Source: Candidatus Pacearchaeota archaeon (GTDB taxonomy: Archaea; Nanobdellota; Nanobdellia; Pacearchaeales; GW2011-AR1). From it: a stretch of DNA of 61,922 nucleotides. Each line of letters opens with the position of its first letter. Position 1 is the first letter of the stretch. The notes under the pieces were generated by a model that saw only the letters and a program-made list of their open reading frames with translations, did no database searches and was not told the origin of the DNA. This document shows positions 1 to 61,922 of this stretch, one piece after another. Location: assembly GCA_002688415.1 (NCBI GenBank), contig NZCX01000010.1:1-61922 (forward strand). Reading direction: 5' to 3'. Position numbers and translations under genes: made by a program.

Positions 1-17
1 CGAACCTGTGTAAGCTA

Positions 18-3000
18 ATGACTATTGGAGATATTAAGCAAGCTAGTGGTTTTGAACTTTTTAGAGGCGGTGGAACTCCAAGTCTTCGAGTTGATACTGG
101 AAATGGGACAATGAACTCACTACTTATTCAGGGCTCTGAAGATGTGACTGTAGATTCATGGCAGCATGTTGCGGTTGTAAGAAATGGCTCAACTTTGACT
201 TTATATAAAGATGGAGTTTCAATTGGGTCTACAACTAATTCTGCTACTTTCAGTGGAACACTAGTTATTGGAGGGGAATGGTTTAATGGAGCACTTAATG
301 GATCAATAACTGGTTATATGAATGATTTTCGTATTTCCGATACTGCTAGATACACTAGTAATTTTACAACAGAAGTTACAGCTATAGATGCTAATCATAA
401 AATAGTTCTTGATGGAGCAACAACAGATAGCTCTGATTCTGCACATAGCCTTACCTTTGCTGGGAATGCGAATATACTTACAAAAACGGCAGGACATTCT
501 ATGAGCTTTGATGGAAATGACTACATGACTATTCCAGATAATAGTGATTTCGATTTCTCTTCTTCTTCTTTCACAATTGAAATGTGGATTAAATTTGACG
601 CCGCAGGTCTTGATGGATCATTTAATCATATCCTCAACAAGAGTCAGGCCTCAAATGGTTATGAGCTATACGTTAATGATGCAGGTAAATTCATTTTTGA
701 GGCTGGAAGTGGCGGATGGCTTCCTACGGTAGAATCAAACAGTGCCGCTGTTGCTAATACTTGGTACCACGTCGCGCTAACTTACGATGGATCTACTTAC
801 AAAATGTATATAGATGGGGTACAGCAAACGGATACAACTTCTTCTGGAACATATCCTGCTTACAATAGCTCGAATGTTTTAACAATTGGAGCTTCTCGAA
901 ATAGCACCAGCCAAGGAACAGCTTGTACGATAAATGACCTCAGACTAACAAAGGGAGTGGTTAGATATACTTCTAACTTCTATGTAGCTGATACAACTGT
1001 AATATCTGACAAAAGCTCTAATTCTCATAGTATAACTCTTATGGGAGATAGTGAAATCAGCACAACTGAAAAGAAATTTGGAACTCATGCTTTATATTTT
1101 CCAGCAGACAACGATTATGCAAAAATCACAGATCATTCTGATCTCCAATTTGGAGCAGATGGAGACTTTACAGTTGAATGCTGGTTTAAAGTTCCTAATA
1201 TCACAGCCTATGCGCAGTATCTATGGATTAAACATGATAGTGGAGCATTCGCCAAATTTGCTATGCAAATACAAATTGATGGAACTTTAAGACTTCTTGC
1301 AGCTAACTCTAGCGACAATGCGTACTTGGCACTTGCTGCTACCTCTGGTCATGCAGCTCTTGATGACAACGAATGGCATCACTGTGCTTTAACTAGAGCT
1401 AGCGGAACAAGTAAAATCTGGGTAGACGGCACAGAAAGAATGTCTACTACAGATGCGTATAATCCTAGTTTTGCAGGGCACAACTTCAATATTGGAGGAA
1501 CTCCGTGGACTGCGGCTACAGGTTTAATTAATGGTTATGTTGATGATTTTAGAATCTCGGATACAGCTAGATATACTAGCGATTTCTATGTTGATGCAGG
1601 AACTTACTTATTAGATCAAAGTTCTAATTCTCATAGCCTAACCGCATCTGGGAATGCAGCTGCTAGCACAGCACAAAAGAAATTTGGAACTCATTCTTTA
1701 TCATTTGATGGCAATGGAGATTATGTCTCTATTCCTGATTCAGATGACTTCCAATTAACAGGTGATTTCACAATTGAAACTTGGGTACGCTTTAATGCAA
1801 TTCAAGATTCTTGGTTTGGATGTCAAGCTGTAAACGATAATAACGCATGGGGCTTTGGTTATCTGCAGTCAGGAAATGGTTTAACATTTAAACATGCAGA
1901 AGGAAGCTGGGGAAGCCCAACAATCCTGGTAGAAGGAGCATGGACCCCATCTACAGGACAATGGTATCATGTCGCAGTCACAAGAAGCGGAAATGATTTC
2001 AAGTTATTTGTCGATGGCACGCAGGTAGGTAGCACAGTTACAGACACCACTGCTTTTGCAAACTTTGGAGCCCCTGTAGTCTTAGGAGTCTGGGGGACAG
2101 GTAGTTATTCAGCAAGTCCACTTAATGGATACCTTGATGACTTCCGTATTTCCAGTAATGCAAGATATACTTCTTCATTCGTACTAGATGACACAACTAC
2201 ACCTATAGACAAAAAAGGAACTCACACTTTAACACTTAATGGAGATGCATTGATTGCCTCTTCAGGTTCTAGTGAAAATACTAAGTTTGGTACTGGAGCT
2301 ATGGAGTTTGATGGAAATGGAGACTATATCACTTGTGGGTCAAGTCCAATTTCAGGAACAAGTGATTTTACGATAGAATTCTGGGCTAAAAAATCAGAGA
2401 ATAATCCGAATAATGCTTTGGGAGGAGGATATGATGCAGTAATTTCCTCAACCAATGGTGGCGGAAATATGCCTGATTGGTTTATAGAAATCTCCTCTCA
2501 AAGAGGATTTGTTTTTTACTATTATGTGAATGGTTCGGCTTTTGGTCATGAAGTATCTAATGCGAACCTAGGGAGTAATGCTACAGATAACGTTTGGCAC
2601 CACTATGCGCTAGTAAGAGAAAGTGGTGCTTTCAAAGTATATATTGATGGAATAAGCAAGTCAGATGATGGTAGCTATGGAAATAGCACCAACCATTCGA
2701 TTGGAAATACTGGTGAATTAATAATTGGTAAATATGTCTGGAGTGACAATAGCAATTGGCAATACAAAGGTTATCTTGACGAATTACGTATCTCAACAAG
2801 TGCTCGCTATACAGCAAATTTTACTCCTCAATCAGCAGAACATGATTTAATTGATGTTAAAGGTTGGGGTAGTCCAGCTCTTGGAAGCGGAGAAAGAGCA
2901 CTCTTTGTAAATAAGAATGGTCTTGTAATGAAATCTTCTGATGGAACACTTACCAAAATGGATAGCGGTAGCAATGCTTATGTTCCTGGTAGACTAACAG

Positions 3001-4451
3001 AAGGTGACGCTCCTGGTGCATACAGTCAGGATACAAACACTTTGCTGCTATTGCATTTTGAAGGAAGCAACAATGGTCAGGTTTTTACAGATTCATCAAG
3101 TCATGGACACACTGTAGAAGCAAGAATTGAAAGCGGAAGCACAACTGATGTGAAAACAGTAACTAGCGATAAGAAGTTTGGTTCTTCTTCAGCATATTTT
3201 GATGGAGGTGGAGAGGCGTTAAGAGTCGAAGGATCTTCTGTATTCCAAATAGGAACTGGAGATTTCACAGTAGAAACATGGTATAAGCAGCCAAGTGATG
3301 GCGGTGAAGACTATGTATTTGTATTCGGAGCTGCAACAGGTGGAGACTTTATTGCCTCATACGTTGCTTCTGGAGGTAATCTACTTTATGGATACTTTAA
3401 TGGTTCATCATGGGTTAATACATTAACTACTTCTGGACAAACTGTTACGGATAATGAATGGCATCACATTGCATATGTCAGATCATCAGGAACGATGACA
3501 ATCTATATCGATGGGGTTGCTCGTGGAAGTGTAGCTTCTGCACACAACTTAACAACAATAATCGGTTCTGATCCTTTATGGATTGGAAGTCATTATGGAG
3601 GAGGGAATCAAGGTCCAAATGTTTACTTTGATGAATTTAGATTTTCAGATACTGCAAGATATACAGGAAATTTTACACCTCCAACTGCAGCATTTACGAC
3701 TACAATCTATAAACCAAATCTTTATGTAAAAGCAGGACAAGATAGCCACACCAAATTACTGTTTGTCGGAGACTCATTAACTTGTGGAATGGGCAAGACA
3801 ATCGCTACCGCAGAGCAGATTAGTGTAGACACAAGTGTTAAGCATTTTGGAGATAGTAGTCTAAACTTCTCACAAGGAAACACAGATTACTTTAAGCTTG
3901 ATGATCATGAAGATTTTCATATTGGAACTTCTGATTTTACTTTAGAGACTTGGATTAGAGGAAAATCAGGAAATTCTGATGGAGTCAATCCTATACTTTA
4001 TATGTATGATGGAACAACAGGCAATAGATTTCAAGCATACACTCAAGGAGGAAAATTTTTATTCTTCTATAAAGAGTCTGGAACCACTCAAATTGGAATG
4101 TCTACTCCTGATTCTTCCTATTCAGATGAGACTTGGTACCACTATGTTATTACAAGAGTATCGGGGACATGGAAGGTATATATAAATGGAGTAAATCAGA
4201 CTTTAACTTATTGGGCAGGTAATGCAACAAGCGCTCCGAATATACAAAACTTTCCAGCGAACAAGGGCCCATACGTGGGATACAGTTGGTCTGGATCTGG
4301 CTACTATGCTCACTGCAATATGCAGAACTACAGATTTAGCAAGACAGCCAGATATACCGAAAACTTTACACCATCTACTGAGTCTTTTGACGCAGGCCTT
4401 GGTGGATTATATTACAGAGACCCAAGTGGTGTCAAAACAAAAATTAGCTAA
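18..4451 (+). CDS. Tail fibre / receptor-binding protein with tandem LamG (ConA-like) domains; probably 5'-truncated by the window
   Basis: Repeats of FTIExW...W(H/Y)HVAxxRxG..(L/I)YxDG...IGG...GYxDDFRIS..ARYT, separated by KKFGxxxLxFDGxGDY linkers; the frame is open from base 3 with no upstream stop. Confidence 0.8.
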   Translation: MTIGDIKQASGFELFRGGGTPSLRVDTGNGTMNSLLIQGSEDVTVDSWQHVAVVRNGSTLTLYKDGVSIGSTTNSATFSGTLVIGGEWFNGALNGSITGYMNDFRISDTARYTSNFTTEVTAIDANHKIVLDGATTDSSDSAHSLTFAGNANILTKTAGHSMSFDGNDYMTIPDNSDFDFSSSSFTIEMWIKFDAAGLDGSFNHILNKSQASNGYELYVNDAGKFIFEAGSGGWLPTVESNSAAVANTWYHVALTYDGSTYKMYIDGVQQTDTTSSGTYPAYNSSNVLTIGASRNSTSQGTACTINDLRLTKGVVRYTSNFYVADTTVISDKSSNSHSITLMGDSEISTTEKKFGTHALYFPADNDYAKITDHSDLQFGADGDFTVECWFKVPNITAYAQYLWIKHDSGAFAKFAMQIQIDGTLRLLAANSSDNAYLALAATSGHAALDDNEWHHCALTRASGTSKIWVDGTERMSTTDAYNPSFAGHNFNIGGTPWTAATGLINGYVDDFRISDTARYTSDFYVDAGTYLLDQSSNSHSLTASGNAAASTAQKKFGTHSLSFDGNGDYVSIPDSDDFQLTGDFTIETWVRFNAIQDSWFGCQAVNDNNAWGFGYLQSGNGLTFKHAEGSWGSPTILVEGAWTPSTGQWYHVAVTRSGNDFKLFVDGTQVGSTVTDTTAFANFGAPVVLGVWGTGSYSASPLNGYLDDFRISSNARYTSSFVLDDTTTPIDKKGTHTLTLNGDALIASSGSSENTKFGTGAMEFDGNGDYITCGSSPISGTSDFTIEFWAKKSENNPNNALGGGYDAVISSTNGGGNMPDWFIEISSQRGFVFYYYVNGSAFGHEVSNANLGSNATDNVWHHYALVRESGAFKVYIDGISKSDDGSYGNSTNHSIGNTGELIIGKYVWSDNSNWQYKGYLDELRISTSARYTANFTPQSAEHDLIDVKGWGSPALGSGERALFVNKNGLVMKSSDGTLTKMDSGSNAYVPGRLTEGDAPGAYSQDTNTLLLLHFEGSNNGQVFTDSSSHGHTVEARIESGSTTDVKTVTSDKKFGSSSAYFDGGGEALRVEGSSVFQIGTGDFTVETWYKQPSDGGEDYVFVFGAATGGDFIASYVASGGNLLYGYFNGSSWVNTLTTSGQTVTDNEWHHIAYVRSSGTMTIYIDGVARGSVASAHNLTTIIGSDPLWIGSHYGGGNQGPNVYFDEFRFSDTARYTGNFTPPTAAFTTTIYKPNLYVKAGQDSHTKLLFVGDSLTCGMGKTIATAEQISVDTSVKHFGDSSLNFSQGNTDYFKLDDHEDFHIGTSDFTLETWIRGKSGNSDGVNPILYMYDGTTGNRFQAYTQGGKFLFFYKESGTTQIGMSTPDSSYSDETWYHYVITRVSGTWKVYINGVNQTLTYWAGNATSAPNIQNFPANKGPYVGYSWSGSGYYAHCNMQNYRFSKTARYTENFTPSTESFDAGLGGLYYRDPSGVKTKIS

Positions 4452-4468
4452 CTAGGAGGACAATAGAA

Positions 4469-4906
4469 ATGGCAAATTTTCCAACATCACCAGCAGTAGG
4501 TGAACAATTTTCAACAAGCAAGGTGACCTACCGATGGAATGGGTCTGCTTGGGACATCGTAGAGGGTGTTAAGCAAGGAACAATACAGGATAACGGCAGT
4601 GCAGTAGGAAGCTTGCAGTTTGCAGAGGGCAGCGAGCCTGATACTGTAGCAAATTCTTCAAGCGTTTATGCTACCTCTAGTGGCATGTTCGTTAAAAACT
4701 CTTCAGGTTCAGTAACCGCATTAACAGCAAATGCAACACTGACTACCCCTACAGCGGTAGAGTTAGCAACTGTAACTAATACCCCAAGCGCAATTGCCTC
4801 TACAGGACAAATGGTTCATTGGGATAGAAGTGGAGAAGGACAAACATCGGGACTTTACTATATAGCTCCTGATGGAACCGCAACTTTAATTCAAGGGGAT
4901 TCATAA
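4469..4906 (+). CDS. Virion / tail-fibre-associated protein
   Basis: N-terminal NFPTSPAVG...TYRWNGSAW motif typical of phage fibre proteins; SD AGGAG upstream. Confidence 0.5.
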   Translation: MANFPTSPAVGEQFSTSKVTYRWNGSAWDIVEGVKQGTIQDNGSAVGSLQFAEGSEPDTVANSSSVYATSSGMFVKNSSGSVTALTANATLTTPTAVELATVTNTPSAIASTGQMVHWDRSGEGQTSGLYYIAPDGTATLIQGDS

Positions 4907-4907
4907 G

Positions 4908-5066
4908 ATGATTGAGGGTCTACCACTAACTATCTTTCATGCTACAGTGGTATTATTAGGGGGAGTTGTGCTTCTCATGGTGGGATTTCTAAAAGAGATA
5001 GCACGCTCCCCCAGACCCATAAAAGCGAGAAGACGATATGGCAAAAAAACCATTCGTCGCCCATAG
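4908..5066 (+). CDS. Small membrane protein (52 aa, one TM helix plus basic tail)
   Basis: My translation: MIEGLPLTIFHATVVLLGGVVLLMVGFLKEIARSPRPIKARRRYGKKTIRRP; fills the gap between ORFs. Confidence 0.45.
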   Translation: MIEGLPLTIFHATVVLLGGVVLLMVGFLKEIARSPRPIKARRRYGKKTIRRP

Positions 5067-5628
5067 ACTTAAAATAAATACTACAGAGATCTCATCTGAT
5101 AGAGATCTTTCCCCTAGTATCAATTTCTCTAACAAAATTACAGGTAGTTACCCAGATGATGGCTTTAAAGTTGGTTACGATAGTGACGACTGCAAGGCCT
5201 ATATCCATATAGATGAGTGCGCTGGCTTCAAAATACACATACACCACAAAGATAGATTTGTAATCTCTGAAAAAGGTAATATAGGTATAGGGAGACAGCC
5301 CACAAACTGTCTACTTCATGTAGGAGGTAGCTTAGGCTTGCAATACAAAGGAATAGATGACAGCCTATATACAATAGAAGAAAAAGACTGTATCATAGGT
5401 ATAGAAAAGGTAAAACATAATAACGTAGAGATTATGATACCTAACTCAGAGAATATAAAAGGTCGGATTCTTATAATAAAAGATGAACAAGGACAGGCCA
5501 GCCAATACCCAATAAAAATAAGAGCCAAAGCTCCAAGCTCAATCAATAATAAGTTTGAAGTACAGATACAAGAAGATTATGGAAGTCTAACAATGTACTG
5601 TAACGGGAGTGATTGGTTCAAGATATAA
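5038..5628 (+). CDS. Tail-fibre-associated structural protein
   Basis: ISEKGNIGIG repeat-like segment and C-terminal GRILIIKDE...YGSLTMYCNGSDWF domain, as seen in phage fibres. Confidence 0.5.
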   Translation: MAKKPFVAHRLKINTTEISSDRDLSPSINFSNKITGSYPDDGFKVGYDSDDCKAYIHIDECAGFKIHIHHKDRFVISEKGNIGIGRQPTNCLLHVGGSLGLQYKGIDDSLYTIEEKDCIIGIEKVKHNNVEIMIPNSENIKGRILIIKDEQGQASQYPIKIRAKAPSSINNKFEVQIQEDYGSLTMYCNGSDWFKI

Positions 5629-5654
5629 AGGAATTACAATGAAGGAATTGGATC

Positions 5655-5963
5655 ATGGATATCCTAGAGATGGCATTCGGATTGCTAGGCATGATCATAT
5701 TTTTTTCTTTTATTGTTGTAATGAAGCTCCTTGGTATACTATCAAGGACACACATCAGACATACAAAGGATGTGACACAGTTGAAAACTCATGAGAAAAT
5801 CAATGACTTAAATTTTAAAACTCAGGTAGTAGTGCATGTTACTGGGTCTGTAAAAAATAGTGAAACCGCAGCTCAGATCACATATGATATAGAAGAAGCC
5901 TTGAAAGATATCGTAAAAGATATAGATGTAAGCGTGAAGGTAAGGGTAGAAAAGATCGATTAG
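5655..5963 (+). CDS. Hypothetical membrane-anchored protein
   Basis: N-terminal hydrophobic helix; SD AAGGA upstream. Confidence 0.55.
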   Translation: MDILEMAFGLLGMIIFFSFIVVMKLLGILSRTHIRHTKDVTQLKTHEKINDLNFKTQVVVHVTGSVKNSETAAQITYDIEEALKDIVKDIDVSVKVRVEKID

Positions 5964-5966
5964 TTC

Positions 5967-5995
5967 TTGCCTTCCATATGAAAATAAATTATTCT
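5967..5995 (+). promoter_or_regulatory. Putative sigma70-type promoter for the replication block
   Basis: TTGCCT-N17-TATTCT in the intergenic gap before the Cas4-like gene. Confidence 0.4.
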
Positions 5996-6032
5996 GTTTA
6001 TGGAACCTGCCAGCAACAAAGAAAGGAATTGC

Positions 6033-6911
6033 ATGGCCTACGATAATTATAACCTGTTCGCACACGTTGACGAACATATGACCCGCCCTAAATTTAAAGC
6101 TCCCCGAGCTAAAAACTTTTACCCCTCAGAAGCCTCAGTAACCACCTACGATGAACATGGAGATAAAGTTGTTCATGGTGGATGTATGCGTGCCGCATAT
6201 TTTAGATGTAGTAGTCATGAGTTTGAACGTATTCCTAACTCTGCTAGATCTGAATATATCTTCAAGCAAGGTATTGGTGTCGAAAAGATTCTAATTGATC
6301 TCTGGAAAGAGATGGGAATCTGGGTAGACAACAATGTAAAGTTTGTTGATGCCGAAGCTGGTATCTCAGGAGAGTTAGACGCCCTGCTGATAGAACCAGA
6401 TGGCACTGTATATGGTGCAGAGGTAAAGTCTTTCTATGGATACTTTGCAGAGAAAGAACTCTTTGGGAATAGAAGTACTAAGGCATTTCCAAAAATGCCT
6501 CATTTATTACAAACACTTATCTATTTAAACTTCTTTAAAGATAAACTACCCTATTTTAGAATAGTATATTTCGCTAGAGACTCAGTAAAAAGACGGACCT
6601 TCAAGGTTGAACTTCATCAAGAAGAGGATATTATCTATCCTAAGGTTGAAGGGGAAATCATTCGTTCATTTACAGTCAATGATATCTATGCAAGATATAA
6701 AGAATTACAATCTTATTTGGATAACGACATTGTTCCTCCGAATGATTATGAACTTTATTATTCAAGAGAAAAGATAGAAGATTATTATTCAAAAGGAAAA
6801 GTAGCTAAAACCAAATATGCCAAGTGGAAGAGCGGAAAGCTTGGTCCACATGAGCAGATTGGTGATTGGAACTGTAGTTACTGTGCTTTTAAAAATGTCT
6901 GTTGGTCTTAA
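6033..6911 (+). CDS. Cas4-like PD-(D/E)XK exonuclease (Fe-S type)
   Basis: GGCMRAAYF, GELDALL, AEVKS and C-terminal CSYCAFKNVC (1+3 Cys); start moved to ATG 6033 after SD AAAGGA. Confidence 0.75.
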   Translation: MAYDNYNLFAHVDEHMTRPKFKAPRAKNFYPSEASVTTYDEHGDKVVHGGCMRAAYFRCSSHEFERIPNSARSEYIFKQGIGVEKILIDLWKEMGIWVDNNVKFVDAEAGISGELDALLIEPDGTVYGAEVKSFYGYFAEKELFGNRSTKAFPKMPHLLQTLIYLNFFKDKLPYFRIVYFARDSVKRRTFKVELHQEEDIIYPKVEGEIIRSFTVNDIYARYKELQSYLDNDIVPPNDYELYYSREKIEDYYSKGKVAKTKYAKWKSGKLGPHEQIGDWNCSYCAFKNVCWS

Positions 6912-6926
6912 CTAGGGGAGTATCTA

Positions 6927-9389
6927 ATGAAAATTGAAAATTACGAGGAAGTGATTGAAAAAATCCTTCCACATCTACCGGAATATCTAGAAGAGCAGGA
7001 AATAGATCCTACAAAATTATTTTGCTGTATCAACCCTGCTCATGATGATAAAAACCCTTCGGCTGGAGTAGTTCCAGGTGAAGATGTGTTCCATTGCTTC
7101 TCTTGCGGAGCTTCAGGAAATATATTTCATGCTGCTCATTACCTTGAGAACAAGCCCCTAGTGGGTGTTGGGTTCATAACTGAGAACCTAGCATATCTTG
7201 CTGAGAAATTTGGCTTAGAATTAAAACAGAAGCCCCTCACAGAGGAAGAAATCTATGAACTAGATACCTATAGAGCGTATCAAAATGCTTGTGACTACTT
7301 AACCATGGGGAACAAGCCAGATTTATTTGATCAAGCCATCAGGGAACGTGATTGGTCAGAAGATATCTGCAAAGAGTATGGTGTTGGTAGTATAGGAAGC
7401 TATAGGGATTTCAGAGAGCATATGAAGGACCTTGGTTTTACAGCAAGGTTTCAAGATGACGTAGACCTAGGTAGGAAAGAGATTTTTGGACCAGATAGAC
7501 TTGTCTTTACCATCAAAGATCCAGGAGGCAGAGCGGTTGGCTTTGCTTCTAGGAATCTAGAGTACAAAGAAGACAGGTCTAATGGGGCCAAATATATAAA
7601 CCAAAAACACACTGGTGTTAAGTGTAATATCTATAGGAAGAGTACTCGACTATATGGATTGGATTGCTTACTTAAGAAACGTAAGAAAGGCAAACAATCT
7701 GTATATATATTCGAAGGTTATTCCGATGTAATTACTGCAGCTCAACATGGAGTTAAAAACACAGTAGGCCTTGGTGGTACCGCCTTCAGTCTCGATCAGT
7801 TGTTCCTATTAAAACAATACAACCTCTATGATATTATTCTCTGTTTAGATGGAGATGAGGCTGGTCAGAATCGCATCGAATCTATTCTGGATACAACTCT
7901 AGCAGGCCACAAGGATCTTAGAGTTCATATTATCATGATTCCTAACGGAAAAGATCCTGATGAATTCATTAGAGAAGAAGGTGTTGAAGAGTTTAAGAAG
8001 CTCAGAAAGTGGACAGCTTTCGAGTGGAGACTTTCTAGATTTGCAGAAGATGAAGACGAAGAAGTTATCTGTAAGAATATGATTCCTCTCATTGTAAATG
8101 AGACCTCATATATTGCACAAGAAAAAATGTGTGAAGTGTTAGCTAAAGCTACAGGCATTAGCATCAAAGCTATTCAGTCAGAACTAGAGCGTTTGCAGAA
8201 TATTAGAGCTGCAGAAAAAGCCAGAGAACGACAGAATATTACAGACAAAATGGTCAACCTCATACAGAGAGATCCCTCTCAAATAGAATTTGTACTACAG
8301 GACGCATTAAATGATTTATATAACTTGGCAAACAAATATGATGAAGATAATTTCTCCGAACAATCCTGTCTTTCACTTGTCAGAAGCAGAAGAGAATACG
8401 AAGAAACTAAGGATGGAAGCTTTAGTGGCTTTGTATTGGGTCAAGATCTAAAGCGATTAGAAAATGCCCTAGCAGGAGATTGGAAAAAAGATGTATGGTT
8501 TTGCTTGGGAGGTAATCCTAACGCAGGCAAGACTAGTTTTCTATGTAAAATGGCATATGAAATTGCGAGACATAAGAAAGAAAATGATGCCTTAGTGATC
8601 TATCACAGTATTGATGACACGGCTGAACAACTAATTCCTAAATTTGTATCAATTGCAGAGGGGAGTAGAGACCTAACTTTAAACCAAGTAATGGATCCAA
8701 ATTATTATTTACGAACTGGACATGGGGATGAGCTGTTAGAAAAGAGGGATATGGGATACAATATATTTGAATCACTCATAGATGACGGGAGGATAATTTT
8801 AAGAGATGCGAATAATGGAAATAGCTTATCGTATGCAGATGCTCAAATTAGACATTTCAGAAATAAGTATCCTAATAGGAATATTGTATACATATTAGAT
8901 AACTTTCATAAACTTCATGACTTCGGTGGTGGTGGAGATGAGCGAGTTCGATTCAAAAAGGTAAGCAACATGATGAAGAACTTGGCAACCAAACATCACA
9001 TTGCAGTGATTACCACTATTGAATATAGGAAGACACAGGGTGGACGCAAGGCCACTAACGATGATATCTCAGAGACAAAACAAATAGAGTACGATGCAAA
9101 CATTATCGCCCACCTGCACAATGAGGTGCACGAGAAGGGTGATGATGCATCAAAATTTCATACAGCTCTAGTCGATGGCGCTCCAGTTCGTATGCCAATT
9201 ATAGAATTAAGCATTGGGAAGAACAAGGTAAGTGGATTCAAAAGCAAGCTATGGTTTGAATTTTATCCAGATTATTCTGACTTTAAAAATATAGACGAGA
9301 GTATTATTCTTGCTAAAGAAGCGGAAGCTGAGGAGAATACAGGAACAAAGTATGAACGACCAGGAGAAAGGAATAGTTTATTTGGATGA
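6927..9389 (+). CDS. DNA primase-helicase fusion (DnaG-like plus DnaB-like)
   Basis: CHC2 Zn finger (CCINPAHDDKNPS..CFSC), TOPRIM (EGYSD, DGDEAG, DPDE), Walker A GNPNAGKT, IEYDAN motif. Confidence 0.9.
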   Translation: MKIENYEEVIEKILPHLPEYLEEQEIDPTKLFCCINPAHDDKNPSAGVVPGEDVFHCFSCGASGNIFHAAHYLENKPLVGVGFITENLAYLAEKFGLELKQKPLTEEEIYELDTYRAYQNACDYLTMGNKPDLFDQAIRERDWSEDICKEYGVGSIGSYRDFREHMKDLGFTARFQDDVDLGRKEIFGPDRLVFTIKDPGGRAVGFASRNLEYKEDRSNGAKYINQKHTGVKCNIYRKSTRLYGLDCLLKKRKKGKQSVYIFEGYSDVITAAQHGVKNTVGLGGTAFSLDQLFLLKQYNLYDIILCLDGDEAGQNRIESILDTTLAGHKDLRVHIIMIPNGKDPDEFIREEGVEEFKKLRKWTAFEWRLSRFAEDEDEEVICKNMIPLIVNETSYIAQEKMCEVLAKATGISIKAIQSELERLQNIRAAEKARERQNITDKMVNLIQRDPSQIEFVLQDALNDLYNLANKYDEDNFSEQSCLSLVRSRREYEETKDGSFSGFVLGQDLKRLENALAGDWKKDVWFCLGGNPNAGKTSFLCKMAYEIARHKKENDALVIYHSIDDTAEQLIPKFVSIAEGSRDLTLNQVMDPNYYLRTGHGDELLEKRDMGYNIFESLIDDGRIILRDANNGNSLSYADAQIRHFRNKYPNRNIVYILDNFHKLHDFGGGGDERVRFKKVSNMMKNLATKHHIAVITTIEYRKTQGGRKATNDDISETKQIEYDANIIAHLHNEVHEKGDDASKFHTALVDGAPVRMPIIELSIGKNKVSGFKSKLWFEFYPDYSDFKNIDESIILAKEAEAEENTGTKYERPGERNSLFG

Positions 9390-9628
9390 AACAAGTTAAT
9401 ATTAAAATGATGATAGTAGCATTATTATTAGCCATAGCTCTAGCGTGGGGATGTAAACACTACTTACCATCAATAATAAATGCTGAAAAGCAATGTATCT
9501 CTCCCAGGGTTATGGACGATATTTCTGCAGAGCTTTTACATTGTTATGAAAATTTAGATAGGGCTAACCAATATTTTGAAACATGTGTTAATGTATATTT
9601 ACAACAAGGAAAAACGGATTATCAATAA
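9386..9628 (+). CDS. Putative lipoprotein
   Basis: Signal peptide ending in lipobox-like LAWGC. Confidence 0.5.
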   Translation: MKQVNIKMMIVALLLAIALAWGCKHYLPSIINAEKQCISPRVMDDISAELLHCYENLDRANQYFETCVNVYLQQGKTDYQ

Positions 9629-10149
9629 TGAATATATTTATTTTAGATAAGGATCCAGAGCTATGTGCACAGTATCATTGTGATAAGCATGTACTGAAAC
9701 AAATCCCAGATATTGCTAAGATATTATGTACAGTAATGAGAGAGAGTGGAATTCCATATGGCTATACCTCTTCAAACAAGAATCACCCATGCGTAAAGTG
9801 GGCACAGACAGCGGATGGAAACTTTATGTGGCTTAGAGAATTAGGTTTAGAGCTATGTAGGGAATATTCTTATAGATATGGTAAGAGCGGAGGTTCTAAG
9901 CATGCTTCTGAGCATATTATTTTAGATTCTTATCCTAAAAATTTAGGAGATAAAAATCATCGAGCAAAAGTTAGGGAACCAGTTGGAATGACCCCTCCGG
10001 TACAATGTGTTCCTGCTCATTTTAAATGCAACGACCCTGTTAAAGCGTACAGAGATTATTATTTAACAGAAAAAGCAGATATACTTGCTTATACAAAAAG
10101 GAATGTCCCTGGATGGGTTGTAGAGATGGGGATGGGTGAGCACAAGTAA
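9628..10149 (+). CDS. Pyrimidine-dimer DNA glycosylase-like protein (DenV / Pyr_excise family)
   Basis: MNIFILDKDP..CAQYHCDKHV.K, NHPC.KW, D.VKAYR.YY motifs. Confidence 0.75.
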   Translation: MNIFILDKDPELCAQYHCDKHVLKQIPDIAKILCTVMRESGIPYGYTSSNKNHPCVKWAQTADGNFMWLRELGLELCREYSYRYGKSGGSKHASEHIILDSYPKNLGDKNHRAKVREPVGMTPPVQCVPAHFKCNDPVKAYRDYYLTEKADILAYTKRNVPGWVVEMGMGEHK

Positions 10150-10176
10150 AACAAAAGCCACCATAGGAGAGTCAAA

Positions 10177-11175
10177 ATGAAAGACTATTTAATAATAGGA
10201 TTCTTAACTATAAGTTTACTTTTATGTGGTGGTTTTATTGTAAAAATGAAACTTAATGAAATGCAAACTCAAGAAGTAACTTCTGAATTAAATAAAAAAC
10301 TAATGGAAGCAAACCTAGAGATAGGAAGAGCTGAAACTAAATTTGGAGATGCTTCAAAACATATCAAATACTTAGAAAAAGATCTCAAAAAAGAAATTAA
10401 GAAAAGGAATTCCCTTTTAACTAGATATGGAGAACTTAAAGCAAGATATGAGGTTGAAATTTCACGCAGTACAGAGACAAGTATAGAGATTAGTAATTCA
10501 ATCAATATAAATGACTGCAAAGAATTAGATTTGCTAGAAGGACAATTATATGTTGCAACAAATAAAGAACTGGGCGTACTCAATCCTTTTACAGCTGGAT
10601 ATAAAGACCATCGTCTTCTTATTGGTTGTTCAATTGGCTCAAGACTTACTTCTTCCGGGACTCTCCCCGTGGATATCTCTTATAATTTAACATTAAAGTT
10701 AAGAGCTGAGATAGTGGAAGCAATTACTCCAAGTGGAGCAGTCAATAACTACATTAGATTGTATGAGCTGGATGATAAAGGAATAACTGTAGGAAAATTT
10801 GAGGTTGAGAGCTTTGCAATGGTCATTGATGATCAACGAACCCCAAAGTTTCTTTGGTGGGATCCACATATGGACATGGGTGTAGGTCTAGGTCTTAGAG
10901 GAGATAGTTCTATTGATTCTTTAAACTGGGAAGGCTTGGCATCTGTAGGGTTTAGTCCAATAAGCTATGGACTATCAAGTAAAGACCTTGCTTGGAGATT
11001 TGCAAGAATATCTCTTGATGTAGGTCAAGAAATATCAGTAGGATTAACCCCTGTATTGTATAATCTAGGGAACAACCTGCCAATATTTACAAATTTATGG
11101 CTTGGTCCTTTTGGTCACTATGGCTTAGCTGATAAACAATGGGGGGTTGGTATGTTACTTGGAGCAACACTATGA
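10177..11175 (+). CDS. Hypothetical membrane-anchored protein (N-terminal TM, coiled coil, Gly/aromatic beta-rich C-terminus)
   Basis: Hydropathy pattern of the translation; SD AGGAG. Confidence 0.55.
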   Translation: MKDYLIIGFLTISLLLCGGFIVKMKLNEMQTQEVTSELNKKLMEANLEIGRAETKFGDASKHIKYLEKDLKKEIKKRNSLLTRYGELKARYEVEISRSTETSIEISNSININDCKELDLLEGQLYVATNKELGVLNPFTAGYKDHRLLIGCSIGSRLTSSGTLPVDISYNLTLKLRAEIVEAITPSGAVNNYIRLYELDDKGITVGKFEVESFAMVIDDQRTPKFLWWDPHMDMGVGLGLRGDSSIDSLNWEGLASVGFSPISYGLSSKDLAWRFARISLDVGQEISVGLTPVLYNLGNNLPIFTNLWLGPFGHYGLADKQWGVGMLLGATL

Positions 11176-11660
11176 CAATATTAGAATGGGTTTTGTTGTC
11201 TAGTTTATTTTCGTGTACTTTGGTATTTATAATGAACAAATACAAACAAAGAATAGAAGATTCTTTAAAGGAAAAATTTAAGGATGAAGTTAATACACAA
11301 GCCAATAGCGTTATTAATTATAACATGCGTGAGCTTGAAAAGATTGTATCTCAAGTTCCGGAAAAAGTTTTAAAAAGTATAACCTCCTCTTCCAACGTTA
11401 AAAAGGGAGCACTTGGTGAGCTTATAGGGTATGTAGAAATAAAAGCAACATATGACAGAATCATTCCACTAGGAAATATTGTAGACTTTATTGGAATCAA
11501 GTTTGATAAAGAAAACGAGCAAGGCTATATAGATTTTATTGATGTTAAGACAGGAAAGTCTGCTAGGTTATCTAAAGATCAGAAAGCACTACAGCAGTTA
11601 GTCACAGAAAAGAGAATCAATTTCATTAAGGTAAAAGTTGAAAGTGAAAATCAACCTTAA
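11172..11660 (+). CDS. Membrane-anchored endonuclease related to Holliday junction resolvases (Endonuc_Holl-like)
   Basis: N-terminal TM; KGALGE, LGNIVDFIG, FIDVKTG.SARLS..Q motifs; start set at ATG 11172. Confidence 0.65.
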   Translation: MTILEWVLLSSLFSCTLVFIMNKYKQRIEDSLKEKFKDEVNTQANSVINYNMRELEKIVSQVPEKVLKSITSSSNVKKGALGELIGYVEIKATYDRIIPLGNIVDFIGIKFDKENEQGYIDFIDVKTGKSARLSKDQKALQQLVTEKRINFIKVKVESENQP

Positions 11661-12360
11661 ACAATTAAAAACTTTCTCAAAATGTCCGATGGCATTCTGT
11701 TTGAGTCTTAAGGGAAACAAAGAGCCTGAGATAACAGAACAAGAAAGAATAATTGGGTCTGTAATATCAAAAGGGATTCTTCAAATCATGGAGACCTCCT
11801 ATCGTGCAGACTGGAGAAAAATTGTTAGCTGGGTAGACAAGGAAGTCTTTAAGAATTGTAATATTTATTGTTCTGAACAGTATAGTATAGCAAAGAAAAG
11901 CTCAGAATATATCTTACTAGCAATGGGAGCTTGGTATGATCAAATTTATTTACAATGGTCTACAGAGGCTTTTACAAATGTTCCATTAGGGGTAGAAACT
12001 GCAGGGATATTTGTGGAAGGAAGGGCCCTAGTCATTAACTTAAGAAATCCAATTGTCTGTACACAAATAAATACGAATGCATATGGTACAAAGAAAGAAC
12101 ATTTCAATGATATTGAGACGAGGGCATTGGCTTGGTTGGTTAGTGAGCATCTAAATTGCACAGAGGTAACCATGCAATGCTTATCAATAGGAAAAAGAGG
12201 AAAATTAGATATTAATATAATTAAATATGATAAAAATTCTTTAATTAAAACAGGTAGGTATATAAATAACATATGTAGAATTATAAAAAGAAAATTATAC
12301 TATCCTTCAATAACAAATGAATGTATTGAATGTAAATTCTATGAAAAGTGTAACCCTTAA
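11638..12360 (+). CDS. Degenerate Cas4/AddB-like PD-(D/E)XK-fold protein
   Basis: FSKCP N-terminal and CIECKFYEKC C-terminal Cys pattern; catalytic D and E-x-K not recognisable. Confidence 0.5.
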   Translation: MKVKINLKQLKTFSKCPMAFCLSLKGNKEPEITEQERIIGSVISKGILQIMETSYRADWRKIVSWVDKEVFKNCNIYCSEQYSIAKKSSEYILLAMGAWYDQIYLQWSTEAFTNVPLGVETAGIFVEGRALVINLRNPIVCTQINTNAYGTKKEHFNDIETRALAWLVSEHLNCTEVTMQCLSIGKRGKLDINIIKYDKNSLIKTGRYINNICRIIKRKLYYPSITNECIECKFYEKCNP

Positions 12361-12369
12361 GGAGATCTC

Positions 12370-12552
12370 ATGTTGAAAATCAAAGACAAGAATGGGAAAT
12401 TAATCGGAACCTTGGAAGACTCAGGCACAGAGCCTGAGATGAAATGCAAGGTTTGCGAAGGAACTGGATGGGATTTTAAAGATACCAAGCCCCCGTTTAA
12501 AAAATGTAACAATTGCAATTGCAAATGCGATAAGAAAGAAGAGGAAGTTTAA
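12370..12552 (+). CDS. Small Zn-finger protein
   Basis: CKVCEGTG and further Cys pairs; SD AAGGAG. Confidence 0.5.
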   Translation: MLKIKDKNGKLIGTLEDSGTEPEMKCKVCEGTGWDFKDTKPPFKKCNNCNCKCDKKEEEV

Positions 12553-12890
12553 TGCAAACTTATAGTGATTTTGAAAGAGTGAATAGTGCTGCTTTAAAGG
12601 CAGAAGAAAAAAAGAGAACTGATTGTGTAGCTTGTCCAAAGTGTAACTCACAATGGTTTGACCAATTTAAGGTGGGACGTTATGTGTCAGATCATAACGT
12701 AATTTTAGGACAAGAAGTGCCTGCAGTAGCTGGCGAGATGACCTATGTGATGTTAAAATGTATACGTTGTGAAGAATTATTAGAACCACGGATTTTACAT
12801 TCAACAAGGGATATAGGAGGAGATGCTTATGACCAATTGCTGGATACTTTGGATGGAGAAGGAGACATGAGATCGAAAACTGAAGAATAA
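12552..12890 (+). CDS. Zn-ribbon hypothetical protein
   Basis: CPKC...CIRC. Confidence 0.55.
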   Translation: MQTYSDFERVNSAALKAEEKKRTDCVACPKCNSQWFDQFKVGRYVSDHNVILGQEVPAVAGEMTYVMLKCIRCEELLEPRILHSTRDIGGDAYDQLLDTLDGEGDMRSKTEE

Positions 12891-12893
12891 AAT

Positions 12894-13211
12894 ATGCGCT
12901 TCAACATTAAAAATAAAAATATCTTTCCTATGCCTGGAAACAAGCACTTAATGCATCTGGCAACCATTGAATACGGATTAAGAGAATTCGTAGTAATGCT
13001 TGGAACAATAGGAGATACTAAAGGAAAGGCATACATTGAAGAGGTCGTGTTAAATACAGTTGATTTCAAAAATGATGTCTTTGCAAATTTAAAATTTATT
13101 GAAGACGATAACCTTGCAAACGATCTCGCTCAATGGGCAATGGAAAAAGGCTTATTAGATATGAGAGAAAGGGGACATGAAGCGTTCGAACAAGGAATAA
13201 AGCTATGGTAG
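12894..13211 (+). CDS. Hypothetical protein
   Basis: ORF in a tightly packed operon. Confidence 0.55.
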   Translation: MRFNIKNKNIFPMPGNKHLMHLATIEYGLREFVVMLGTIGDTKGKAYIEEVVLNTVDFKNDVFANLKFIEDDNLANDLAQWAMEKGLLDMRERGHEAFEQGIKLW

Positions 13212-13435
13212 ATAACCAATGGAAAAATCGTTTTGAAGAAGTTGTTCATGAGACAAATGATTTAGAATCTCCAGATTTATTAAGAAAAAGAGAGCTAACA
13301 TTAATTGTTTTAAAGCATCTAGAAGAAGGAATAGAAGAACATCAGCAGTCAGATTGGGATTCTATTGATTTCAAATTAGATAAAGATGTTTTCAAAGCAA
13401 TATTTGAAGACCCCGAATATTATAAATTTTACTGA
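13205..13435 (+). CDS. Hypothetical protein
   Basis: Overlapping start/stop with neighbours. Confidence 0.5.
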   Translation: MVDNQWKNRFEEVVHETNDLESPDLLRKRELTLIVLKHLEEGIEEHQQSDWDSIDFKLDKDVFKAIFEDPEYYKFY

Positions 13436-13442
13436 GGATTAA

Positions 13443-14129
13443 ATGGCAAAGAGATGGACAGAAAAAGAAAAAAAGATACTAATAAAATTATTAGAAAGAC
13501 AAAACACCTACACTTATTTACAACTGTCGGAGGTTTTGTCCCGACCAGTTAGTAGTGTACGCAATATTTGTTGTCAATTGAACCTGCAAGGCAGCGTAAA
13601 GAAGATCAAATCCGAAGGAGAAGAGAGACTCTTTGCGCTGTTGCGGGAAGCATACCCCACCTTACACATACAAAAACAGCATCCCGTTGGAGATAAACTA
13701 CATCTCGATCTCTATATTCCAAATCTAAATTTAGGTTTTGAATACGACGGAGTCCAACACTCAGAAGAAAATTCATTTTTTCATAAAAATAAAGATGCAT
13801 TTTTGCGTGGTAAAATCCTCGATGACAAGAAGGATGATTTATGCGCTTCTCAAGGAATCCACCTGATTAGAATAAGTTACAAAGATAAACTTTGTATGGA
13901 ATTAATTAAAGCCAAGATTAAATGTATTGGTCCTGGTCCAGGAGCGGAAGAAGGAGCCCAGGAATTAAGTATCAAAGAGAAGATAAGAGTGTATAATAAA
14001 AGTCGATATGAGGTGGCAAAAACTAATAGAAATAATTCAGAGCATTATAAAAAGCTTAAAGAGAGAGAGAAAAAATACAGGAGAGAAAGATACCTTTACC
14101 TCAAAAGTATCAAAGAACAAAATGAATAA
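13443..14129 (+). CDS. HTH plus DUF559/Vsr-like endonuclease (homing-endonuclease-like)
   Basis: RWTEKE N-terminal HTH; LDLYIP...EYDGVQH; LIRISY. Confidence 0.7.
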   Translation: MAKRWTEKEKKILIKLLERQNTYTYLQLSEVLSRPVSSVRNICCQLNLQGSVKKIKSEGEERLFALLREAYPTLHIQKQHPVGDKLHLDLYIPNLNLGFEYDGVQHSEENSFFHKNKDAFLRGKILDDKKDDLCASQGIHLIRISYKDKLCMELIKAKIKCIGPGPGAEEGAQELSIKEKIRVYNKSRYEVAKTNRNNSEHYKKLKEREKKYRRERYLYLKSIKEQNE

Positions 14130-14805
14130 ATATCAAGAAGCTTTAGGACTAATTAAGATAAAAGCACCAATTAATTTGATAGAAGAGTTACCAAGACATC
14201 CAGATAAAAAATATAAAAATAGAAAAATTTCTAAAATTAAAAGAATTGTTGTTCACACAACTGATTGGAAGACTACGCCGCTTCGTATAGCCGAATACGA
14301 TATCAAACCAAACCACATTTCCGATAGTGGTTGTCCTGCTATTACCTACCACGAGATGATTGGTGTAGAAGGGGATATCTTTCAGACTTTAGATTATACA
14401 GAAGTATCCTGGCATGTTGGGATGTGGAATCCCAGCTCTCTAGGAATTGCGTTGTGCTATCGTTGTAGCAACAAGAAGGGTGAGGATGTCTATGCTCCCA
14501 AACGAGCCCTCCTACATACATTAGAGGTCCGTTGTGGACAAATTTGTTTGAACTTAGGGTTAACACCTGATAAGGTCGTGGGGCATAGAGAGTTAAAAGG
14601 TACTGGTTGGACCATGTTTAAAGGGAGTAAACGCCTTAGAAAAACATGCCCAGGAAAAAAGGTGGACCTAGATAAGGTTAGGAGAAACGTTGCTAGATTT
14701 ATGCAAATTGTACTCGGAGCTAATGGTCTTTATACTGGTAAAGTCGATGGACTGTTTGGTCCAAAGTCTAACAAAGCCTTTCAGCTTTATCTCTCACAGG
14801 AGTAG
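14122..14805 (+). CDS. N-acetylmuramoyl-L-alanine amidase (amidase_2) with C-terminal peptidoglycan-binding motif
   Basis: IVVHTT, YH, SWHVG.WN..SLGI, VVGHRE, KTCPG; LYTGKVDGLFGPKS; start set at ATG 14122. Confidence 0.85.
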   Translation: MNKYQEALGLIKIKAPINLIEELPRHPDKKYKNRKISKIKRIVVHTTDWKTTPLRIAEYDIKPNHISDSGCPAITYHEMIGVEGDIFQTLDYTEVSWHVGMWNPSSLGIALCYRCSNKKGEDVYAPKRALLHTLEVRCGQICLNLGLTPDKVVGHRELKGTGWTMFKGSKRLRKTCPGKKVDLDKVRRNVARFMQIVLGANGLYTGKVDGLFGPKSNKAFQLYLSQE

Positions 14806-14807
14806 TA

Positions 14808-15380
14808 ATGTTTAGAGGTAAAGTAAAGTGGAGTCCAGTTGAAACAGACTATCTAAAGAAGCACAGAGATGATATGTCTATCAATCAATTGACAATAGCA
14901 CTGGCTAAGTCCAGAAATGCTATCACTAGAAAGTTAAATGAGATAGATGGTAAAATTACTACGGTTAAAAGAAATAAAAAATCTTACATTGGTAAGAGAA
15001 AAGACTTAGATGGGCAGTTTATGCGCTCCAGATGGGAAGCAAACGTTGCTCGTTGGTTAAATTACAAAGATAGGAGATGGGAATATGAACCCGAGGTTTT
15101 CTTTTTTGATGGCATTAAGCACGGAACTGTTTCTTACTTACCTGACTTCAAGGTTGGAACCTTATGGCTTGAAGTTAAAGGACAACTTGATCCAAAAGGT
15201 AAGACTGCTGTACGCAGATTTAAGAAATTTTATCCTAAGGAATTTAAGAAACTACGGGCAGTTGTTGGTCGGCGCGGAACTCAGGCGGATCAATTCTTTA
15301 TAAATATAGGTGTGCCTATCATGGCATACTACAATGAGCTTGATAAAAAATATAAAGATACTATACCCAACTGGGAGTAG
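14808..15380 (+). CDS. HTH plus PD-(D/E)XK endonuclease
   Basis: MRSRWEANVA, WEYEP, YLPDF, WLEVKG. Confidence 0.7.
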   Translation: MFRGKVKWSPVETDYLKKHRDDMSINQLTIALAKSRNAITRKLNEIDGKITTVKRNKKSYIGKRKDLDGQFMRSRWEANVARWLNYKDRRWEYEPEVFFFDGIKHGTVSYLPDFKVGTLWLEVKGQLDPKGKTAVRRFKKFYPKEFKKLRAVVGRRGTQADQFFINIGVPIMAYYNELDKKYKDTIPNWE

Positions 15381-15398
15381 TTATTCCCCATAGAGGAG

Positions 15399-15983
15399 AT
15401 GAATGTTTTAGAAAATTTTAAAGATCTATTCAATGATTTGGTAGATATGACATATGATACTTACTGGGATCAAGAATTATATCCTAAGAATAAATCTCTA
15501 TTAGCCCTCCATGGTAATCTCAAAGAATTATTTCAAAATAAAAAACGAAACTTAGACCTAACTAAAGAAGAGATAGAGCAGCAACTTGCTTTACTGTGGT
15601 TAGGTTATGATAAACAATACTATTCAAAAAAAATCAAACCAACCTCTAGTATAAAAGGCTACCTCACCTATAGATCTATCTGGGGTATTAGGGATTGGTT
15701 AAAATACGAATTAAATATTTTAAAAGAATATGCTTATAGCTTCCCAGAAGAAGATCCAATCTATGAATTTAAATTAGATTTGAATTTTTTAATTAAGGGT
15801 GTTAACTATAATTTACTAGCGAATCTCTCTCCATATGAACGGTATCTTATATTTTTAAAATTTAATGAAGATAAGAACCTGAAGGAGATAGCAAAAATTG
15901 TTCAAAAAGATTCAAGAATGATTAAGAAGCATTTGAATAGTATATTATATAAATTAAAGGAAACTCGTGCAGATGGATTATAA
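15399..15983 (+). CDS. Sigma-factor-like protein (region 4 HTH)
   Basis: LSPYERYLIFLKF..DKNLKEIAKI...IKKHLNSILYKLK. Confidence 0.65.
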   Translation: MNVLENFKDLFNDLVDMTYDTYWDQELYPKNKSLLALHGNLKELFQNKKRNLDLTKEEIEQQLALLWLGYDKQYYSKKIKPTSSIKGYLTYRSIWGIRDWLKYELNILKEYAYSFPEEDPIYEFKLDLNFLIKGVNYNLLANLSPYERYLIFLKFNEDKNLKEIAKIVQKDSRMIKKHLNSILYKLKETRADGL

Positions 15984-16200
15984 ATTAAATAAAACTCAAC
16001 AAGATCTAGTTAAGGATGACACCTCTTATCCACCGGAACAAACTACTATCAAAGTAGCTGTTCCAGGGATAAAAAATTTACACCTGAAATCATCTGAAGA
16101 AATAGCATTAACATTATCAAATATAATGCGTTCTCAAAGTAATGTTACTGAGATCAGGTATGTATTAGGTCAGTATATTGAATTGGTTGTTCAAGATTGA
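15967..16200 (+). CDS. Hypothetical protein (last + strand gene)
   Basis: ORF; converges with and overlaps the 16191 ORF. Confidence 0.5.
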   Translation: MQMDYKLNKTQQDLVKDDTSYPPEQTTIKVAVPGIKNLHLKSSEEIALTLSNIMRSQSNVTEIRYVLGQYIELVVQD

Positions 16201-16667
16201 GATTGCATATCTTTCATTAAAGAAGGAATTAATTTATTCCAGGTATGCTCAAGCTCTTCATCTGTAACTACGGCATTTGATTTCAATGTTTCAATTAAAG
16301 TTTGAAGATGTGCCTGCGTGGTCCATTGACCTGCAATGGATGATTCCATGCTTTTGATGACACCAACAGTGTCATGCTGAATCATTTCCATGAATTTATC
16401 CATGTTCTCTAAGACTTTTTGAACTGAATTCATCATTTCAGTAATCTCTGAGTTCCCATCGGCCTGCCAGTTCTTATCTCTCTCTCCCCAACCTTCCATG
16501 GCTTTCTCTAGCATGCCAAGTCCGCCTTTGATTCCTCTCCTGATCATCTCTACAGAGAGTTCATCTGTTAGTTCTTCTGGAGACTGGGCATCCTCATTAT
16601 CAAATGAATCTACGATAGCATCCATGGATTCTTTTTCTTTATTGATTTCAATTACATTATTAGACAT
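16191..16667 (-). CDS. Hypothetical helical protein
   Basis: ORF; SD AAAGG. Confidence 0.55.
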   Translation of the reverse strand: MSNNVIEINKEKESMDAIVDSFDNEDAQSPEELTDELSVEMIRRGIKGGLGMLEKAMEGWGERDKNWQADGNSEITEMMNSVQKVLENMDKFMEMIQHDTVGVIKSMESSIAGQWTTQAHLQTLIETLKSNAVVTDEELEHTWNKLIPSLMKDMQSQS

Positions 16668-16930
16668 TAGTTAACCTTTCTAGGTGTGTTTTGTTCTTCA
16701 AGGAGAGCAAGGTACTCATCCCATGTTTCTACAGCTTCTTTGATTAGTTGAGTATCTTCCATATGAGAATTCAACTTTAAATCAATATGCATACTCTCTG
16801 TGTCTTCTGGGCAGTGTCCTGAGAACCCACACTTCCAACACTCTGGCCATGCTATTTGAGCAACCTCATTTACCATAAGAACAATAAATTTGCCATTACA
16901 AATGGGACATTTTTGAGTTACCTTGCTCAC
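16667..16930 (-). CDS. Zn-ribbon hypothetical protein
   Basis: CPIC...CWKC. Confidence 0.55.
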   Translation of the reverse strand: MSKVTQKCPICNGKFIVLMVNEVAQIAWPECWKCGFSGHCPEDTESMHIDLKLNSHMEDTQLIKEAVETWDEYLALLEEQNTPRKVN

Positions 16931-16950
16931 TTTACACCTTGAGTCTTAAT

Positions 16951-17454
16951 TTATTTTTTTGTTAAATTGGAAATATGTTTTCCAATTAAACTCCATAAGC
17001 CCCCTGCGGAGGTTGATATTGTTAATGCATCTGTAAGTATTTTTTCCCAGGGCCAACCTGAGATCATCCCTACAGCAGCAGATCCAATGATTGCAATTCC
17101 TGCTGTTAGCCAAGGAACTGTATCTGGAGGAAACGAAGACCAAAATGTCCTCATTGTCCAGATCAAAATCATTAGCAATAAGCCTAGGACTAATTGCATC
17201 TTCCCTGCCTGAACTGCTTCTAGCATTTGCATGCCTAGATTTATAGCTTCTTGCATGTCATTGCCTTCTGGAAGTTCCATCCCTAGTGGTTCATTTACCA
17301 CCGGTAATGGCTGAGTTCCTTCAGCAACAACTTTGGATACCTCAGGAATATCATTCTGTGATAACCAGTTTGTACTACTCTGTACTTCTTCTCCTGCAAA
17401 TGCAGTCGTAGAAATGCAAAATGATAACAAACAAGCTGTTAATAGTTTATTCAT
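16951..17454 (-). CDS. Signal-peptide membrane protein (holin-like, tentative)
   Basis: N-terminal signal peptide plus two or three C-terminal TM helices. Confidence 0.45.
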   Translation of the reverse strand: MNKLLTACLLSFCISTTAFAGEEVQSSTNWLSQNDIPEVSKVVAEGTQPLPVVNEPLGMELPEGNDMQEAINLGMQMLEAVQAGKMQLVLGLLLMILIWTMRTFWSSFPPDTVPWLTAGIAIIGSAAVGMISGWPWEKILTDALTISTSAGGLWSLIGKHISNLTKK

Positions 17455-18029
17455 TTTGACTCCTTAACCTTTGGCTTTTTAGTTTTTCCCTTGGGGATAA
17501 AGCCTGGTTTCTTATAGTTTCCTTTATGAGGAATCACAAATCTGACTCCTCCTGTAGGATCTTCTACATCTCTTTCATATCGTGGAATGATATGTATATG
17601 AAGATGGTCTATAGTCTGTCCAGCAGCCTTGCCCAAGTTCATTCCTATATTATACCCATCAGGTTCGTGAAGTTTGTCCAGTATAGTTTTTATAGAATGG
17701 AATGCAAGAAATGAGGAAATGAACGTTCTTAAAGGTAAGTCAAACAAAGAAGCCATGTGCTCTTTGGGAATAAGTAACACATGGCCTTTGCTTACAGGGT
17801 ATTTATCATAAATGGCAAAGAAATATTTGTCTTGCCAGATGATTTCTCTATCTGGAAAGCAAAATATACAGTCAGATTGTACACTGATCTGAGTCGCAGT
17901 ATTTGCCACCCGCTTCAGTGTTTGTATCGCCTTCTTGCCGTAAGAAGACTGGTTTAATTTTCTTAACAGCCTGTTCGTATTCTTTTCTAGTAATTGGTTG
18001 AATAGGGGCATGTTTATATCCATGTTCAA
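17451..18029 (-). CDS. HIT-family nucleotide hydrolase (true start uncertain; GTG 17909 possible)
   Basis: DCIFC, DKYPVSKGHVLLIPK.H, GQTIDHLHIHIIPR (HxHxH). Confidence 0.85.
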   Translation of the reverse strand: MNMDINMPLFNQLLEKNTNRLLRKLNQSSYGKKAIQTLKRVANTATQISVQSDCIFCFPDREIIWQDKYFFAIYDKYPVSKGHVLLIPKEHMASLFDLPLRTFISSFLAFHSIKTILDKLHEPDGYNIGMNLGKAAGQTIDHLHIHIIPRYERDVEDPTGGVRFVIPHKGNYKKPGFIPKGKTKKPKVKESK

Positions 18030-19860
18030 TAAACGGAAGAAAACTAATTGACTTTAACTTGTGATCATAAAGCTCTAATACCTTTTTAATGTCTTTAGCT
18101 TCTTCAGGCTTAAAATTAATAGTAACAGATACCTGGTTGTCTGCCCAGTAGTGTTGCATTTGTGCAGCGATTTCTACTTGTTCCCAAATAGTTAAGTTCT
18201 GTACAGATCTAGAAAAGTTCTCTTCTTTCACAGGGAAGTACACAATTGCTGTAGTCTCTGTTTCTCCCTGTTCTATTCTATATCCAGCATCTCGAAGCGC
18301 CTGAGTGATAGGAGACCCCTTGTCAAAGCGGATTGTTCTCCAGTAATATTCTGAATATGGGAAATGAATTCCGTGAGTAGACCCGGGGAGAAGTGATACA
18401 GTTCCAGAGGGCTTGACTGAGGTGACTTTAATCGACTCAGGAACACACAACCATCGACTATAAATCCTATCCAGATTTCGGATATATTTGTATCCTTCAT
18501 CACACCATCTAAAATGCTCTCGTATACCGTGTCTAGTAAATGATTGGGCAACTCCAGACTGGCTAGTGCCGATTCTTCTATTCCGTAACATAACAGCATT
18601 TGTACGTTCATTGTGCGTTTTAACGAGTGTAACAGTTTTCGCGTACAAGTAGGCAAACTTAAGAGTTCTTTGATATTCGTCAAATGATCCATGTCTTGCA
18701 GGAAAAGTTTCTACTAAACAGCATAACTCATAGGACTCCAAAGATTGTTCGGAACAAGGGTTAGCTCCTTCAACAAGCATGTCTTTATAGTCTGGAGGAT
18801 CACACATCCTGCCATACTCTCGTGCTGTCTTTAGCCAGAAGTACCCAGGCTCTCCATTCTTTGCTGTAATCTCAGATAAATGTGAATAATCTGAACCAAC
18901 ATCAACGAATACACTATTGTTACTTGTCCAACGCCATTTATCAAGCATATCTTGATTGATTTCTGGGTCTTTTAGTTCAAGAAATTCTTGATCGGTTGCC
19001 TCTCCAAACATAATCTCTGCTGAACGCCTTACATTCCCACTAACAACACATCTACCGATGGCATTAAAAATATCTACAATAGCAGTGCTATTGACTTGTT
19101 CGCCTATCATTGGATTTAAAATATCCTGGAGATCTTGAACCAGTCTTTCTAATGGAGCAGGGCCAGAGGATGTTCCTCCGAATCCTTTGATGGGTTCTCC
19201 ATAGGGCCTGATGTTCTTGTAGCTGATATTTGAGGGTAACATACCCTTACCTACGTAGCTATTGAGAACGTCTCTTACAAGCTCAACCCAGCCCTCTCTG
19301 GTGTCTGATACAGTATAGAGTTCTTTTCCTGGCTTGGGCTTACGAATCTTAACCTTCCCAGCTCCTTTGGTATCACCACCCACACCTACTCCAAGCATGG
19401 ACATATCCATTAGGAAGCAGAAGGGGTCAGCAAAGTCAGTAGATAGAGCTTTTGTGCTTACAAATGAACAGTTATTTAAGCAAGCCCCTCCTTTTTTCCA
19501 TAAGAAATCTGTTCCCATCATCCATAGACCCCTGCCTGGGGGTAGGAATTTAAAATCCCAGATCAGCTTAAACATTTCTTGAGCAGATTTTTGTGCTTTA
19601 TTAGCGTTCCAAGGAAGACCTAGTTTCTTACAATGATAACGTTGGATAGTGTAAGTTCCCTGTACTACTCGCTTTACTGTTTCCCACCACTCTTCTGATC
19701 TATTTTCTTCTAGGACTGGCCTAGCGTATGTTCTTTTATATGTAACATAACCAATAGGACCCCAATTTGGTTGTTGTCCTATGTATTGTTTCATAAAGTT
19801 TTCGTTTAAATTAAACTGATAACTTTTGAGTTGTTTTAATTCGAATGCTTGATCTGACAT
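17872..19860 (-). CDS. nrdJ: Class II (B12-dependent) ribonucleotide reductase, monomeric RTPR type
   Basis: YKRTYAR, PPGRGLW, LNNC, GNVRRSA, ANPCSEQ, VKPSGTVS and C-terminal CxxxxC. Confidence 0.92.
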   Translation of the reverse strand: MSDQAFELKQLKSYQFNLNENFMKQYIGQQPNWGPIGYVTYKRTYARPVLEENRSEEWWETVKRVVQGTYTIQRYHCKKLGLPWNANKAQKSAQEMFKLIWDFKFLPPGRGLWMMGTDFLWKKGGACLNNCSFVSTKALSTDFADPFCFLMDMSMLGVGVGGDTKGAGKVKIRKPKPGKELYTVSDTREGWVELVRDVLNSYVGKGMLPSNISYKNIRPYGEPIKGFGGTSSGPAPLERLVQDLQDILNPMIGEQVNSTAIVDIFNAIGRCVVSGNVRRSAEIMFGEATDQEFLELKDPEINQDMLDKWRWTSNNSVFVDVGSDYSHLSEITAKNGEPGYFWLKTAREYGRMCDPPDYKDMLVEGANPCSEQSLESYELCCLVETFPARHGSFDEYQRTLKFAYLYAKTVTLVKTHNERTNAVMLRNRRIGTSQSGVAQSFTRHGIREHFRWCDEGYKYIRNLDRIYSRWLCVPESIKVTSVKPSGTVSLLPGSTHGIHFPYSEYYWRTIRFDKGSPITQALRDAGYRIEQGETETTAIVYFPVKEENFSRSVQNLTIWEQVEIAAQMQHYWADNQVSVTINFKPEEAKDIKKVLELYDHKLKSISFLPFIEHGYKHAPIQPITRKEYEQAVKKIKPVFLRQEGDTNTEAGGKYCDSDQCTI

Positions 19861-19861
19861 A

Positions 19862-20098
19862 TTATTCCTCTAAATCTAAAATTATTTGCTGGAACCTATC
19901 AATTATAGCAGGGGTTTCTTCAACATACTTGCCCCCTCTTACTCTTGCTGTGGTTCCATCAGTTGTTCTATAAATATAAACAGCATCTTCATTTGGTAAT
20001 GTAGATGAAGTTACAGATAGAACTCTAGTGGACAGAGACCTAAGATCTATGTAAGAAAAATTATCATAGTCATAGTCTATGTCATAGTCTCCAGCCAT
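19862..20098 (-). CDS. Hypothetical protein
   Basis: Coupled ORF; C-terminal RFQQI motif. Confidence 0.5.
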   Translation of the reverse strand: MAGDYDIDYDYDNFSYIDLRSLSTRVLSVTSSTLPNEDAVYIYRTTDGTTARVRGGKYVEETPAIIDRFQQIILDLEE

Positions 20099-20955
20099 TA
20101 AACCTCAAAAACATCTGCAAATAGTTGACTCACTGGACTGCGCTCGCTTTTTATTAATTCAAGTGAAGCAACGATAGGGCTGTGTTTTGCACCTGATGAA
20201 TTTACAAATTTATAAATTCCTGTTTTTTCTATTTCAATTTTTTCATCTCTTTGGCCTAGGTCGCCCATGATAACAAGCTTACTGCCTTCCGCAACCCTTG
20301 TCCCTAAGGTTACCATCTCATGGTAGTCCAGAGTTTGAACTTCATCAGCAATAATAAAAGCATCGTGCCAAGAAGCTCCTCTAATCAATTGTATAGGAAG
20401 AAATTCAATCCTGTATTGATGAACAAGATCAACAATTGCTTCTGGATTTCCTCCTAACATGAATTCTAAATTGCATAGGTAGTTTTGTAGGTAGGGTCTA
20501 AACTTTTCGTCTACGTCTCCAGGGAGAGCCCCTAGGCCATGTTTTCCTACCCAACTCATAGGTCGAGTTAGGATGATTCTTTTATACTGGCCAACTTCGA
20601 CTCTCTCTATTGCAGCAGCAAGAGTAAGCAATGTTTTTCCTGTGCCTGCCCTGCCCGTAAGAACAACTACCTTTACGGAGTCATCTACCAGGGCATCCAT
20701 AGCCATTCGTTGCTCTTTATTTCTAGGACGCAGGCTTCCGCAGGATATATCTGAATCAAGAAGACATAGATATCCTTTTTCTACCCGAGCTAAGGCAGAA
20801 GCACTTGCTCCAGAGGTGTCTTTACAAACTAAGTATATATTTTCGGGATAAGTTTCATTTCCTATAGATGATAAGGGAATGACTTTTTCTTCATACAGTT
20901 GGTCAATGATGGATTGTTTTGTCTCTATGACTTGAACACCAGTGTACATTGTCAT
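20098..20955 (-). CDS. phoH: PhoH-family ATPase
   Basis: PRNKEQ, GRAGTGKT, LGALPG, RGAS...IIADEVQ, GD.GQ.D. Confidence 0.9.
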   Translation of the reverse strand: MTMYTGVQVIETKQSIIDQLYEEKVIPLSSIGNETYPENIYLVCKDTSGASASALARVEKGYLCLLDSDISCGSLRPRNKEQRMAMDALVDDSVKVVVLTGRAGTGKTLLTLAAAIERVEVGQYKRIILTRPMSWVGKHGLGALPGDVDEKFRPYLQNYLCNLEFMLGGNPEAIVDLVHQYRIEFLPIQLIRGASWHDAFIIADEVQTLDYHEMVTLGTRVAEGSKLVIMGDLGQRDEKIEIEKTGIYKFVNSSGAKHSPIVASLELIKSERSPVSQLFADVFEV

Positions 20956-20958
20956 TAA

Positions 20959-21339
20959 TTAATCAATCCAACCCTGTTCTTTTAGTAAGTTAGAAATATC
21001 TGGAGGAGACCACCCTTCAGGTTTCAATAGTTTTCCATCCAATCTGTTGTTCCCAGGAGTTTTTGCCATGTTAGTTTTTTGGATCTCTTCCCAGATAGGT
21101 TCGAGGTCTACTCCTGTAGCTACGGCTGTTCCAAGAAGAACATAAATTGAATCTGCAATTGCATCGATAAAAGAAGGAAAATCCTTCTCTTCATATGCTT
21201 CTTTTAGTTCTAAGAATTCCTCTTCGACTAATACGATTCTTAATTTCATAGTATTTTCATCTGAAAACTCTGGAGTATTCCCAATTTTTTGTTCAAATTT
21301 TTTATGGAAATCCTCTACATTTTGTTGCCAATTATTCAT
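20959..21339 (-). CDS. MazG-like / PRA-PH-like NTP pyrophosphohydrolase
   Basis: EEFLEL, DAIADSIYV, NMAK, DGKLLKPEGW.PPD. Confidence 0.8.
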   Translation of the reverse strand: MNNWQQNVEDFHKKFEQKIGNTPEFSDENTMKLRIVLVEEEFLELKEAYEEKDFPSFIDAIADSIYVLLGTAVATGVDLEPIWEEIQKTNMAKTPGNNRLDGKLLKPEGWSPPDISNLLKEQGWID

Positions 21340-21348
21340 TGTTTATCC

Positions 21349-21576
21349 TCAGAGATCTAGTAGGTTTTTTTCAATTGCATCTTCAAGCCAAGCTTGAAAT
21401 CTTTTATTAGACCATCTCTTTAATCCTTGTTCTTTTTTGAACCATTCTTGAAATTCACTAGGAATATCTAAAATCATTTCAGAAGTACCATCTTCTAGTT
21501 CATTTACTTCAATAATTTTCAATGTAAACATCGGTGAATTTTTATTTTTTGTCATCAAAGCTGTCCTCAATGTCAT
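21349..21576 (-). CDS. Hypothetical protein
   Basis: ORF in operon. Confidence 0.5.
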   Translation of the reverse strand: MTLRTALMTKNKNSPMFTLKIIEVNELEDGTSEMILDIPSEFQEWFKKEQGLKRWSNKRFQAWLEDAIEKNLLDL

Positions 21577-21940
21577 TAATAATTGCCTCCCATCTTTTAA
21601 AAGAATTACTCATATCTTCATCGCTAAAGTAAGATAAATATATAGAAACTTCTCCTATTTTTCCAGGCAAATAAATTTCCAATAAGCTTGTTGCTTTTAG
21701 TTCTATTAGTTTTTGACTTAGACCATACGAGCTTAGCTTATGATTTATTTCTAAAGATTTTATTTCCCAAAAAGCTATTTGATTTTCTATTATCTTTAAA
21801 TAGTCTAAGTAGCCTTGAAATTCAAGCATTAATAATGGGCGCATAGAACCTGTATAGCTCAGTAAACCATTACAAATTTCTGTCCATTTAGATTTTATTC
21901 TTTGAACAATATTACGTTCTTCTTGGGTTAAGTGTCTCAT
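21542..21940 (-). CDS. Hypothetical protein
   Basis: ORF in operon. Confidence 0.5.
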   Translation of the reverse strand: MRHLTQEERNIVQRIKSKWTEICNGLLSYTGSMRPLLMLEFQGYLDYLKIIENQIAFWEIKSLEINHKLSSYGLSQKLIELKATSLLEIYLPGKIGEVSIYLSYFSDEDMSNSFKRWEAIINDIEDSFDDKK

Positions 21941-23072
21941 TAGCTGAATGAGGCCATTCTACAAAGCTAAATCCCCAGACAGGCTCATCGGGAGTTACAA
22001 AGAAATAACCTTGCCTAGCAGTGTCCTCCTTGCCCATTTGTTCTGCGAGAACATCTGGACCACACATGCATCCATTCCCCATTACAAAACGTCCAAGCCA
22101 ATTTCCTACATGCCACTCATGCCAATGACCATGAACCATAAAATCAAACTGCTTTCCAGTTATCCAGCCAGCAACCTTCTCTCTCATATTTGAGGTTCCT
22201 GTATGTTTTACACCATGATGATTAGCCATTCCAACCTTATCTTTAACTATGAAAGTTCGAAAGGTATCAAAGTTGCAATTCATAATAATTTTATCATCAT
22301 TATGTTTTTTGGCTATCATGCTGACAATCATATAGACAACATTATCCCAGTTGGTTTTCTCATTGGCAGTCTTACTTACTCTTCCATGGTTTCCTGGAAC
22401 CGTTTCAATTCTAATCATAACGTCAGGGAATAAACTTCGAAACTTAAGAATCATTTCCCATACAGATTCAGAACAAACTTGAGTTTGTTCAATGGCTGAG
22501 CATTCAATGTGATTGTTTTGTGTGGGATAAATATCCTCACCCTCAACAAGATCACCTGCTAAGATGACAACAACCTCATCTAGTTCTGTTAAGTCTGCAG
22601 TTTTATTCAATAAAACATCTGGAATACTAAGCAATCGCTTCTTTGCTTCTTCCATATTAAACCATTTGGTGTGTTTACCAAAATGTAAATCAGATAAAAC
22701 CAAACATAGAGAAGTTCCCTTTGTTTCTGGGGCGATACGATGTGTTAAGGTTGTGTACTCTGTTTGAGCTAAGTCAACCAAACCTTCAAGCCACAGTTTT
22801 GCTTTTTGTCTGTTTTCTTTTTTCTTTTGAGCCAGGTCTGTTTGTATTAACAGTGTTCCCGGATTTAAAAGAGTTTCAATGTTCTCTTCAAAATCATCCT
22901 CATCAGGTTCATTAGAGTAGGCATCTCTTAGTTTTTTAATTTTCTTTTGAACAGCATCGTATGTCCTTTGGGAAGATCCAAAATGACTAGAAAATTCTAA
23001 GAAAGCTTCTTTTGTGCTGAGTTCTAGTGATTGAGATAGGATTTCTATCTCTTCGTTTGTCCAGTATTTCAT
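21912..23072 (-). CDS. Calcineurin-like metallophosphoesterase with N-terminal HTH
   Basis: SDLHFG, GDLVEG, GNHG, HHG, GHWH. Confidence 0.85.
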   Translation of the reverse strand: MKYWTNEEIEILSQSLELSTKEAFLEFSSHFGSSQRTYDAVQKKIKKLRDAYSNEPDEDDFEENIETLLNPGTLLIQTDLAQKKKENRQKAKLWLEGLVDLAQTEYTTLTHRIAPETKGTSLCLVLSDLHFGKHTKWFNMEEAKKRLLSIPDVLLNKTADLTELDEVVVILAGDLVEGEDIYPTQNNHIECSAIEQTQVCSESVWEMILKFRSLFPDVMIRIETVPGNHGRVSKTANEKTNWDNVVYMIVSMIAKKHNDDKIIMNCNFDTFRTFIVKDKVGMANHHGVKHTGTSNMREKVAGWITGKQFDFMVHGHWHEWHVGNWLGRFVMGNGCMCGPDVLAEQMGKEDTARQGYFFVTPDEPVWGFSFVEWPHSANETLNPRRT

Positions 23073-23257
23073 CCAGTGTCCTTTGTGTTTTCTTTTTCAC
23101 TAGAATAATCTGGAATCCCTTTTTGAATAACATACCCTGCTCCTGCAAGAAGAAATAGAGGCCACGCATGTACGATCACATATAACACACCAACTCCAAT
23201 AGCGAATCCGATTCCTAGTGAGATTAAGTTAAAGTTAAAATTATTTTCATTGCTCAT
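23069..23257 (-). CDS. Small membrane protein
   Basis: Hydrophobic core. Confidence 0.5.
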   Translation of the reverse strand: MSNENNFNFNLISLGIGFAIGVGVLYVIVHAWPLFLLAGAGYVIQKGIPDYSSEKENTKDTG

Positions 23258-26200
23258 TCTTAATATAGTCCAATTTGGTTATAAAGTTCTCTATATTATC
23301 AATTCCAAAAGAATATAAAGGATTAAATTTCGTTTGATCTTTCGTAATGAAACTGAGACATACTTCATTTGTTGAGCCTTCGTATTCCTTTACTAAACTA
23401 ATAACCTGTTCTACATAATCAATGGGACATTCAATAATTTTTTTACTTACATTACTTATTGATTCTAACTCTAAAGGTTGAATTTTTTCAATGATAAATT
23501 TGGTTATTTTTTCATTTTCTGTACTGGTAACCTCGGTAGATCCAATAAGTACAAGGGGAACACCTTCTTGTAGAAATTCTTTACATTTTGTATAGTTTCT
23601 AGGAAAACAAACAGCCTCAATGGTTCCTGTTAAATCTTCTAAAACAAAAAATGCCATTGATTTTTTAGATTTTGTTGTGATTTCTTTAATGTTTGTAATC
23701 ACCGCACCAAGATTAACTTTGATTTTATTTTCAAATTCTTTTAAAGTTTCTATACTGAAAAAGTTCTTAGCATAATTTTTTGGATCAAAATTTCCAAGTG
23801 GATGATTTGTAATGTAAAATCCTAGCAGCTCATACTCCGCTTGATACAATTCTTTTTCATTTAATTCTAAAAGAGAATCGATATCCGGGAAGCCTAGTAT
23901 TTCAGGAGCAACTGGAAGTTTGAAAGGCTTTAATGCTTTTCCAGTATCTGATTTGATATTGTTTTTAATATCTTCAAGTCTCTGGTGGTATGCTTCTACC
24001 TTTCTTGTGTAAGTTAATAGTTTTCTTTCATATGCCTTGGAGTTCTTCCTGAATTCCCAAACATCATCTATTGCTTTCAGTAAGCTGGCACGATTTTCTT
24101 GCAAGGAATCAAAGCATCCAGCCCTTACCAAGGATTCAATTTTTAATCTATTGATGACTCCAAGATCAACACGTTGACAAAAGTCAGAGAAATTAGAAAA
24201 AGATTTAGATTTTCTTTCATCCATAATGACTGCAACAGGAGTTTCTCCTAAGTTTTTAATTGGGCTTAGCCCAAAACGAATGTTTTCTTGACTATCTACA
24301 TAGAAAGAACTCTTGCTTTCATTTATATCTGGAGGTAGAACATTGATTCCCATTCGACGGCATTCTGCTAAGCACTTGATCATCTCGTCTCTGTTTCCAG
24401 ACTCAGAGATCATTACAGCACACATAAATTCTCTTGGATAGTGTGTCTTTAACCATGCAGTTTGGTATGTAATGTAAGCATAGGCTGCAGCATGAGAGTT
24501 AGAGGTAACGATACCATTATCAACTGTAAATGTATGATTAGGGGCATCCATCTCAATATCGTAAACTTCTTTTTCTCCTACAGATTCTATTGAAACAATT
24601 TTTTCAAGTCTTGTAGAGAGGCCCGCTTCTCCCATTTTTGTTCTACCCATTTGATAATGAGCTTTTTTATGACATCCAGAGCAGAGGGTTTGAAGATTAT
24701 CTAATTTGTTATTTCCATGGTCTCCATCAACATGGTGAACCTCTAGATTCATTTGAGAACTGCAAAGCTCGCAACTAGTTTTCTTTAAATTATTTTGATA
24801 ATATTTTAATTGAGTATAAGGGGTATCTCTTTTTTGAAATCCTTGTTGACCTTTTTCAGGAAGATTGTCTCCAGGAAGATTGAACCTATACATAGTGTCT
24901 TTTGATTTGGAGCCATCGTTTACATATAAGAGATCTTCTTCTATAGATATATCTTCTAGCTTCTTCTCCCCATTAGAAGTTGGAAACTTATGATTTAAAG
25001 TTGTATTTATAGTTAAACCAGATTCTGTTGTGACCTGATAGGTTTCTTTTAAACCTTGGTATCTGATATCAACTATTTTATTTTTAACTAATTTGTTATC
25101 TTTATTTAAAGACCAGGCGTATCCATAACCTTTAGAAATTAATTTATTTCTCATTGGAATTGCATCTATTGAGCGAGCAAAACCACGATCATTTTTTATC
25201 TTATAAAGTTCTGAAATTGTATAGTGCCTACCCTTACTTATTGTAGGTCTATAAAGCTTAGTGTCTCCATCTAAACACTTGTTGAATGCATAGTCACTGA
25301 AAGCAACAATGTCTTCCCAGATTTTATCTGCTTTTTCTAATTCATATCCGTTGGCTTGCCAGCCTTTTTTAAATGCTTCTTCTTGTTGTTTAAGGGTCTC
25401 GGTTTCTTTCTTTCCGATAGCTCTCCGGAGAAGATCAGCATCGGCCATACTAAAACCAGCAAGTTGCTTAACAATTTCAAGGACCTGCTCCTGATATATA
25501 ATCCATCCTGCTGTGGGCTGTAAGATGGGTTCCAATTCTGGAATTAAATATCTTGGTTCACTATTGCCTGCTCGAATATCAAGATAGGTACTCTTATAGT
25601 CAGATCCTAAAGGACCTGGACGATAGATAGCAACCAAAGCAATTAAGTCTTCAAGGCAGCTAGGTCTAATTTGTACCAAAAGGTCCCTCATGCCAGAGCT
25701 TGCCTCCAGTTGAAAGACTCCCGTAGCATTACCTTGCCTTAGGTTTTTGTAAGTTTTAGGATCTTCGAGATCAATAGAATCAATAGTAAAATCTGAAATG
25801 TTGTCATGTCGCTCCTTGATTAGGTCAACACATCTGTGGATCTTACTTAAGGCATCCAGTCCAAGGAAATCAAACTTAATCAAACCATATTGTTCGATGT
25901 TTTTCATTTCCCATTGGGTAGTAATCTCTCCGCTTCTACCTAAGAATAAAGGCACAGTGCTATGTAAGGAATCATTTGAGATAACAATTCCAGATGCATG
26001 TACCCCGGCACTGGAGATAATATCTTCAAGCTTGCAAGCCCAGCGTAATGTTTCACCTTCAGGTCCATTAGATGTACTGTACTTTTTTAATTGTTTTACC
26101 TTTTCAATGGAGGTTTCTAATTTTTGTGGCTTCCCATGTATGGGTTCCAACAACAGGCGAGAAAGCTCATCACCTACAGAATAGGGATGGCCAAGAGTTC

Positions 26201-26660
26201 TAGCAACGTTTCTTACTGCAGCCTTCGCTCTCTGTAAATTGAATGTTCCTATGTGAGCAACATGATCATCACCATACTTATCAGTTACATAATCTATAAC
26301 CTTATCTCGATATCGTTTTTCAAAATCAACATCGATATCAGGCATAGATAGTCTGGCGGGATTTAAAAAACGTTCGAAAATTAACCCGAGTTTTATAGGA
26401 TCTAAATTAGTGATACCTAGACAGTAGCAGGCTAAACTACCTGCTCCTGATCCTCGACCAGGACCAACATAAATATCATTTTGTTTTGCCCAGTTAATGA
26501 AGTCTTGGACAATTAGAAAGTAACCAGCGTAACCCATCTTGTGGATTACTGAAATCTCATAGTTTAATCTATCAATATATATTTGATCGTTTTCTAGATT
26601 TCTATTCTTTAATCCTTTAAAGCATTTAAAAGTAAAGTAACTATCAAGAGTTGCCCCCAT
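23247..26660 (-). CDS. dnaE: DNA polymerase III alpha, catalytic part lacking the PHP domain; intein-containing
   Basis: GPGRGSGAGSL, FERFLNP.R.SMPDIDVDF, HASG, KFDFLGL, GVFQLE, YQEQ, FNK|SHAAAY; SD AGGAG. Confidence 0.95.
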   Translation of the reverse strand: MGATLDSYFTFKCFKGLKNRNLENDQIYIDRLNYEISVIHKMGYAGYFLIVQDFINWAKQNDIYVGPGRGSGAGSLACYCLGITNLDPIKLGLIFERFLNPARLSMPDIDVDFEKRYRDKVIDYVTDKYGDDHVAHIGTFNLQRAKAAVRNVARTLGHPYSVGDELSRLLLEPIHGKPQKLETSIEKVKQLKKYSTSNGPEGETLRWACKLEDIISSAGVHASGIVISNDSLHSTVPLFLGRSGEITTQWEMKNIEQYGLIKFDFLGLDALSKIHRCVDLIKERHDNISDFTIDSIDLEDPKTYKNLRQGNATGVFQLEASSGMRDLLVQIRPSCLEDLIALVAIYRPGPLGSDYKSTYLDIRAGNSEPRYLIPELEPILQPTAGWIIYQEQVLEIVKQLAGFSMADADLLRRAIGKKETETLKQQEEAFKKGWQANGYELEKADKIWEDIVAFSDYAFNKCLDGDTKLYRPTISKGRHYTISELYKIKNDRGFARSIDAIPMRNKLISKGYGYAWSLNKDNKLVKNKIVDIRYQGLKETYQVTTESGLTINTTLNHKFPTSNGEKKLEDISIEEDLLYVNDGSKSKDTMYRFNLPGDNLPEKGQQGFQKRDTPYTQLKYYQNNLKKTSCELCSSQMNLEVHHVDGDHGNNKLDNLQTLCSGCHKKAHYQMGRTKMGEAGLSTRLEKIVSIESVGEKEVYDIEMDAPNHTFTVDNGIVTSNSHAAAYAYITYQTAWLKTHYPREFMCAVMISESGNRDEMIKCLAECRRMGINVLPPDINESKSSFYVDSQENIRFGLSPIKNLGETPVAVIMDERKSKSFSNFSDFCQRVDLGVINRLKIESLVRAGCFDSLQENRASLLKAIDDVWEFRKNSKAYERKLLTYTRKVEAYHQRLEDIKNNIKSDTGKALKPFKLPVAPEILGFPDIDSLLELNEKELYQAEYELLGFYITNHPLGNFDPKNYAKNFFSIETLKEFENKIKVNLGAVITNIKEITTKSKKSMAFFVLEDLTGTIEAVCFPRNYTKCKEFLQEGVPLVLIGSTEVTSTENEKITKFIIEKIQPLELESISNVSKKIIECPIDYVEQVISLVKEYEGSTNEVCLSFITKDQTKFNPLYSFGIDNIENFITKLDYIKNEQ
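24498..25277 (-). mobile_element. Intein (260 aa) with embedded HNH homing endonuclease
   Basis: Interrupts the conserved FNK-SHA motif; starts CLDGDT, block B TLNHKF, block F VYDIEM..PNHTF, ends VTSN before Ser; HNH CELC..LEVHHVDG..NN..NL.TLC..CH. Confidence 0.9.
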
Positions 26661-27123
26661 TTTCTCTCCTATGAAACTGTTCTATAAACCAAGCTCGCAT
26701 CCATTTTTTAGGCCAGGGATACAAGTAATATTTATTTAATAAATTTACAACCTTATCGATGTCTTCTTCTGTTTGAATATTGGCATGCAGATAAGCTTCT
26801 CTTTCAAATTTCCACCGAAAATAAGAGAACAAGAATGGCAAGGGACATAACAAGTATAAAAATAGATATAACGAAACTCCATATTTTTTAAATTGTTTTA
26901 CATGGATAAGTTCATGTTTAATTATTGCATAATTTTTAATAGCTAAGGGGGATCTCTCTGTGTTTGGATAGTAAATTTTATTTCCGATAGTAGTCCAGAG
27001 ATTAGTCATAAATGCTGGGTAAAATAGACTAATAAATCTCATCAGGAGGGAGTTTTGTTTATTTATAAACTCAACATCCTCACTAATAAAACCTGCAAAT
27101 CCTTTTTTAACTCGCAATCCCAT
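26644..27123 (-). CDS. HExxH zinc-metallopeptidase-like protein (DUF4157-like) between the two dnaE halves
   Basis: TTIGNKIYYP, KHELIHVKQ, FEREAY; start set at ATG 27123 by SD spacing. Confidence 0.6.
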   Translation of the reverse strand: MGLRVKKGFAGFISEDVEFINKQNSLLMRFISLFYPAFMTNLWTTIGNKIYYPNTERSPLAIKNYAIIKHELIHVKQFKKYGVSLYLFLYLLCPLPFLFSYFRWKFEREAYLHANIQTEEDIDKVVNLLNKYYLYPWPKKWMRAWFIEQFHRRENGGNS

Positions 27124-28147
27124 CCTTTGCATATCCTTTTTTCCAATTATTAAATTCTTCGCAGTCTGGTTCTTTTGTGATGTCAAAGTAAGGCATCTGA
27201 TATTCACCGAGTGTGATATTTAAATCACACATCTTTGGAACCTCCAGGGTGTTATAGAATGCTTCTTCTGATCCTATTTTTCTGGCAGCTTCCAACATTT
27301 CTTCAGGAGATCTGACGTAAACACCATCACCATATACATCAGTTTTATTACACCCATCCTCATCTCCCTCGTATTCATCAAGGGTCTTCTTAAATTGTTG
27401 AGCCATGATGAGGTTGTGTGCTCTCTTGTCTTCTCGTGTTAAGAAGTGAGCATCGGCAGTAATAACTAATGGAATGTTTTCTGTCTTTGAGGTTTTAATC
27501 GCCCAATCATTGAACTTTTTTTGAGCTGGCATGATATTGTCTTGAATCTCTAAGTACAATCTACCATTAAACATTTCGTGAAGTTTTCTAAGTCTTTTAA
27601 CTGCTAGGCTCTGATAATCATATGGTTTAAGTTTTTCTGTAACATAGGTTTGCATGGCTAAATCATATTCTTCTTGGTTTTTCCCTTTTCTTGTTGGCTT
27701 AAGAGGGAAGCCCTTCTTAGCAATAACACCACCAAGGCATGCAGTTGTGGCCACTATTCCTTCTGCTCTTGTCTCAAAATGTTTCTGCCAAATACGTGGC
27801 TTATAGTAAAAGTTATGTAAGTTAGCCTGGTTTGTCATCCATACAAGATTCTCAAATCCTTTTGCATTCATAGCAATAAGAATCATGTGGTGGTTGTCTT
27901 TAGTTTTGACTTCAGAGTCGTCAGGATCCTCTGTGATGTATGCTTCGACTCCAACTAATGGATTGATATTATACTTCTTCGCATGCTTGTAGAATTCAAT
28001 AGAGCCATGCATAACACCATGATCAGTCAGTGCACAAGAACTCATTCCTAACTCAACAATTCTTTGGCATAGCTTATCAATTTTATTTAAACCATCCAGG
28101 ATACTATACTCTGAATGAACGTGGAGATGACAAAAATCTTCGGACAT
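27107..28147 (-). CDS. dnaE: Stand-alone PHP domain of DNA polymerase III alpha (N-terminal half)
   Basis: HLHVHSEYSILDG, ALTDHG, GVEAY, YYKPRI, TTAC, LEIQ, TADAHF. Confidence 0.9.
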   Translation of the reverse strand: MSEDFCHLHVHSEYSILDGLNKIDKLCQRIVELGMSSCALTDHGVMHGSIEFYKHAKKYNINPLVGVEAYITEDPDDSEVKTKDNHHMILIAMNAKGFENLVWMTNQANLHNFYYKPRIWQKHFETRAEGIVATTACLGGVIAKKGFPLKPTRKGKNQEEYDLAMQTYVTEKLKPYDYQSLAVKRLRKLHEMFNGRLYLEIQDNIMPAQKKFNDWAIKTSKTENIPLVITADAHFLTREDKRAHNLIMAQQFKKTLDEYEGDEDGCNKTDVYGDGVYVRSPEEMLEAARKIGSEEAFYNTLEVPKMCDLNITLGEYQMPYFDITKEPDCEEFNNWKKGYAKDGIAS

Positions 28148-28374
28148 TATTTCCCTTTATTTTTCATTGTATTATGTACTTGAATGGTGACTTCGCATGC
28201 CATTTCAAATAATTCAGAATAAGATCCTACCACTTGTCCCAATGGGATGTAGGTAGTTTCTCCTGTAAACTGAGCTAAAATTAAACTTCCATCATCTTTT
28301 TTAATAACATTAATGTTATATTTAGATAACAGAATAGCCATAGCTAGTGGGCTATAAAGAATGTCGTTCCCCAT
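28147..28374 (-). CDS. Hypothetical protein
   Basis: Coupled ORF. Confidence 0.5.
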   Translation of the reverse strand: MGNDILYSPLAMAILLSKYNINVIKKDDGSLILAQFTGETTYIPLGQVVGSYSELFEMACEVTIQVHNTMKNKGK

Positions 28375-28401
28375 AGCTTCAGTTTATCATGGTTTAATTA
28401 A

Positions 28402-28752
28402 TTAACTATCTTCGAGTAAGTTACAGTATCTTTTTTTCCAGACTTCCCTGCTTTTCTTTGGTTCGTCTGTCAGTAGCTTTAAAGTTTTTCCTAAATTCAT
28501 TTCTTGTGAAAGATGGAGAAAGGTGCTTTCAGTTAACTCTATCTTATCTCCCCAGTTATATTCTTCATCAAGATATTTTATCCATTTTTTAACATGTGCT
28601 GTTGTTGTTCTGGAATACTTTTTCTCTGTGACATATATAGTTCCAATTTCTTCATCGTATGCAGCTACTGGAGTGTCATATGAATAAAATAAATGAAAAT
28701 CCTTAGAGATTATTTCCGTTTCGTTCAAGCCATGTTTTTTAATCATGTCCAT
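28402..28752 (-). CDS. Hypothetical protein
   Basis: YSYDTPVAA...KYSRTT.AH motif common in small phage proteins. Confidence 0.55.
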   Translation of the reverse strand: MDMIKKHGLNETEIISKDFHLFYSYDTPVAAYDEEIGTIYVTEKKYSRTTTAHVKKWIKYLDEEYNWGDKIELTESTFLHLSQEMNLGKTLKLLTDEPKKSREVWKKRYCNLLEDS

Positions 28753-28999
28753 CCTCTTTTTCTATCAGAACAGGGAGGCATTGTCCAAAACATCTGTACT
28801 TAGCCACGTCAACACACCAAGTAACACACTTGACAGTATTGTCATGTGCAAAAAACTCGTAAATTTTTTTATCATCTTCAATGTCTGTAACTAGATTGTG
28901 TTTCTGGATTGGATTGTATACCCTGTAGACAATGCTACACCCGAGTAAAAAAGCCGTACTAATTACAAATATAATTAATAATTTCTCTGGATAGGACAT
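28739..28999 (-). CDS. Putative lipoprotein
   Basis: Signal ending LLGC. Confidence 0.45.
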   Translation of the reverse strand: MSYPEKLLIIFVISTAFLLGCSIVYRVYNPIQKHNLVTDIEDDKKIYEFFAHDNTVKCVTWCVDVAKYRCFGQCLPVLIEKEDGHD

Positions 29000-29148
29000 T
29001 ATTTTTTCTCTTCAAGTTGTATGAGCATGTCTTCTGTGACTACCTCTTCTTTGTCCCTATCAATAAGATTAGCAAGCCTATGTTGTGCTTCTGCTAATAC
29101 TTCATCGTTAATGTCTCCGTAGTGACCCATGTCTTCACTAACTTCCAT
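28999..29148 (-). CDS. Small acidic hypothetical protein (49 aa)
   Basis: My translation MEVSEDMGHYGDINDEVLAEAQHRL...; fills the gap. Confidence 0.4.
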   Translation of the reverse strand: MEVSEDMGHYGDINDEVLAEAQHRLANLIDRDKEEVVTEDMLIQLEEKK

Positions 29149-29159
29149 GATAAAATCTT

Positions 29160-29369
29160 TCATTCTTCCCATATTTCTTCTCCGTAATGGTATCTATAAG
29201 CGTCTGGATAGACGGTATTTATTTTAGGATATAGGCCACCACTAACTGCAATTGCTCCGCAAGTGCATAGCTCGTAATGATCTTCGCTTTTTCCCTGAGG
29301 GGTCGCTTTGCATTCTTTACATTGAAAAGTAAAGCTTGTATTCGTTTTAATTCTTTGAGTCGCTGGCAT
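29160..29369 (-). CDS. Small Cys-rich protein, paralogue of the upstream ORF
   Basis: CKEC...LCTCGAIAVSGG; start set at ATG 29369 after SD GGAGG. Confidence 0.55.
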   Translation of the reverse strand: MPATQRIKTNTSFTFQCKECKATPQGKSEDHYELCTCGAIAVSGGLYPKINTVYPDAYRYHYGEEIWEE

Positions 29370-29556
29370 TAGAATCCTCCACGTATTCATAGAGAGCGTC
29401 GTCGTGGTAGGATATCTTTGTATAGTCTCCTCCACCGTCAATCGCTATCGATTTGCATTTACACCATTTAAAGTCATGTCTAAACATGCTTTGAATAGTG
29501 TCTTCACATTTCATACATCTGATTTTAGGTCCAGGATTATGGTTATAACCGTACAA
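29347..29556 (-). CDS. Small Cys-rich phage protein
   Basis: CMKC..I.S.FRHDFKWCKC.SIAIDGG.DY. Confidence 0.6.
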   Translation of the reverse strand: MYGYNHNPGPKIRCMKCEDTIQSMFRHDFKWCKCKSIAIDGGGDYTKISYHDDALYEYVEDSNASDSKN

Positions 29557-29559
29557 AAT

Positions 29560-29871
29560 TCACTCCATGTCATCAATGATGGCTTCAAACCTAGTTTTTG
29601 GAACTGGATTGAATTCAAACATTTGTTTTGTTGCCTTGTCAATAGGGATGGTTACTTTTGCATACAATCTATACAAAATAGTATTTTGATCAAGGATTTC
29701 TTTTATAAGACTGCTGAATTTATGTGCGGAGGGGTAAGCAAGAAGAATTCTTCTTCTAAGAATTAATTCTATATCTTCTAGTGAAATTTCTTCTTCTAAA
29801 TCAAAGTGTTCTTCTGCTAAGATTTGAATATCTATAGTATTAGAACGAAGTTGCTTGACACTAGAAGTCAT
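29560..29871 (-). CDS. Hypothetical protein
   Basis: ORF; C-terminal RFEAI motif. Confidence 0.5.
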   Translation of the reverse strand: MTSSVKQLRSNTIDIQILAEEHFDLEEEISLEDIELILRRRILLAYPSAHKFSSLIKEILDQNTILYRLYAKVTIPIDKATKQMFEFNPVPKTRFEAIIDDME

Positions 29872-29893
29872 GCAAAAAGTATAGCTTCAAAAA

Positions 29894-30076
29894 CTAATCT
29901 TGTATAGATTTCTCTTCTTCTTGTTTTGATAGTTCTTCTGTCATTTTTCGTTGAATTTTTCTTAATACTTGTTGTGCATGGCTTTGGCTAACCTTCACAG
30001 AGATTTCAGAAAAATTTCTTAAGGCTTCTCTGGAGGTAAGAGTTCCCTTTGCCATGTCTATACAAACCATACACAT
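29894..30076 (-). CDS. Hypothetical protein
   Basis: Start set at ATG 30076 (MCMVC) right after the upstream stop. Confidence 0.45.
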   Translation of the reverse strand: MCMVCIDMAKGTLTSREALRNFSEISVKVSQSHAQQVLRKIQRKMTEELSKQEEEKSIQD

Positions 30077-30077
30077 G

Positions 30078-30527
30078 CTAAAATCCAAAGAACTTGGCAA
30101 CCTTATTCCCAAAGGTAACCTTTTGCTTCTTGCCTGTGGGCTTGTCTTCTTTTGCTGTTTGAATAACAATTTCTTCTGTTAAGACTAGTTCTTCTGCTAT
30201 TGGATTTACTATAGGAAGCGGAGCTATTTTCTTTTTAACAGGTAGAGTTCCATTCTCTTTCATCATCCAGTATCTTAGACCTTCACAAACTTCATCTTCT
30301 TCTGCAGAAGGTTGAGTTGTGAGAACCGATCTAAATAAACTAAGATCTGGATTTGTTTTCATTAGTTCTCGTGCTTTAATCTTTCTAACTTTTTGATCGC
30401 TTCCATCAGATGAGCCCCAGATATCTAAGATTGATTCGTACTCTTCATTTACTTTTTTTAATTCTAGATAGAAATTCTTTTTGATTTTTCTTCTAGGAAT
30501 ATAAATTTCTTCCTCATTTTTTGACAT
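30078..30527 (-). CDS. Hypothetical protein
   Basis: ORF; SD GAGGA. Confidence 0.5.
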   Translation of the reverse strand: MSKNEEEIYIPRRKIKKNFYLELKKVNEEYESILDIWGSSDGSDQKVRKIKARELMKTNPDLSLFRSVLTTQPSAEEDEVCEGLRYWMMKENGTLPVKKKIAPLPIVNPIAEELVLTEEIVIQTAKEDKPTGKKQKVTFGNKVAKFFGF

Positions 30528-30576
30528 TTTAATAGGGTTCCTCGTTTATATTTTTGGATTTTTGTCTTAAAAAATA

Positions 30577-30607
30577 ATTTTCAATTTTACCCCCTATGGG
30601 GGTTTTA
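30577..30607 (-). promoter_or_regulatory. Hairpin plus AAAATTGAAAAT element, copy 1
   Basis: + strand ATTTTCAATTTT-ACCCCC-TAT-GGGGGT-TTTA; same arrangement at 40890-40920. Confidence 0.45.
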
Positions 30608-30826
30608 TTTTTCCATCTCAATAGACAATAAAATTGTTGAAGTGGATGCGATCTCTTTTCTGTCAATAGAAGGACTCTTATTGCTATCTACTTCCAACCA
30701 TTTTTGAGAATTAATTGTTCCAAGATTAATATTTGCACTTGGATCATTTCTTAAAATAACAGCCTTAACTGCATCTACTAACTCTTCATAAGTGATTTCG
30801 TAAGTATATGTTGTATACTTTTTCAT
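30605..30826 (-). CDS. Hypothetical protein
   Basis: ORF. Confidence 0.5.
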   Translation of the reverse strand: MKKYTTYTYEITYEELVDAVKAVILRNDPSANINLGTINSQKWLEVDSNKSPSIDRKEIASTSTILLSIEMEK

Positions 30827-30834
30827 AACTAATC

Positions 30835-31044
30835 CTATTCGAAATTGTTTTCGAGTGAGTACAAAATATCCTCAGCGTGAGCTAATTCTTCTGCAAACTC
30901 CGCGATGGTATCCAATACATTGGGATGATCTGCTACCCCAACAGGAGCCTTCATAAATACCTGCATATTTGCTAATGCTTGTAGCTTTTTTGCTTCATAT
31001 CGTGCTCTCAATGCTTGATACATCGGGTTGTTCGATAAATCCAT
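30835..31044 (-). CDS. Hypothetical protein
   Basis: Start at ATG 31044 after SD AAGGAG; PVGVADHP motif. Confidence 0.55.
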   Translation of the reverse strand: MDLSNNPMYQALRARYEAKKLQALANMQVFMKAPVGVADHPNVLDTIAEFAEELAHAEDILYSLENNFE

Positions 31045-32062
31045 CGTTTTCTCCTTGAACAGGAACAAATGTTCCTTCCAGTATTTGTTTAATCTCTAGA
31101 TATACATCGGGATTTTCTTGCAAGTAAATAGAGGTCTTTCCTTTGCCTTGACCAATATTATCTCCTTTGTAAGAGAACCATGCCCCTGCCTTTTTGATGA
31201 TACCTTCATTAGCAGCGCAATCGATAAGGTCTGAATACCTATCAATTCCTAAGCCATATTGTATGGTAAACATTGCATCACGGAAAGGAGGGGCCACTTT
31301 GTTTTTTACTACTCTGGCCCTTGTGACATTGCCTACAAATTCAATATCTTTTCCTGTACCTTCTTTGAGTTTCTCTACTCTTCTAACATCTACGCGTTGA
31401 CTTGCATAGTATTTCAAAGACTCTCCACCCGAAGTAGTTTCAGGGCTACCGAACATGACACCAATCTTCATACGGATCTGGTTAATGAAGATGATTGTAG
31501 TTTCATTAGCATGAGATGTTGGAGCGAGCATACGCATTGCTTGGCTCATCAGTCTTGACTGCCTTCCTACGTGGTTGGCTCCTATCTCTCCATCTACTTC
31601 TGCTTTCGGAGTTAATGCGGCAACCGAATCAATAACAATCAAATCTAGAGAACCACTCTTAATAAGTTCTTGTGTAACTTGAAGTGCTGCTTCTCCGTGG
31701 TCAGGTTGAGAAAAGATCAAGGCTTCGGTATCGATTCCGATAGACTCTGCATAGACAGGATCAAAAGCGTGCTCCATATCAATAAAAGCAGCATAGCCCC
31801 CTGTTTTTTGAATTTCAGCGATTGCATGTAATGCAAGAGTCGTTTTACCACTTGATTCTGGACCATAAATTTCAACGATTCTTCCCTTTGCCCAGCCCCC
31901 ACCAAGAGCCTTGTCTAAGCTGTAACATCCTGAAGAAAGTTTTTCGATTCTAGGAATGTCATTGTCACCAAAGATAACTGAACCAACACCAATAGTGTTA
32001 TTGATATTTTTGATTGCAATCTTAAGTGCTTCTTCTTTACCTAAAGTTAATTTTTTAGCCAT
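30995..32062 (-). CDS. recA: RecA recombinase
   Basis: GRIVEIYGPESSGKTT, IVIDSVAAL, FINQIRMKIGVMFGSPETTSGG..LKYYAS, KNKVAPPF; start set at ATG 32062. Confidence 0.97.
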   Translation of the reverse strand: MAKKLTLGKEEALKIAIKNINNTIGVGSVIFGDNDIPRIEKLSSGCYSLDKALGGGWAKGRIVEIYGPESSGKTTLALHAIAEIQKTGGYAAFIDMEHAFDPVYAESIGIDTEALIFSQPDHGEAALQVTQELIKSGSLDLIVIDSVAALTPKAEVDGEIGANHVGRQSRLMSQAMRMLAPTSHANETTIIFINQIRMKIGVMFGSPETTSGGESLKYYASQRVDVRRVEKLKEGTGKDIEFVGNVTRARVVKNKVAPPFRDAMFTIQYGLGIDRYSDLIDCAANEGIIKKAGAWFSYKGDNIGQGKGKTSIYLQENPDVYLEIKQILEGTFVPVQGENDGFIEQPDVSSIESTI

Positions 32063-32402
32063 TATTTTTTCTTTCAATTTGTGAAAAACGCTCACGCATT
32101 TTTCTTCTTAACCACTCTATATCGATATCGACTAATTGTAATAAATGGGTGGGGGAAACGATTTGATTCCCCCAATTAATATAATATCTATCACTAAATA
32201 TAAAATCTCTTGCAGTTTCCCAAGTATATTGAAGCGCAGAAGTCTTGCTGTTGTAAAGTGATAGATAATCTCTTGAAGTTTGTTCAATCACTTTTAATAT
32301 AACAAGTCTACATTCTTCAGTGTTAGGAGAATAATCAGATAGATAAAATTCTATCCCTTTGTATTCATAAGTTTTATCATATCTATCTTTAAGAAGGGAC
32401 AC
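32055..32402 (-). CDS. Hypothetical protein (GTG start)
   Basis: ORF overlapping the recA start. Confidence 0.5.
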   Translation of the reverse strand: MSLLKDRYDKTYEYKGIEFYLSDYSPNTEECRLVILKVIEQTSRDYLSLYNSKTSALQYTWETARDFIFSDRYYINWGNQIVSPTHLLQLVDIDIEWLRRKMRERFSQIERKNNG

Positions 32403-32422
32403 TCCCGCCCTAAGGCGGGAGT
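32401..32422. terminator. GC-rich hairpin (terminator or translational attenuator)
   Basis: ACTCCCGCC-CTAA-GGCGGGAGT, perfect 9-bp stem. Confidence 0.5.
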
Positions 32423-32433
32423 TTAATGAATAA

Positions 32434-32874
32434 TTATTCTGTTGCTACAGGAGGTTCCACCATAGTTTCCTCTGGTGTAACAGTAGAAGCTGTAGTACCT
32501 AACGCGCCATCTAACCTTTGTGCAATTGCAGCAACAGCTCGACCTACTTCGTGAAGTAGTCGATCACCAGACATTTGCTGGTCATCGTAAACTCGATTGA
32601 CTTTACGACTAGCATGTTGGTGAATACCTAGTAATTCTACTAGGCCTTTGTTCAGTCCGAAGAGTTCGAACACGAAACGATCTTCTTGAGTGAGACCGAC
32701 AACATATCCGATTTTTAGATCCTCTAGAGCTACGGAGGTTCCAGAGGTTCCCTCTTCTACTGAAGCTGCCTCTGCTGCTTCTGTTGCAACTTGCGCTGCA
32801 GCTTCTACTGTTTCTGTAACAGTGTCTTTGGTTGATGACTTTTTTGTGCGTTTATTTTTCTTAGTAGTTGACAT
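32434..32874 (-). CDS. Hypothetical protein
   Basis: Start at ATG 32874 after SD AAAGGA. Confidence 0.55.
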   Translation of the reverse strand: MSTTKKNKRTKKSSTKDTVTETVEAAAQVATEAAEAASVEEGTSGTSVALEDLKIGYVVGLTQEDRFVFELFGLNKGLVELLGIHQHASRKVNRVYDDQQMSGDRLLHEVGRAVAAIAQRLDGALGTTASTVTPEETMVEPPVATE

Positions 32875-32915
32875 ATTTTTTCCTTTGTTCATTAATTCAT
32901 AATGAATGTACTGGG

Positions 32916-33491
32916 TTATAACATTTTTCTTGTAATATTATCAAGAAATTTCTCATTATTGAGAGATTTTAATTCTGTTGCTATATTCATGCTAGCATTT
33001 TCAATCAATTTTCTGCAAGTAGAAAGGTGATCTAAAATATCTTTCCAGAATTTGCTCTCAATATCAGCAATAGTTTGAGCAGAGTCAAGGTCTTCATTGT
33101 CTACTCTTGCCATTGTTTCTAATGTAGCTGCAGCAGGAAGTTTCTTTCTCTCGCTTTTATATTGTTGTACAATAGTCCAGAACTTATCATTATACGCAGC
33201 AGTTGTTCCACGTTTAATAATTTGTGCCTTAGCTGTTGCAATTGCCTGAAAGAAAGCTGCTTCTTGATTCAATTGAATTAAACGCATAGATAACTCCTTG
33301 CACAGGCTTGGAGTTAAATTATCTGTAGGGATATTAATTTTAAAATGTTTTTCCCAGTGATCCATTGGCTTTCCATTGATCAGTAATTGTTCTCTCATAT
33401 TATCTGCGAAAATTTGATGAACTTGTTTTCCTGTTGTCAGTTTGGTTAAAAGAATTTGAGCCTTTTCATTTGCAGTATGTTCTGTTGACAT
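32916..33491 (-). CDS. Hypothetical helical protein
   Basis: ORF. Confidence 0.55.
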   Translation of the reverse strand: MSTEHTANEKAQILLTKLTTGKQVHQIFADNMREQLLINGKPMDHWEKHFKINIPTDNLTPSLCKELSMRLIQLNQEAAFFQAIATAKAQIIKRGTTAAYNDKFWTIVQQYKSERKKLPAAATLETMARVDNEDLDSAQTIADIESKFWKDILDHLSTCRKLIENASMNIATELKSLNNEKFLDNITRKML

Positions 33492-33952
33492 TAGATTTCC
33501 TTTAAAATTTCTTCATAACGATCTTCGTTTGGAATGGTTCTCTTATTCCTTAGTTCATCGAGATCTTTTAAGTCAAGCTTATTGTCAGCAGCAAAGTGAA
33601 TACTTCGATCTAGTGATATTTCAAATGGATTAACCCACCAAAGACCTTCTAGTTCTACATCAGTAAGGTCTTCTCCAATTCTTAAGAAATAAAAATCAGC
33701 TTGAGGGTCATTTCCAGGTAAATCACATATAAATTTCATAACATTACTTACACTGTCATAAGTTTCATACCATTTGATAGAATGCCAATGAAATAAAATA
33801 CCATTTTCATCATCTCGGTCTTCAAATTCTGTAGATATTTGACACCAATTATCAAATAACTCTCTTGAATCAGGATGAAAGACTACTTTTTCTAAAAAAC
33901 TTTTAATGTGCTTGGCTTTCAAAGCAAGTGCTACTTGACTTCTATACCCCAT
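33491..33952 (-). CDS. Hypothetical phage protein
   Basis: Start MGYRSQV at 33952; WHSIKWY and FLRIGED..D motifs; C-terminal RYEEI. Confidence 0.55.
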   Translation of the reverse strand: MGYRSQVALALKAKHIKSFLEKVVFHPDSRELFDNWCQISTEFEDRDDENGILFHWHSIKWYETYDSVSNVMKFICDLPGNDPQADFYFLRIGEDLTDVELEGLWWVNPFEISLDRSIHFAADNKLDLKDLDELRNKRTIPNEDRYEEILKEI

Positions 33953-34220
33953 CAGTATTTTCCTCTTTAAAGATAGGAAGCTCATCAACAAAATCACAAG
34001 TGGGGTCATCAACTACAGCATGCCATGTTAGTAATTTGACCCCACAATCTGGTTGAAGGAGCTTTTCCTCTTCTGCATAATCTACTATATTTAATACAGT
34101 ATTCTGAACTTCATTTGCAATTTCAGTATTTTCACTGCAGAGATCCTTGCCAATGATATCTTCTGGATCTGTATAATATACGTCAACCATCAATCGAACT
34201 TTATAAATTTTTTCAGTCAT
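33942..34220 (-). CDS. Hypothetical protein
   Basis: Coupled ORF. Confidence 0.5.
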   Translation of the reverse strand: MTEKIYKVRLMVDVYYTDPEDIIGKDLCSENTEIANEVQNTVLNIVDYAEEEKLLQPDCGVKLLTWHAVVDDPTCDFVDELPIFKEENTDGV

Positions 34221-35332
34221 AATATATCCTTAAGTATGTCTTTAGTTATCTGTCCTACTCTTGTTGTTGATAACTGAATTAAATCTTCTTCTGATTTATT
34301 ATAGTCATCAACTAAATGACAAGGAGTATCTGTAAAATCATATAGCTTTCTTGCTGTTCTTATATTCTGCAATATGGCCCCTGTAGTCAAGCCAATACGT
34401 TTGGAGATACTCTTATCTCCATAAGCACAGCCAGTGACTGATCCATTTGGCCAGATTTGAAACCTAGATATGTTTGAAGAACATCCATAACCTGTGGCAT
34501 TAAATTTCTCTACGTCTTTTAGGCAGCCATCTATATGTATTTTGTTTTTGATAGAGGTGGGGAGTTTTTTAGATAACTCTTGGATATAAAACCTGTCGCT
34601 TGCAATATTTCTTTGACTTGTTTTTATTTCTTTTGAAGTTCTTGCTTTTCCTATAGGATCCTTGTAAATTACAAGGTAAATGTGATCAACAATATCATTA
34701 ATATCTATTAAATGTTGTAAGTACTTATTGATATTGTTTTTATTGACATTTCTAGGAATTAAATAGTTATAATTTACAGGAGTTTCTTTTCTGATTTCTG
34801 CTAAAAGATTCCTAGTAACACTATTGTTAGTTAGTTGACTAAAGTTAATCATATCAAGAAGATGACCTGGAAGAGCTAAACTCTTCCAGGTATCTTCCAT
34901 ATGAAAAGATTCCCGATACCATTCGCTGTTGCGTTTGGCGCTATCAACATAAGAGAGATAGGTATTTAAAGTATGGAAAGTCATATGCATTTTGGGTAAC
35001 ATCTTGTTAGCTACCCTTGCTTCTTTGGTAAGGTTAAAAACCTTATCATACAAGCCAAGCATATGATTCCTATGTCTTCTTTGAGTAGGGAGATCGTCTA
35101 TGGCAATGGTAATCTCATTAGCCCAAGCAAGTTCACCTTCACAGAATGTTTTAATTACGGCAAATTGTTCTGTGAAGGGGGTTACTAGGTCTTGTAAATG
35201 CTGTTCTCCTTCAGCATTTCTTTCTTTAACGTAACATCCCTTACATTTTCTCGCGCACCAAGGGGTAGGCTGTAGAAAAAGAGTGTGAACTTCTACTCTT
35301 GAAGAAAGTGTGTTGATAATCGGTAATCTCAT
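34217..35332 (-). CDS. Radical SAM-like protein
   Basis: CARKCKGCY (CxxxCxxC); C-terminal GCSS...IWPNGSVTGC resembling SPASM/twitch. Confidence 0.7.
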   Translation of the reverse strand: MRLPIINTLSSRVEVHTLFLQPTPWCARKCKGCYVKERNAEGEQHLQDLVTPFTEQFAVIKTFCEGELAWANEITIAIDDLPTQRRHRNHMLGLYDKVFNLTKEARVANKMLPKMHMTFHTLNTYLSYVDSAKRNSEWYRESFHMEDTWKSLALPGHLLDMINFSQLTNNSVTRNLLAEIRKETPVNYNYLIPRNVNKNNINKYLQHLIDINDIVDHIYLVIYKDPIGKARTSKEIKTSQRNIASDRFYIQELSKKLPTSIKNKIHIDGCLKDVEKFNATGYGCSSNISRFQIWPNGSVTGCAYGDKSISKRIGLTTGAILQNIRTARKLYDFTDTPCHLVDDYNKSEEDLIQLSTTRVGQITKDILKDIL

Positions 35333-35345
35333 TTTATCATCTCTC

Positions 35346-36299
35346 TTAAATTAAATTATGCCATCTTGAATCCTTGATATCCTCCTGAATGAATTCAGAA
35401 TCTTTATTAAAAGGATCTTCAGGCATAATAAGACCATCCCTAACAATTAAAGCAACAAATACATTCCACATTCTATGCCCTCTTTGTATTTTATATACAA
35501 ATTCATGCTCTGCTGAAGCCCTCATTTGATCTTTTACAAAAATTGCTGAATTAAAACTATGGAAAGCTGGTTCATGATAAGTACTACGGTAAGCATTTGA
35601 TACTAAGTATGTTTTAGGATAAAGCATACCTTTTTCTACTCCAAAATTACTTAAATAAATTAAATGATTTTGTTGAGATACTATATAAATATTACTTGTT
35701 GGGAATACTTCTCTGATCTTTTGAATTTTCATTTTAATTTCTTCAAAATTCATTTTTTGAATATAATTAAAATGATCTAAAGACACCATAAAGTTATTTT
35801 TTTCTTCTATATAATAAGCAGAAATGCATTCTCGTATAAAATTCCCAATAAACTGGAGGTCTCTACATTTTTTTATACTGAATGTTTTAAAAAATATTTT
35901 TTTATCAGATCCTGTTTGACATTCTTTTACTAACTTGTCTTCCAATGTAAATGCCATCGGTGGCAAGTCACGCAGGATTGGTTTTTCTTTTTCTTTTTCC
36001 TCTAAATAATTTTCATGATTTATAGCAGGGTAAACATGAGAATTAAGCTCAATAGAAGAGGGTAAATCTGTTAGTCCTCTGTAGATGGCACTCTTATAAG
36101 GGAGATCCATCCCAAAGTAAGGGAAACAAGGCTCGTTTCGATAATGGCTCTCAGGTTCGTAGTTGTGGTTAGAAATTAATGAAAAAATATTTTCTTCAAG
36201 TTCAGAAGATAAATTAAAAGATGATAAATATAATTCTAATTGTTCTTCTGTTGGGAGCTTTTTTGCATCAAAATTAGTACGAATATTAGGAACTCTCAT
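35346..36299 (-). CDS. Hypothetical protein
   Basis: 317-aa ORF; C-terminal RWHNL. Confidence 0.6.
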   Translation of the reverse strand: MRVPNIRTNFDAKKLPTEEQLELYLSSFNLSSELEENIFSLISNHNYEPESHYRNEPCFPYFGMDLPYKSAIYRGLTDLPSSIELNSHVYPAINHENYLEEKEKEKPILRDLPPMAFTLEDKLVKECQTGSDKKIFFKTFSIKKCRDLQFIGNFIRECISAYYIEEKNNFMVSLDHFNYIQKMNFEEIKMKIQKIREVFPTSNIYIVSQQNHLIYLSNFGVEKGMLYPKTYLVSNAYRSTYHEPAFHSFNSAIFVKDQMRASAEHEFVYKIQRGHRMWNVFVALIVRDGLIMPEDPFNKDSEFIQEDIKDSRWHNLI

Positions 36300-36316
36300 A
36301 TCTTACCTAAAAATCT

Positions 36317-36342
36317 TAGCCCCCCGCTTTTACGGGGGGCTA
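36317..36342 (-). terminator. Probable intrinsic terminator after the AAA module
   Basis: Perfect 10-bp stem TAGCCCCCCG/CGGGGGGCTA, followed on the - strand by AGATTTTT. Confidence 0.6.
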
Positions 36343-36348
36343 GTAGAT

Positions 36349-36627
36349 TCAATTTGAGGAATAAACCATATCTTTTACGGTTTCAATTGCATTTCGGAAA
36401 TCTCTAATATTTCCTTCAAGCTTGCCGTTAATGTAATTCATTACAACTCCCTGAACCTCAGGGGTTTTATCAAAATGAAAGCGTTTAACTTTCCCTTGAT
36501 GTCCTTCTTTAGTCACTTCTGTGACTTGAAATTCTTGAGAGATAAGCACCGCAGTTGTATAAAAATCTGTTGTGCTGTATCCGTTCTCTGTATTTTCCAA
36601 TACGAGTTCTTGAAGCTCTCTTCCCAT
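36349..36627 (-). CDS. DUF5659-like protein
   Basis: YSTTDFYTTAVL...F.FD...YING.L....F. Confidence 0.5.
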   Translation of the reverse strand: MGRELQELVLENTENGYSTTDFYTTAVLISQEFQVTEVTKEGHQGKVKRFHFDKTPEVQGVVMNYINGKLEGNIRDFRNAIETVKDMVYSSN

Positions 36628-36827
36628 TATTCATCTCCTTCCATATTATTGATATAATCTGGCAAAGTTTCAGGAACACAATATTCTTCAGTGTATTGTG
36701 TCTCTACTTCTTCATTATCAGCTACTAAAGCCTTTGTGATGTCTGTGCATTTTGTTCCCATAACTCCTTCAACCTCGTAGGTTACTTCGTGAGTTTCAGG
36801 ATTGATTTTAACGATTACTTTTGACAT
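36627..36827 (-). CDS. DUF2997-like protein
   Basis: V.VKI.P...V..EVEG..G.KC..IT.AL. Confidence 0.7.
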   Translation of the reverse strand: MSKVIVKINPETHEVTYEVEGVMGTKCTDITKALVADNEEVETQYTEEYCVPETLPDYINNMEGDE

Positions 36828-36845
36828 TTAATTTTCCTTTTAATC

Positions 36846-37253
36846 TCATGAATAACGTTCGAAGTTGATAGTAATCAAACCATCTTCTCCGATTTCTGCT
36901 TTTTCATTTTCAGTACAGAAGAAGTTTTGTTCTTCTAGGTTTGTGAAGGCTTCTTCAACAGCATAAGCTGTCGAAAGATCCTTTACAAATTTTTCATTAC
37001 GGCCATAGTAACCTTTAAGTTTTCTGTCACCTGAATGCCAGAAGTCTCCAACCATAGCATATGTTCCGTCTTTTTGACGAGCAAGACCAACAGCGTCATC
37101 AATTCTTAATTGAGCTGCCTCTGTTGTTCCGTATTGAGTGATAGTAAAATCACCTTCTTGGGCTTCAAATCCCATTCTTTTCAGTGCCTTACGAATAACT
37201 GATTGGTTATTTAATTTTGTTTTAACTGTAGTCCAATGACTCATATCATCCAT
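36846..37253 (-). CDS. DUF1257 (Ycf35-like) protein
   Basis: MSH.T.VKT......I.KAL..MGF; DG.Y.MV.D.W. Confidence 0.7.
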   Translation of the reverse strand: MDDMSHWTTVKTKLNNQSVIRKALKRMGFEAQEGDFTITQYGTTEAAQLRIDDAVGLARQKDGTYAMVGDFWHSGDRKLKGYYGRNEKFVKDLSTAYAVEEAFTNLEEQNFFCTENEKAEIGEDGLITINFERYS

Positions 37254-37261
37254 CCTTTGTA

Positions 37262-39061
37262 TTAAAGATCTGAGAATCTACTATCTACTGCATCTTTAGT
37301 TGATTTTGATTCTTCTTTTTTAGTCTGTTTGAAAACACCAACATCGTCAATAGCGTCATCAATATTTAATTTTTTTCCAGAAGCTGTTTTAACTGCCTTC
37401 TTTTTATTTTGTTTTGCTTCCTGCATTGCATAAGAGCTAGCGAATCGGAAAGAACCTCTTGCTTTATCTCTAAGTTTCTTGACTTTTTCTGCCATCACCC
37501 TAGAGATTGGCTTAGTATCCGTAATCGCTCCTAAAAGATTTTTGATAGTTAAATCTTTTTTATCTTGATAAAATGAGGCTGCAATTCCATCTTTGATTGC
37601 TTTTTCAATCTCTGCTCCTGTAAATCCATCAGTAACAGAAACTAAGACCTTCTTGTGTTGTTCAAATTTGGAGATATCTCTACCTCTTTTAGATAAATGA
37701 ATCCCAAAGATATCCCAACGTTCATCTGGTCCGGGAAGATCTACAAAGAATACCTCATTAAAACGTCTGATAAACTCCGGAGGAAGCATTGTGATGTCAT
37801 TTGCAGTGGCAATGATAGTTACCCCTTCCATTCCATCTTGCATCGCTGTAAGGAGCGTTCCGAAGACCCTAGCAAGGGTACCACCATCAGAAAAGTTACT
37901 AGATTTAGTACCACTTAGAGACTTCTCAACTTCATCAATCCACAAGACACAAGGAGACATAGCCTCTGCTTGCTTGATGACATCTCTCATCTTAGATTCA
38001 GAGCCACCAACAAGTCCAGTCATGACCTTGCCGACATCCAGTCTAAGCAAAGGTACCTGCCAAAGCCGTCCGATAGCCTTAGCAAGAAGTGATTTCCCAG
38101 TTCCAGGAACTCCAGTTAATAGAACTCCTTTTAATGGTTCAACTCCAAAGGCCTTAGCTTCGGGTGTATAAGCTCTAGAATATTTTCCAAGATAGTCTTT
38201 AATCATATCAAGACCACCAACATCATCCATTGCTACTGGAGCATGAATAAATTCAAGAATCTCAGATTTTCTGAGTAACTGCTTCTTATCCATAAGCAAT
38301 TTATCAGCATCCAACTTGTTCATGTGGGTAATTGATGTTGAAATAGCATTATCAATCTCAATTAAGGTTAAGCCTTGTAATGCTTTAACAAATCCTTGGA
38401 TATCATTGATATCATAATCAAGTTTTGTATACTTTTTCTTTCCTCTAGTGCTAGTATTCATATGACTAACAACTTCAGTGATATGCTCTTCGATTACATT
38501 CTTTGTTGGAAGCTCATATCTAACGACCGAAGTTTGTTTTTCAAGTGTTGGTGGAATGCCAGCACGATTACCTCCAGCTCCATGAGCTAGTAAGGGGCTA
38601 AGGATTATCAGTGTTTTCCCTGTTCCAATCAGATGCTCATACATGTCTCTGATTTGTCTTGGAATTGGTTCACCAAGAACAGTATGAAAATCCCTCATAA
38701 TAAAACAAGTACCTTTGCTGTCACTTGTTCTATGCATCTCACAGATTCTTTTTAAAGCTTTCTGTGGATTCCAGGTTCCGTCATCTTCTCCTGAAGCACG
38801 TTCTGTAGATAATTGCTGGTCTTGTCTGATTAACCCCTGATAAGCAGACCAAAGCCAAACATCTCTTTTACATGGAGTTGCAATTGCCTCCATGAAATCA
38901 TTGATAAATCTATTCTCTTCGTGAGTTAAAACCCAGATGATAGGGGCTCTTCCCCTAATCAATGCAAGAATTTCTTCCATTGCATTCTTATAGTTAGGTT
39001 GTTTTTCCTCTATAGGAAGAACTTCTGGTTCGGAAGTTTCTGAAGTAATAATTTCTGACAT
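37262..39061 (-). CDS. Ycf46-like AAA+ ATPase
   Basis: T.EE.R, DVGG...K, KGVLLTG.PGTGKS, LRLD.G....LVG.SE, CVLWIDE.EK, ATAN....PPE..RRF.E.FFVDLP, FTGAEIE. Confidence 0.85.
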   Translation of the reverse strand: MSEIITSETSEPEVLPIEEKQPNYKNAMEEILALIRGRAPIIWVLTHEENRFINDFMEAIATPCKRDVWLWSAYQGLIRQDQQLSTERASGEDDGTWNPQKALKRICEMHRTSDSKGTCFIMRDFHTVLGEPIPRQIRDMYEHLIGTGKTLIILSPLLAHGAGGNRAGIPPTLEKQTSVVRYELPTKNVIEEHITEVVSHMNTSTRGKKKYTKLDYDINDIQGFVKALQGLTLIEIDNAISTSITHMNKLDADKLLMDKKQLLRKSEILEFIHAPVAMDDVGGLDMIKDYLGKYSRAYTPEAKAFGVEPLKGVLLTGVPGTGKSLLAKAIGRLWQVPLLRLDVGKVMTGLVGGSESKMRDVIKQAEAMSPCVLWIDEVEKSLSGTKSSNFSDGGTLARVFGTLLTAMQDGMEGVTIIATANDITMLPPEFIRRFNEVFFVDLPGPDERWDIFGIHLSKRGRDISKFEQHKKVLVSVTDGFTGAEIEKAIKDGIAASFYQDKKDLTIKNLLGAITDTKPISRVMAEKVKKLRDKARGSFRFASSYAMQEAKQNKKKAVKTASGKKLNIDDAIDDVGVFKQTKKEESKSTKDAVDSRFSDL

Positions 39062-39065
39062 ATTT

Positions 39066-39668
39066 CTAATCCTTTGTTTCTATATCTTTGTTCGAATAAA
39101 CGATCATCCACTCATTTATATTTAGAATGTCCATTGCATATCTTAAGGCATAAAGTTCTGCAAAAGTAATGTTTATATCTGTTTCACTTGGTTCTGGTTG
39201 AATGGATATTTGAATAGTTTTTCCATTTTTTGTTGTTGATATCCATTTGTTGATATTCTTTTGAACAAGTGTCTGTTCTAAAATTTTTAAATCTTTTAGA
39301 TCTGTATCTGGAACAGGATCTATTAGATTTGTTTCAGAAACAGTATCAACTGTGTTCTTATTTTCAATGATATCTTTCAATAGCATTAGTTTTTTAAAAG
39401 CAGATTGTCTTGAAGATTCGTTTTCTTCTTTTTGATATAGGGATTTTATCTCTGGGAGAAAAATAGATTCTCTTGTAGAGATATCCTTTGCAAGACGAGA
39501 GGCTTTTGATCCAAATAGAAAAACAATACTATCTTTTGTATCTTCTAGATTGATATCATAATATCTAAGGTCTTTAATAACTACATACTCTTCAGTTATT
39601 ACCTTCGTTATTTTACGAACAAGTTCAAAATCTCTTTCTTGAAATCCTACACCATAAGCTTTAAACAT
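39066..39668 (-). CDS. Hypothetical protein
   Basis: ORF. Confidence 0.55.
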   Translation of the reverse strand: MFKAYGVGFQERDFELVRKITKVITEEYVVIKDLRYYDINLEDTKDSIVFLFGSKASRLAKDISTRESIFLPEIKSLYQKEENESSRQSAFKKLMLLKDIIENKNTVDTVSETNLIDPVPDTDLKDLKILEQTLVQKNINKWISTTKNGKTIQISIQPEPSETDINITFAELYALRYAMDILNINEWMIVYSNKDIETKD

Positions 39669-39669
39669 T

Positions 39670-40242
39670 TTATCCTTCTAAAATATCTGTAATTCTCTGT
39701 ATATTGCAATTTTTATAATTTTTTACTAAAGAAGATCCATATGGTATTTCAATTCTTCCAAAATATATACGATCTGCATAATTTGCCTGCAATGCTGTTA
39801 ATTTTCCTTCTTTGAGCATAGATATATTTTTAGTAATTAATTTTGAAATTACTTTTGGAACATATCCTATCTCTTTCCAGGTTTGATTTGTAAAGTTTTC
39901 AGGGGTCTTACTTTTATCATCGAAAACTATTCCAATTCTTACTGCATATGGATCATAAGAATTGCTAGGTTCTGGTTTTAAAATTATTTTGTGAGAATTT
40001 TCTCCTAAAGGATATCTTCTTCTCTCTGATTTTAAGGAAACCGCTTTATTGTATAAAGATTTATAATAAAGTGAACGAACAACACCCTTGCTATCTCTTT
40101 GTGTATAACCTGCAGGAATAATATAAAGTATATTGTTTTTAGTATCGTCTAGGATGCGACTTCTCCAGTAGCCATCATAATCAAAACCTACTGGACAAAT
40201 AAATCCTTGAGATAATTCTTCTAAAGGAGTATTTAATTTCAT
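39670..40242 (-). CDS. HIRAN-domain protein
   Basis: LKPEPSNSYDPYAVRI...IGYVPK. Confidence 0.7.
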   Translation of the reverse strand: MKLNTPLEELSQGFICPVGFDYDGYWRSRILDDTKNNILYIIPAGYTQRDSKGVVRSLYYKSLYNKAVSLKSERRRYPLGENSHKIILKPEPSNSYDPYAVRIGIVFDDKSKTPENFTNQTWKEIGYVPKVISKLITKNISMLKEGKLTALQANYADRIYFGRIEIPYGSSLVKNYKNCNIQRITDILEG

Positions 40243-40263
40243 TTCATTTCCTTTTAGAGCTAA

Positions 40264-40872
40264 TTATTCATCTTCTCCATCTAGAATTGCTTCTAGGTCA
40301 TCTTGAGAAATTTCTCCCTGTTCTACTAGGTTTTCTAGAATCTCTTTGGGATCCATACCAAGCAAAGCTCCCATTGTCGCAGCTGAGCCTGCCTTTGCTT
40401 TTCGTTCAATATCTTCGATTTCTTCTTCAGAAATCTCTTTTTCGAAAGTTTGAATTGTTAGATTTTTTTGTTGAACAAATTTTAATAGAAGAAATGCAAT
40501 AGACATCATATTTACTAATGCAACACGAGAAGTTTCGTTTGCTAAGAAAAATGCGGTATGTCGAATCCCTAGCATTCTTCCTAACCCACTAACAACAGAT
40601 TGCGCCATCAATGGCATGATTTGATCTACAAATTGATTTGCTTCGTCATCTGATAACTTCTTTTCGATATAGTTTAGTAATTCTTCAATTACCTCAGAAA
40701 GCTCAACTTTGTCTTCGTCTTGATCATAAAGTTCAACATGAACCGTCGTTCCTTTTACTTTGTTAATCATAACCATTTTAAAGACATCTTCTGGAGTCAT
40801 AGACTCTTCGTCTTCAAAAAGGTCTTGAATTTCATCTTCATCAAAATTGGTTTCATCAAACTGACTCATCAA
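40264..40872 (-). CDS. Acidic hypothetical protein
   Basis: ORF; SD GAGGAG. Confidence 0.6.
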   Translation of the reverse strand: MMSQFDETNFDEDEIQDLFEDEESMTPEDVFKMVMINKVKGTTVHVELYDQDEDKVELSEVIEELLNYIEKKLSDDEANQFVDQIMPLMAQSVVSGLGRMLGIRHTAFFLANETSRVALVNMMSIAFLLLKFVQQKNLTIQTFEKEISEEEIEDIERKAKAGSAATMGALLGMDPKEILENLVEQGEISQDDLEAILDGEDE

Positions 40873-40889
40873 AATCTCCTCATAAAAAT

Positions 40890-40920
40890 ATTTTCAATTT
40901 TGCCCTATATAGGGTTTTTA
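40890..40920 (-). promoter_or_regulatory. Hairpin plus AAAATTGAAAAT element, copy 2
   Basis: + strand ATTTTCAATTTT-G-CCCTATATAGGG-TTTTT. Confidence 0.45.
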
Positions 40921-41265
40921 CGCACTGTGCCATTGGGCTTGTTTTAAGTGTAAAAAGTTTTTTTCTGTTAATTTCAATTGTGGAATAGGGTTATTAAATC
41001 CTTCAGGTCTAATACTGGAAAAATCTGCAGTTCTAATTAAAAAAACTTCACCAGATTTTATTAGGTTTTCCCAGTAACTCTTTCTATCTTTCGCAACAAA
41101 CATGTTTGCGTGGTAATAATGGATCTTATGAAAACCTTTTCCTTTATCTTTTATCGGTTCTTGGCTAACGACATCAAAACTTGCAAAAAATCCCTGATCA
41201 TTCCAAGGAACAAATTGTAATTTTGGTTCAGAAGGAATTGCGACTAAGCCATTACATTGTAACAT
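40918..41265 (-). CDS. Putative OB-fold / SSB-like protein
   Basis: GLV..EP.L....FASF.V...HYY...IKSGEVFLI pattern resembles SSB. Confidence 0.4.
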   Translation of the reverse strand: MLQCNGLVAIPSEPKLQFVPWNDQGFFASFDVVSQEPIKDKGKGFHKIHYYHANMFVAKDRKSYWENLIKSGEVFLIRTADFSSIRPEGFNNPIPQLKLTEKNFLHLKQAQWHSA

Positions 41266-41968
41266 CTTTGCTCTCGTTATATTTTAGAGAAAGTAATCTA
41301 TTCCACCAAAGTCTATTTTGTTGACTTATTTCACTATGTTCTTTTTCCCATCTGAATAAATCTGTATAGCCTTCTACTTCAACTAGGGTCTTCAATCGAA
41401 TAACTTGCATCGATTTTGTATAAATACTGTACTGTCTTGGAGAACAAGCGGTTTTTAATACTTTAAGTAATCTATAAAGATAAAGAACATCCCCTGCTGC
41501 ATATTCAAGTTGTCTGGATGACAATTTGTCTTGATCCCATTTAGAGTGATCAATTTGCTTGTTGATGTGAATATCTAAGATATTTTTTAAAGAATTGCTT
41601 AAACCAGAACTATATTGAGGAAATATAATCTTCATTAAAGTTTTGGTACAGTGAATATTTGTTCCTATTTCTGTCATTAATCCCATTTTTAAAAATGCGA
41701 GATCAAAGGCAGCATTATGAAAAATAAAGGAAATATCACTATTCTCTATTAACTGAATAAGTAATGTGCTATCTGGAGTTGGTTTCTTAACAATAAAAAC
41801 CTCTCCAGAGGTAGTTGCAATCTGTACTAAAAACAAGGAGGTTTCTCTATAATCGAGGCCTCCAGTTTCAGTATCGATTGAAAGATATTTCTCTATAGAT
41901 AAACGTTCTAGAACTTTGGATGGTAAATCAAAATCATATACTTCTAAACTTTTCAGACCTTTCATCAC
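41252..41968 (-). CDS. DEDD 3'-5' exonuclease (PolA-exo / RNase D-like)
   Basis: SIDTETGG, IFHNAAFDL, YAAGDV. Confidence 0.85.
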   Translation of the reverse strand: MMKGLKSLEVYDFDLPSKVLERLSIEKYLSIDTETGGLDYRETSLFLVQIATTSGEVFIVKKPTPDSTLLIQLIENSDISFIFHNAAFDLAFLKMGLMTEIGTNIHCTKTLMKIIFPQYSSGLSNSLKNILDIHINKQIDHSKWDQDKLSSRQLEYAAGDVLYLYRLLKVLKTACSPRQYSIYTKSMQVIRLKTLVEVEGYTDLFRWEKEHSEISQQNRLWWNRLLSLKYNESKDVTM

Positions 41969-41984
41969 ACTTTATTAAATCTCC

Positions 41985-42605
41985 TTAATCCATTAATGCA
42001 TTTCCCATTAAATTGATAGCTGCTGCTTTAGCGTTAACCAAATCAGAAGTACTATCCTTGGGTTTCCAGGTAAAAATTACTGATGTTTGCTCGAATGCGG
42101 TTGTTAATTTTAATATAAGATCTCTTTTCTTTGTCAAAAGAGTCGTATCGCATTTCTTTTCACTATTCATTTTTTCAATAACTTCTAAGTGATCAGAAAT
42201 GACATGAATAGGAGTATTAATATTTGCTCCAACATATAAATCCAATAAGGTTCTCAAAGACATGTAAATACCATCAAAGCAGCATTCTTCTTTATCTCTA
42301 TTTTTTAAATATCTTGCAGTAGTAATATTTTCTTGTTTTTGCCCAGGAAAGTTAATGACCATTCCAAGAGTATAAAACAATTCTTCTTCGACACGATAGC
42401 GCATAACTTTCGTGGTAATGGTAATTGGTTCTTTGTGAAGATTTTTAGATAATTCAATATCTTCTTCTTCTAAGTTTAAAGCAATTTCTTGTAAGTGTCC
42501 TAAGAACTTAGTAGTTGTTGTTAATATTGGATTTGAAGAATTCAAATACTTATCAATCATATCATTGATAGCTAATAAGCGCTTATCTGAGCCTGAAATA
42601 GACAT
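41985..42605 (-). CDS. RNase H-like fold protein, catalytically degenerate (tentative)
   Basis: LGMVI...; ECCFDGIYMSL aligned to AEYxAL; IHVISDHLEVIEKMN aligned to vxixsDSxLVvxqm. Confidence 0.4.
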   Translation of the reverse strand: MSISGSDKRLLAINDMIDKYLNSSNPILTTTTKFLGHLQEIALNLEEEDIELSKNLHKEPITITTKVMRYRVEEELFYTLGMVINFPGQKQENITTARYLKNRDKEECCFDGIYMSLRTLLDLYVGANINTPIHVISDHLEVIEKMNSEKKCDTTLLTKKRDLILKLTTAFEQTSVIFTWKPKDSTSDLVNAKAAAINLMGNALMD

Positions 42606-42608
42606 GGT

Positions 42609-43130
42609 TCAACCCCATTTTAACATTTGGGGGACAGCTGCCTGTAGCAACTCTTTCATTACAATCAGCTCATCCCCAGATAGAGGAACTTGATGGTTTT
42701 TATTTTGTCCACCAGCAGATTGAGAAGCTCTTACCATGCATCCATTAGCTGTTCCTTTGGGGGAGGCTAAATATAGATTCTTTTTAACTAATCCTTGGGA
42801 TTCACTTTTAGCTCCTGGATCATGCATGATGCTGCATTCTTGACCAGTGTATAGTGAATGAAGGATTTTACCGACATCGGTAACTGACAAAGCAAGAACA
42901 ATCTTGTTTTCCCAATCATAGACATTTCTATCTTTTGTGCTGGTAATCTCCATAAAGATAGTTCCTTCACGGATTTTCCATCCATCTCTTAAGGATCCAT
43001 TCTCCATGGCTTCATAACCTGTGTAATCTTTGTTTTTGCCTGAATAAAAATGTGGAGGTTGTAAATTCAATTGAATTGCTCCCCATTTTCCAGCCATACC
43101 TTTGTATATAGAATATTGTAATGGTCTCAT
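42609..43130 (-). CDS. Whirly-family ssDNA-binding protein
   Basis: YSIYKG..GA, YDWENKIVLALSVTDVG, HDP...S.QG.VKK.L, VPLS..E...VP..LKW, colinear with plant Whirly. Confidence 0.75.
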   Translation of the reverse strand: MRPLQYSIYKGMAGKWGAIQLNLQPPHFYSGKNKDYTGYEAMENGSLRDGWKIREGTIFMEITSTKDRNVYDWENKIVLALSVTDVGKILHSLYTGQECSIMHDPGAKSESQGLVKKNLYLASPKGTANGCMVRASQSAGGQNKNHQVPLSGDELIVMKELLQAAVPQMLKWG

Positions 43131-43131
43131 T

Positions 43132-43470
43132 TTATTCCCTTTCTTTTTTGGAAGTTTGTTGTTCGTGATCTTGAAACCAATTTGTTATCTCAATTCCTTG
43201 AAGCATAAGAGCAGCCCCTACACTAGGATTAGTATAATATTTCTGTTTTAAAGACTCAATGTCTGGTCCTTTGGTTTCTCCCTCTATAGACGCCCCAAGG
43301 GTATAGCCTAAATTACCATAGATAACAAGGATTTCTCCAACTGTGGGCTTATATTCTTGAAAAGCTATTATTAGTTTTTCTAATAATTCAGAACATTTTT
43401 CGGGATTAAATTGTAAAGTTTGTTGTGGATTCTTATCAATTACTGTCATTAGAATTCTAATTGTCCCCAT
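43132..43470 (-). CDS. Hypothetical protein
   Basis: ORF. Confidence 0.55.
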   Translation of the reverse strand: MGTIRILMTVIDKNPQQTLQFNPEKCSELLEKLIIAFQEYKPTVGEILVIYGNLGYTLGASIEGETKGPDIESLKQKYYTNPSVGAALMLQGIEITNWFQDHEQQTSKKERE

Positions 43471-43922
43471 CTAATAGATTTCTTATCTAAACCTATTTTG
43501 ATTGTTTTACTTGCCTCTATAGCTTGAGAGGCGGTTTTAAATACTAAACATTTTTTAGTTAAATCCTCAGCAAGACATTCAAGAGAACGACTTCTCAGTA
43601 TTGGAGAATCTTCTTCGGTATAGACTAATGAAATTTTCTGAATTTCATTTTTAACTCTATTCTTCATCCAAAGTCTAGTACTTCTAGTCTTTTGGATTCT
43701 AAGACTTAAATAAAAATGACTTTTTATCGTATAAATAGATCCAACTTGATACCATTCTCCTTTTTTCAAGGTAAAGGATGTCATCCTAGAATGAAGATCT
43801 GGGTATTTTTTAGAAACAAATTCAAGTTTTTGATTGCCTGCAGAAGAAATAACGTTATCAGTTAAAACAATAAAATCGTTTTTCTTAGGAATACAAATTT
43901 GCATACATAAGATTATATACAC
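43449..43922 (-). CDS. Hypothetical protein
   Basis: ORF; C-terminal RWGQL. Confidence 0.5.
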   Translation of the reverse strand: MYIILCMQICIPKKNDFIVLTDNVISSAGNQKLEFVSKKYPDLHSRMTSFTLKKGEWYQVGSIYTIKSHFYLSLRIQKTRSTRLWMKNRVKNEIQKISLVYTEEDSPILRSRSLECLAEDLTKKCLVFKTASQAIEASKTIKIGLDKKSIRWGQLEF

Positions 43923-43945
43923 TTATACAATATAATTGAAGAACT

Positions 43946-44641
43946 TTATTTAGTTTTCTTTCTTACTGCTTTTTTCTTTGTTTTTTTGGGTCTTTTTCTT
44001 GCTTCAGTAATTTGATCACACAACCCATGAAGTTTCATTTCATGTGGAGTAAGCCAGTTATCTGTCTCTTTTAATAGATTGGTAGTAATCTGAGCTTGTG
44101 TTGTATATCGACTATGTCTAAGTAAGTGATCTAGATCTTTTTGATACTCAATATCTTCAGCTTTTCTACTTGCTACAAGTTCAGAATAATTTCCAGTTGT
44201 TCCTGTTGAAAATTCATGAATCATTGCAACTGAATTAGGAGACATAATTCTTTCATCTCCAGCAATAAAGATAGAAGTTGCCATTGAGGCAATCTCTCCA
44301 ATTGCAACTGTTCTAATTGGATTTTTTACAAATTCCATAATATCAATAAAAGCCCAGCCTGCGTCTGTATATCCCCCAGGACTATTAACTAAAATTTGAA
44401 TTGTTTCTGTAAAGTTAGGGTTAAAATGCAGGGATAATAATCGCTTATATGCTCTATCAAGTGTTGCTTTTGTGATAATACTATTGATAAAGATAATGCC
44501 TCTATCTTCTAGCTCTAAATTGTCCCTTGCTTGCATTAACTGGAACAATTCCATTGGAAATTCTACTTGTTCTGTTTCTTCTTCTTGAACGGCATTTGTT
44601 TCATTTTTTTCTTTTAAGTTTGGGAGATGAATTTTAAGCAT
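43946..44641 (-). CDS. clpP: ClpP-like serine protease
   Basis: I.ILVNSPGG, G.IASMAT (Ser), MIH, WLTP.E..HGLCD. Confidence 0.8.
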   Translation of the reverse strand: MLKIHLPNLKEKNETNAVQEEETEQVEFPMELFQLMQARDNLELEDRGIIFINSIITKATLDRAYKRLLSLHFNPNFTETIQILVNSPGGYTDAGWAFIDIMEFVKNPIRTVAIGEIASMATSIFIAGDERIMSPNSVAMIHEFSTGTTGNYSELVASRKAEDIEYQKDLDHLLRHSRYTTQAQITTNLLKETDNWLTPHEMKLHGLCDQITEARKRPKKTKKKAVRKKTK

Positions 44642-44653
44642 TAGCTTTCCTTA

Positions 44654-44920
44654 TTATTTTACCTTAGTGGTTTCAGAATTGGCATAAACAACTTCTACAG
44701 TTCCTTCCATACGAATGGTTTTCCAATCGAATAAAGATAGACCTTGTTCCTCATTGATTGTTTTACCTGATTCAAAGTTTACACCATCATTTGTTTGAAC
44801 AGGGATTTCCATATCGACCCAGCCTTCTTCTTCACTAAATTCTATTGGACATTTAACCAATTTTCCATCTAAAAGAACAGCAATAATATCTTTAGATTCA
44901 ATTTTTGTCGTTTTTTTCAT
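44654..44920 (-). CDS. Hypothetical protein
   Basis: SD AGGAGGAG. Confidence 0.55.
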   Translation of the reverse strand: MKKTTKIESKDIIAVLLDGKLVKCPIEFSEEEGWVDMEIPVQTNDGVNFESGKTINEEQGLSLFDWKTIRMEGTVEVVYANSETTKVK

Positions 44921-45048
44921 TAATAACTCCTCCTAAATCTATAATAAATTTTTGGAATTGATCAGTCCATGTTGGGGGAGTCCACTCAACATTTACAATT
45001 GGACTAGAATCATTTTCTTTGGAATCTTTCTTTTTATCATTTGACATG

Positions 45049-45261
45049 CTAATTACCTCTATTTTTATTTTTGAAAAAATTTGCTAAATTTTTAATTTTT
45101 TCAGTAAATCTTTCAAGTTCGATTTTTCTTCTATCTCTTCTTTCATATCTATAAATATAATCTAAGTAACTACTTGCTTGGGCAAGAGTTAATCCGAGTT
45201 CATCGTTTTCGATATCTTTGATATTGGCTTCTATAATTTTTTCAAGGTTTGGATCAGTCAT
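45049..45261 (-). CDS. Hypothetical protein
   Basis: Overlaps the desulfurase stop. Confidence 0.5.
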   Translation of the reverse strand: MTDPNLEKIIEANIKDIENDELGLTLAQASSYLDYIYRYERRDRRKIELERFTEKIKNLANFFKNKNRGN

Positions 45262-46330
45262 AAAGTAATTTCCTAATAGTGTTAGTTAATATAATTGCAC
45301 CTTTTTCAAGTTCTTCCCATGTATTCTCAGGTGATAAAGATATACGAATAGTAGATAATGCATTTTTATCTGACATTCCTATGGCAGATAAGACATGTGA
45401 AGGGATTATTTCTTTAGAATTACAAGCAGATCCCGCAGATACAGCCAATCCATTATCACTTAATTCCATTAATAGTTCTGTTGCATCGATTCCTTTGAAT
45501 CGAATACTTAGTACTCCAGGAAGTCGTCTAATTGTTTTAATATTATATTCATAATTAATTTTCAACTGTTTTGAATATTCAGCTAGGCGTTTTTTGAAAA
45601 ATTGTTCCTTTAATATAGCATCAACTTTTCTTTGGGCAAGATTTATAGAAGTTAGAGTTTTTGCAAATGCAAAAGCTAACGGGACTTGAGGAGTACCCAG
45701 ATAGGGTAACTCCAAATCAATTCCCTCTTTAATCCACAGGCATGCAATACCTTTTGGAGTTCCAAACTTGTGACCTGACATAGTTAAAAAGTCACATTGC
45801 ATTTTTTGGACATTTATGGGTAATTTTCCGGCTGCCTGAACTGCATCTATATGGTAAAGAGCTTGTTTTATTTTTGGTTTAATAATTTCAACTGGCTGAA
45901 TAACACCAGTTTCGTTATTAACATACAGCATAGAGACTAACTTAGTATCTGTTGTTATTTTTGCAATTATCTCTTTTACGGAAACCAAACCATTACTTAA
46001 AGGCTTCAGCATTTTGGAAGGTTTACCAAATTTATGAATTGATTTATGGGCAGTTTCCATACATAAAAAAGGATTAGAATTGTTAGGCGCATATCTAAGG
46101 GCATTTTTTATTATGAAATGATTTGCCAATGAGGCAGTACTAGTCCATACAATTCTACCATTATAGCCATTTATATAGCTTTTAACTAATTCTTCTGATT
46201 TCTTGAGGATTTTTTTCGCTTCAAGACCTGAAGCATGAATGCTATTTGGATTAGCAAAAGGAGCTTTTTCAATTGCAAGAATAGCAATTGGTTTGATTGG
46301 GGTAGTTGCTGCATGATCAAAATAGATCAT
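45254..46330 (-). CDS. Cysteine desulfurase (IscS/NifS-like, PLP-dependent)
   Basis: IYFDHAATTP, NNETGVIQP, HIDAVQA.GK, SGHK (PLP Lys), SAGSAC (catalytic Cys). Confidence 0.88.
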   Translation of the reverse strand: MIYFDHAATTPIKPIAILAIEKAPFANPNSIHASGLEAKKILKKSEELVKSYINGYNGRIVWTSTASLANHFIIKNALRYAPNNSNPFLCMETAHKSIHKFGKPSKMLKPLSNGLVSVKEIIAKITTDTKLVSMLYVNNETGVIQPVEIIKPKIKQALYHIDAVQAAGKLPINVQKMQCDFLTMSGHKFGTPKGIACLWIKEGIDLELPYLGTPQVPLAFAFAKTLTSINLAQRKVDAILKEQFFKKRLAEYSKQLKINYEYNIKTIRRLPGVLSIRFKGIDATELLMELSDNGLAVSAGSACNSKEIIPSHVLSAIGMSDKNALSTIRISLSPENTWEELEKGAIILTNTIRKLLYD

Positions 46331-46342
46331 TTTTATTACCTA

Positions 46343-46930
46343 TTATAAGAAATTTTTCCAATATTCATTTTGAACCTTATCGAATGGAGTTCCAATATGA
46401 GATTTCCATTCAGGAGCTACAGGTTGCTTTTTAAGCTGCCATCCGAGTGTATCCAATGTCTGACTTCCCTTCTTACCATTACAGTATTTGCAGGAAGTTA
46501 CAACGTTTTCCCACGTACTTTTTCCACCTTTACTCTTGGGATGTACGTGGTCTAATGTACGGATGTTATTTTTACATTTTGTTCCACAATATTGACATTT
46601 ATTTCCATCTCTTTTGTAGATGTTATATCTGGAATATTTGACTGTTTTAATTATTTCAATTCCAGCAGTGGTATCTATTTTGATTACTCTTGGAATATAA
46701 ATGGAAATTGATGGAGAAGAGATCTTTCCTACATATTTTGCAGCTTCAAGTGGAAGATTATCGATTAAAGAACTGTATTTTATCCATTCATTAAGATTTC
46801 GTATTGTATATGTTTCATCAATTACACTTGCTTTACCTGTATATAAAGCACAAATGGCATCCTTAGCTATTCCAACTTTAACAGCTAAAAAATACTTATT
46901 TAAAATTAATACTTCACTACATAGAGACAT
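46343..46930 (-). CDS. HNH endonuclease (McrA / HNH_5-like)
   Basis: VLILN, RDGNKCQYCG, TLDHVHPKSKGG..TWENVVTSC..CN..KG. Confidence 0.9.
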   Translation of the reverse strand: MSLCSEVLILNKYFLAVKVGIAKDAICALYTGKASVIDETYTIRNLNEWIKYSSLIDNLPLEAAKYVGKISSPSISIYIPRVIKIDTTAGIEIIKTVKYSRYNIYKRDGNKCQYCGTKCKNNIRTLDHVHPKSKGGKSTWENVVTSCKYCNGKKGSQTLDTLGWQLKKQPVAPEWKSHIGTPFDKVQNEYWKNFL

Positions 46931-47747
46931 AACTTAATTTTTTATGGTAATACTCACTTAATTTATGATAAGTAACTTCGTCTATTGACTTAATATAAGC
47001 CAAATAACCATTTGTTACAGAATCAATTGGTTGTGCATTTATTGCTAGGTTTTGTAATCTAGCTCTTATTAATCGTTTGATTTGTCGTCTAGAAATAGAT
47101 TCTAGACTTACTCCTGCTACAATCTTAGCATCGTTATTACCTTTTCCATACCATTTTGTTTTCTTTTTATTGATAGGAAATCCCGCTCCAATCACCATTC
47201 CTTTGATTGTCTCAATTATTGCCCAGTCACGTTTATCTGCGGTAGTTGATAAATTTAAATCATCCATATATCTACTGTATTGATAACCCCATCTAACAGC
47301 AGCTTTACTTATGTAATAATCTATTCTAGATAAAACAATATTACAGATAATAGGACTGGTGGGGGCTCCAGTAGGAAGCATATTTTTGCCTTCCCAATTA
47401 ATAAAACAAGTATCTAGATTTTCTAGCATTTGTTTTTTGATATTTCCTTGAGGGAAATTACGATTAATTGCTTCGTAAGCCATATATGGAGTTATATTTT
47501 GATAACAATTAGAAATATCTACCTTTAGAAGATATTTAGCTCCTAAATGAGGTAAAGCGGCATCAAGAGGGCCACTACCTTTTTTACAAGCACAAGCGGG
47601 GGGAAGAGGATAAAGCTCATATAGAGATATTAATTTTTTTTGCTTATTCTTTAATTCTGGAGAAGGTTGTTGAATTAATCTTTTTTTGTTCGAATTTTTT
47701 TGACCAATGTAATAAATATCATAATTTTTTTGGAGTCTTTCTGGCAT
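46917..47747 (-). CDS. Retron-type reverse transcriptase (276 aa)
   Basis: KKRLI.QP...LK, region X AALPH, KVDISNCYQNI, LPTGAPTSP..CN, YSRYMDDL, INKKKT, region Y VAG. Confidence 0.88.
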   Translation of the reverse strand: MPERLQKNYDIYYIGQKNSNKKRLIQQPSPELKNKQKKLISLYELYPLPPACACKKGSGPLDAALPHLGAKYLLKVDISNCYQNITPYMAYEAINRNFPQGNIKKQMLENLDTCFINWEGKNMLPTGAPTSPIICNIVLSRIDYYISKAAVRWGYQYSRYMDDLNLSTTADKRDWAIIETIKGMVIGAGFPINKKKTKWYGKGNNDAKIVAGVSLESISRRQIKRLIRARLQNLAINAQPIDSVTNGYLAYIKSIDEVTYHKLSEYYHKKLSYVSM

Positions 47748-48114
47748 TTGCTGAATTCCGTTTTTGATAATTATTATTTGAAGGCTTTTTGCCTTTTTTA
47801 TAATTTTGTTTTTTTCTTTTCTTTTTAATAAAAGGTTTTCGTTCTTTTTTCTGCATTAATTCTTTTAAAGAAGAACCAGATCTTGCGGCTTTTAATCCAG
47901 TAATTCGTTCATAACAGATAGCACAAACAGCTATTTCTTTTGCTATTTCCCAACCTTCTATTTCTTCAACAATGCCTCTTTTCTTACCTTTTTTAATGAT
48001 TCTTTTGTAAGTTTTAGGGCGTTTTTCAACAATAATTGAATTTTTCGGTTGTCTATAGGGGGTATTAGGAGTTCCCCCTTTTTGTTTACATTTAAAGGCT
48101 TGGCATTTATACAT
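47719..48114 (-). CDS. Highly basic Cys-containing small protein, candidate RT accessory
   Basis: Start set at ATG 48114 (MYKCQAFKC); CAIC; Lys-rich tail; stop overlaps the RT start by 29 nt. Confidence 0.6.
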   Translation of the reverse strand: MYKCQAFKCKQKGGTPNTPYRQPKNSIIVEKRPKTYKRIIKKGKKRGIVEEIEGWEIAKEIAVCAICYERITGLKAARSGSSLKELMQKKERKPFIKKKRKKQNYKKGKKPSNNNYQKRNSANARKTPKKL

Positions 48115-48535
48115 GATGATAATCTTTCTAAATCTTAACAATCCCGAGTCCTGAGGGAGGGGAAAAGATCCAAAATAAACTTAATTCTAAAATCAAGGAA
48201 GGTCAAGCTTTAATTTTAGAATGACCAAAAACTTATCTTGAATTTTTTCTTTCCCCGTCTGACTCAGTTTATTTGAGTTTGCCAGGTTAATTTAAAATTG
48301 ATCAATTTAATTAATTTATTAAAATTATTAAATTCTCATTTTCGGATAACCGAATAATTTTTCCGGCAGCCTTAAATTCGTGCAGCGTTATCCCTTCCCG
48401 TTACAACTAGTCACGGGAAACGCTGCAGATCAGCTCAGCTCTCCGGAGGAGACCTGAAAGCAAGCTCAAACTGTTTAGCTAGGGCAGAGAGTTGGACATC
48501 CTGTCGAAGTCTCTGCCCTAAATAAAGTATCATCA
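48114..48535 (-). ncRNA. Candidate retron-like ncRNA (msr/msd-like multi-hairpin RNA)
   Basis: Terminal IR TGATGATA 48114-48121 / TATCATCA 48528-48535; stems 48480-48490/48510-48520 (11 bp), 48435-48457, 48381-48427, 48341-48354; long rod 48146-48267. Confidence 0.55.
48298..48325 (+). promoter_or_regulatory. Possible antisense sigma70-type promoter inside a 14-bp palindrome
   Basis: TTGATC-N16-TAAAAT; AAATTGATCAATTT palindrome at 48295-48308. Confidence 0.3.
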
Positions 48536-48562
48536 GCTTAGCGAAAACGCTCAGCTTTTTTT
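48535..48562 (+). terminator. Intrinsic-terminator-like hairpin on the + strand
   Basis: AGCTTAGCG-AAAA-CGCTCAGCT (one mismatch) followed by a T run to 48562. Confidence 0.45.
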
Positions 48563-49069
48563 GGATAAACCACAAGTACACTTTCGTGTTTTTTGATTTA
48601 ACCTACCAATATGTTTGGTAATATACACATCACATTCTGATTTATGTACTAGATATGGAGAAACATCTTCTTTATAATTTTCAATTGATTTCTTTTGATT
48701 TTTAATTTTCTTTTTGTGATTTTTAATCTCAAGAGAAGCCAAATTTAGAGCATGTAACAATTCTTTGTTTTTTTCTTTTTCTGTTTCTAGTTCTTCATGC
48801 AATTGACCATTTTTTAATGAAAACAAATGAATTTGACTTAAGGCACTTTCTGGAGTGTTTCTTGGAAGCCCATAGTCATTAGCTAATATTTTTTGAGTAG
48901 TAACTGGAAGATTTAATCTTTCCTCATATTCTGATTTCCATTTCCAGGAATTGATAAAATCTTTTTCTTCTGTAAATTCGTTTTTTTCGTAATCAAAAGT
49001 AGTATAACTAGTCATATTTAGGACACCATCTTGAATGTGTTGTTTTTGCCTTATCTCCTCCACACTCAC
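48551..49069 (-). CDS. Hypothetical coiled-coil protein with C-terminal H/C Zn motif
   Basis: H...C...CTCG at the C-terminus; start uncertain. Confidence 0.55.
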   Translation of the reverse strand: MSVEEIRQKQHIQDGVLNMTSYTTFDYEKNEFTEEKDFINSWKWKSEYEERLNLPVTTQKILANDYGLPRNTPESALSQIHLFSLKNGQLHEELETEKEKNKELLHALNLASLEIKNHKKKIKNQKKSIENYKEDVSPYLVHKSECDVYITKHIGRLNQKTRKCTCGLSKKS

Positions 49070-49367
49070 ATTGAGGGAAGAGATTTATTTTTTCTTCAGA
49101 AAACCAATCAATAAAACATTCTTGAAGAAATCCATTTCTTTTCCATTGATTTGGATTATAGAAAGTAGAATTTTTATTAGGAAATTTTACAGTTTTTAAA
49201 GTTTTATCAGGAAATAACGAGTCTATAATAAAATAATATTCTGTTACTTCGGTAATTACGCCTTCTGCCCAATTTCCAGATTGTCCAAAATCCCTATTGT
49301 TTAACCAACGAGGCTTATATCCATAAGGGTCTACTTCAAACTTAACGTAATCACCTTCTTTAAACAT
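49008..49367 (-). CDS. Hypothetical protein
   Basis: SH3-like N-terminus; CECG...HSRWCP C-terminus. Confidence 0.55.
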   Translation of the reverse strand: MFKEGDYVKFEVDPYGYKPRWLNNRDFGQSGNWAEGVITEVTEYYFIIDSLFPDKTLKTVKFPNKNSTFYNPNQWKRNGFLQECFIDWFSEEKINLFPQCECGGDKAKTTHSRWCPKYD

Positions 49368-49379
49368 TCTAATCTCTTT

Positions 49380-49676
49380 TCATATTATCCATGAATCCCA
49401 AGAGCTATCAGCTTCTTGTTGTTCGTCTAGATAGTCTTGAAGAAGTTTATATCCATTTTCATCTGGAGGTTTTAAATCTTCAGAACTTTTTTTTTCTAGT
49501 TTTACCGGTTTATCAGTTATTTCATTTCTGAAACACTTTACTGGGTTAGAATGATAATCATATACTTTTACTAAGATATAACTATCAGTAGAAAGAACGA
49601 TTGCTTTTTTCCCACCTAAATTTGTATTTTTATGCCAAAACGGATCTTTTAAATAAACTAGTTCTCCTTTTTTCAT
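49380..49676 (-). CDS. Hypothetical SH3-like protein
   Basis: Start MKKGELV at 49676 after SD AGGGGG. Confidence 0.5.
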   Translation of the reverse strand: MKKGELVYLKDPFWHKNTNLGGKKAIVLSTDSYILVKVYDYHSNPVKCFRNEITDKPVKLEKKSSEDLKPPDENGYKLLQDYLDEQQEADSSWDSWII

Positions 49677-49716
49677 TATATCCCCCTGTAGGTTAATGAT
49701 AAAAGAAAGAAGTCTA

Positions 49717-50163
49717 TTATTCAATTAGATTTGAAAATCTATTTTTTTGATTTGATGTCATTTTGGGTTTTGTTTTAGGAATTTCTTTAAAAAGAGCTTC
49801 TATCGCGTGTGTAGGTGTAGATTCTAATTTTTCAATGGGCGAATCTAGTCCGACCATGCTTGCAAATACAGTATCATTGCAAGCAATATAATCTTTTTGT
49901 AATTTAGATTCTTTAAGTCTTCTTGCACACCTTGTTGCAGCGACTAAAGTAAAGAAAATACCCTTATTTGCCATATTGGGTTTTGTTGTTGTTTTTTTTC
50001 CAAACAAAGCAACTACTTGAAATCCTTGTTTAGAAGCTATTGATTGGAGTCCATATAATTGATCATTTTTTTTAAATTCTCTTATATATATTGTATAAAA
50101 TTTATTTGAACCATCAGTTATTTTATGAAGGTTCGCATAAGGAACTTCATTATTATTTTTCAT
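49717..50163 (-). CDS. WGR-domain-like protein
   Basis: SNKFYTIYI...FQVVALFGK; C-terminal RFSNL. Confidence 0.5.
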   Translation of the reverse strand: MKNNNEVPYANLHKITDGSNKFYTIYIREFKKNDQLYGLQSIASKQGFQVVALFGKKTTTKPNMANKGIFFTLVAATRCARRLKESKLQKDYIACNDTVFASMVGLDSPIEKLESTPTHAIEALFKEIPKTKPKMTSNQKNRFSNLIE

Positions 50164-50221
50164 AAAAATATCCCCGCGTTATATATTCTTTTAGAATAGA
50201 AAAAAAATAAAAAAAAATTTA

Positions 50222-50313
50222 AAAATTGAGTTGGGAGCAGATCAGATCAATGACCTGATCCACTCCTTCATCGCCCTCGTTGTTAAGTCTGAGGAGGACT
50301 ATAACTCAATTTT
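50222..50313 (-). ncRNA. Structured three-way-junction RNA element
   Basis: 11-bp closing IR AAAATTGAGTT/AACTCAATTTT; 15-bp stem with three G-U pairs that form only on the - strand; followed by long U tracts. Confidence 0.55.
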
Positions 50314-50386
50314 ATTAACATCCAGTGTTCATTATCGTTACTTGACGAACCATCAAGTTTTGTACGTTACCAGAAACTATCTAATT

Positions 50387-50614
50387 TTAATAGTTACAGG
50401 TTCCGGAAATCTGTCCTTCAGTCATTTGAACAAATGGTAGGTAAAATCCTCTTGTAAGATTTCCCTTTACTGTTCTTACTGTATTTGGAGAAACATCCAA
50501 TTTGGTAACAATTGTATCTGTATTCTTTCCTCTAAGTAACATTCTAATGATCTTACTAGAAGAAGGATATTTTTTAGAAAATTCTGAACGGATTTGTTTT
50601 AAAGTTTTAGACAT
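50387..50614 (-). CDS. Small HTH-like protein
   Basis: IIRMLLRGKNTDTIVTKLDVSPNTVRTVK. Confidence 0.55.
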   Translation of the reverse strand: MSKTLKQIRSEFSKKYPSSSKIIRMLLRGKNTDTIVTKLDVSPNTVRTVKGNLTRGFYLPFVQMTEGQISGTCNY

Positions 50615-50629
50615 ATATAGTTCCTTTAT

Positions 50630-51487
50630 TTAAGTTAATTGTATTCTTTTACTGGTAACAAGTTCTAATATTGAAGATAAAATATCTTTAGAAGAGTTAT
50701 CTGGTAAACGAGTTGTTATAGAAGCCTTATTGACTTCATCTATCAAAAATTCCAATTCTTTAGCAGTTCCTGTTATTTCTTTTTCTGATAGTCTGTTTTT
50801 TCTATAGTTGTTTTCTTTATATTTCAAAAAAACTTGTCTTCCAATTGGATAATTAGAATAACTAAGATAGTCTTCCCAAATTGTATTAATATCTACTATA
50901 TATTCTTCTTCTCTTAGGAAGATAATAGATTGTAATAAGCGATAATAAGACATTATGATTTTTCTTTGATCAGTTCTGTCCTTTTGCCAATTATTTAAAA
51001 CATATGTTTTAGCAGATTTTCCGATTTTATTGGAAATTCCTTTTCGAAATAAAGGTAAAATTTCATTTAAATCTGAATTGGTATAAGTGGGAGATAAATA
51101 GAGTAAATCATAAGTAACTATAGATCCCTTAACATAAAGGGATAGAAATTTCCAAATTTCAAAAGATGTAATACTGAATTTTTTATTTTTATTGTCTTCT
51201 AAAACTCTATCGTAATTTTTATCATAAGATAAACGAACAATATCTTTGTTTATTTTAAAATCAGGATGTTGAAGATAATCATTTGTATTTTCAATATGAA
51301 TTCCCGCAAATTCTTGATTTATTTTTAATGAAAGACCATAAACATTAGAGCCTGTTTCTACGAATGAAATTGGAAAATTTTTGGTGAAATAACTTGTTTG
51401 AGTTACAAATTTTGTAAATTGGTCATTTGTGATTAATTTTGATGTCATTTGTTTAGATACTTTATTACTTATCTTTGAATGATTCAA
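50630..51487 (-). CDS. DNA-pol-beta-superfamily nucleotidyltransferase-like protein, degenerate (TTG start)
   Basis: ETGSNVYGL signature, but the DxD position reads NQEF; SFEIWKF..L..KG...D.L. Confidence 0.55.
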   Translation of the reverse strand: MNHSKISNKVSKQMTSKLITNDQFTKFVTQTSYFTKNFPISFVETGSNVYGLSLKINQEFAGIHIENTNDYLQHPDFKINKDIVRLSYDKNYDRVLEDNKNKKFSITSFEIWKFLSLYVKGSIVTYDLLYLSPTYTNSDLNEILPLFRKGISNKIGKSAKTYVLNNWQKDRTDQRKIIMSYYRLLQSIIFLREEEYIVDINTIWEDYLSYSNYPIGRQVFLKYKENNYRKNRLSEKEITGTAKELEFLIDEVNKASITTRLPDNSSKDILSSILELVTSKRIQLT

Positions 51488-51632
51488 TAACTTTAATTAA
51501 GTTATTTCTTTTCCTCAGGAGAGAAGAAAGCTCTTTTTTTAGAACTACCCTCTTCTCTCCTGAAAGAAATTGATCAAATTCTAGCCTATGCGTTATTGAT
51601 AATATTCTACTTGTCAATTGACGCAAAGCTAG
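51486..51632 (-). ncRNA. Structured intergenic RNA / leader (three adjacent hairpins)
   Basis: 13-bp perfect stem 51515-51527/51551-51563; stems 51581-51632 and 51486-51506. Confidence 0.45.
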
Positions 51633-51647
51633 TTCCACTTTTATTCC

Positions 51648-52004
51648 TTAAAAAGGAACGTTTTGTTGGTTTGGGCTTCCAGCAGATACTGGAGTTTCAG
51701 ATGAGGTATTCCCAATAACTGAATTATATTTTTGAATTACCTTTTCTGACATTTTAGATTGAAAATCAGGGTCTTTAATTAACCAAGAAGGATAGAAAGT
51801 TGATTCTGTTCCTCCTTCTTCATTTTTTTTCTCTCCGAAACGTCCATCTGCACCAACAAATAAACCGTTCTTTCCATTCCAAATTTTACCATTTAAATGA
51901 ATACTGTCATTATAGGTAATACGACAATTTGCTTTTAATTTCGAACCTGGTTTTGGATTTTTAAGGGGCCAAACCATGATTTCTGTTACTTCTAATCCAC
52001 TCAT
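51648..52004 (-). CDS. SpoVG-family nucleic-acid-binding protein
   Basis: EVTEI.V.P....KLKA...IT.ND.I.L..KI.NGKNGLFV. Confidence 0.7.
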   Translation of the reverse strand: MSGLEVTEIMVWPLKNPKPGSKLKANCRITYNDSIHLNGKIWNGKNGLFVGADGRFGEKKNEEGGTESTFYPSWLIKDPDFQSKMSEKVIQKYNSVIGNTSSETPVSAGSPNQQNVPF

Positions 52005-52014
52005 TTAATTTCCT

Positions 52015-52791
52015 TTAGTTAAATTGTACTCGATATTCTTCTAAATATTTAAGTACTTTTATTGAATAATCCTTAGTTTCCTCGGGATAATTACGATACT
52101 CTTTTGCTAATACTTTTGCAACATAATTTGGCCCAGCATTGTAAGCCTTGATTGCTAATTCAATATCATCATTGAATCTTGTAAGCATTTTTCTTAAATA
52201 AAATGTTCCAAATTGGACATTTGTTCCAATATGATAAATATTTGTATATCTTTTTCCAATGTCACTAGAGCATTCTCTTGCTGTTCCTGGCATGAGCTGC
52301 ATTAGCCCTTGAGCCCCAGCATGAGAAATTGCTTTGGGATTAAAAGCAGATTCTTGAGTTGTAACTGCTAATATTAAAGGAATTTCAACATCATATTCTG
52401 CAGAAAAATCAACTACCGCAGAAGCATAACGAGTTAAATCAACAATATTCATATATTTGCGATATCTTTTTTTAATAATAAAGTTTTTAATAATAAATCT
52501 TGTTTGTTTTATTTTAGTCCATCTTTTACTTTTAGAATTTAAAGCCACATCTATAGAATTTATTTTATTATTTAAAGACAGATTTTTACTTACAGTCTTT
52601 TTTTGATTACTTTCTATGATATCAGCTAATTCAGTTACTCGTAAATGGATATCTTGAATTTCTTCTTGATGATTTGACAGATTTGCTATTTTATAATCTT
52701 CTATTTCTTTTCGTTGAGTTATATGTAAGATATAAAACATAATAGAAAGAATAGTAGTTACAATAATTAGATCAATTCTTTTTCTAATCAT
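52015..52791 (-). CDS. Lytic transglycosylase (SLT) with N-terminal TM
   Basis: AV..QES.FNP.A.S.AGA.GLMQLMP.TA, NV..GT.YL, A..AYNAG. Confidence 0.9.
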   Translation of the reverse strand: MIRKRIDLIIVTTILSIMFYILHITQRKEIEDYKIANLSNHQEEIQDIHLRVTELADIIESNQKKTVSKNLSLNNKINSIDVALNSKSKRWTKIKQTRFIIKNFIIKKRYRKYMNIVDLTRYASAVVDFSAEYDVEIPLILAVTTQESAFNPKAISHAGAQGLMQLMPGTARECSSDIGKRYTNIYHIGTNVQFGTFYLRKMLTRFNDDIELAIKAYNAGPNYVAKVLAKEYRNYPEETKDYSIKVLKYLEEYRVQFN

Positions 52792-52804
52792 ATTAATTCT
52801 TTAT

Positions 52805-53173
52805 TCAATGAAAGGTTTTTAAAGCTTCCGGATTTGCAAGTAAAAAGTTTTTTCTATGAAAATTCAAAACTTTAAGAAAATGATTTATTCTATTTTCTTC
52901 TTTTTCAAAGTATTCTAAAGAATCTTTAGGAATATAAGCTACATTTTTAGACCATTTAACAAAATCAGCTGAACTACATTGAGTAATTGTTGTATTTAGA
53001 AATTCCGCATTATTCCCTTTATTGGGAATAGATAAAATAATATCACCTAATTTTGATACTGGTTTTTTAGGTTTTGGTTCTCTTGATTTGACTGTTTTAC
53101 AAGATTTGATTTTAGCATTAGCTATATCACTAAAATCTAAATCTAAATCTGATTTATCCTTTTTTGACATCAT
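52805..53173 (-). CDS. Hypothetical protein
   Basis: ORF. Confidence 0.5.
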   Translation of the reverse strand: MMSKKDKSDLDLDFSDIANAKIKSCKTVKSREPKPKKPVSKLGDIILSIPNKGNNAEFLNTTITQCSSADFVKWSKNVAYIPKDSLEYFEKEENRINHFLKVLNFHRKNFLLANPEALKTFH

Positions 53174-54581
53174 TTTGTTTCTTTCTTTCTAGCTTATTAA
53201 GCATATTGAATATTTCACCTTTACACATTCTATAATAGAACCAGATTGTTTGCCATTCTTCTTTAATGATTCCTGTTAAACTTTTGATTTCAATATTTCT
53301 TAAAGTTTTACCAAGATCTGTAAGAATTTCTGGTTTTGAACTTTCTAATGCTTGTTGTAAGGTAGTTTCAATAAGATCAAGAACTTTTTGAGTTTGAAAG
53401 TTTTTAGTCAATTTCTCAGGAACAAGTAAACCATTTTTACGCAATTGAGTTATATTATCAAATGGTCTAGCAAACCAAATTTGTCTTGCTTGTGTATCGG
53501 TAATATTTAAATATTTTTTCAAATCACATATGGAAGCTCTATTTAAGTTTAAATCTTTAAACATGATAATAGGTGCAAATTTTCTCTTTAATCCTTTGTA
53601 ACGAATCCAATGAGAAGAATCTGTTTGTTTAAGATATTTAGCATACATTAAAGAACCAAATTTCTTAATAGAAGAATATGGTTGATTTCCTTTTTTGTAT
53701 TCTTGTGTCCATGCGATTTCATTAATATTTAGAAGTTTATGTATTGGATTTTTATTTCTAGTTTTCTTTGCTTCTATTTGATAATCTTGAGAATATACTT
53801 GATCAATATTTTCTAAAGCTCTAATAATTACTTCTTTTGGTTCCTTTAGTTGTGCACCTTCCCACCAGTAACCTGTAGCAAGCTCATCTATCATTTGTTG
53901 AAGACAAGTGCGAGCATAATTTGACTTAAAGGGCATTTGATCTAAGAGATCTACAGCCCATTTGGCAAATTCTTCAGTAATTTCATCCCAATCTTTATTA
54001 ATAAGGTTGAGGACCTGTTCTATTCTTTGTTTATCTGGATGATGTTCTGGAATATAATCATAAAGAAAACTCCTGCTTTCACCCATATAGATATATAATG
54101 GTTTTGGAGTAGATTGAATATCCCAATGCTTATGCATTTGAGGAAATTTTTCCCAATTATGATAAGGAATTGGAATTCCAACATCAGCTATATCTTCTGA
54201 TTTTTGTCTTCTTTCTACTTCTTTATCGAATTCTTCTCGTAAAATTCTAACGTATTCAGGGTCAATATCTTTTCCCTTAAAATTGCTTAATACTTTTGCT
54301 TTAAAAGCAGCATCAAGATTATCTTCTTTTTCTAAATTGAATGGATCGGTATCTCTTTGGAAAGGATTTTCTTCAATTCTAAAGATAGCTCCCGTATTAG
54401 ACATATGAAGGAGTGAATCCCATAATTGTCTTTGAGCACTTGAAAGTGATTGAACATGTTCTAAAACAGCATCTCCAATAGATGCAAGATAATTGTCTTC
54501 ATCAGAGCCCCCCTCTTGAGCTGGTATATTAAATACTACATCATTCTCATTTCCTTTTTTCTCTAATAAATTCTTCACCAA
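53154..54581 (-). CDS. Hypothetical protein with ComEA-like helix-hairpin-helix motif
   Basis: LNLNRASICDLKKYLNITDTQARQIWFARPFDNITQL. Confidence 0.55.
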   Translation of the reverse strand: MVKNLLEKKGNENDVVFNIPAQEGGSDEDNYLASIGDAVLEHVQSLSSAQRQLWDSLLHMSNTGAIFRIEENPFQRDTDPFNLEKEDNLDAAFKAKVLSNFKGKDIDPEYVRILREEFDKEVERRQKSEDIADVGIPIPYHNWEKFPQMHKHWDIQSTPKPLYIYMGESRSFLYDYIPEHHPDKQRIEQVLNLINKDWDEITEEFAKWAVDLLDQMPFKSNYARTCLQQMIDELATGYWWEGAQLKEPKEVIIRALENIDQVYSQDYQIEAKKTRNKNPIHKLLNINEIAWTQEYKKGNQPYSSIKKFGSLMYAKYLKQTDSSHWIRYKGLKRKFAPIIMFKDLNLNRASICDLKKYLNITDTQARQIWFARPFDNITQLRKNGLLVPEKLTKNFQTQKVLDLIETTLQQALESSKPEILTDLGKTLRNIEIKSLTGIIKEEWQTIWFYYRMCKGEIFNMLNKLERKKQNDVKKG

Positions 54582-54613
54582 GTAATTCCTTTAAGATTTA
54601 AACAGAAAGTTGA

Positions 54614-54759
54614 AAATCAAAACACTATAAAAACCAGTAAAGAAAAGAAAGACCTTTGATTCGTTTTCATATAAAAACCAACCAAAGGTCAAAGTTTCTT
54701 TATTCAAAATAACCTATAAATTTCTATTCCCAATAGAAAGGTTATTTGAATTTTGATTT
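54614..54759 (-). ncRNA. Structured multi-hairpin intergenic RNA
   Basis: Closing IR AAATCAAAA/TTTTGATTT; long stems 54645-54700 and 54703-54750; G-U pairs favour the - strand. Confidence 0.5.
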
Positions 54760-54924
54760 CCCCCCCCATCTGCTTTGTCATTCATGTCAAATCATAGGGA
54801 TATTATTCTATTTAACTTTAAAATTAGAATATAGTTAAGTTCTCTTTTGAAGTTAATTATAATATGGAAAATATTAGTGTTATTTTTATTAAATTTAAAG
54901 TAGATAGAGAAAAAATTGAAGAAA

Positions 54925-55377
54925 TTATTCAGAATTCTCTTCATCTTTGATTGTATTATTAAGTGATGTTTCATTGACAAATCCTTGAAATAGTTTTTGC
55001 ATGTCATTGAAACGATTAATTACATTTTGTAGATCAGATAATTGATTTGTAATTTTATTTACAGGTTCAATATCTCCCATTACGGAAATATCTTTTTGTT
55101 CAACATTTGGATTGGTAATGGCTGTTTGAAGAATACTACTTAAGCCTTGACTAGCCATACTAGATAAAATTGTTTCAAGGTCTATAGGAAAAATATCTGT
55201 TAGAGATTCTAATAACTCAACAACAGTATTTGGAACTTTTAATTTAACATTAAATTCTGTATATTGAATTGATTTTCCTTCAATTGCTTCAGAAGCTAAT
55301 TGAATACCAATTTCTTTTAATTTTTCCTGATCAAATAAGTTTAATAATTTATTATAATCATAACTTTTTTTATCCAT
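54925..55377 (-). CDS. Hypothetical protein
   Basis: Start MDKK at 55377 (or 55392). Confidence 0.55.
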   Translation of the reverse strand: MDKKSYDYNKLLNLFDQEKLKEIGIQLASEAIEGKSIQYTEFNVKLKVPNTVVELLESLTDIFPIDLETILSSMASQGLSSILQTAITNPNVEQKDISVMGDIEPVNKITNQLSDLQNVINRFNDMQKLFQGFVNETSLNNTIKDEENSE

Positions 55378-55739
55378 TACAAGGTCCACCACAGATTTTT
55401 ATTTAATGGAATATTAACATCATCCCACTTTTTGTTGAATTCACCTCTTAAGCCAAGATAAGGGTTGTTATCTACTTCCCAAGCATTACAGTTTCTATCA
55501 ATTTTAGATAAATTACAATAGTAATTTATAGATAAATTCCAACCATGTTCTTTTATTAAAGAAACAATAAAGAGAAGTTGCTCTATTTGTTCAGAATATT
55601 CATGTTTTGTAAATACATGTTTATGTTTACATTTACAAGGAATTAGTGTTTTTTTAAAAAAATCTAATTGAAATGATTCAGTTGTTAATGTCTTCAATGA
55701 TTTGTTCCATTCTATTTTGGTAGTTATCGAATAGACCAA
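55377..55739 (-). CDS. Hypothetical protein (start uncertain)
   Basis: ORF with C/H cluster. Confidence 0.45.
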   Translation of the reverse strand: MVYSITTKIEWNKSLKTLTTESFQLDFFKKTLIPCKCKHKHVFTKHEYSEQIEQLLFIVSLIKEHGWNLSINYYCNLSKIDRNCNAWEVDNNPYLGLRGEFNKKWDDVNIPLNKNLWWTL

Positions 55740-56793
55740 TCATTCTTCCTGCAGCTTGTTCTACCTTTGTTCTTTGAAATAAAGGTAAACTTTGAGCCAT
55801 TTCCAAAATTGCATTTGCTACTTCAGCTTGTTTTAAATCTTCTTCATGTTCCCAATCCTCATGAAGAATCAATGCCATTCTATTAGGAAAATCGATAATA
55901 GTTTGCATAAAAGTTAAAGCATACTTAGGATCAATTTTTTTATTGAAAGCTTCTTCTAACTGTACAATGCCAACTTGAGCAACTTCTGAACAAGTTTCAA
56001 GCATTTGAAGTATACGTTCTGAATCGATATTGCCTCTATGTACGATTTTCATATCTACATTTTGTTTTGTAAGAGATGTTCTATTTACAAAAACAGCGTC
56101 ATTTCGATAAACAACAGGTTCAATCCAAATAGAAGAACAACCTACTTCACTATTTGAAATAATCATTCCAGCAGAATAAGTAACTTCGTTATCTTCTCCT
56201 TCAGAATGAACAACTTGAGTATCTTCAAATTTAATATGAAGTCGTGTAATATGATCATCATATTCATATAAAGAATAGGATGAGTTATCATTTTGATCTA
56301 ATTCATTCATAAGAATAAAGAATAACTGATCATCATCAAATACAGAGTAAGTTGCTGAAAGAACTGCTCTTACAGGTGTGATAAGAGAAGATTCTCCATT
56401 TTCTTCATCTTCAGTTTCTTCTTCTTCTTCAATTGGAGTGGTGGGATTTAATCGAAATAAATAACTAGGTTCATTATTTCGTTTTTGATGAGAAATTTCA
56501 TTTGCAGTTGCTTCATTACAAAAATTAAAATTATCGACCATCAATTCATTAGCATCCCAAGCCTGTAATCTACGCCAATAACTACTAGATAATTGAACTC
56601 TAGTTAAAAGTTGACGGAAGGCATATTCACTGAATTGAGCTGTTCCAAGATTATAAGTAAAAGATACAATCTCATCGTTATTTACACACTGAAGTTCGTT
56701 AAATGGAACAATTACATCTAAAAAATTTTCTGATCTAGCACTAATAGCATTGGAAAGTTCTTCTGAACTAGGATTGAATAATTGCATTATCAT
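55678..56793 (-). CDS. DUF932-like phage protein (tentative)
   Basis: VRAVLS..Y...DD; G..ISNSEVG.SS..I.P..YR; usual CxNG absent. Confidence 0.45.
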   Translation of the reverse strand: MIMQLFNPSSEELSNAISARSENFLDVIVPFNELQCVNNDEIVSFTYNLGTAQFSEYAFRQLLTRVQLSSSYWRRLQAWDANELMVDNFNFCNEATANEISHQKRNNEPSYLFRLNPTTPIEEEEETEDEENGESSLITPVRAVLSATYSVFDDDQLFFILMNELDQNDNSSYSLYEYDDHITRLHIKFEDTQVVHSEGEDNEVTYSAGMIISNSEVGCSSIWIEPVVYRNDAVFVNRTSLTKQNVDMKIVHRGNIDSERILQMLETCSEVAQVGIVQLEEAFNKKIDPKYALTFMQTIIDFPNRMALILHEDWEHEEDLKQAEVANAILEMAQSLPLFQRTKVEQAAGRMIGLFDNYQNRMEQIIEDINN

Positions 56794-57322
56794 TTTCCTT
56801 TAATTGACAATGTAGCATGAGGAAATTATTTCCATTTCCTGCATTTTTTCTAATAATATTGAAATTAAATTTATGTGGATTTAATTTCACTTCTTTAATT
56901 AATATCTCTTGACTCTCATATTTAGAATACCAGTTATGTTCAATAATATATTGAGCAGTCTCAACAGCACAAGGTATATAGTATACTTTAGCAAGGTAAT
57001 CCTTGCCTTCCTTATTAATAAATTGAAAATCTTTTAAATTATTTGCAGTTTGAAAAATTAAAGTTCGCCAATTTTTATATGAGTCTGCTGCTTTTGGAAT
57101 TGATCGACCATTAATATCTTTTGATTTTAAAGGAAGTCCTTGTGGTTTCAATTCTTGAGAAGTTACTTGCTTATTTTGACCAATAATAATTTTTTGAATT
57201 AGGATTTCTTTGTTTTCTTCTGTTTCTTCGATATCAGAAGAAGTCATATCTTTTAATTGATGGAATGTGAGGGCTTGTAAATGTAGAAATTTTTCAATAT
57301 CTTCAGGAGATTCAAAAATCAT
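56768..57322 (-). CDS. Hypothetical protein
   Basis: ORF. Confidence 0.55.
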   Translation of the reverse strand: MIFESPEDIEKFLHLQALTFHQLKDMTSSDIEETEENKEILIQKIIIGQNKQVTSQELKPQGLPLKSKDINGRSIPKAADSYKNWRTLIFQTANNLKDFQFINKEGKDYLAKVYYIPCAVETAQYIIEHNWYSKYESQEILIKEVKLNPHKFNFNIIRKNAGNGNNFLMLHCQLKENDNAIIQS

Positions 57323-57349
57323 CTTATCTTCTTTTCAATAATTGAGTAA

Positions 57350-57700
57350 TTACTCGGGTTTTGTATCTTTTTTATCGGCTTTTAAGACCTTTGTCTTTTT
57401 TGTTAAACCGAAAACTAGAAGTTTTTCTTCTAGAATTTTATTGAAAATATCTTCATGTTGTTTTGATAATTGAAAACTTTGTTCACTTATTTTTTGAGTG
57501 TTTTCAACATTATCTTGAATTAATAGTACAGTTTGATTGGTTTTATGAATAATTTCACTTAACTTAATGATATTGCTTTCTAATTCTGCAATTTTCATTT
57601 TTAAAAATAAAATTTCTTCTAAATTTTTTGAAGATTTAACTTCTTGTTTTTGAGGGAAAAGCCAATAGTAAAATTTACCAAGAAAAGACTTTAAATTCAT
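57350..57700 (-). CDS. Hypothetical coiled-coil protein
   Basis: ORF. Confidence 0.55.
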   Translation of the reverse strand: MNLKSFLGKFYYWLFPQKQEVKSSKNLEEILFLKMKIAELESNIIKLSEIIHKTNQTVLLIQDNVENTQKISEQSFQLSKQHEDIFNKILEEKLLVFGLTKKTKVLKADKKDTKPE

Positions 57701-57722
57701 ATCTTTATCTTATCTTGGAGTA

Positions 57723-58280
57723 TTAAAAAGGCAAGTCATCTTCAATTGTATATTTTTCAAAATAAGTATTTTGAAAAAAGCGCCACTGATGTGTATCTTG
57801 AGAATTTTTAAAAAATTCATTTAAATACACAAGCTTTCTGGATGTTTTTTTGGAAAAGTATCCAAATAGAGCACTATTTCCTTCAAAAAGACTTATTTTA
57901 TTAAGAATGTATTGAATTTGATTTAAACTTTTTTGTTTATGAAAATTTCCAGGCTCAGTATAATCAGAGATATATTCTATTTCCCTATCGATATAGATAG
58001 TCTTAAGAGATCTTTTTAAATAGAAGTTATAGCTTTGTTCAATCCTTTTAGGCCATCGTGAGCATATCTTTTTATAGGGAACTGTTACAATATAAGGAAT
58101 ATTATTAGAATAGGCAATTTTAGCTGCTTCTAATTCTGGTCCTGGCAATAAACTAGTATACAGGATATTGGTATTTTGAATAATGGTTTCTAAAATACTT
58201 AAATCCCAATCAACTTCTTTTCTTCCTATTCTTGGAATGATAGGATCAGCAATAACTAAAACTTGTTGAAAAGATTTCAT
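57723..58280 (-). CDS. SLOG / YspA (DUF1273)-like protein, divergent
   Basis: TSLLPGPELEAAKIA....IPYIVTVPY.....RW. Confidence 0.5.
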   Translation of the reverse strand: MKSFQQVLVIADPIIPRIGRKEVDWDLSILETIIQNTNILYTSLLPGPELEAAKIAYSNNIPYIVTVPYKKICSRWPKRIEQSYNFYLKRSLKTIYIDREIEYISDYTEPGNFHKQKSLNQIQYILNKISLFEGNSALFGYFSKKTSRKLVYLNEFFKNSQDTHQWRFFQNTYFEKYTIEDDLPF

Positions 58281-58448
58281 TTAAAACTCTTTATAGTCAT
58301 CTTTTAATTTGAATTTTCCAAATTCAAATTTTTTATGATCATCAAAATTAACATAAGTTAATGTTCTATTTCTTTGATGAAAAATACGAAGACAAATACA
58401 AGATACAGTGAAAAGAGTTAATATGAAAAAGATTAAAGTAAAGACCAT
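58281..58448 (-). CDS. Small membrane protein
   Basis: Start MVFTL at 58448; one TM helix. Confidence 0.45.
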   Translation of the reverse strand: MVFTLIFFILTLFTVSCICLRIFHQRNRTLTYVNFDDHKKFEFGKFKLKDDYKEF

Positions 58449-58449
58449 T

Positions 58450-58731
58450 TTATTTCCTTTGTCTAGAAGCGTAATAGCTATAAATAACTTCAAATGTTTC
58501 GTCTATAACATAGCAAAGAAAAGTAGTTATAAGACCTCCTAGTAAAAAAGAGAAAGAACTTTCAGTTTTTACTAATAATACAAATGTTAGAGCTGAAGCC
58601 CACATACTAAGAATAAAAAGAGTAACATACTTTTTTATTTTTTGTTTTTTAAGGACGATATTAACAATATCATAGACTTCGTTATAGGTAAAAGTTTTAG
58701 CTTTTACAGATTCAAATTCTTGTTTATTCAC
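58450..58731 (-). CDS. Membrane protein (two TM helices)
   Basis: Hydrophobic segments. Confidence 0.5.
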   Translation of the reverse strand: MNKQEFESVKAKTFTYNEVYDIVNIVLKKQKIKKYVTLFILSMWASALTFVLLVKTESSFSFLLGGLITTFLCYVIDETFEVIYSYYASRQRK

Positions 58732-58996
58732 TTGAATTTTCTTTACAATTTCTATTGGGAGTTACTGCTGTAGTAACATATTCAATATCTTTATAAGATA
58801 TAAAACATCTACATCCGGGGGGCATTTGGGCGGGAAAATAATAGTCTCCTTCTCTATAGAGGATCATAAAACCTTCATCTTGTTTACAACCGAGAGTGAG
58901 GGGAGAGTTTATTTCTTTTTTGAGGGGGAGGCACCCAAAGAGTAAAATGCTAAGTATTAAAAGGAATCCATATCGGAAGTTTAACATTTTTAGCAT
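58724..58996 (-). CDS. Putative lipoprotein
   Basis: Signal ending LLFGC. Confidence 0.5.
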   Translation of the reverse strand: MLKMLNFRYGFLLILSILLFGCLPLKKEINSPLTLGCKQDEGFMILYREGDYYFPAQMPPGCRCFISYKDIEYVTTAVTPNRNCKENSSE

Positions 58997-59240
58997 TTTC
59001 CTTTTGAGTGTTAAGTAGTGATATTACTTTTTTATGAGATATTAACAAATAATGCTTTATTTGTTTTAAAGAGTCAATATTTAAATCAAATTCTTTAACT
59101 AAAAGATCTTTAGAGAAATGCTTCTTTTTAGCAATAGCAGTTAAGTTTCTCTCATCAGCAAATGATTTGGGGATAAACCAATATACCTTTTGATCATCAT
59201 AAGCTATATAATAAGATTCGTTTATTTTAGACATTCTCAA
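58950..59240 (-). CDS. Hypothetical protein
   Basis: ORF. Confidence 0.45.
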   Translation of the reverse strand: MRMSKINESYYIAYDDQKVYWFIPKSFADERNLTAIAKKKHFSKDLLVKEFDLNIDSLKQIKHYLLISHKKVISLLNTQKENAKNVKLPIWIPFNT

Positions 59241-59469
59241 ATTTATTTTTTAAAAGACAAAGCTCTGTAATTGCTTTGTCTAGAAGTTTTATTCTATTTT
59301 TATTTAAGTTATCAAAAGTATTTAAAGATTCAATAGCATCCATTAAATCAGCAAGAACCATATCTGCTTTAAATTTAGGATCGCAGGTTTGGCAAGTTAT
59401 TTGATGTTCAGTAATCCATTCTTGTTCACAATAGGGACATGTAAGCATAGTGATGGTCTTTCTGTTCAT
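59227..59469 (-). CDS. Zn-ribbon hypothetical protein
   Basis: CPYC...CQTC. Confidence 0.5.
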   Translation of the reverse strand: MNRKTITMLTCPYCEQEWITEHQITCQTCDPKFKADMVLADLMDAIESLNTFDNLNKNRIKLLDKAITELCLLKNKFENV

Positions 59470-59801
59470 TTATTAATTGCTTTAAGCCATTCCTCTACAT
59501 TAAGATATACAGGAATTTCTCGTTTTAGAGCATCTTCAATTTCACCTTTAGTTCCTTCAGATGTTTCCCATCCAGGAACAAGTAAAACAGAATCACAACG
59601 GCGCATTAAGGCCAAGGTTCCAGTAATAAAATGTTGTTCAGTATTTAATCCTTCAAAGTGAGCACTATTTAAATGTGGACAAAGAGCTACATGGCCTGAA
59701 GCCCAAACAATTTTAGCAATCTCTTTGGCCTTGTCGATATTTTGTTGAATTTCAAAAGGAAATTCATCTCGATATTTACCAGCAATATAAACAATTTCCA
59801 T
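59466..59801 (-). CDS. DUF4406 / nucleoside 2-deoxyribosyltransferase-like protein
   Basis: VYIAGKY, CPH, RRCD.V...GW..S.G...E...A....IPV. Confidence 0.7.
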   Translation of the reverse strand: MEIVYIAGKYRDEFPFEIQQNIDKAKEIAKIVWASGHVALCPHLNSAHFEGLNTEQHFITGTLALMRRCDSVLLVPGWETSEGTKGEIEDALKREIPVYLNVEEWLKAINK

Positions 59802-60190
59802 TATGCACTCTTATCTTTTATAATTTGTTGAGATAATTTTGCGATTTTTTCATATAAATCAGTAAGTTCAAGGTCTAAAGCTTGTTTAGCATTTGTTACC
59901 GCATTGATATGAGCAGTAACAATCATGTCTTGTAGACCTTTTTTGAAGGTATTTTCTTGTAATACTTTAGAAAGAAGATCTGTGTCAATGTCTACATCTT
60001 TTATTATACCATGATTATCAACTTGAATAGTTAATAATCCTGCACCAGCAGTACCAATATAGAGAGCAGATTCTAATTTTTGTTGAATATTTGTTACAAT
60101 AGTAACAAATTGAGTTCTATATGGTTCTGGGATTTTTGAAAGTTCTGTACTGAAAAGATTTGAAGTTAATGATTCAAAATTCATAGTCAT
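59801..60190 (-). CDS. YbaB/EbfC-like nucleoid-associated protein
   Basis: GTAGAGLLTI.VD..G.I..V.ID...LQDMIV.A...A. Confidence 0.65.
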   Translation of the reverse strand: MTMNFESLTSNLFSTELSKIPEPYRTQFVTIVTNIQQKLESALYIGTAGAGLLTIQVDNHGIIKDVDIDTDLLSKVLQENTFKKGLQDMIVTAHINAVTNAKQALDLELTDLYEKIAKLSQQIIKDKSA

Positions 60191-60206
60191 AATTACACCT
60201 CAATGT

Positions 60207-60236
60207 AATTTATTATTAGAGTAGATAGAAAGTCAA
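60207..60236 (-). promoter_or_regulatory. Putative sigma70-type promoter
   Basis: TTGACT-N18-TAAATT upstream of SD GAGGTG. Confidence 0.4.
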
Positions 60237-60250
60237 TACTTATATTATAG

Positions 60251-61147
60251 TTATTTATTTTGTATAGACTTCATTAAAGCAGGTCGCATGGTTTTAATAG
60301 TTTCATCAATTTTCTTAATATATTCACTATGATTTCTATCAAGTTTTCCTTTGAGAAAATCTAAAGGATTTTTGTTTTCAAATTCCTGCTCAAGATGTAC
60401 TCCACAATCTAATGTAGGAAGTCCAATTAATTGCCAAGGGATAGTTGAAAACGTTACAACAGCTCTCAAATGATAGCTGAAATTATATTTATAACGGTGC
60501 AGAAATGCAATTAAATATTTTTCAGTTTCTATAGCTTGTTCATTAGAGATAAATCCCTGATGAACTCTATAGTGAATAACTGCCATTTGTTTAACAAGTT
60601 CATAAATTAAAGGAATAGCGAATATAGTTTGACATTCTTGAATTTCTTTTTTCATGAAATAAGTGTCAAATCTTGCAAGAAGAGATTGGCAATCAATATC
60701 TTCTGGAGAATAAAGATAGTTAAAAACATTTTGTAGATTGCCAATATGAGCTATTTTAAGGAGAATTTCATCTAATTCTATAAAGAGATCTTCATCATTA
60801 ATTTCGATTATTGAACCTAATGTCTTTATAAATTCATTATAAAAATCTACCTCTATATAGGCAGCGCCAGGACTGCGGGAATCAACTTGATGTGTTTCCG
60901 CTAACATATCAAAACCAGTTTGTTCACGAAAAATCTCTGCGGTATAGATCATATCGTATATATTTTCTTTATTGATATAATTTAAAGCAGCAAATTGTTG
61001 TTTTTGTGCAATGTTTTGCAATTCTAAAGTATTAATTTTGAGTTGTCTTTCAATAACATCTTCAAGACATTCAGCTTCAAGTTCAATTTTACTTCTTTTA
61101 GGTGTTCTTCCAAAAAGTTTTTTAGTATCAAATACTTTGTTTTGCAT
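60251..61147 (-). CDS. Hypothetical protein
   Basis: 298-aa ORF; SD AAGGA. Confidence 0.6.
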   Translation of the reverse strand: MQNKVFDTKKLFGRTPKRSKIELEAECLEDVIERQLKINTLELQNIAQKQQFAALNYINKENIYDMIYTAEIFREQTGFDMLAETHQVDSRSPGAAYIEVDFYNEFIKTLGSIIEINDEDLFIELDEILLKIAHIGNLQNVFNYLYSPEDIDCQSLLARFDTYFMKKEIQECQTIFAIPLIYELVKQMAVIHYRVHQGFISNEQAIETEKYLIAFLHRYKYNFSYHLRAVVTFSTIPWQLIGLPTLDCGVHLEQEFENKNPLDFLKGKLDRNHSEYIKKIDETIKTMRPALMKSIQNK

Positions 61148-61157
61148 AATTTAATCC

Positions 61158-61403
61158 TTAAATTTTAACATAAGCAAGAATGTTATCTAGAGGAATACCA
61201 ACCAGATTAACAAGAAGAAAAACCACAAAACCGATAAAAATTGAAATAGAAATGAGGTAGCAAGTAGATTCGAGGAAGATCCAAGCTGGATACATAAGCC
61301 ATCCAGTATGTCTATACATTCTGGTTTCCCATGAATTTCCAAGGGATGAGACTACAGATAGTAACCAAAAGATAAGAATTATTGTTTCAATAGAAATTTT
61401 CAT
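61158..61403 (-). CDS. Membrane protein
   Basis: Start MKISI at 61403 after SD AAGGA; the longer ORF overlaps the tRNA. Confidence 0.55.
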   Translation of the reverse strand: MKISIETIILIFWLLSVVSSLGNSWETRMYRHTGWLMYPAWIFLESTCYLISISIFIGFVVFLLVNLVGIPLDNILAYVKI

Positions 61404-61418
61404 ATTTTTCCTTATATT

Positions 61419-61495
61419 TGGCGCGTCCAGCAGGACTCGAACCTGCAACCCCCGGCTTAGAAGGCCGGTGCTCTATCCAGTTGAGCTATGGACGC
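61419..61495 (-). tRNA. tRNA-Arg(UCU)
   Basis: Cloverleaf GCGTCCA...CCGGC-CT-TCT-AA-GCCGG...GGTTCGAGTCC...TGGACGC-G-CCA, 77 nt, CCA encoded. Confidence 0.95.
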
Positions 61496-61498
61496 CCA

Positions 61499-61584
61499 TG
61501 GTGCGGAAGAAGGGAATCGAACCCTCATGCTCTAAGAGCGACGGATTTTAAGTCCGTTGTGTCTACCAGTTTCACCACAACCGC
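61499..61584 (-). tRNA. tRNA-Leu(UAA)
   Basis: ACGGA-CT-TAA-AA-TCCGT, long variable arm, TTCGA loop, CCA encoded; two U-U mismatches in the acceptor stem. Confidence 0.85.
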
Positions 61585-61590
61585 ATTTCC

Positions 61591-61618
61591 CATTATGCTT
61601 CTATGCATTATGCTTCTA
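61591..61618. repeat. 13-bp tandem direct repeat
   Basis: CATTATGCTTCTA at 61591-61603 and 61606-61618. Confidence 0.6.
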
Positions 61619-61760
61619 CGAATAAGGCTTTTTCTTCTAGAAAATCAATAAGAAATTGTTCTTGAGTATCATGTTCCTCTAGGAACTCACAGAGATATAA
61701 TATTACTGCGGTATTATTTAATTTCAACCTATGTTTGAATTCTTTGATAATATCTTCCAT
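61608..61760 (-). CDS. Small hypothetical protein (50 aa)
   Basis: My translation MEDIIKEFKHRLKLNN...; SD AAGGAG. Confidence 0.5.
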   Translation of the reverse strand: MEDIIKEFKHRLKLNNTAVILYLCEFLEEHDTQEQFLIDFLEEKALFVEA

Positions 61761-61772
61761 TATATCTCCTTG

Positions 61773-61922
61773 TTATTTAAGAATATCTAGAGCATCTTGA
61801 AATTCTTTTGGTTTCTTAGATAAGTAATTTAAGGTTATTTCTTTTAGGGTTTTAATGTTTTTGGAATCTGCGTTATCCATATTGCTTAGCTTCTCTGGAA
61901 TGTCAAATTGCAATCTGACATA
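61773..61922 (-). CDS. Partial hypothetical protein (5' end outside the window)
   Basis: Frame open from the window end to TAA at 61773. Confidence 0.4.
   Translation of the reverse strand, partial: YVRLQFDIPEKLSNMDNADSKNIKTLKEITLNYLSKKPKEFQDALDILK

What the first reader, a model, noticed from the sequence alone, without database searches (positions are those of the whole stretch)
42609..43130. Phage protein colinear with plant organellar Whirly ssDNA-binding proteins
Seen: matches along the whole domain to plant Whirly as I recall it (SIYKGKAAL, YDWxxKQxFxLSVTExG, HDPxxGxSxxGxVRKxL, VPVTxAEF, PxxLGW). Known: Whirlies are tetrameric ssDNA binders acting in plastid and mitochondrial genome repair, with an unclear prokaryotic origin. 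Inference: a phage SSB or recombination accessory (the genome has RecA and a possible second SSB at 40918) that may inform Whirly origins. It could also bind msDNA.
Basis: partly seen in the sequence, partly recalled or inferred. Interest (0 to 1): 0.65.

Follow-up and report, generated by a model that had tools for sequence, protein, structure and literature searches.

The report
Plant-type Whirly protein in marine phage
A large uncultivated phage encodes a true relative of the plant Whirly single-stranded-DNA-binding proteins among its DNA replication and recombination genes, so this supposedly plant-specific family is widespread in uncultured phages, though no phage member has been tested.

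Summary
ORF 42609-43130 (minus strand, 173 aa) matches Pfam Whirly at E 1.3e-18 (67.6 bits, cut-off 23). It hits the plant WHY1/2/3 and p24 crystal structures by sequence. Its AlphaFold model (pLDDT 91) superposes on them over the full length (TM about 0.8, rmsd 2.4 A).

The 62-kb contig is about a third of a roughly 190-200 kb phage genome that was binned into a tiny-genome MAG; 100 relatives of that MAG have no match above Pfam's cut-off.

The gene sits in a conserved, tightly packed module:
- an unknown 112-aa partner gene, then Whirly
- an RNase H-like gene and a 3'-5' exonuclease
- a tail-less OB-fold SSB-like protein
- RecA and DnaE about 10-20 kb further on

All eight IMG/VR viral contigs with a homologue also carry RecA and DnaE. 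Only two carry a reverse transcriptase.

The family has 832 representatives at 50% clustering, mostly 150-200 aa. It is absent from 50,697 GenBank phage records and from PHROGs.

Most likely it is a tetrameric, sequence-nonspecific ssDNA binder that supports RecA-dependent recombination and replication. Binding and oligomeric state are untested. The window's clade is not the closest to plant Whirlies, and the direction of transfer is unresolved.

The parts
42609..43130 (-). Whirly-family (PF08536) protein, 173 aa, pI 9.0. It has no transit peptide and no C-terminal tail.
   Evidence: Pfam 67.6 bits, E 1.3e-18. PDB sequence hits to WHY1/2/3 and p24. AF2 pLDDT 91 with Foldseek TM about 0.8 to plant Whirlies. 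82 close homologues, all pre-annotated PF08536.
43132..43470 (-). Conserved 112-aa partner of unknown fold and function (acidic, pI 5.0). Its stop codon lies 1 nt before the Whirly start.
   Evidence: It sits directly upstream of Whirly in every DnaE-type locus that has upstream sequence except L014, where a weaker homologue lies about 1.9 kb upstream. This includes the distant L013. No Pfam, PHROG, NCBIfam or PDB match.
41985..42605 (-). RNase H-like protein, 206 aa, starting 3 nt after the Whirly stop. The first and last catalytic Asp of RNase HI are replaced in this phage.
   Evidence: Orthologues in L002, L003, L008, L009 and L010 keep the SCDAS / AEYDA / RSDS / LAQD motifs and carry weak Pfam RNase_H/RVT_3 hits. 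The window copy reads TTKVM / CCFDG / ISDH / AINL.
41252..41968 (-). 3'-5' exonuclease (DnaQ / PolA-exo type), a candidate proofreader.
   Evidence: Pfam DNA_pol_A_exo1, E 2e-25. Syntenic in L002, L003 and L008.
40918..41265 (-). Tail-less OB-fold SSB-like protein, 115 aa, pI 9.1.
   Evidence: AF2 pLDDT 83. The top 50 Foldseek hits are SSB-type OB folds: mostly bacterial, mitochondrial and apicoplast SSBs, plus some trypanosome editosome OB-fold subunits (TM 0.51-0.66, E from 1.5e-4). No sequence-level Pfam or PDB hit. Present near Whirly in 5 of 12 loci.
30995..32095 (-). Bacterial-type RecA recombinase.
   Evidence: Pfam RecA, E 7e-110. RecA is present in 8 of 8 Whirly-bearing IMG/VR records.
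23247..28147 (-). DnaE-type DNA polymerase III alpha: the core with an intein/HNH insert (23247-26660) and a separate PHP-domain ORF (27107-28147).
   Evidence: Pfam DNA_pol3_alpha 3e-88, finger, HHH_6, Intein_splicing, HNH and PHP 5e-40. DnaE is present in 8 of 8 Whirly-bearing records.
6927..9389 (+). DnaG-type primase fused to a DnaB-like helicase.
   Evidence: Pfam Zn_ribbon_DnaG, DNAG_N, Toprim_2 and DnaB_C.

Best explanation
The ORF encodes a genuine Whirly-family protein of a large (about 190-200 kb) uncultivated phage with a bacterial-type DnaE/RecA replisome.

Shown:
- Family membership and the full Whirly fold (two four-stranded beta-sheets, each followed by a helix).
- A fixed place in a co-directional, tightly packed replication-recombination gene block.
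- Strict co-occurrence with RecA and DnaE.

Inferred by analogy with StWHY2 and AtWHY1-3:
- The protein forms a homotetramer through its two helices.
- It binds ssDNA without sequence specificity on the outer beta-sheet surfaces.

Proposed role: it coats ssDNA that helicase, exonuclease and recombination reactions expose during phage DNA synthesis. It protects that DNA from spurious annealing and hands it to the phage RecA, so it acts as an SSB-like accessory of recombination-dependent replication. In this phage it works beside a small OB-fold SSB-like protein, the same mix of RecA, Whirly and OB-fold SSB that plant organelles use. The invariably adjacent 112-aa protein is probably a physical or functional partner.
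For: Family and fold:
- Pfam, PDB and AF2/Foldseek matches.
- Residues invariant from phage to plant: G56, Y71-D72-W73, K76, H103-D104 and E154. K10, A18 and L119 are near-invariant. W172 is invariant within the phage clade.

Context:
- Gaps to the flanking genes are only 1-3 nt.
- The order ClpP, partner, Whirly, RNase H, exonuclease, (OB), acidic protein, HIRAN-like, AAA, RecA is conserved in 12 loci.
- RecA is in 8/8 and DnaE in 8/8 Whirly-bearing IMG/VR records.
- None of those records has a canonical SSB (PF00436) above cut-off, including the 91%-complete 174-kb genome.
- In an unrelated PolA-type 195-kb contig, a Whirly homologue lies directly after a RecA-like gene.

Plant biochemistry:
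- Whirlies bind ssDNA at nanomolar affinity as tetramers (PMC3245945).
- They stimulate bacterial-type RecA strand exchange better than canonical SSBs (bioRxiv 10.64898/2026.10.24.761589).
Against: - No binding, oligomerisation or expression data exist for any phage member.
- There is no acidic or SSB-type C-terminal tip that could recruit partners.
- Another Whirly-fold phage protein, ChmC, prefers RNA (PMC11077065).
- The tetramer could not be modelled here.
- Most viral records are fragments, so the absence of a canonical SSB is weak evidence.
Confidence: 0.7

Rival explanations
1. Whirly is the phage's main replicative SSB. It replaces the OB-fold SSB at the DnaE replication fork, and recombination is secondary.
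For: - Whirly is present in every locus of the lineage. The OB-fold ORF115 homologue is found in only 5 of 12 loci and not in the 91%-complete G006.
- No PF00436 SSB above cut-off in 8 viral records.
- An earlier scan note reached the same idea for another phage (a lead only).
Against: - This phage has an SSB-like OB protein three genes away.
- The Whirly lacks a C-terminal tip for docking replisome proteins.
- G006 has a weak OB-like match (15.8 bits) elsewhere.
- Complete genomes of the close clade could not be scanned.
Confidence: 0.3
2. It is an RNA-binding protein, either ChmC-like on phage mRNAs or a binder of the RNA or msDNA made by the nearby retron-type RT cassette.
For: - Whirly-fold ChmC binds ssRNA better than ssDNA and is needed by chimalliviruses.
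- Maize WHY1 and MRP1/2 bind RNA.
- A retron-type RT plus HNH lies 3-4.6 kb upstream (46343-47747).
Against: - The RT is present in only 2 of 8 Whirly-bearing viral records and absent from the 91%- and 65%-complete ones, while RecA and DnaE are in 8/8.
- Several genes (ClpP, NifS-like and small ORFs) separate the gene from the RT cassette.
- The closest structures are the ssDNA-binding plant proteins, not MRP1/2 or Pur-alpha.
- PhiPA3 ChmC has no detectable sequence similarity to known proteins, according to its authors.
Confidence: 0.08
3. It acts on the host rather than on phage DNA, either as a nucleoid-compacting or shut-off factor or as a transcription factor (like PBF-2/p24 in the plant nucleus).
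For: - Plant WHIRLY1 compacts plastid nucleoids, and p24 was first described as a transcriptional activator.
- The protein is basic (pI 9.0).
Against: - It is embedded in replication and repair genes, not early or host-takeover genes.
- It co-occurs universally with RecA and DnaE.
- No dsDNA-binding motif was found.
Confidence: 0.05
4. The gene belongs to the archaeal (DPANN) genome in whose bin the contig lies, not to a phage.
For: - The contig is part of a MAG that is 86% complete with 1.5% contamination.
- Earlier scan notes report Whirly genes in other DPANN archaea (unchecked leads).
Against: - None of 100 relatives (20 of the same genus listed) has a match above Pfam's cut-off.
- The contig carries bacterial-type RecA, DnaG-DnaB, DnaE and ClpP, a PHROG baseplate/virion protein and two tRNAs.
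- Homologous modules sit on IMG/VR viral contigs and on contigs of about 200 kb.
- The contig's GC falls to 28%, against 35-40% in the rest of the bin.
Confidence: 0.03

Closest known systems
Plant Whirly proteins (StWHY1/p24 of PBF-2, StWHY2, AtWHY1-3; Pfam PF08536; PDB 1l3a, 3n1h, 4koo, 4kop, 4koq)
   Same: - Significant sequence homology over the domain (23-28% identity).
- Same full fold (TM about 0.8).
- Shared YKG, YDWxxK, HDP, VP(L/V)xxxE and LxW motifs.
- Same company: a bacterial-type RecA plus an OB-fold SSB.
   Different: - No organelle transit peptide and no acidic/aromatic C-terminal tail.
- A 4-residue longer beta1-beta2 hairpin, so KGKAAL becomes KG-xxGKx-GA(I/V/L), without the second lysine that drives 24-mer assembly.
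- A clade-specific insertion of about 20 residues between strands 2 and 3.
- Phage-encoded, with a conserved 112-aa upstream partner gene.
ChmC of Chimalliviridae (PhiPA3 gp61; PMC11077065)
   Same: A phage-encoded Whirly-fold protein. It forms a homotetramer (SEC-MALS) and binds single-stranded nucleic acid.
   Different: - ChmC has no detectable sequence similarity to Whirly; the relation rests on the AF2 fold only (rmsd 4.7 A to MRP1).
- It prefers RNA, has a disordered C-terminal region and serves mRNA export from the phage nucleus.
- The protein here is a sequence-level PF08536 member inside a DnaE/RecA module.
Bacterial and phage OB-fold SSBs (PF00436; T4 gp32; T7 gp2.5)
   Same: The presumed job (coating ssDNA at forks and recombination intermediates) and the position among replication genes.
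   Different: An unrelated fold, and no C-terminal acidic tip. An OB-fold SSB-like protein is encoded separately at 40918-41265.
PC4-like ssDNA binders of phages and bacteria (T5 PC4-like protein 4bg7, YdbC, SP_0782; PMC7549692)
   Same: The same broad PC4/Whirly superfold, and involvement in recombination-dependent replication (T5).
   Different: Those are half-size units that dimerise (type II). They did not rank above the plant Whirly structures in the Foldseek search.

Membership tests
Whirly (Pfam PF08536) | Sequence match above the curated Pfam gathering score | tested here: met
   67.6 bits against a cut-off of 23, E 1.3e-18. A six-frame HMM search of the contig gives the same.
Whirly (Pfam PF08536) | Whirly fold: two antiparallel four-stranded beta-sheets, each followed by a helix | tested here: met
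   AF2 pLDDT 91.4 with strands 5-67 and helix 83-95, then strands 99-150 and helix 152-169. Foldseek TM 0.70-0.86, rmsd 2.2-2.6 A (one chain 4.3 A) to 1l3a, 3n1h, 4koo, 4kop and 4koq.
Whirly (Pfam PF08536) | KGKAAL motif in the first sheet (hallmark of higher-plant Whirlies) | tested here: not met
   Only YKG...GA(I/V/L) is kept, with a 4-residue insertion. The second Lys position is M/T/V/K. Green-algal and liverwort Whirlies also lack the strict motif (PMC9070903), so this does not exclude family membership.
Whirly (Pfam PF08536) | Homotetramer (whirligig) formed through the helices | not testable with these tools
   Only monomer prediction was available. Both helices and the C-terminal LxW are conserved.
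Whirly (Pfam PF08536) | High-affinity, sequence-nonspecific ssDNA binding | not testable with these tools
   Needs EMSA or fluorescence polarisation with purified protein.
Plant organellar Whirly (WHY1/2/3 sensu stricto) | N-terminal organelle targeting peptide and an acidic/aromatic C-terminal tail | tested here: not met
   The domain spans residues 5-172 of 173, with no extensions.
Replicative SSB (functional class) | C-terminal acidic tip that recruits replisome and repair proteins | tested here: not met
   The protein ends ...PQMLKWG. The window's clade has no tail.
Replicative SSB (functional class) | It is the only ssDNA-binding candidate of the replicon | tested here: not met
   An OB-fold SSB-like ORF lies at 40918-41265. 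It is missing from several relatives.
ChmC (chimallivirus nuclear RNA-binding protein) | Disordered N/G-rich C-terminal region, in a phage with a phage nucleus | tested here: not met
   There is no C-terminal extension. Chimallin and other nucleus markers were not searched for.

The most novel reading that the evidence does not exclude
Whirly proteins may not be a plant invention. They may be an old, diverse family of phage ssDNA-binding and RecA-accessory proteins. The green lineage would have taken its organellar Whirly from such a phage or prokaryotic source, as it did Twinkle and the T-odd-type RNA polymerase. In that case the RecA + Whirly + OB-SSB recombination set of plant organelles would recapitulate a phage module. 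In phages, Whirly with its conserved 112-aa partner would form a previously unrecognised two-component recombination mediator.
Probability: 0.25. Interest if true: 0.8.

Novelty: new member of a known kind. Interest (0 to 1): 0.55.

Why it matters
Reviews of the plant field call Whirlies plant-specific or unique to plants (PMC9070903, PMC6963530), and their evolutionary source is unexplained.

This finding offers a compact member with no targeting peptide, inside a defined RecA/DnaE module of a phage. It belongs to a family with hundreds of divergent non-plant representatives. That has three consequences:
- It supplies an outgroup for rooting the plant family.
- It gives a simpler system for testing what the Whirly fold does for RecA-type recombination, which is now shown biochemically for the Arabidopsis proteins.
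- It adds a non-OB type of ssDNA-binding protein to the set that phage annotation should recognise. PHROGs and GenBank phage records currently contain none.

Tried and rejected
- tblastn of three diverse family members (the window protein, P0138, P0224) against 50,697 GenBank phage records found nothing. Megablast of 10 kb around the gene also found nothing.
- PHROGs and NCBIfam have no model for Whirly, the partner or ORF115.
- The genome-contig scan with the clade profile found nothing, because only one narrow peptide pattern was used.
- Whole-record searches of the roughly 200-kb NCBI and ENA contigs were not possible because they are not held. The 'no canonical SSB' argument therefore rests on IMG/VR records, most of them fragments.
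- The gp32 (PF08804) search was negative, but its control was silent, so it is uninformative.
- Profile searches of PDB with the partner and ORF115 alignments gave nothing useful. Pfam at E<=1 on the partner family gave nothing.
- A search with P0224 alone returned only itself.
- Cappadocia et al. 2010 (the list of DNA-contact residues) is not held, so contact residues could not be mapped one by one.
- The msDNA-binding idea was considered and set aside because RT and Whirly do not co-occur.
- A host (archaeal) origin was considered and set aside.
- The closest cultured relatives of the neighbouring AAA ATPase are only about 30% identical (mycobacteriophages), so no host could be inferred.

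Full report
**Observation.** The minus-strand ORF at 42609-43130 encodes 173 aa. It matches Pfam Whirly (PF08536) at E 1.3e-18 and 67.6 bits, against a curated cut-off of 23, over model positions 27-135 of 136. phmmer against all PDB chains returns only plant Whirlies as significant hits: AtWHY2 4kop at 5e-11, p24/PBF-2 1l3a at 2.6e-10, StWhy2 3n1h at 3e-10, then AtWHY3 and AtWHY1.

An AlphaFold2 model built on 25 family members is confident (pLDDT 91.4, pTM 0.84). It has two beta-sheet-plus-helix halves. Its 16 best Foldseek hits in the PDB are all plant Whirly chains (E 4e-13 to 2.5e-10, TM 0.70-0.86, about 172 aligned columns). Pur-alpha and MRP1/2 follow at E about 1e-3.

**What the contig is.** The window is the whole of contig C9 of a 0.80-Mb, 39-contig bin. 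Earlier notes of this scan call that bin a marine Pacearchaeota MAG; I did not check this. None of 100 relatives of the bin, including 20 listed genomes of the same genus, has a Whirly match above the cut-off.

The contig carries these genes:
- a DnaG-DnaB primase-helicase
- a class II ribonucleotide reductase
- a DnaE polymerase with an intein
- a bacterial RecA, a ClpP and a NifS-like enzyme
- a 1477-aa protein matching PHROG baseplate and virion-structural families
- two tRNAs

Its GC falls from 39% to 28% along its length, against 35-40% for the rest of the bin. Homologues of the Whirly gene lie on eight IMG/VR viral contigs. CheckV completeness values for those contigs (49 kb = 26%, 76 kb = 39%) imply genomes near 190 kb. 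Other homologues lie on metagenomic contigs of 193-206 kb. I conclude that the contig is about a third of a large uncultivated phage genome that was binned with the archaeon. No cultured relative exists in the GenBank phage set.

**Anatomy around the gene.** All genes from about 48 kb down to 16 kb are on the minus strand. The gene upstream of Whirly (43132-43470, 112 aa) ends 1 nt before the Whirly ATG. The gene downstream (41985-42605) starts 3 nt after the Whirly stop. A purine-rich AAGGGA lies about 8 nt before the ATG (sequence).

BLAST and HMM comparison of 12 related loci shows a conserved order:
- ClpP, then small ORFs
- the 112-aa partner, then Whirly
- the RNase H-like gene and the 3'-5' exonuclease
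- the OB-like ORF (present in only some loci)
- an acidic 202-aa protein and a HIRAN-like protein
- a 200-aa protein and an AAA ATPase (phrog_8638)
- DUF1257, DUF2997 and DUF5659
- RecA

The partner is directly upstream of Whirly in every DnaE-type locus that has upstream sequence, except L014. That includes L013, whose Whirly is only 34% identical. In L014 a weaker homologue lies about 1.9 kb upstream. The partner has no match in Pfam, PHROGs, NCBIfam or PDB.

**The second ssDNA-binding candidate.** The 115-aa ORF at 40918-41265 has no sequence-level family hit. Its AF2 model (pLDDT 83) finds SSB-type OB folds throughout its top 50 Foldseek hits: mostly bacterial, mitochondrial and apicoplast SSBs, with some trypanosome editosome OB-fold subunits (TM 0.51-0.66, E from 1.5e-4). 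It lacks any C-terminal tail. Homologues sit near Whirly in 5 of 12 loci and are absent from the 91%-complete 174-kb record G006. Whirly remains the more universal component.

**Co-occurrence tests.** I searched the eight Whirly-bearing IMG/VR records for four families:

| Family searched | Records with a hit |
|---|---|
| RecA | 8 of 8 |
| DnaE | 8 of 8 |
| Canonical SSB (PF00436) above cut-off | 0 of 8 (one 15.8-bit hit in G006) |
| Reverse transcriptase | 2 of 8 (none in the 91%- and 65%-complete records) |

The gene therefore travels with the RecA/DnaE machinery. It does not travel with the retron-type RT plus HNH cassette at 46343-47747 of the window. In a separate lineage, a 195-kb contig labelled Acinetobacter sp. 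has a PolA-type polymerase, an RNA ligase and a methylase. There a 159-aa Whirly homologue lies immediately after a RecA-like gene.

**Family size and position.**
- A profile of the clade finds 832 representatives at 50% clustering with E<=1e-3 (340 at 1e-10, 81 at 1e-30). Nearly all are 150-200 aa, so they have no room for a transit peptide.
- Longer, eukaryote-type sequences first appear around E 1e-18. A family profile also retrieves Marchantia MpWHIRLY.
- In a quick maximum-likelihood tree of 147 sequences, the window falls in a well-supported clade (SH-aLRT 96) of 18 rows that includes five viral-contig proteins.
- The seven eukaryote-type rows form one separate group (SH-aLRT 83), next to short non-plant sequences. 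Among these is the Acinetobacter-labelled one.
- The sample is biased towards the query and the tree is unrooted, so the direction of transfer is open.

Residues invariant from phage to plant are G56, Y71, D72, W73, K76, H103, D104 and E154.

Three features are specific to the window's clade:
- a 4-residue longer beta1-beta2 hairpin that interrupts KGKAAL
- an insertion of about 20 residues (PHFYSGKNKDYTG...DGW)

**Mechanism.** Family, fold, gene context and co-occurrence are shown. The rest is inferred from the plant proteins: a tetramer held by the helices, with ssDNA bound on the sheet edges through hydrophobic and polar contacts (PMC3245945, PMC7549692). A 2026 preprint reports that Arabidopsis Whirlies stimulate strand exchange by the bacterial-type organellar RecAs more than the canonical mtSSBs do. 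The phage carries the same trio of bacterial-type RecA, Whirly and OB-fold SSB-like protein.

My best reading (0.7) is an SSB-like ssDNA-coating protein that supports RecA-dependent recombination and replication.
- A narrower rival (0.3) is that it is the main fork SSB.
- RNA or msDNA binding (0.08), a host-directed role (0.05) and a host-gene origin (0.03) are less likely.

**Novelty.** Plant reviews call Whirlies plant-specific. The phage literature I could search knows only fold-level relatives: ChmC and the T5 PC4-like protein. Pfam-based pipelines already tag these metagenomic proteins, and one JGI record of this clade is auto-named 'Whirly transcription factor'. Earlier notes of this scan report other phage, archaeal and bacterial Whirlies (leads only). 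I file this as a new member of a known family in an undescribed setting. It is of moderate interest because it makes the origin and core function of Whirlies testable.

**Limits.**
- No multimer modelling and no list of DNA-contact residues were available.
- There was no access to the complete genomes of about 200 kb.

Noticed in passing
window 40918-41265 (-): A 115-aa basic ORF with no family hit is predicted to be a tail-less SSB-type OB fold. It is present beside Whirly in only some related phages.
   Followed up: yes
window 43132-43470 (-): A 112-aa acidic protein with conserved YGNLGYxLGASI and ALMLQG..T.W motifs is always encoded just upstream of Whirly. No family or structure match was found. 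A marginal HMM hit (E 0.005) also lies directly upstream of the compact Whirly in L020.
   Followed up: partly
window 41985-42605 (-): The RNase H-like gene next to Whirly has lost the first and last catalytic Asp of RNase HI (SCDAS to TTKVM, LAQD to AINL). Orthologues in L002, L003, L008, L009 and L010 keep them, and L015 is also degenerate. It is probably an inactivated RNase H kept for binding.
   Followed up: partly
window 46343-47747 (-): A retron St85-type reverse transcriptase (E 9e-46, below the NCBIfam cut-off) overlaps an HNH nuclease gene. The pair is conserved in L002, L003, L011 and L012. Earlier scan notes treat it as a phage retron-like cassette.
   Followed up: partly
window 23247-28147 (-): The DnaE polymerase carries an intein with an HNH endonuclease. 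Its PHP domain is a separate ORF (27107-28147), with an extra 187-aa ORF (26644-27207) between the two. This may be a split or a second intein.
   Followed up: no
window 40264-40872 (-): A very acidic 202-aa protein (pI 4.1, Asp/Glu-rich at both ends) is conserved in all related loci between the exonuclease/OB genes and the HIRAN-like gene. Function unknown.
   Followed up: no
window 39670-40242 (-): A 190-aa protein has a sub-threshold HIRAN domain match (23.1 bits against a cut-off of 24.7). HIRAN binds 3' ssDNA ends, which would fit a fork-remodelling role.
   Followed up: no
window 36349-39061 (-): An AAA ATPase (phrog_8638) is followed by small ORFs that correspond to DUF1257, DUF2997 and DUF5659 in L003. 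The set is conserved throughout the lineage. The closest cultured homologues of the ATPase are mycobacteriophage AAA-ATPases, at about 30% identity.
   Followed up: no
whole window; G000: The phage contig sits in a bin of a tiny-genome organism (a Pacearchaeota MAG, according to earlier notes). Relatives of the bin lack the Whirly gene, and GC falls from 39% to 28% along the contig. This is probably a binning artefact, but an archaeal host was not formally excluded.
   Followed up: partly
L018 6611-8480: A 195-kb contig labelled Acinetobacter sp. has a PolA-type (UDG-exo-PolA with intein) phage-like module. In it a 159-aa Whirly homologue lies directly after a 452-aa RecA-like gene. This Whirly branch groups nearer the eukaryotic Whirlies.
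   Followed up: partly
P0147, P0213, P0224 (family members): Some non-plant Whirly family members carry C-terminal extensions: coiled-coil-like tails in P0147 and P0213, and an acidic tail ending ...ADDKIL in P0224. The window's clade lacks such tails.
   Followed up: no
window 61419-61584 (-): Two adjacent phage-borne tRNA genes: Arg(TCT) and Leu(TAA).
   Followed up: no

Follow-up and report, generated by a model that had tools for sequence, protein, structure and literature searches.

A retron-like cassette of structured RNA, basic Cys4 protein and reverse transcriptase carried by large marine phages

Work on retrons has treated them both as defences of bacteria against phages and as tools for genome editing, and a phage-like contig on which a retron-like reverse transcriptase (RT) lies between a structured non-coding region and an HNH nuclease gene raises the question of what such a unit consists of, and what it might do, when it is carried by a virus. 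The stretch of DNA analysed here (61,922 nucleotides, hereafter the window) encodes on its minus strand all of the ORFs called in the first-pass annotation, with unchanged coordinates:

45049-45261, minus strand, 70-aa ORF
45254-46330, minus strand, NifS/IscS-like cysteine desulfurase of 358 aa, a neighbour rather than a part of the core
46343-46930, minus strand, HNH nuclease of 195 aa (PF01844, 5.5e-14)
46917-47747, minus strand, retron-like RT of 276 aa with YMDD (RVT_1, 6.5e-21)
47719-48114, minus strand, basic Cys4 protein of 131 aa, orphan family
48115-48550, minus strand, spacer of 436 nt directly upstream of the basic protein gene

The overlaps of 29 nt between the basic protein and RT genes and of 14 nt between the RT and HNH genes, and the 12-nt gap between the HNH and desulfurase genes, were reproduced exactly, and the start ATG of the basic protein at 48114 is backed by homologues that begin with MYKC. 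The stem-rich non-coding region previously put at roughly 420 nt corresponds to the 436-nt spacer, which folds strongly (RNAfold, -140 kcal/mol compared to -98.7 +/- 5.6 for shuffles, z = -7.4; 0/100 shuffles fold as well). Our preferred reading, to which we assign a probability of about 0.5, is that the locus is a retron-like ribonucleoprotein cassette that large phages of one marine lineage have long carried, with a core made up of the RNA, the basic protein and the RT. As a compact unit of ~1.7 kb (RNA, 131-aa protein and 276-aa RT) it seems to be a new variant, carried by viruses, of the retron of bacteria.

The RT in the window carries the motifs KRLIQQP, AALPH, LPTGAPTSP, YMDD and VAG, which are invariant or nearly so across the 17 homologues compared, and its family shows the retron motifs NAxxH-like, LPTGAPTSP, YxDD and V(A/T)G. 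When the family profile was searched against the PDB, the Ec86 RT was the best match (1e-39, end to end), followed in order by the solved retron RTs of Ec83, Ec78, St85, Kva2 and Ec67; these matches are full length, span 1e-39 to 1e-26 and extend the likeness through the C-terminal part, and group II, DRT and Abi RTs reach at most 47 bits against the same profile. Retron models also rank first in PADLOC (RT_II-A, 6.8e-43) and in NCBIfam, in agreement with the PDB matches and with the signature motifs from which a retron-type RT had originally been proposed. The placement in a retron-like clade is upheld, but it does not extend to any typed family, as the RT falls under the threshold of every curated retron family (typed families I-XIII; the St85, Ec67 and TIR models of NCBIfam). 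It scores 156.5 bits against NF038233 (cut-off 235) and 145 bits against its best PADLOC type, compared to 302 bits for a genuine II-A member (P0162). The lineages neighbouring this RT likewise reach only 150-200 bits against the PADLOC types, and on its sequence the enzyme is a member of an unclassified lineage, outside the typed retron families; its clade in the RT tree has 54 members.

A total of 26 related metagenomic or viral loci were compared, with RT identities as low as 33%. The basic Cys4 protein directly precedes the RT in every one of them (three were recovered via the basic protein alone), and a structured spacer of ~300-700 nt lies upstream of this pair in all clades, even though the spacer sequence is replaced from clade to clade. 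The synteny of RNA, basic protein and RT is kept in every related locus. The cassette occupies a fixed position in the phage family and diverges in parallel with its neighbours ClpP and Whirly, which argues for vertical inheritance. The carrier is apparently a lineage of large, non-temperate marine phages; the contig is phage-like, a search of it for a tyrosine integrase found none, a lytic lifestyle is plausible, and a Cas4-like nuclease is also encoded. In the viral_contigs scan a single RT query gave nothing and an alignment-based query was required. A nucleotide search of GenBank phages, with the cassette as query, gave no match, and a protein search of GenBank phages returned only retron RTs of <=33% identity, in unrelated phages. 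The Whirly-based search for cassette-free relatives yielded one locus, which ends before the site.

The basic protein had no match in Pfam, PDB, PADLOC, PHROG or NCBIfam, and a fold search with it gave no credible relative (best E 0.7). Its AF2 model (mean pLDDT 77, ~90 for residues 1-80) predicts a long beta-hairpin clamped by C4, C9, C64 and C67 and followed by a disordered Lys/Arg tail. The family comprises 36 clusters in 5.8 billion and, as far as these searches reach, is an orphan family that occurs only before these RTs.

The HNH gene follows the RT in 21/26 loci and is absent from the other five (L037/L015, L034, L035, L019 and L030), in which RNA, basic protein and RT are intact and the RT keeps YMDD; at least two independent losses are placed on the RT tree. 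Because the nuclease is missing from 5/26 loci with a YMDD-bearing RT, the RT with its HNH effector, which the first-pass annotation had taken as the unit, is not the core; the core is the RNA, the basic protein and the RT, and the expected synteny of non-coding RNA, basic protein and HNH stands for the first two together with the RT but fails for the nuclease. The HNH protein matches phrog_16726 over its full length and NF040563 at 1e-12, and its top Foldseek matches are Cas9d/IscB HNH domains. It combines a Cas9/IscB-type core and a CxxC..CxxC zinc site with a ~95-aa N-terminal domain of no known family. In its core, its size (IshB, ~180 aa; PMC11610941) and the presence of a domain before the HNH it resembles IshB and IscB of the OMEGA systems, from which it differs in that the N-terminal domain has no significant IscB/IsrB or Pfam match. 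A profile of this domain retrieved no IscB/IsrB entry from the PDB at E<=10, and a weak RRXRR match (E 0.07) was seen in 1/12 members; these sequence searches give no support to an IshB/PLMP identity for the domain. The RNA persists in the loci from which the HNH is missing, and hence it is not a guide of this nuclease.

The locus might instead be a classical tripartite retron for superinfection exclusion, in which an msDNA-RT complex would restrain the HNH until a competing phage frees it. This would account for the 14-nt overlap and the adjacency of the two genes in most loci, for the invariance of the predicted catalytic residues (D127/H128/N142/N151) and of the zinc residues, and for a distant viral contig (L010) in which a member of this HNH family neighbours an RT of 27% identity in a different gene order, and it has a precedent in the HNH used by type I-A retrons (PMC7736814). 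The repeated loss of the nuclease from otherwise intact loci makes it unlikely, as does the lack of PtuA: the run contains no ATPase gene, as was remarked at the outset, and no ABC/SMC-type ATPase ORF lies within the cassette in any locus. The HNH itself scores 21 bits against the retron HNH model TIGR02646 (cut-off 52) and 40 bits against PtuB, the latter over the HNH core only. Unlike the Septu-like type I-A retrons Ec78 and Ec83, the phage cassette is without PtuA and has a dispensable HNH of another family.

The RNA of the cassette can be divided from 5' to 3' into the following elements:

48535..48556, minus strand, 5' hairpin AGCUGAGCG-UUUU-CGCUAAGCU, immediately following the upstream gene's stop codon
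48524..48534, minus strand, a1 (GAUGAUA..CUUU), 5' arm of a long-range closing helix, paired by RNAfold with 48115-48127
48479..48521, minus strand, SL1 hairpin (..AGAGACUUCGAC..GUCCAACUCUCU..), conserved, with an inverted-repeat match
48346..48478, minus strand, variable core of GC-rich hairpins, holding CUGCAG at 48423-48428
48290..48345, minus strand, AT-rich hairpin or palindrome with inverted repeats, whose structure is conserved and whose sequence is not
48150..48268, minus strand, 119-nt rod, candidate template (msd-like) hairpin
48115..48127, minus strand, a2 (AAAG..UAUCAUC), 3' arm of the closing helix, right next to the basic protein's start codon

The 5' hairpin is present once in the window (chance expectation 0) and is nearly invariant in the sub-family; it was seen in the window and in L001, L003, L014, L016, L028, L036 and L037. 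An inverted-repeat search recovered a1 and a2 as a repeat of 17 nt with 76% complementarity, 388 nt apart, and in 7/8 loci the predicted fold includes a closing helix of 6-11 bp. Compensatory changes occur in this helix (in L036 a U-A pair has become C-G, in L037 a U-A pair has become A-U, and in L001 an A-U pair has become C-G), and the 3' arm is relocated in the window and L001 with the pairing retained; against shuffled partners the short helix stands out in only 3/7 loci (p 0.006-0.66). The linker of 6-10 nt after a1 contains a G in every locus, at a position and in a context that are not conserved; a conserved branching G at a fixed place after a1 was not found across the compared loci, nor is UUUAG after a1 conserved among them. 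The lower stem of SL1 covaries, differing yet remaining paired in the window, L003, L014, L028 and L036. Between L014 and L016 the core is 55-61% identical and the flanking RNA 96-99%, so that even between near-identical phages the core is, by this comparison, hypervariable. The motif CTGCAG is nevertheless family-wide, occurring in 13/18 RNA regions with ~0.07 expected in each.

The rod, of which the window holds a single copy, consists of P1 (CUGAG/CUCAG), P2 (GGGG/CCCC), P3, which covaries, and P4, a hairpin whose loop GCUUGACC is invariant. RNAalifold of six sequences gave 43 pairs, 12 of them with compensatory double changes, and the rod covariance model R1 finds L037 and L034, both outside the training set, at E ~1e-6. 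In clades with RT identity <=45% the model does not recognise a rod. In most loci 2-3 nt separate the rod from a2, which is where a retron has its msd hairpin. The matches listed for the 14-mer ACTGAGTCAGACGG in viral and genome contigs were chance matches, none of them accompanied by the rest of the rod, and the RNA had no Rfam match at E<=1, where Rfam 15 may lack a fitting model. The structured upstream RNA first noticed from its stems has thus proved to be a conserved, covarying element, and its topology (conserved ends, a closing helix and a rod beside the 3' arm) is consistent with a retron non-coding RNA.

Set against bacterial retrons (Ec86, II-A; Ec78 and Ec83, I-A), the phage cassette shares a full-length homologous RT with the signature motifs, a structured non-coding region that lies immediately upstream in the same orientation, a short inverted repeat predicted to close the RNA, a long hairpin next to the 3' arm of that repeat, and, in most members of the phage family, a nuclease gene downstream. 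It differs from them in its RT, which lies below every typed-family cut-off, in its RNA, which at 450-680 nt is 3-6 times the length of known retron ncRNAs and has a hypervariable multi-hairpin core and no conserved branching G that we could find, in its obligatory Cys4 basic protein, which is not known in retrons, and in its carriage by a large, apparently non-temperate phage. In such a cassette the RNA would be co-transcribed with the operon and folded into a domain closed by the short a1/a2 helix, and the basic protein, which is zinc-ribbon-like, may aid the RT as an RNA/DNA-binding cofactor. The RT would prime in retron fashion near the 5' arm and copy the rod (48150-48268), which abuts the 3' arm and is the candidate template, into single-stranded DNA. 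The HNH would be an optional output module, translationally coupled in most lineages, rather than the cassette's raison d'etre.

A different view of the spacer, which we hold to be doubtful, is that it is a processing, regulatory or origin region and that the RT acts elsewhere or template-free; some defence RTs do work without a template. The spacer might then provide sites for RNase III, act from the 5' UTR as a switch that masks the ribosome-binding site, or form a cluster of hairpins at the DNA level. Since a2 overlaps the Shine-Dalgarno/start region, the closing helix could merely gate translation. The RNA helices are almost purely Watson-Crick with few G.U pairs, and the complement folds equally well, which makes a test of strand asymmetry uninformative and is compatible with DNA-level hairpins; the same symmetry is expected if a cDNA copy must fold too. 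The rod also contains TGGTCA-N16-TGACCA and TTGACC-N17-TAAGTT, operator-like and weak-promoter-like motifs with constant spacing. A sigma70 promoter reading of the latter was rejected, as it lay under the threshold of the promoter scan, and across 48100-48560 the scan called no minus-strand promoter or terminator, which weighs against this view of the spacer. So do the retron-like character of the RT from end to end, C-terminal part included, the presence of a structured spacer with the basic protein and RT in all clades despite replaced sequence, and a hypervariable core between ends that are 96-99% conserved, which would be odd for a mere UTR.

For the retron-like cassette, the hypervariable core together with the dispensable nuclease points to a role in conflict, either phage against phage or counter-defence through a decoy nucleic acid, rather than to a toxin-antitoxin abortive-infection switch. 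A bolder proposal, which we regard as improbable, is that these loci form a distinct class of viral retroelement in which the RT and a dedicated zinc-ribbon cofactor copy a large RNA, hypervariable in its core between near-identical phages, into structured DNA used by the phage, independently of any toxin and mechanistically apart from both defence retrons and DGRs. If this were true, the DNA could serve as a rapidly evolving decoy or sponge that counters systems of the host or of rivals, or as a primer or recombination substrate.

To our knowledge, viral retron-like RTs have so far only been counted, not dissected. The cassette described here is a defined, conserved and compact retron-like unit on the viral side of the conflict; its obligatory partner, the basic Cys4 protein, is new, and its natural variants, some with and some without the HNH, allow the core to be told apart from the nuclease. 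If DNA is made, the system would show a virus's use of a retron and could offer a small RT whose long template varies naturally. Precedents are found in the MarsHill-like Staphylococcus aureus jumbo phages (bioRxiv 10.1101/2020.12.14.422802) and in the viral RT clusters RTC3 and RTC5 (PMC13681634), which likewise combine a retron-like RT in a lytic or large phage with an extended upstream non-coding region, and for which neither an effector nor a function is recognised. MarsHill gp206 is a 501-aa fusion with an N-terminal domain of no known family (bioRxiv 10.1101/2020.12.14.422802), and a Cys4 basic protein, an HNH partner and RNA covariation are all absent from both reports.

The cysteine desulfurase (Aminotran_5, 7e-50) adjoins the cassette in 13/17 loci with enough flank, including the distant L276 and L005, and scores 247 bits against SspA, 241 against DndA and 215 against TIGR03402. 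These values would suit a sulfur-modification module in which the desulfurase acts with the RT and HNH, for example in RNA/cDNA thiolation or a Dnd/Ssp-like system, but NifS/IscS models score equally well, all scores are under the curated cut-offs, and no DndBCDE or SspBCD-like partners were found among the called neighbouring genes of the loci. The gene is also absent from L007, L008, L021 and L026, and in L003 (a homing endonuclease), L005 and L276 inserted genes lie between it and the HNH, which makes such a module very improbable; the desulfurase is a frequent neighbour and not part of the core. Cas4-like nucleases often carry Fe-S clusters, and an IscS could instead serve that of the phage's own Cas4-like enzyme. 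Least credible of all is a mobile retroelement whose RT and HNH, like a group II intron protein, would copy the RNA into new sites: an RT, an HNH and a large structured RNA do superficially resemble a group II intron ribonucleoprotein, and a homing endonuclease gene lies next door in L003, but the RT scores 42 bits against the group II model TIGR04416 (cut-off 300), Rfam gave no intron match, the ORFs are not flanked by RNA, and the cassette is present as a single copy in the window, at a fixed position and with a divergence that parallels that of ClpP and Whirly.

The first-pass annotation had proposed a phage-borne retron-like module on the minus strand, and its gene run proved exact in both coordinates and overlaps:

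48115-48550, minus strand: structured RNA spacer, 436 nt
47719-48114, minus strand: basic protein gene, 131 aa
46917-47747, minus strand: reverse transcriptase (RT) gene, overlapping the basic protein gene by 29 nt
46343-46930, minus strand: HNH nuclease gene, overlapping the RT gene by 14 nt
45254-46330, minus strand: class-V aminotransferase (cysteine desulfurase) gene, after a 12-nt gap

From sequence comparison we take the core of this cassette to be the RNA, the basic protein and the RT. No description of such a cassette was found in the literature, and we therefore regard it as a form of retron-like system not previously described. The 13-type retron classification gives HNH solely alongside a PtuA-like ATPase (type I-A) and nowhere mentions zinc, hence no zinc-binding accessory protein (PMC7736814). 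Viral retron-like RTs have been counted in metagenomes (PMC13681634), and one with a 1.2-kb upstream spacer occurs in S. aureus jumbo phages (bioRxiv 10.1101/2020.12.14.422802), the partners, RNA structure and function of such RTs being given in neither source.

The RT matches Pfam RVT_1 (6.5e-21), and its top PADLOC ranks are retron RT models only (RT_II-A 6.8e-43, I-A 5e-40). The best NCBIfam model is retron_St85_RT at 156.5 bits, under the cut-off of 235; Drt3a reaches 48 and group II 42. A profile of 17 homologues aligns end to end with solved retron RTs, best with Ec86 (1e-39) and then, in order, with Ec83, Ec78, the St85-family, Kva2 and Ec67, non-retron RT classes reaching at most 47 bits. 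The retron-type motifs listed in the first-pass annotation are invariant across the family. Searching a library of 1.84 billion representative proteins gave about 44 clusters with more than 230 bits to the RT; lower scores descend in a step to the general continuum of retrons, with 1,378 proteins at E<1e-30. A FastTree phylogeny of 153 sequences places the RT in a 54-member clade, and its neighbours score just 150-200 bits to any PADLOC retron type, compared with 302 for a true II-A member. These sub-cut-off scores and tree neighbours indicate an RT that is retron-like yet outside the typed retron families.

Related loci were gathered by identity look-up and pattern scans, and the proteins of the window were then mapped onto them. 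In each of the 26 distinct loci whose upstream sequence is available, with RT identities as low as 33%, the basic protein lies immediately 5' of the RT, and the three loci recovered via the basic protein alone all have an adjoining RT. The HNH follows the RT in 21 of 26 loci; in the others (L037/L015, L034, L035, L019 and L030) the RT leads directly into the desulfurase, YMDD is retained in the RTs P0010, P0015 and P0017, and on the RT tree the losses map to two or more separate positions. That the core survives where the HNH is missing speaks against a simple retron of the toxin-antitoxin kind. The desulfurase adjoins the cassette, or nearly so, in 13 of the 17 loci with sufficient flank (missing in L007, L008, L021 and L026), and in L003 (7402-7869) and the P0005 contig a homing endonuclease of HNH_3 (AP2) type is inserted between HNH and desulfurase. 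The neighbourhood is constant across loci, with ClpP and Whirly downstream, and cassette divergence parallels that of the neighbouring genes, which points to long vertical residence rather than mobility. A distant viral contig (L010:3590-5855) has a member of the cassette's HNH family on the upstream side of a retron-like RT of 27% identity, with a spacer of ~740 nt between them and the basic protein absent, and is another arrangement of the same two families. In the divergent loci L007, L018 and L020 an additional ORF of ~100 aa, with hydrophobic stretches and a motif resembling HExxH, is inserted between spacer and basic protein gene. Sequences resembling tRNA genes, by appearance only, directly precede the RT-associated spacer in four loci of divergent clades (L021, L023, L008 and L024), with T-arm-like motifs such as GGTTCAAGTCC.

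The spacer is much more stably folded than shuffled sequences (z = -7.4). Within the window's sub-family (RT identity of at least 56%) it spans 450-680 nt, with its elements in fixed order (window coordinates where listed, minus strand):

Element 1: invariant 5' hairpin, right after the upstream stop codon
Element 2, 48524-48534: 5' arm CUGAUGA(UA)
Element 3, 48479-48521: conserved hairpin SL1, whose lower stem covaries
Element 4, 48346-48478: core of GC-rich hairpins, different in each locus
Element 5: AT-rich hairpin, conserved in shape alone
Element 6, 48150-48268: 119-nt rod
Element 7, 48115-48127: 3' arm complementary to the 5' arm, beside the ribosome-binding site and 2-3 nt past the rod in most loci

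The helix closed by the two arms was predicted by RNAfold in seven of eight loci, was also recovered in the window by an inverted-repeat search (I3), and shows compensatory changes from U-A to C-G (L036), U-A to A-U (L037) and A-U to C-G (L001). In two loci (the window and L001) decay of the original 3' arm is matched by a new complementary stretch, situated a few bases downstream. This helix is short and significant against shuffled partners in just three of seven loci. The rod is better supported: 12 of its 43 pairs show double compensatory changes among six sequences, and its covariance model recovers both left-out loci (L037 and L034, E about 1e-6), with no further match in the window and none in clades of 45% RT identity or less. 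Divergent clades carry different spacers, also strongly folded (about 300-480 nt), and in some of these a helix beside the start codon closes the fold. A promoter/terminator scan called no minus-strand promoter or terminator in the spacer, so that the RNA is likely co-transcribed with the upstream genes.

The RNA core is hypervariable, even between near-identical loci. Between L014 and L016 identity is 96-99% for the flanking RNA and 85-99% for most genes nearby, whereas a core of ~200 nt (L014:4200-4400) is just 55-61% identical, with indels. Such hypervariability suggests that the RNA core may be a conflict interface. Certain hairpin modules, GUGCGCAU-N-AUGCGCAC for instance, turn up at differing places in L003, L014, L016 and L028, as if shuffled. 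The metagenome contigs of L034, L035 and L005 end inside the RNA region or a little before it, which could reflect assembly trouble in a hypervariable or hairpin-rich stretch. The sole primary-sequence motif common to the clades is CUGCAG, found as CTGCAG in 13 of 18 RT-associated RNA regions (expected ~0.07 per region), once in 12 of them and twice in L037:

48423-48428, window: CTGCAG; also in L001, L003, L014, L016, L028, L037, L277, L023, L022, L008, L018 and L024

The motif usually sits at a hairpin base, occurs in clades with no other common RNA sequence and is distributed independently of the HNH. Since the RNA helices are almost entirely Watson-Crick, the antisense strand folds as well as the sense; this symmetry is no proof of RNA-level function and is also expected if folding is required of a complementary DNA copy.

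The basic protein family comprises 36 clusters among 5.8 billion, with nothing in Pfam, PDB, PADLOC, PHROGs or NCBIfam. Its four conserved cysteines (C4, C9, C64 and C67; the second pair missing in two divergent members) lie at the base of a long beta-hairpin (strands 25-40 and 48-63) in an AlphaFold2 model built from the family alignment, in which the N-terminal 80 residues are confident and the Lys/Arg-rich tail is disordered; the search against solved folds gave no match (best E 0.7). The HNH has an invariant catalytic set, a CxxC..CxxC site and a core of Cas9/IscB type, and scores only 40 bits against PtuB and 21 against the retron HNH model (cut-off 52). Sequence searches found no identifiable relative of its 95-aa N-terminal domain, and its likeness to IshB is thus a lead only.

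The RNA topology, with a 5' arm, a conserved stem-loop, a long hairpin abutting the 3' arm and an RT operon downstream, is like that of retron ncRNAs. Compared with these, the RNA has several times the length, its multi-hairpin core is variable and no conserved branching G was found in it; unlike retrons, the cassette has an obligatory orphan basic protein, putatively zinc-binding, and a dispensable nuclease. We propose a model in which the rod is the template that the RT would turn into DNA, assisted by the basic protein, which would bind nucleic acid as a cofactor. The HNH would then be an accessory output module. The desulfurase would be an adjoining gene outside the cassette proper, and its clients may be Fe-S proteins, the Cas4-like nuclease for example.

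The entire 61.9-kb contig (C9) is binned in a 0.8-Mb MAG (G000, 86% complete), and its annotated genes are those of a large phage:

Window: 1,477-aa repeat-rich virion/baseplate-type protein
Window: primase-helicase
Window: Cas4-like exonuclease
Window: UvsX-like recombinase
Window: ribonucleotide reductase
Window: two tRNAs
Window, downstream of the cassette: ClpP
41985-43130: Whirly-family ssDNA-binding protein and RNase HI-type gene, maintained in every close relative at a distance of a few kb downstream from the cassette
23247-28147: DnaE-type polymerase, split

No tyrosine integrase was found on this contig, the sole match within the MAG being on contig C23, and relatives were found on viral contigs from IMG/VR (52-116 kb) and on metagenome contigs as long as 192 kb. 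The phage-like contig may have been mis-binned by composition or may derive from infected cells. Host RNase H participates in msDNA maturation in bacterial retrons, and by analogy the phage RNase HI-type gene could be relevant to the cassette. Of the split polymerase, 27107-28147 encodes the PHP portion and 23247-26660 the catalytic portion; PHROG matches place an HNH-like insert in the latter, around residues 609-754.

Follow-up and report, generated by a model that had tools for sequence, protein, structure and literature searches.

A conserved multi-hairpin RNA upstream of a phage retron-clade reverse transcriptase: a putative retron variant with a giant non-coding RNA

No other non-coding stretch of the phage-like window (the whole stretch of DNA analysed, 61,922 nucleotides) is as long or as structured as the one upstream of a gene for a retron-clade reverse transcriptase (RT). 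This gap of ~410 bases on the - strand (48142-48550) has a folding energy of -0.33 kcal/nt, against -0.15 to -0.2 in most other gaps of the window, and is a conserved multi-hairpin RNA element, which most likely serves the RT as template or scaffold RNA. At somewhat better than even odds (a probability of about 0.55), the element is the cognate ncRNA of a phage-resident retron-type retroelement, a putative new retron variant with a giant ncRNA.

The ~440-nt stretch running from 48556 to 48114 on the - strand is a conserved, highly structured element. Its layout, from 5' to 3', is P0, hairpin 1, a group of fast-evolving GC-rich hairpins, an AU-rich hairpin and a rod of 117 nt. The features of the element and of the operon that follows are listed here.

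48535..48556, - strand: P0, a small conserved hairpin, AGCUGAGCG-UUUU-CGCUAAGCU, overlapping the stop codon of the upstream ORF172
48524..48535, - strand: 5' arm (a1-like), UGAUGAUA plus CUUU, holding the invariant G48531-A48530
48478..48521, - strand: hairpin 1, candidate RT "handle", with an 11-bp perfect stem, conserved internal loops and an inner stem; contains G48518
48381..48470, - strand: GC-rich hairpins 2 and 3, hairpin 3 being 48427-48381 with arms of 9 bp and 10 bp
48295..48354, - strand: small hairpin UUCGG-UUAU-CCGAA (48354-48341) and AU-rich hairpin (48334-48295), 5' of the rod
48151..48267, - strand: rod, an msd-like long hairpin; from its base CUGAG/CUCAG upwards it has GGGG.../...CCCC, a middle helix rich in G-U and an apical stem with GCUUGACC in the loop
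48178..48206, - strand: within the rod, a promoter-like motif of TTGACC and TAAGTT spaced by 17 nt
48129-48124, - strand: probable Shine-Dalgarno sequence AGAAAG, overlapping the 3' arm of the long-range helix and followed by the rest of that arm
48114..48129, - strand: 3' arm (a2-like) with the Shine-Dalgarno sequence, AAAG..UAUCAUCA, its last base being the A of the start codon
47719..48114, - strand: ORF131, a basic Cys4 zinc-ribbon protein, with a 29-nt overlap with the RT start
46917..47747, - strand: retron-clade RT, 276 aa, with YMDD, AALPH and VAG motifs
46343..46930, - strand: PtuB-like HNH nuclease, 195 aa, with a 14-nt overlap with the RT end

A first-pass annotation, made from the letters of this stretch, had read it as a candidate retron RNA, and the stems and the terminal inverted repeat that it described are all present. 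The 11-bp perfect stem pairs 48520-48510 with 48490-48480 and carries an inner stem with symmetric mismatches, hairpin 3 is as described, and the rod (48267-48151) has a 10-bp core (48184-48193/48213-48222) and a middle helix dependent on G-U pairs. A further GC-rich stem, at 48435-48457, is also present, although drawn in another way in the MFE fold.

The gap is followed by ORF131 (131 aa), the RT and the HNH gene, and an aminotransferase gene begins 12 nt beyond the HNH end; the neighbouring genes are all on the - strand, as is the RT operon. The element is shared by 12 syntenic metagenomic phage loci with RTs of 56-99% identity, and the order of gap, small ORF, RT and optional HNH is seen in at least 12 loci from independent metagenomes. 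In every locus where it was found, the element is linked to the RT operon. The HNH gene is missing from L057, L058, L059 and L065, and in L065/L066 the RT is split and the HNH lost. The proteins of the operon diverge in step with flanking phage genes (ClpP-like, aminotransferase), and, as judged by sequence comparison, the RT/RNA module is inherited vertically with the phage backbone, the HNH being dispensable in some relatives. The family comprises 34 clusters of the RT and 45 of the small protein, all from metagenomes and unannotated. Among 201 related genomes, covariance model R1 of the rod matched the window's own genome only, and pattern scans for the rod gave no match in IMG/VR and only five chance matches in GTDB genomes. 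Relatives of the aminotransferase were also searched for in IMG/VR and appear there only at ~32% identity. In the literature searched, no retron was reported from the core genome of lytic phages.

By its sequence, the downstream RT is a member of the retron clade. Its best PADLOC models are RT_II-A (6.8e-43) and RT_I-A (5.2e-40), and the 25 matches listed are all retron RT models; comparison with the retron RT structures in the PDB gives values from 1e-24 to 1e-20 (1.8e-24 for Ec86, ~5e-20 for Ec78/Ec83). The best NCBIfam family is retron_St85_RT, at 156 bits and below its cut-off of 235. Models for Drt2-5 and AbiA score the protein far lower than the retron models, Drt2, Drt3a and Drt3b reaching 31-48 bits, far under their cut-offs. 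The motifs of this RT are derived. NAXXH, a criterion for retron RTs (PMC7736814; PMC12475279), is read as D-A-A-L-P-H in the window, with AxxH retained and N replaced by A, and N-A/S-x-x-H is present in nine out of nine distant members of the clade (37-44% identity). VAG, with an invariant G, characterizes the window RT and its close relatives, and ITG or VTG is found in the distant members and in P0017.

With regard to the partner proteins, ORF131 has four cysteines (C4, C9, C64 and C67) invariant in 17 homologues and a predicted structure (pLDDT 78.6) with a long beta-hairpin, which found no fold match in the PDB; the protein has no Pfam match. The HNH nuclease resembles PtuB of type I-A retrons (7.6e-11). 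A gag-pol-like fusion of ORF131 and RT by programmed frameshifting was considered, given the +1 offset and an overlap of 23-29 nt in close relatives, but the overlap is absent in the distant ones, and simple translational coupling is likelier.

Folding of both strands and a search for covariation in homologues had been proposed as checks. The 446-nt stretch folds far better than its shuffles on either strand, with z-scores of -6.5 (- strand) and -9.8 (+ strand), and the sense and antisense folding energies are about equal, with no consistent difference across loci. Covariation is abundant in hairpin 1 and in the rod. In hairpin 1, 13 of the 17 pairs are changed on both sides among 10 homologous loci, and 87.8% of the positions compared are paired, against 24-39% when the arms are slid; none of 500 shuffles matches the observed value. 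The rod, whose length varies from 100 to 165 nt, has compensatory changes in 15 of 42 pairs (10 aligned loci) and is 88.9% paired, against at most 58.5% when slid (0/500 shuffles), with a ratio of GU to AC cells of 30:14 on the gene strand. Twelve loci score 73-136 bits with model R1, and L057, L065 and L066 ~40 bits. A hairpin just 5' of the rod recurs in eight of the nine relatives folded, and is absent in L018.

At the 5' end, a block common to the 12 loci consists of P0 plus GCUGAUGA; the letters of P0 are nearly invariant (8 pairs, 93.8% paired, one compensatory change), and G26 and A27 are invariant in alignment A3. P0 is not merely the end of an ORF, because in L056 and L065 a considerable distance separates it from the ORF upstream. 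It was also considered as a terminator and rejected, as the gene strand has no U-run and the T-run of the + strand is not kept in relatives. The middle section, which includes hairpins 2 and 3, is hypervariable: the number and sequence of its hairpins differ among loci, it is not alignable even with L046, whose RT is 77% identical, and it evolves much faster than the proteins. Overall, the element measures 350-590 nt across loci, with at least five hairpins, and is two to three times the size of described retron RNAs, which bears out an early caution that it is long for a retron RNA. In a distant subfamily (L011, L013), covarying hairpins likewise fill ~400 nt ahead of the small ORF; the 3' domain there is of another kind, is closed by a local helix of its own and shows no homology to the rod under model R1. 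Neither a long ORF nor a repeat was found in the RNA, and no part of the gap has a second copy in the 62-kb window beyond chance matches of 11-18 nt. Rfam returned only tRNAs at the gathering threshold, and for 48050-48650 no relevant family even at E <= 10 (msr, HEARO, GOLLD, ROOL, group II intron domains).

Long-range pairing connects the GAUGA region with the tail beyond the rod. The 5' arm UGAUGAUA (48535-48528) can pair with UAUCAUCA (48121-48114) without a mismatch, A48114 being the A of the ORF131 ATG, and the CUUU/AAAG extension pairs 48527-48524 with 48127-48124 across a 2-nt bulge. According to the partition function of the whole RNA, the seven pairs of the core (G48534-A48528) form with a probability of 0.79-0.97 and those of the extension with 0.45-0.54. 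The closing helix is predicted with p >= 0.8-0.9 in seven of 11 loci (the window, L046, L003, L005, L049, L059 and L062); it slides between loci and is weak in L018, L056, L060 and L065. Compensatory changes are found in L046 and L056: in the former, the closest relative, GAUCAUUA pairs with UGAUGAUC through a change from A-U to C-G. The statistical backing is modest. Of the control windows, 4% equal or surpass the duplex energy of the 8-bp repeat, so that the first-pass annotation was right to call it weak evidence; significance per locus is only ~0.04-0.08, and seven lineages combined, which are not independent, give p ~0.009. The 3' arm always abuts or overlaps the Shine-Dalgarno/start region, and the rod ends 3-4 nt from this arm in most loci, as an msd hairpin should, and ~30 nt from it in the window.

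A different fate befell the branch site. G48518, the first G after AUUUA, had been put forward as the branching G, with the caveat that it lies in a stem; it is A in L003, L005 and L061 and base-paired in every locus, and was given up as an invariant branch G on these grounds. No invariant unpaired G following the 5' arm can be aligned among the loci, none stands unpaired between this arm and hairpin 1 in the window or L060, and the sole invariant G nearby is G48531, inside the helix. A G does come directly after the predicted 5' arm in L003, L005, L059 and L049, and within 1 nt of it in L056; the window, L046 and L060 lack one there. In L003, L059 and L049 the resulting geometry (5' arm, G ... 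rod, a spacer of 3-4 nt, 3' arm) resembles the classical retron layout. A compact retron RNA made of the rod alone was also contemplated, in which CUGAG/CUCAG would form the repeat and the "AG" of the invariant A48260-G48259-A48258 would prime, as A7-G8 does in type I-A retrons (PMC12475279). It was set aside because no msr stem-loop would be left inside the repeat; G48259 stays a candidate.

How would such an RNA work? GAUGAUA(CUUU) would pair with (AAAG)UAUCAUC and close the molecule, and the RT, probably with the basic zinc-ribbon protein, would dock on the 5' block and hairpin 1, as retron RTs do on msr stem-loop 1. Priming may start from the 2'-OH of a candidate G near the inner end of the 5' arm, and the RT would then copy the rod from its 3' side into a predicted hairpin cDNA of ~100-120 nt. 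The rod may, in addition, house a sigma-70-type promoter of the operon.

This last point leads to the question of whether reverse transcription is needed at all. The most invariant letters of the rod, TTGACC and UAAG, are unpaired; across the 10 rods aligned, neither TTGACC nor the TAA at the core of the other hexamer of TTGACC-N17-TAAGTW varies. The motif could be a promoter, and one may then picture the element as a cis-regulatory leader, that is, a processing or regulatory region of a polycistronic phage transcript with RNase III-type hairpins, as between T7 early genes, in which the rod apex drives ORF131-RT-HNH and pairing near the Shine-Dalgarno sequence tunes translation. The exact 17-nt spacing speaks for this, since it is kept in every rod, even where the apex is rebuilt (L018, L057, L065), as does the persistence of the motif in L065/L066 despite the split RT and lost HNH; the constant contact of the 3' arm with the start region, the structure of other gaps (4907-5037, 50164-50386, 51488-51647) and the equal stability of both strands, which fits DNA-level inverted repeats, point the same way. 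However, the second hexamer is poor: it reads TAAGTT or, in six loci, TAAGTA, whose final, critical base is A, and a scan for consensus promoters did not call it. A promoter also leaves unexplained the 15 + 13 compensated pairs, the G-U excess, a conserved 5' block 290-470 nt upstream, and why the largest and most structured gap is found exactly 5' of a retron-clade RT, when an adjacent ncRNA defines such RTs (PMC7736814). A leader of this kind is rather unlikely. That the + strand antisense RNA is the functional one, or that the inverted repeats act as DNA (an origin, a packaging or a recombination site) unrelated to the RT, is highly improbable. The better z-score of the + strand, the resemblance of P0 and the following run of seven T, read on that strand, to an intrinsic terminator in the window, and the lack of a consistent energy difference would fit; nevertheless, the T-run is missing in most relatives, the 30:14 ratio favours the gene strand, the neighbouring genes all run on the - strand, and the element is always tied to the RT operon.

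A subtler alternative keeps the partnership with the RT and drops the retron mechanism: both the RT and the zinc-ribbon protein would bind the RNA, which would be a scaffold or the template of another cDNA (of the variable hairpins, for example, or a DRT-like repetitive one), with no 2'-5' branched msDNA. The giant size and many hairpins, the missing conserved branch G, the derived motifs of this RT subclade, the conserved partner of no known fold, the pace of the hypervariable middle and the different 3' domain of the distant subfamily are all in its favour. Yet the best matches of the RT are all true retron RTs, the RNA is devoid of a long ORF or repeat, and L003, L059 and L049 have the retron-like geometry; this proposal, too, is rather unlikely. 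The retron reading is supported in part, by the place of the ncRNA, which sits where expected and on the same strand as the RT, by the clade of the RT, by the covarying hairpin 1 and rod, and by the recurrent closing helix. Against it count the sliding of this helix and its modest statistics, the equal stability of both strands, the derived RT motifs, an RT score below the retron cut-off of NCBIfam, the branch G, the size, the unpaired invariant letters of the rod with their promoter-like 17-nt spacing, and the lack of an Rfam match.

Retrons are known as anti-phage systems borne by bacteria and prophages, and as tools for genome editing. Here, a retron-clade RT and its RNA are syntenic across diverged, apparently lytic-type large phages, and this synteny, together with divergence in step with the ClpP-like and aminotransferase genes, would imply that the retron works to the advantage of the virus. 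Vertical inheritance and a dispensable HNH therefore suggest that the cDNA-RT complex probably serves the phage; speculatively, it may exclude competitors or act as a decoy against host defence, and not as a classical abortive-infection toxin switch of the host. The fuller picture is possible but stays tentative: a retron lineage that large uncultured marine phages inherit vertically as a core module, with an ncRNA 2-3x the longest described, a hypervariable hairpin cluster, a new zinc-ribbon partner that binds RNA or DNA and an optional HNH, making cDNA for the phage's own benefit (a decoy or sensor versus host defence or rival phages) from a template hairpin that may house a promoter. If true, the design space of retron RNAs would be enlarged (350-590 nt, a modular hairpin cluster, a new protein partner), and a long modular template RNA could serve retron-based DNA production.

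Among known systems, group II introns also place an RT and HNH beside a structured RNA of 400-600 nt and occur in phage genomes. In contrast, RT and HNH are separate genes here and no host gene is interrupted. An intron was rejected since Rfam finds neither domain V/VI nor D1-D4, the RT scores 42 bits against the 300 of group_II_RT_mat (TIGR04416) and belongs to the wrong clade, and the aminotransferase gene leaves no room for the 3' intron domains. A diversity-generating retroelement was likewise dismissed, as the 62-kb window holds no template repeat/variable repeat (TR/VR) copy. DRT2, DRT3 and similar systems share a compact RT with a conserved structured upstream ncRNA of several hundred nt, but their RT models score low here and the RNA has neither a repeat-junction ORF nor a repeat signature. 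RNase III processing hairpins and leaders of the T7 type are similar in being long imperfect hairpins in the gaps of phage operons, whereas the present element is larger and multi-domain, with a conserved 5' block, a long-range closing helix and strict linkage to a retron-clade RT.

Described retron ncRNAs measure ~150-250 nt. They are defined by a terminal inverted repeat, msr hairpins, 1-3 in number, and one long msd stem-loop (PMC7736814; PMC12475279), a pattern outside which the "msr" side of this element falls, with at least five hairpins in 250-470 nt. The type I-A/II-A retrons (Retron-Eco7/Ec78, Eco4/Ec83, Sen2/St85 and Eco1/Ec86) are nearest to the window RT by HMM and solved structures. 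Unlike them, the locus lacks a PtuA ATPase and an NDT effector, a novel basic protein with a zinc ribbon stands between ncRNA and RT, the HNH is absent in some relatives, AALPH/VAG/YMDD replace NAXXH/VTG/YADD, no invariant branch G can be aligned, and the module is inherited vertically in a large phage genome instead of being cargo of a bacterial defence island or prophage. What is held in common is the element directly upstream of the RT on the same strand, the terminal inverted repeat, the conserved first stem-loop, the long 3' hairpin beside the 3' arm and, with type I-A, an HNH that resembles PtuB.

The window is a complete contig of 61.9 kb, contained in a bin of 0.8 Mb, and its gene content is phage-like: a virion/baseplate-type protein (1477 aa), a primase-helicase, a DnaE-type polymerase, a ribonucleotide reductase, a ClpP-like protease and two tRNAs. 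The region of interest has the following gene order.

48551-49069, - strand: ORF172, upstream neighbour of the gap
48142-48550, - strand: non-coding gap of 409 nt between ORF172 and ORF131, in which no ORF was found
48114 (ATG) to 47719, - strand: ORF131, after the gap
47747-46917, - strand: reverse transcriptase (RT), 276 aa, after ORF131
46930-46343, - strand: HNH protein, 195 aa, after the RT
after the HNH gene, - strand: class-V aminotransferase gene

Many HNH-endonuclease PHROGs match residues ~609-754 of the DnaE-type polymerase ORF (1137 aa, 23247-26660, - strand), pointing to an inserted HNH or intein-like element. Two phage tRNA genes lie side by side at 61419-61584 (-): Arg(TCT) and Leu(TAA). 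The gene downstream of the ClpP-like gene (42609-43130, -) has syntenic counterparts in L057 (4550-4790), L058 and L059, L numbers denoting metagenomic loci with homologues of the window RT; the relatives' precomputed annotation gives it a Whirly (PF08536) ssDNA-binding domain, unusual for a phage.

The RT homologues form 34 clusters, all 34 metagenomic, and loci were collected for most of them; no homologue above 33% identity was found among deposited phage genomes. Twelve loci share the window's synteny at RT identities of 56-99%: their upstream genes are the same, the non-coding gap measures 350-775 nt, and after it come the small ORF, the RT, in most cases the HNH gene, the aminotransferase and the ClpP-like gene. 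Divergence of RT, small protein and HNH parallels that of the flanking phage genes: identities are 77/85/82% against 78/90% for the flanks in L046, the closest relative, and 56/50% (RT/small protein) against 50/68% in L057. By these comparisons, the module has long resided in this phage lineage and been inherited vertically. L057, L058, L059 and L065 lack the HNH gene, and the RT is split in two ORFs in L065 and L066. These last two are independent contigs (positions 2140-2962 and 1758-2574) without an HNH gene, their RT homologue being broken into ORFs of 101 aa/78 aa and 153 aa; they retain the rod, hairpin 1 and the small ORF, have nearly lost the long-range helix, and may represent a decaying copy of the module. 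In L049 (4902-5369) and L060 (2341-2808), the retron-linked HNH gene and the aminotransferase are separated by an additional, inserted homing-endonuclease gene (HNH_3/AP2).

That the gap holds a real and conserved structured element is nearly certain. It is the longest and most structured of the window's gaps (-0.33 kcal/nt), with 39% GC against 34% for the window. The stems, terminal repeat and rod described in the first-pass annotation were all found in place. Against dinucleotide shuffles, z is -6.5 for the gene strand and -9.8 for its complement, and homologues carry compensatory changes in hairpin 1 and the rod. Gaps 4907-5037, 50164-50386 and 51488-51647 also fold well (-0.25 to -0.33 kcal/nt), the second with a clear - strand preference.

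The element opens with a nearly invariant 5' block, the P0 hairpin AGCUGAGCG-N4-CGCUAAGCU followed by GAUGA. In L056 and L065 the upstream ORF stops well before this block, which makes the block part of the element and not an ORF end. On the + strand (48535-48566), P0 is followed by T7 and resembles an intrinsic terminator, with a T-run that most relatives do not conserve. Hairpin 1, directly 3' of the block, keeps its shape between loci while its sequence changes almost wholly: 13 of 17 pairs show both-side changes, and 87.8% of cells are paired against 24-39% with a slid partner. In the rod (48267-48151), the base (ACUGAGUCAGACGGG ... CCCCUCCCUCAGG) and the apical loop (GCUUGACC) keep their sequence, and the helices covary (15 of 42 pairs compensatory; 88.9% paired cells against at most 58.5% when slid). 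For neither structure did any of 500 shuffles reach the observed covariation. A covariance model of the rod scores 73-136 bits in 12 loci and ~40 bits in L057, L065 and L066, with no match in the distant loci or 200 related genomes. Between these domains are GC-rich hairpins varying in number, length and sequence, unalignable even between the window and L046 and evolving much faster than the proteins. In the middle section of L003, L005, L049, L060 and L062, the palindromic hairpin GUGCGCAU-N3-5-AUGCGCAC recurs, as does a CUGCAG motif. Of the nine relatives folded, all but L018 have a hairpin, AU-rich or other, directly 5' of the rod.

Is the element closed by a long-range helix, as the a1/a2-like reading of its 8-bp terminal repeat had it? 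The repeat alone is weak, 4% of control windows pairing equally with the 5' segment, but the whole-RNA partition function predicts its core (seven pairs, G48534-A48528, probability 0.79-0.97), with 0.45-0.54 for the CUUU/AAAG extension. The predicted helix joins the GAUGA region to the tail between rod and start codon, with arms 400-570 nt apart. In partition-function folds its probability is 0.8-1.0 in the window, L046, L003, L005, L049, L059 and L062, and it is weak in L056, L018, L060 and L065. Its 5' side shifts by a few nucleotides between loci. In most, the 3' arm (UCAUCAG, UAUCAG, CGUUAG) lies 3-4 nt past the rod, just 5' of the AGAAAGG Shine-Dalgarno; in the window and L046 this older site has decayed to AUUUAG, and a new complement between Shine-Dalgarno and start codon (UAUCAUCA and GAUCAUUA, respectively) faces the partners UGAUGAUA and UGAUGAUC. 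These two helices differ by an A-U to C-G double change, and at the older site U-A is replaced by C-G in L056. Statistical support is moderate: the helix ranks at 0.04-0.08 per locus against control windows in good cases, and the combined value for seven lineages, 0.009, overstates independence because they share ancestry.

The branching G proposed at 48518 did not survive comparison. It is A in L003, L005 and L061 and base-paired in hairpin 1 in all loci, which excludes it as the "invariant guanosine" by which retron RNAs are defined (PMC12475279). The first nucleotide past the predicted 5' arm is a G in L003, L005, L059 and L049, matching canonical retron geometry, and in L056 a G lies within 1 nt of the arm; the window and L060 have no unpaired G between 5' arm and hairpin 1. 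The invariant Gs are G48531, inside the closing helix, and G48259, part of an AGA that never varies and sits immediately within the CUGAG/CUCAG base of the rod. This AGA is reminiscent of A7-G8, the primer in type I-A retrons; priming from G48259 would leave no msr hairpin.

Among the PADLOC matches listed for the RT, 25 of 25 are retron RT models (RT_II-A, 6.8e-43; RT_I-A, 5.2e-40); retron_St85_RT is the top NCBIfam family (156 bits, under its 235 cut-off), and the best matches among solved structures are the RTs of retrons Ec86, Ec78 and Ec83 (1.8e-24 to 5e-20). On this evidence the RT is a retron-clade enzyme. The window's subclade carries AALPH, VAG and YMDD, and distant members, 37-44% identical (L007-L017, L041/L042), have the canonical NAxxH and I/VTG, which makes the clade retron by published criteria (PMC7736814) and the subclade, judged from these motifs, a derived branch. 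ORF131 is a basic Cys4 zinc-ribbon protein with no match in Pfam, PHROG or PADLOC and no structural neighbour found in the search made. The distant loci retain the zinc-ribbon ORF, RT and HNH; phage tRNA arrays lie upstream of the module in five (L007, L010, L011, L013, L042). The RT module directly follows tRNA genes in L011 (2307-2601), L013 (2116-2581), L042 (2560-2650) and L010 (2156-2243), and tRNA-Ser(GCT) stands directly 5' of the structured RNA in four distant loci. Their upstream RNA, ~350-440 nt, is structured and partly covarying, with a 3' domain different from the window's; a very long upstream RNA thus seems common to the whole clade.

The element is quite likely the RT's cognate RNA. 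A competing explanation is that the region is a regulatory leader whose rod carries a candidate promoter: TTGACC in the apical loop and TAAGTT/TAAGTA/TAAATT in the 3' internal loop belong to the element's most invariant positions, and every locus keeps them exactly 17 nt apart, even L018, L057 and L065 with their rebuilt apex. The pair would look like a sigma-70-type promoter for the ORF131-RT-HNH operon, but the second hexamer is poor and a consensus promoter scan did not call it. Such a promoter may instead be an added function of the rod. Strand preference fits more than one reading: rod cells on the gene strand are G-U rather than A-C by 30:14, sense and antisense folding energies show no consistent difference, and equal stability would fit a template whose cDNA must fold, equally DNA-level repeats. 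The Rfam search gave no matching family (its hit lists lack msr, group II intron, HEARO, GOLLD and ROOL), and no TR/VR repeat was found.

The best single explanation is that the rod serves as the msd in a retron msr/msd mechanism, at a probability of about 0.55. The HNH protein is similar to PtuB, a component of Septu and of type I-A retrons (7.6e-11, PADLOC). If this is a retron, four features would make it a new variant: residence in a phage, a giant RNA, a new zinc-ribbon partner and an optional HNH protein.
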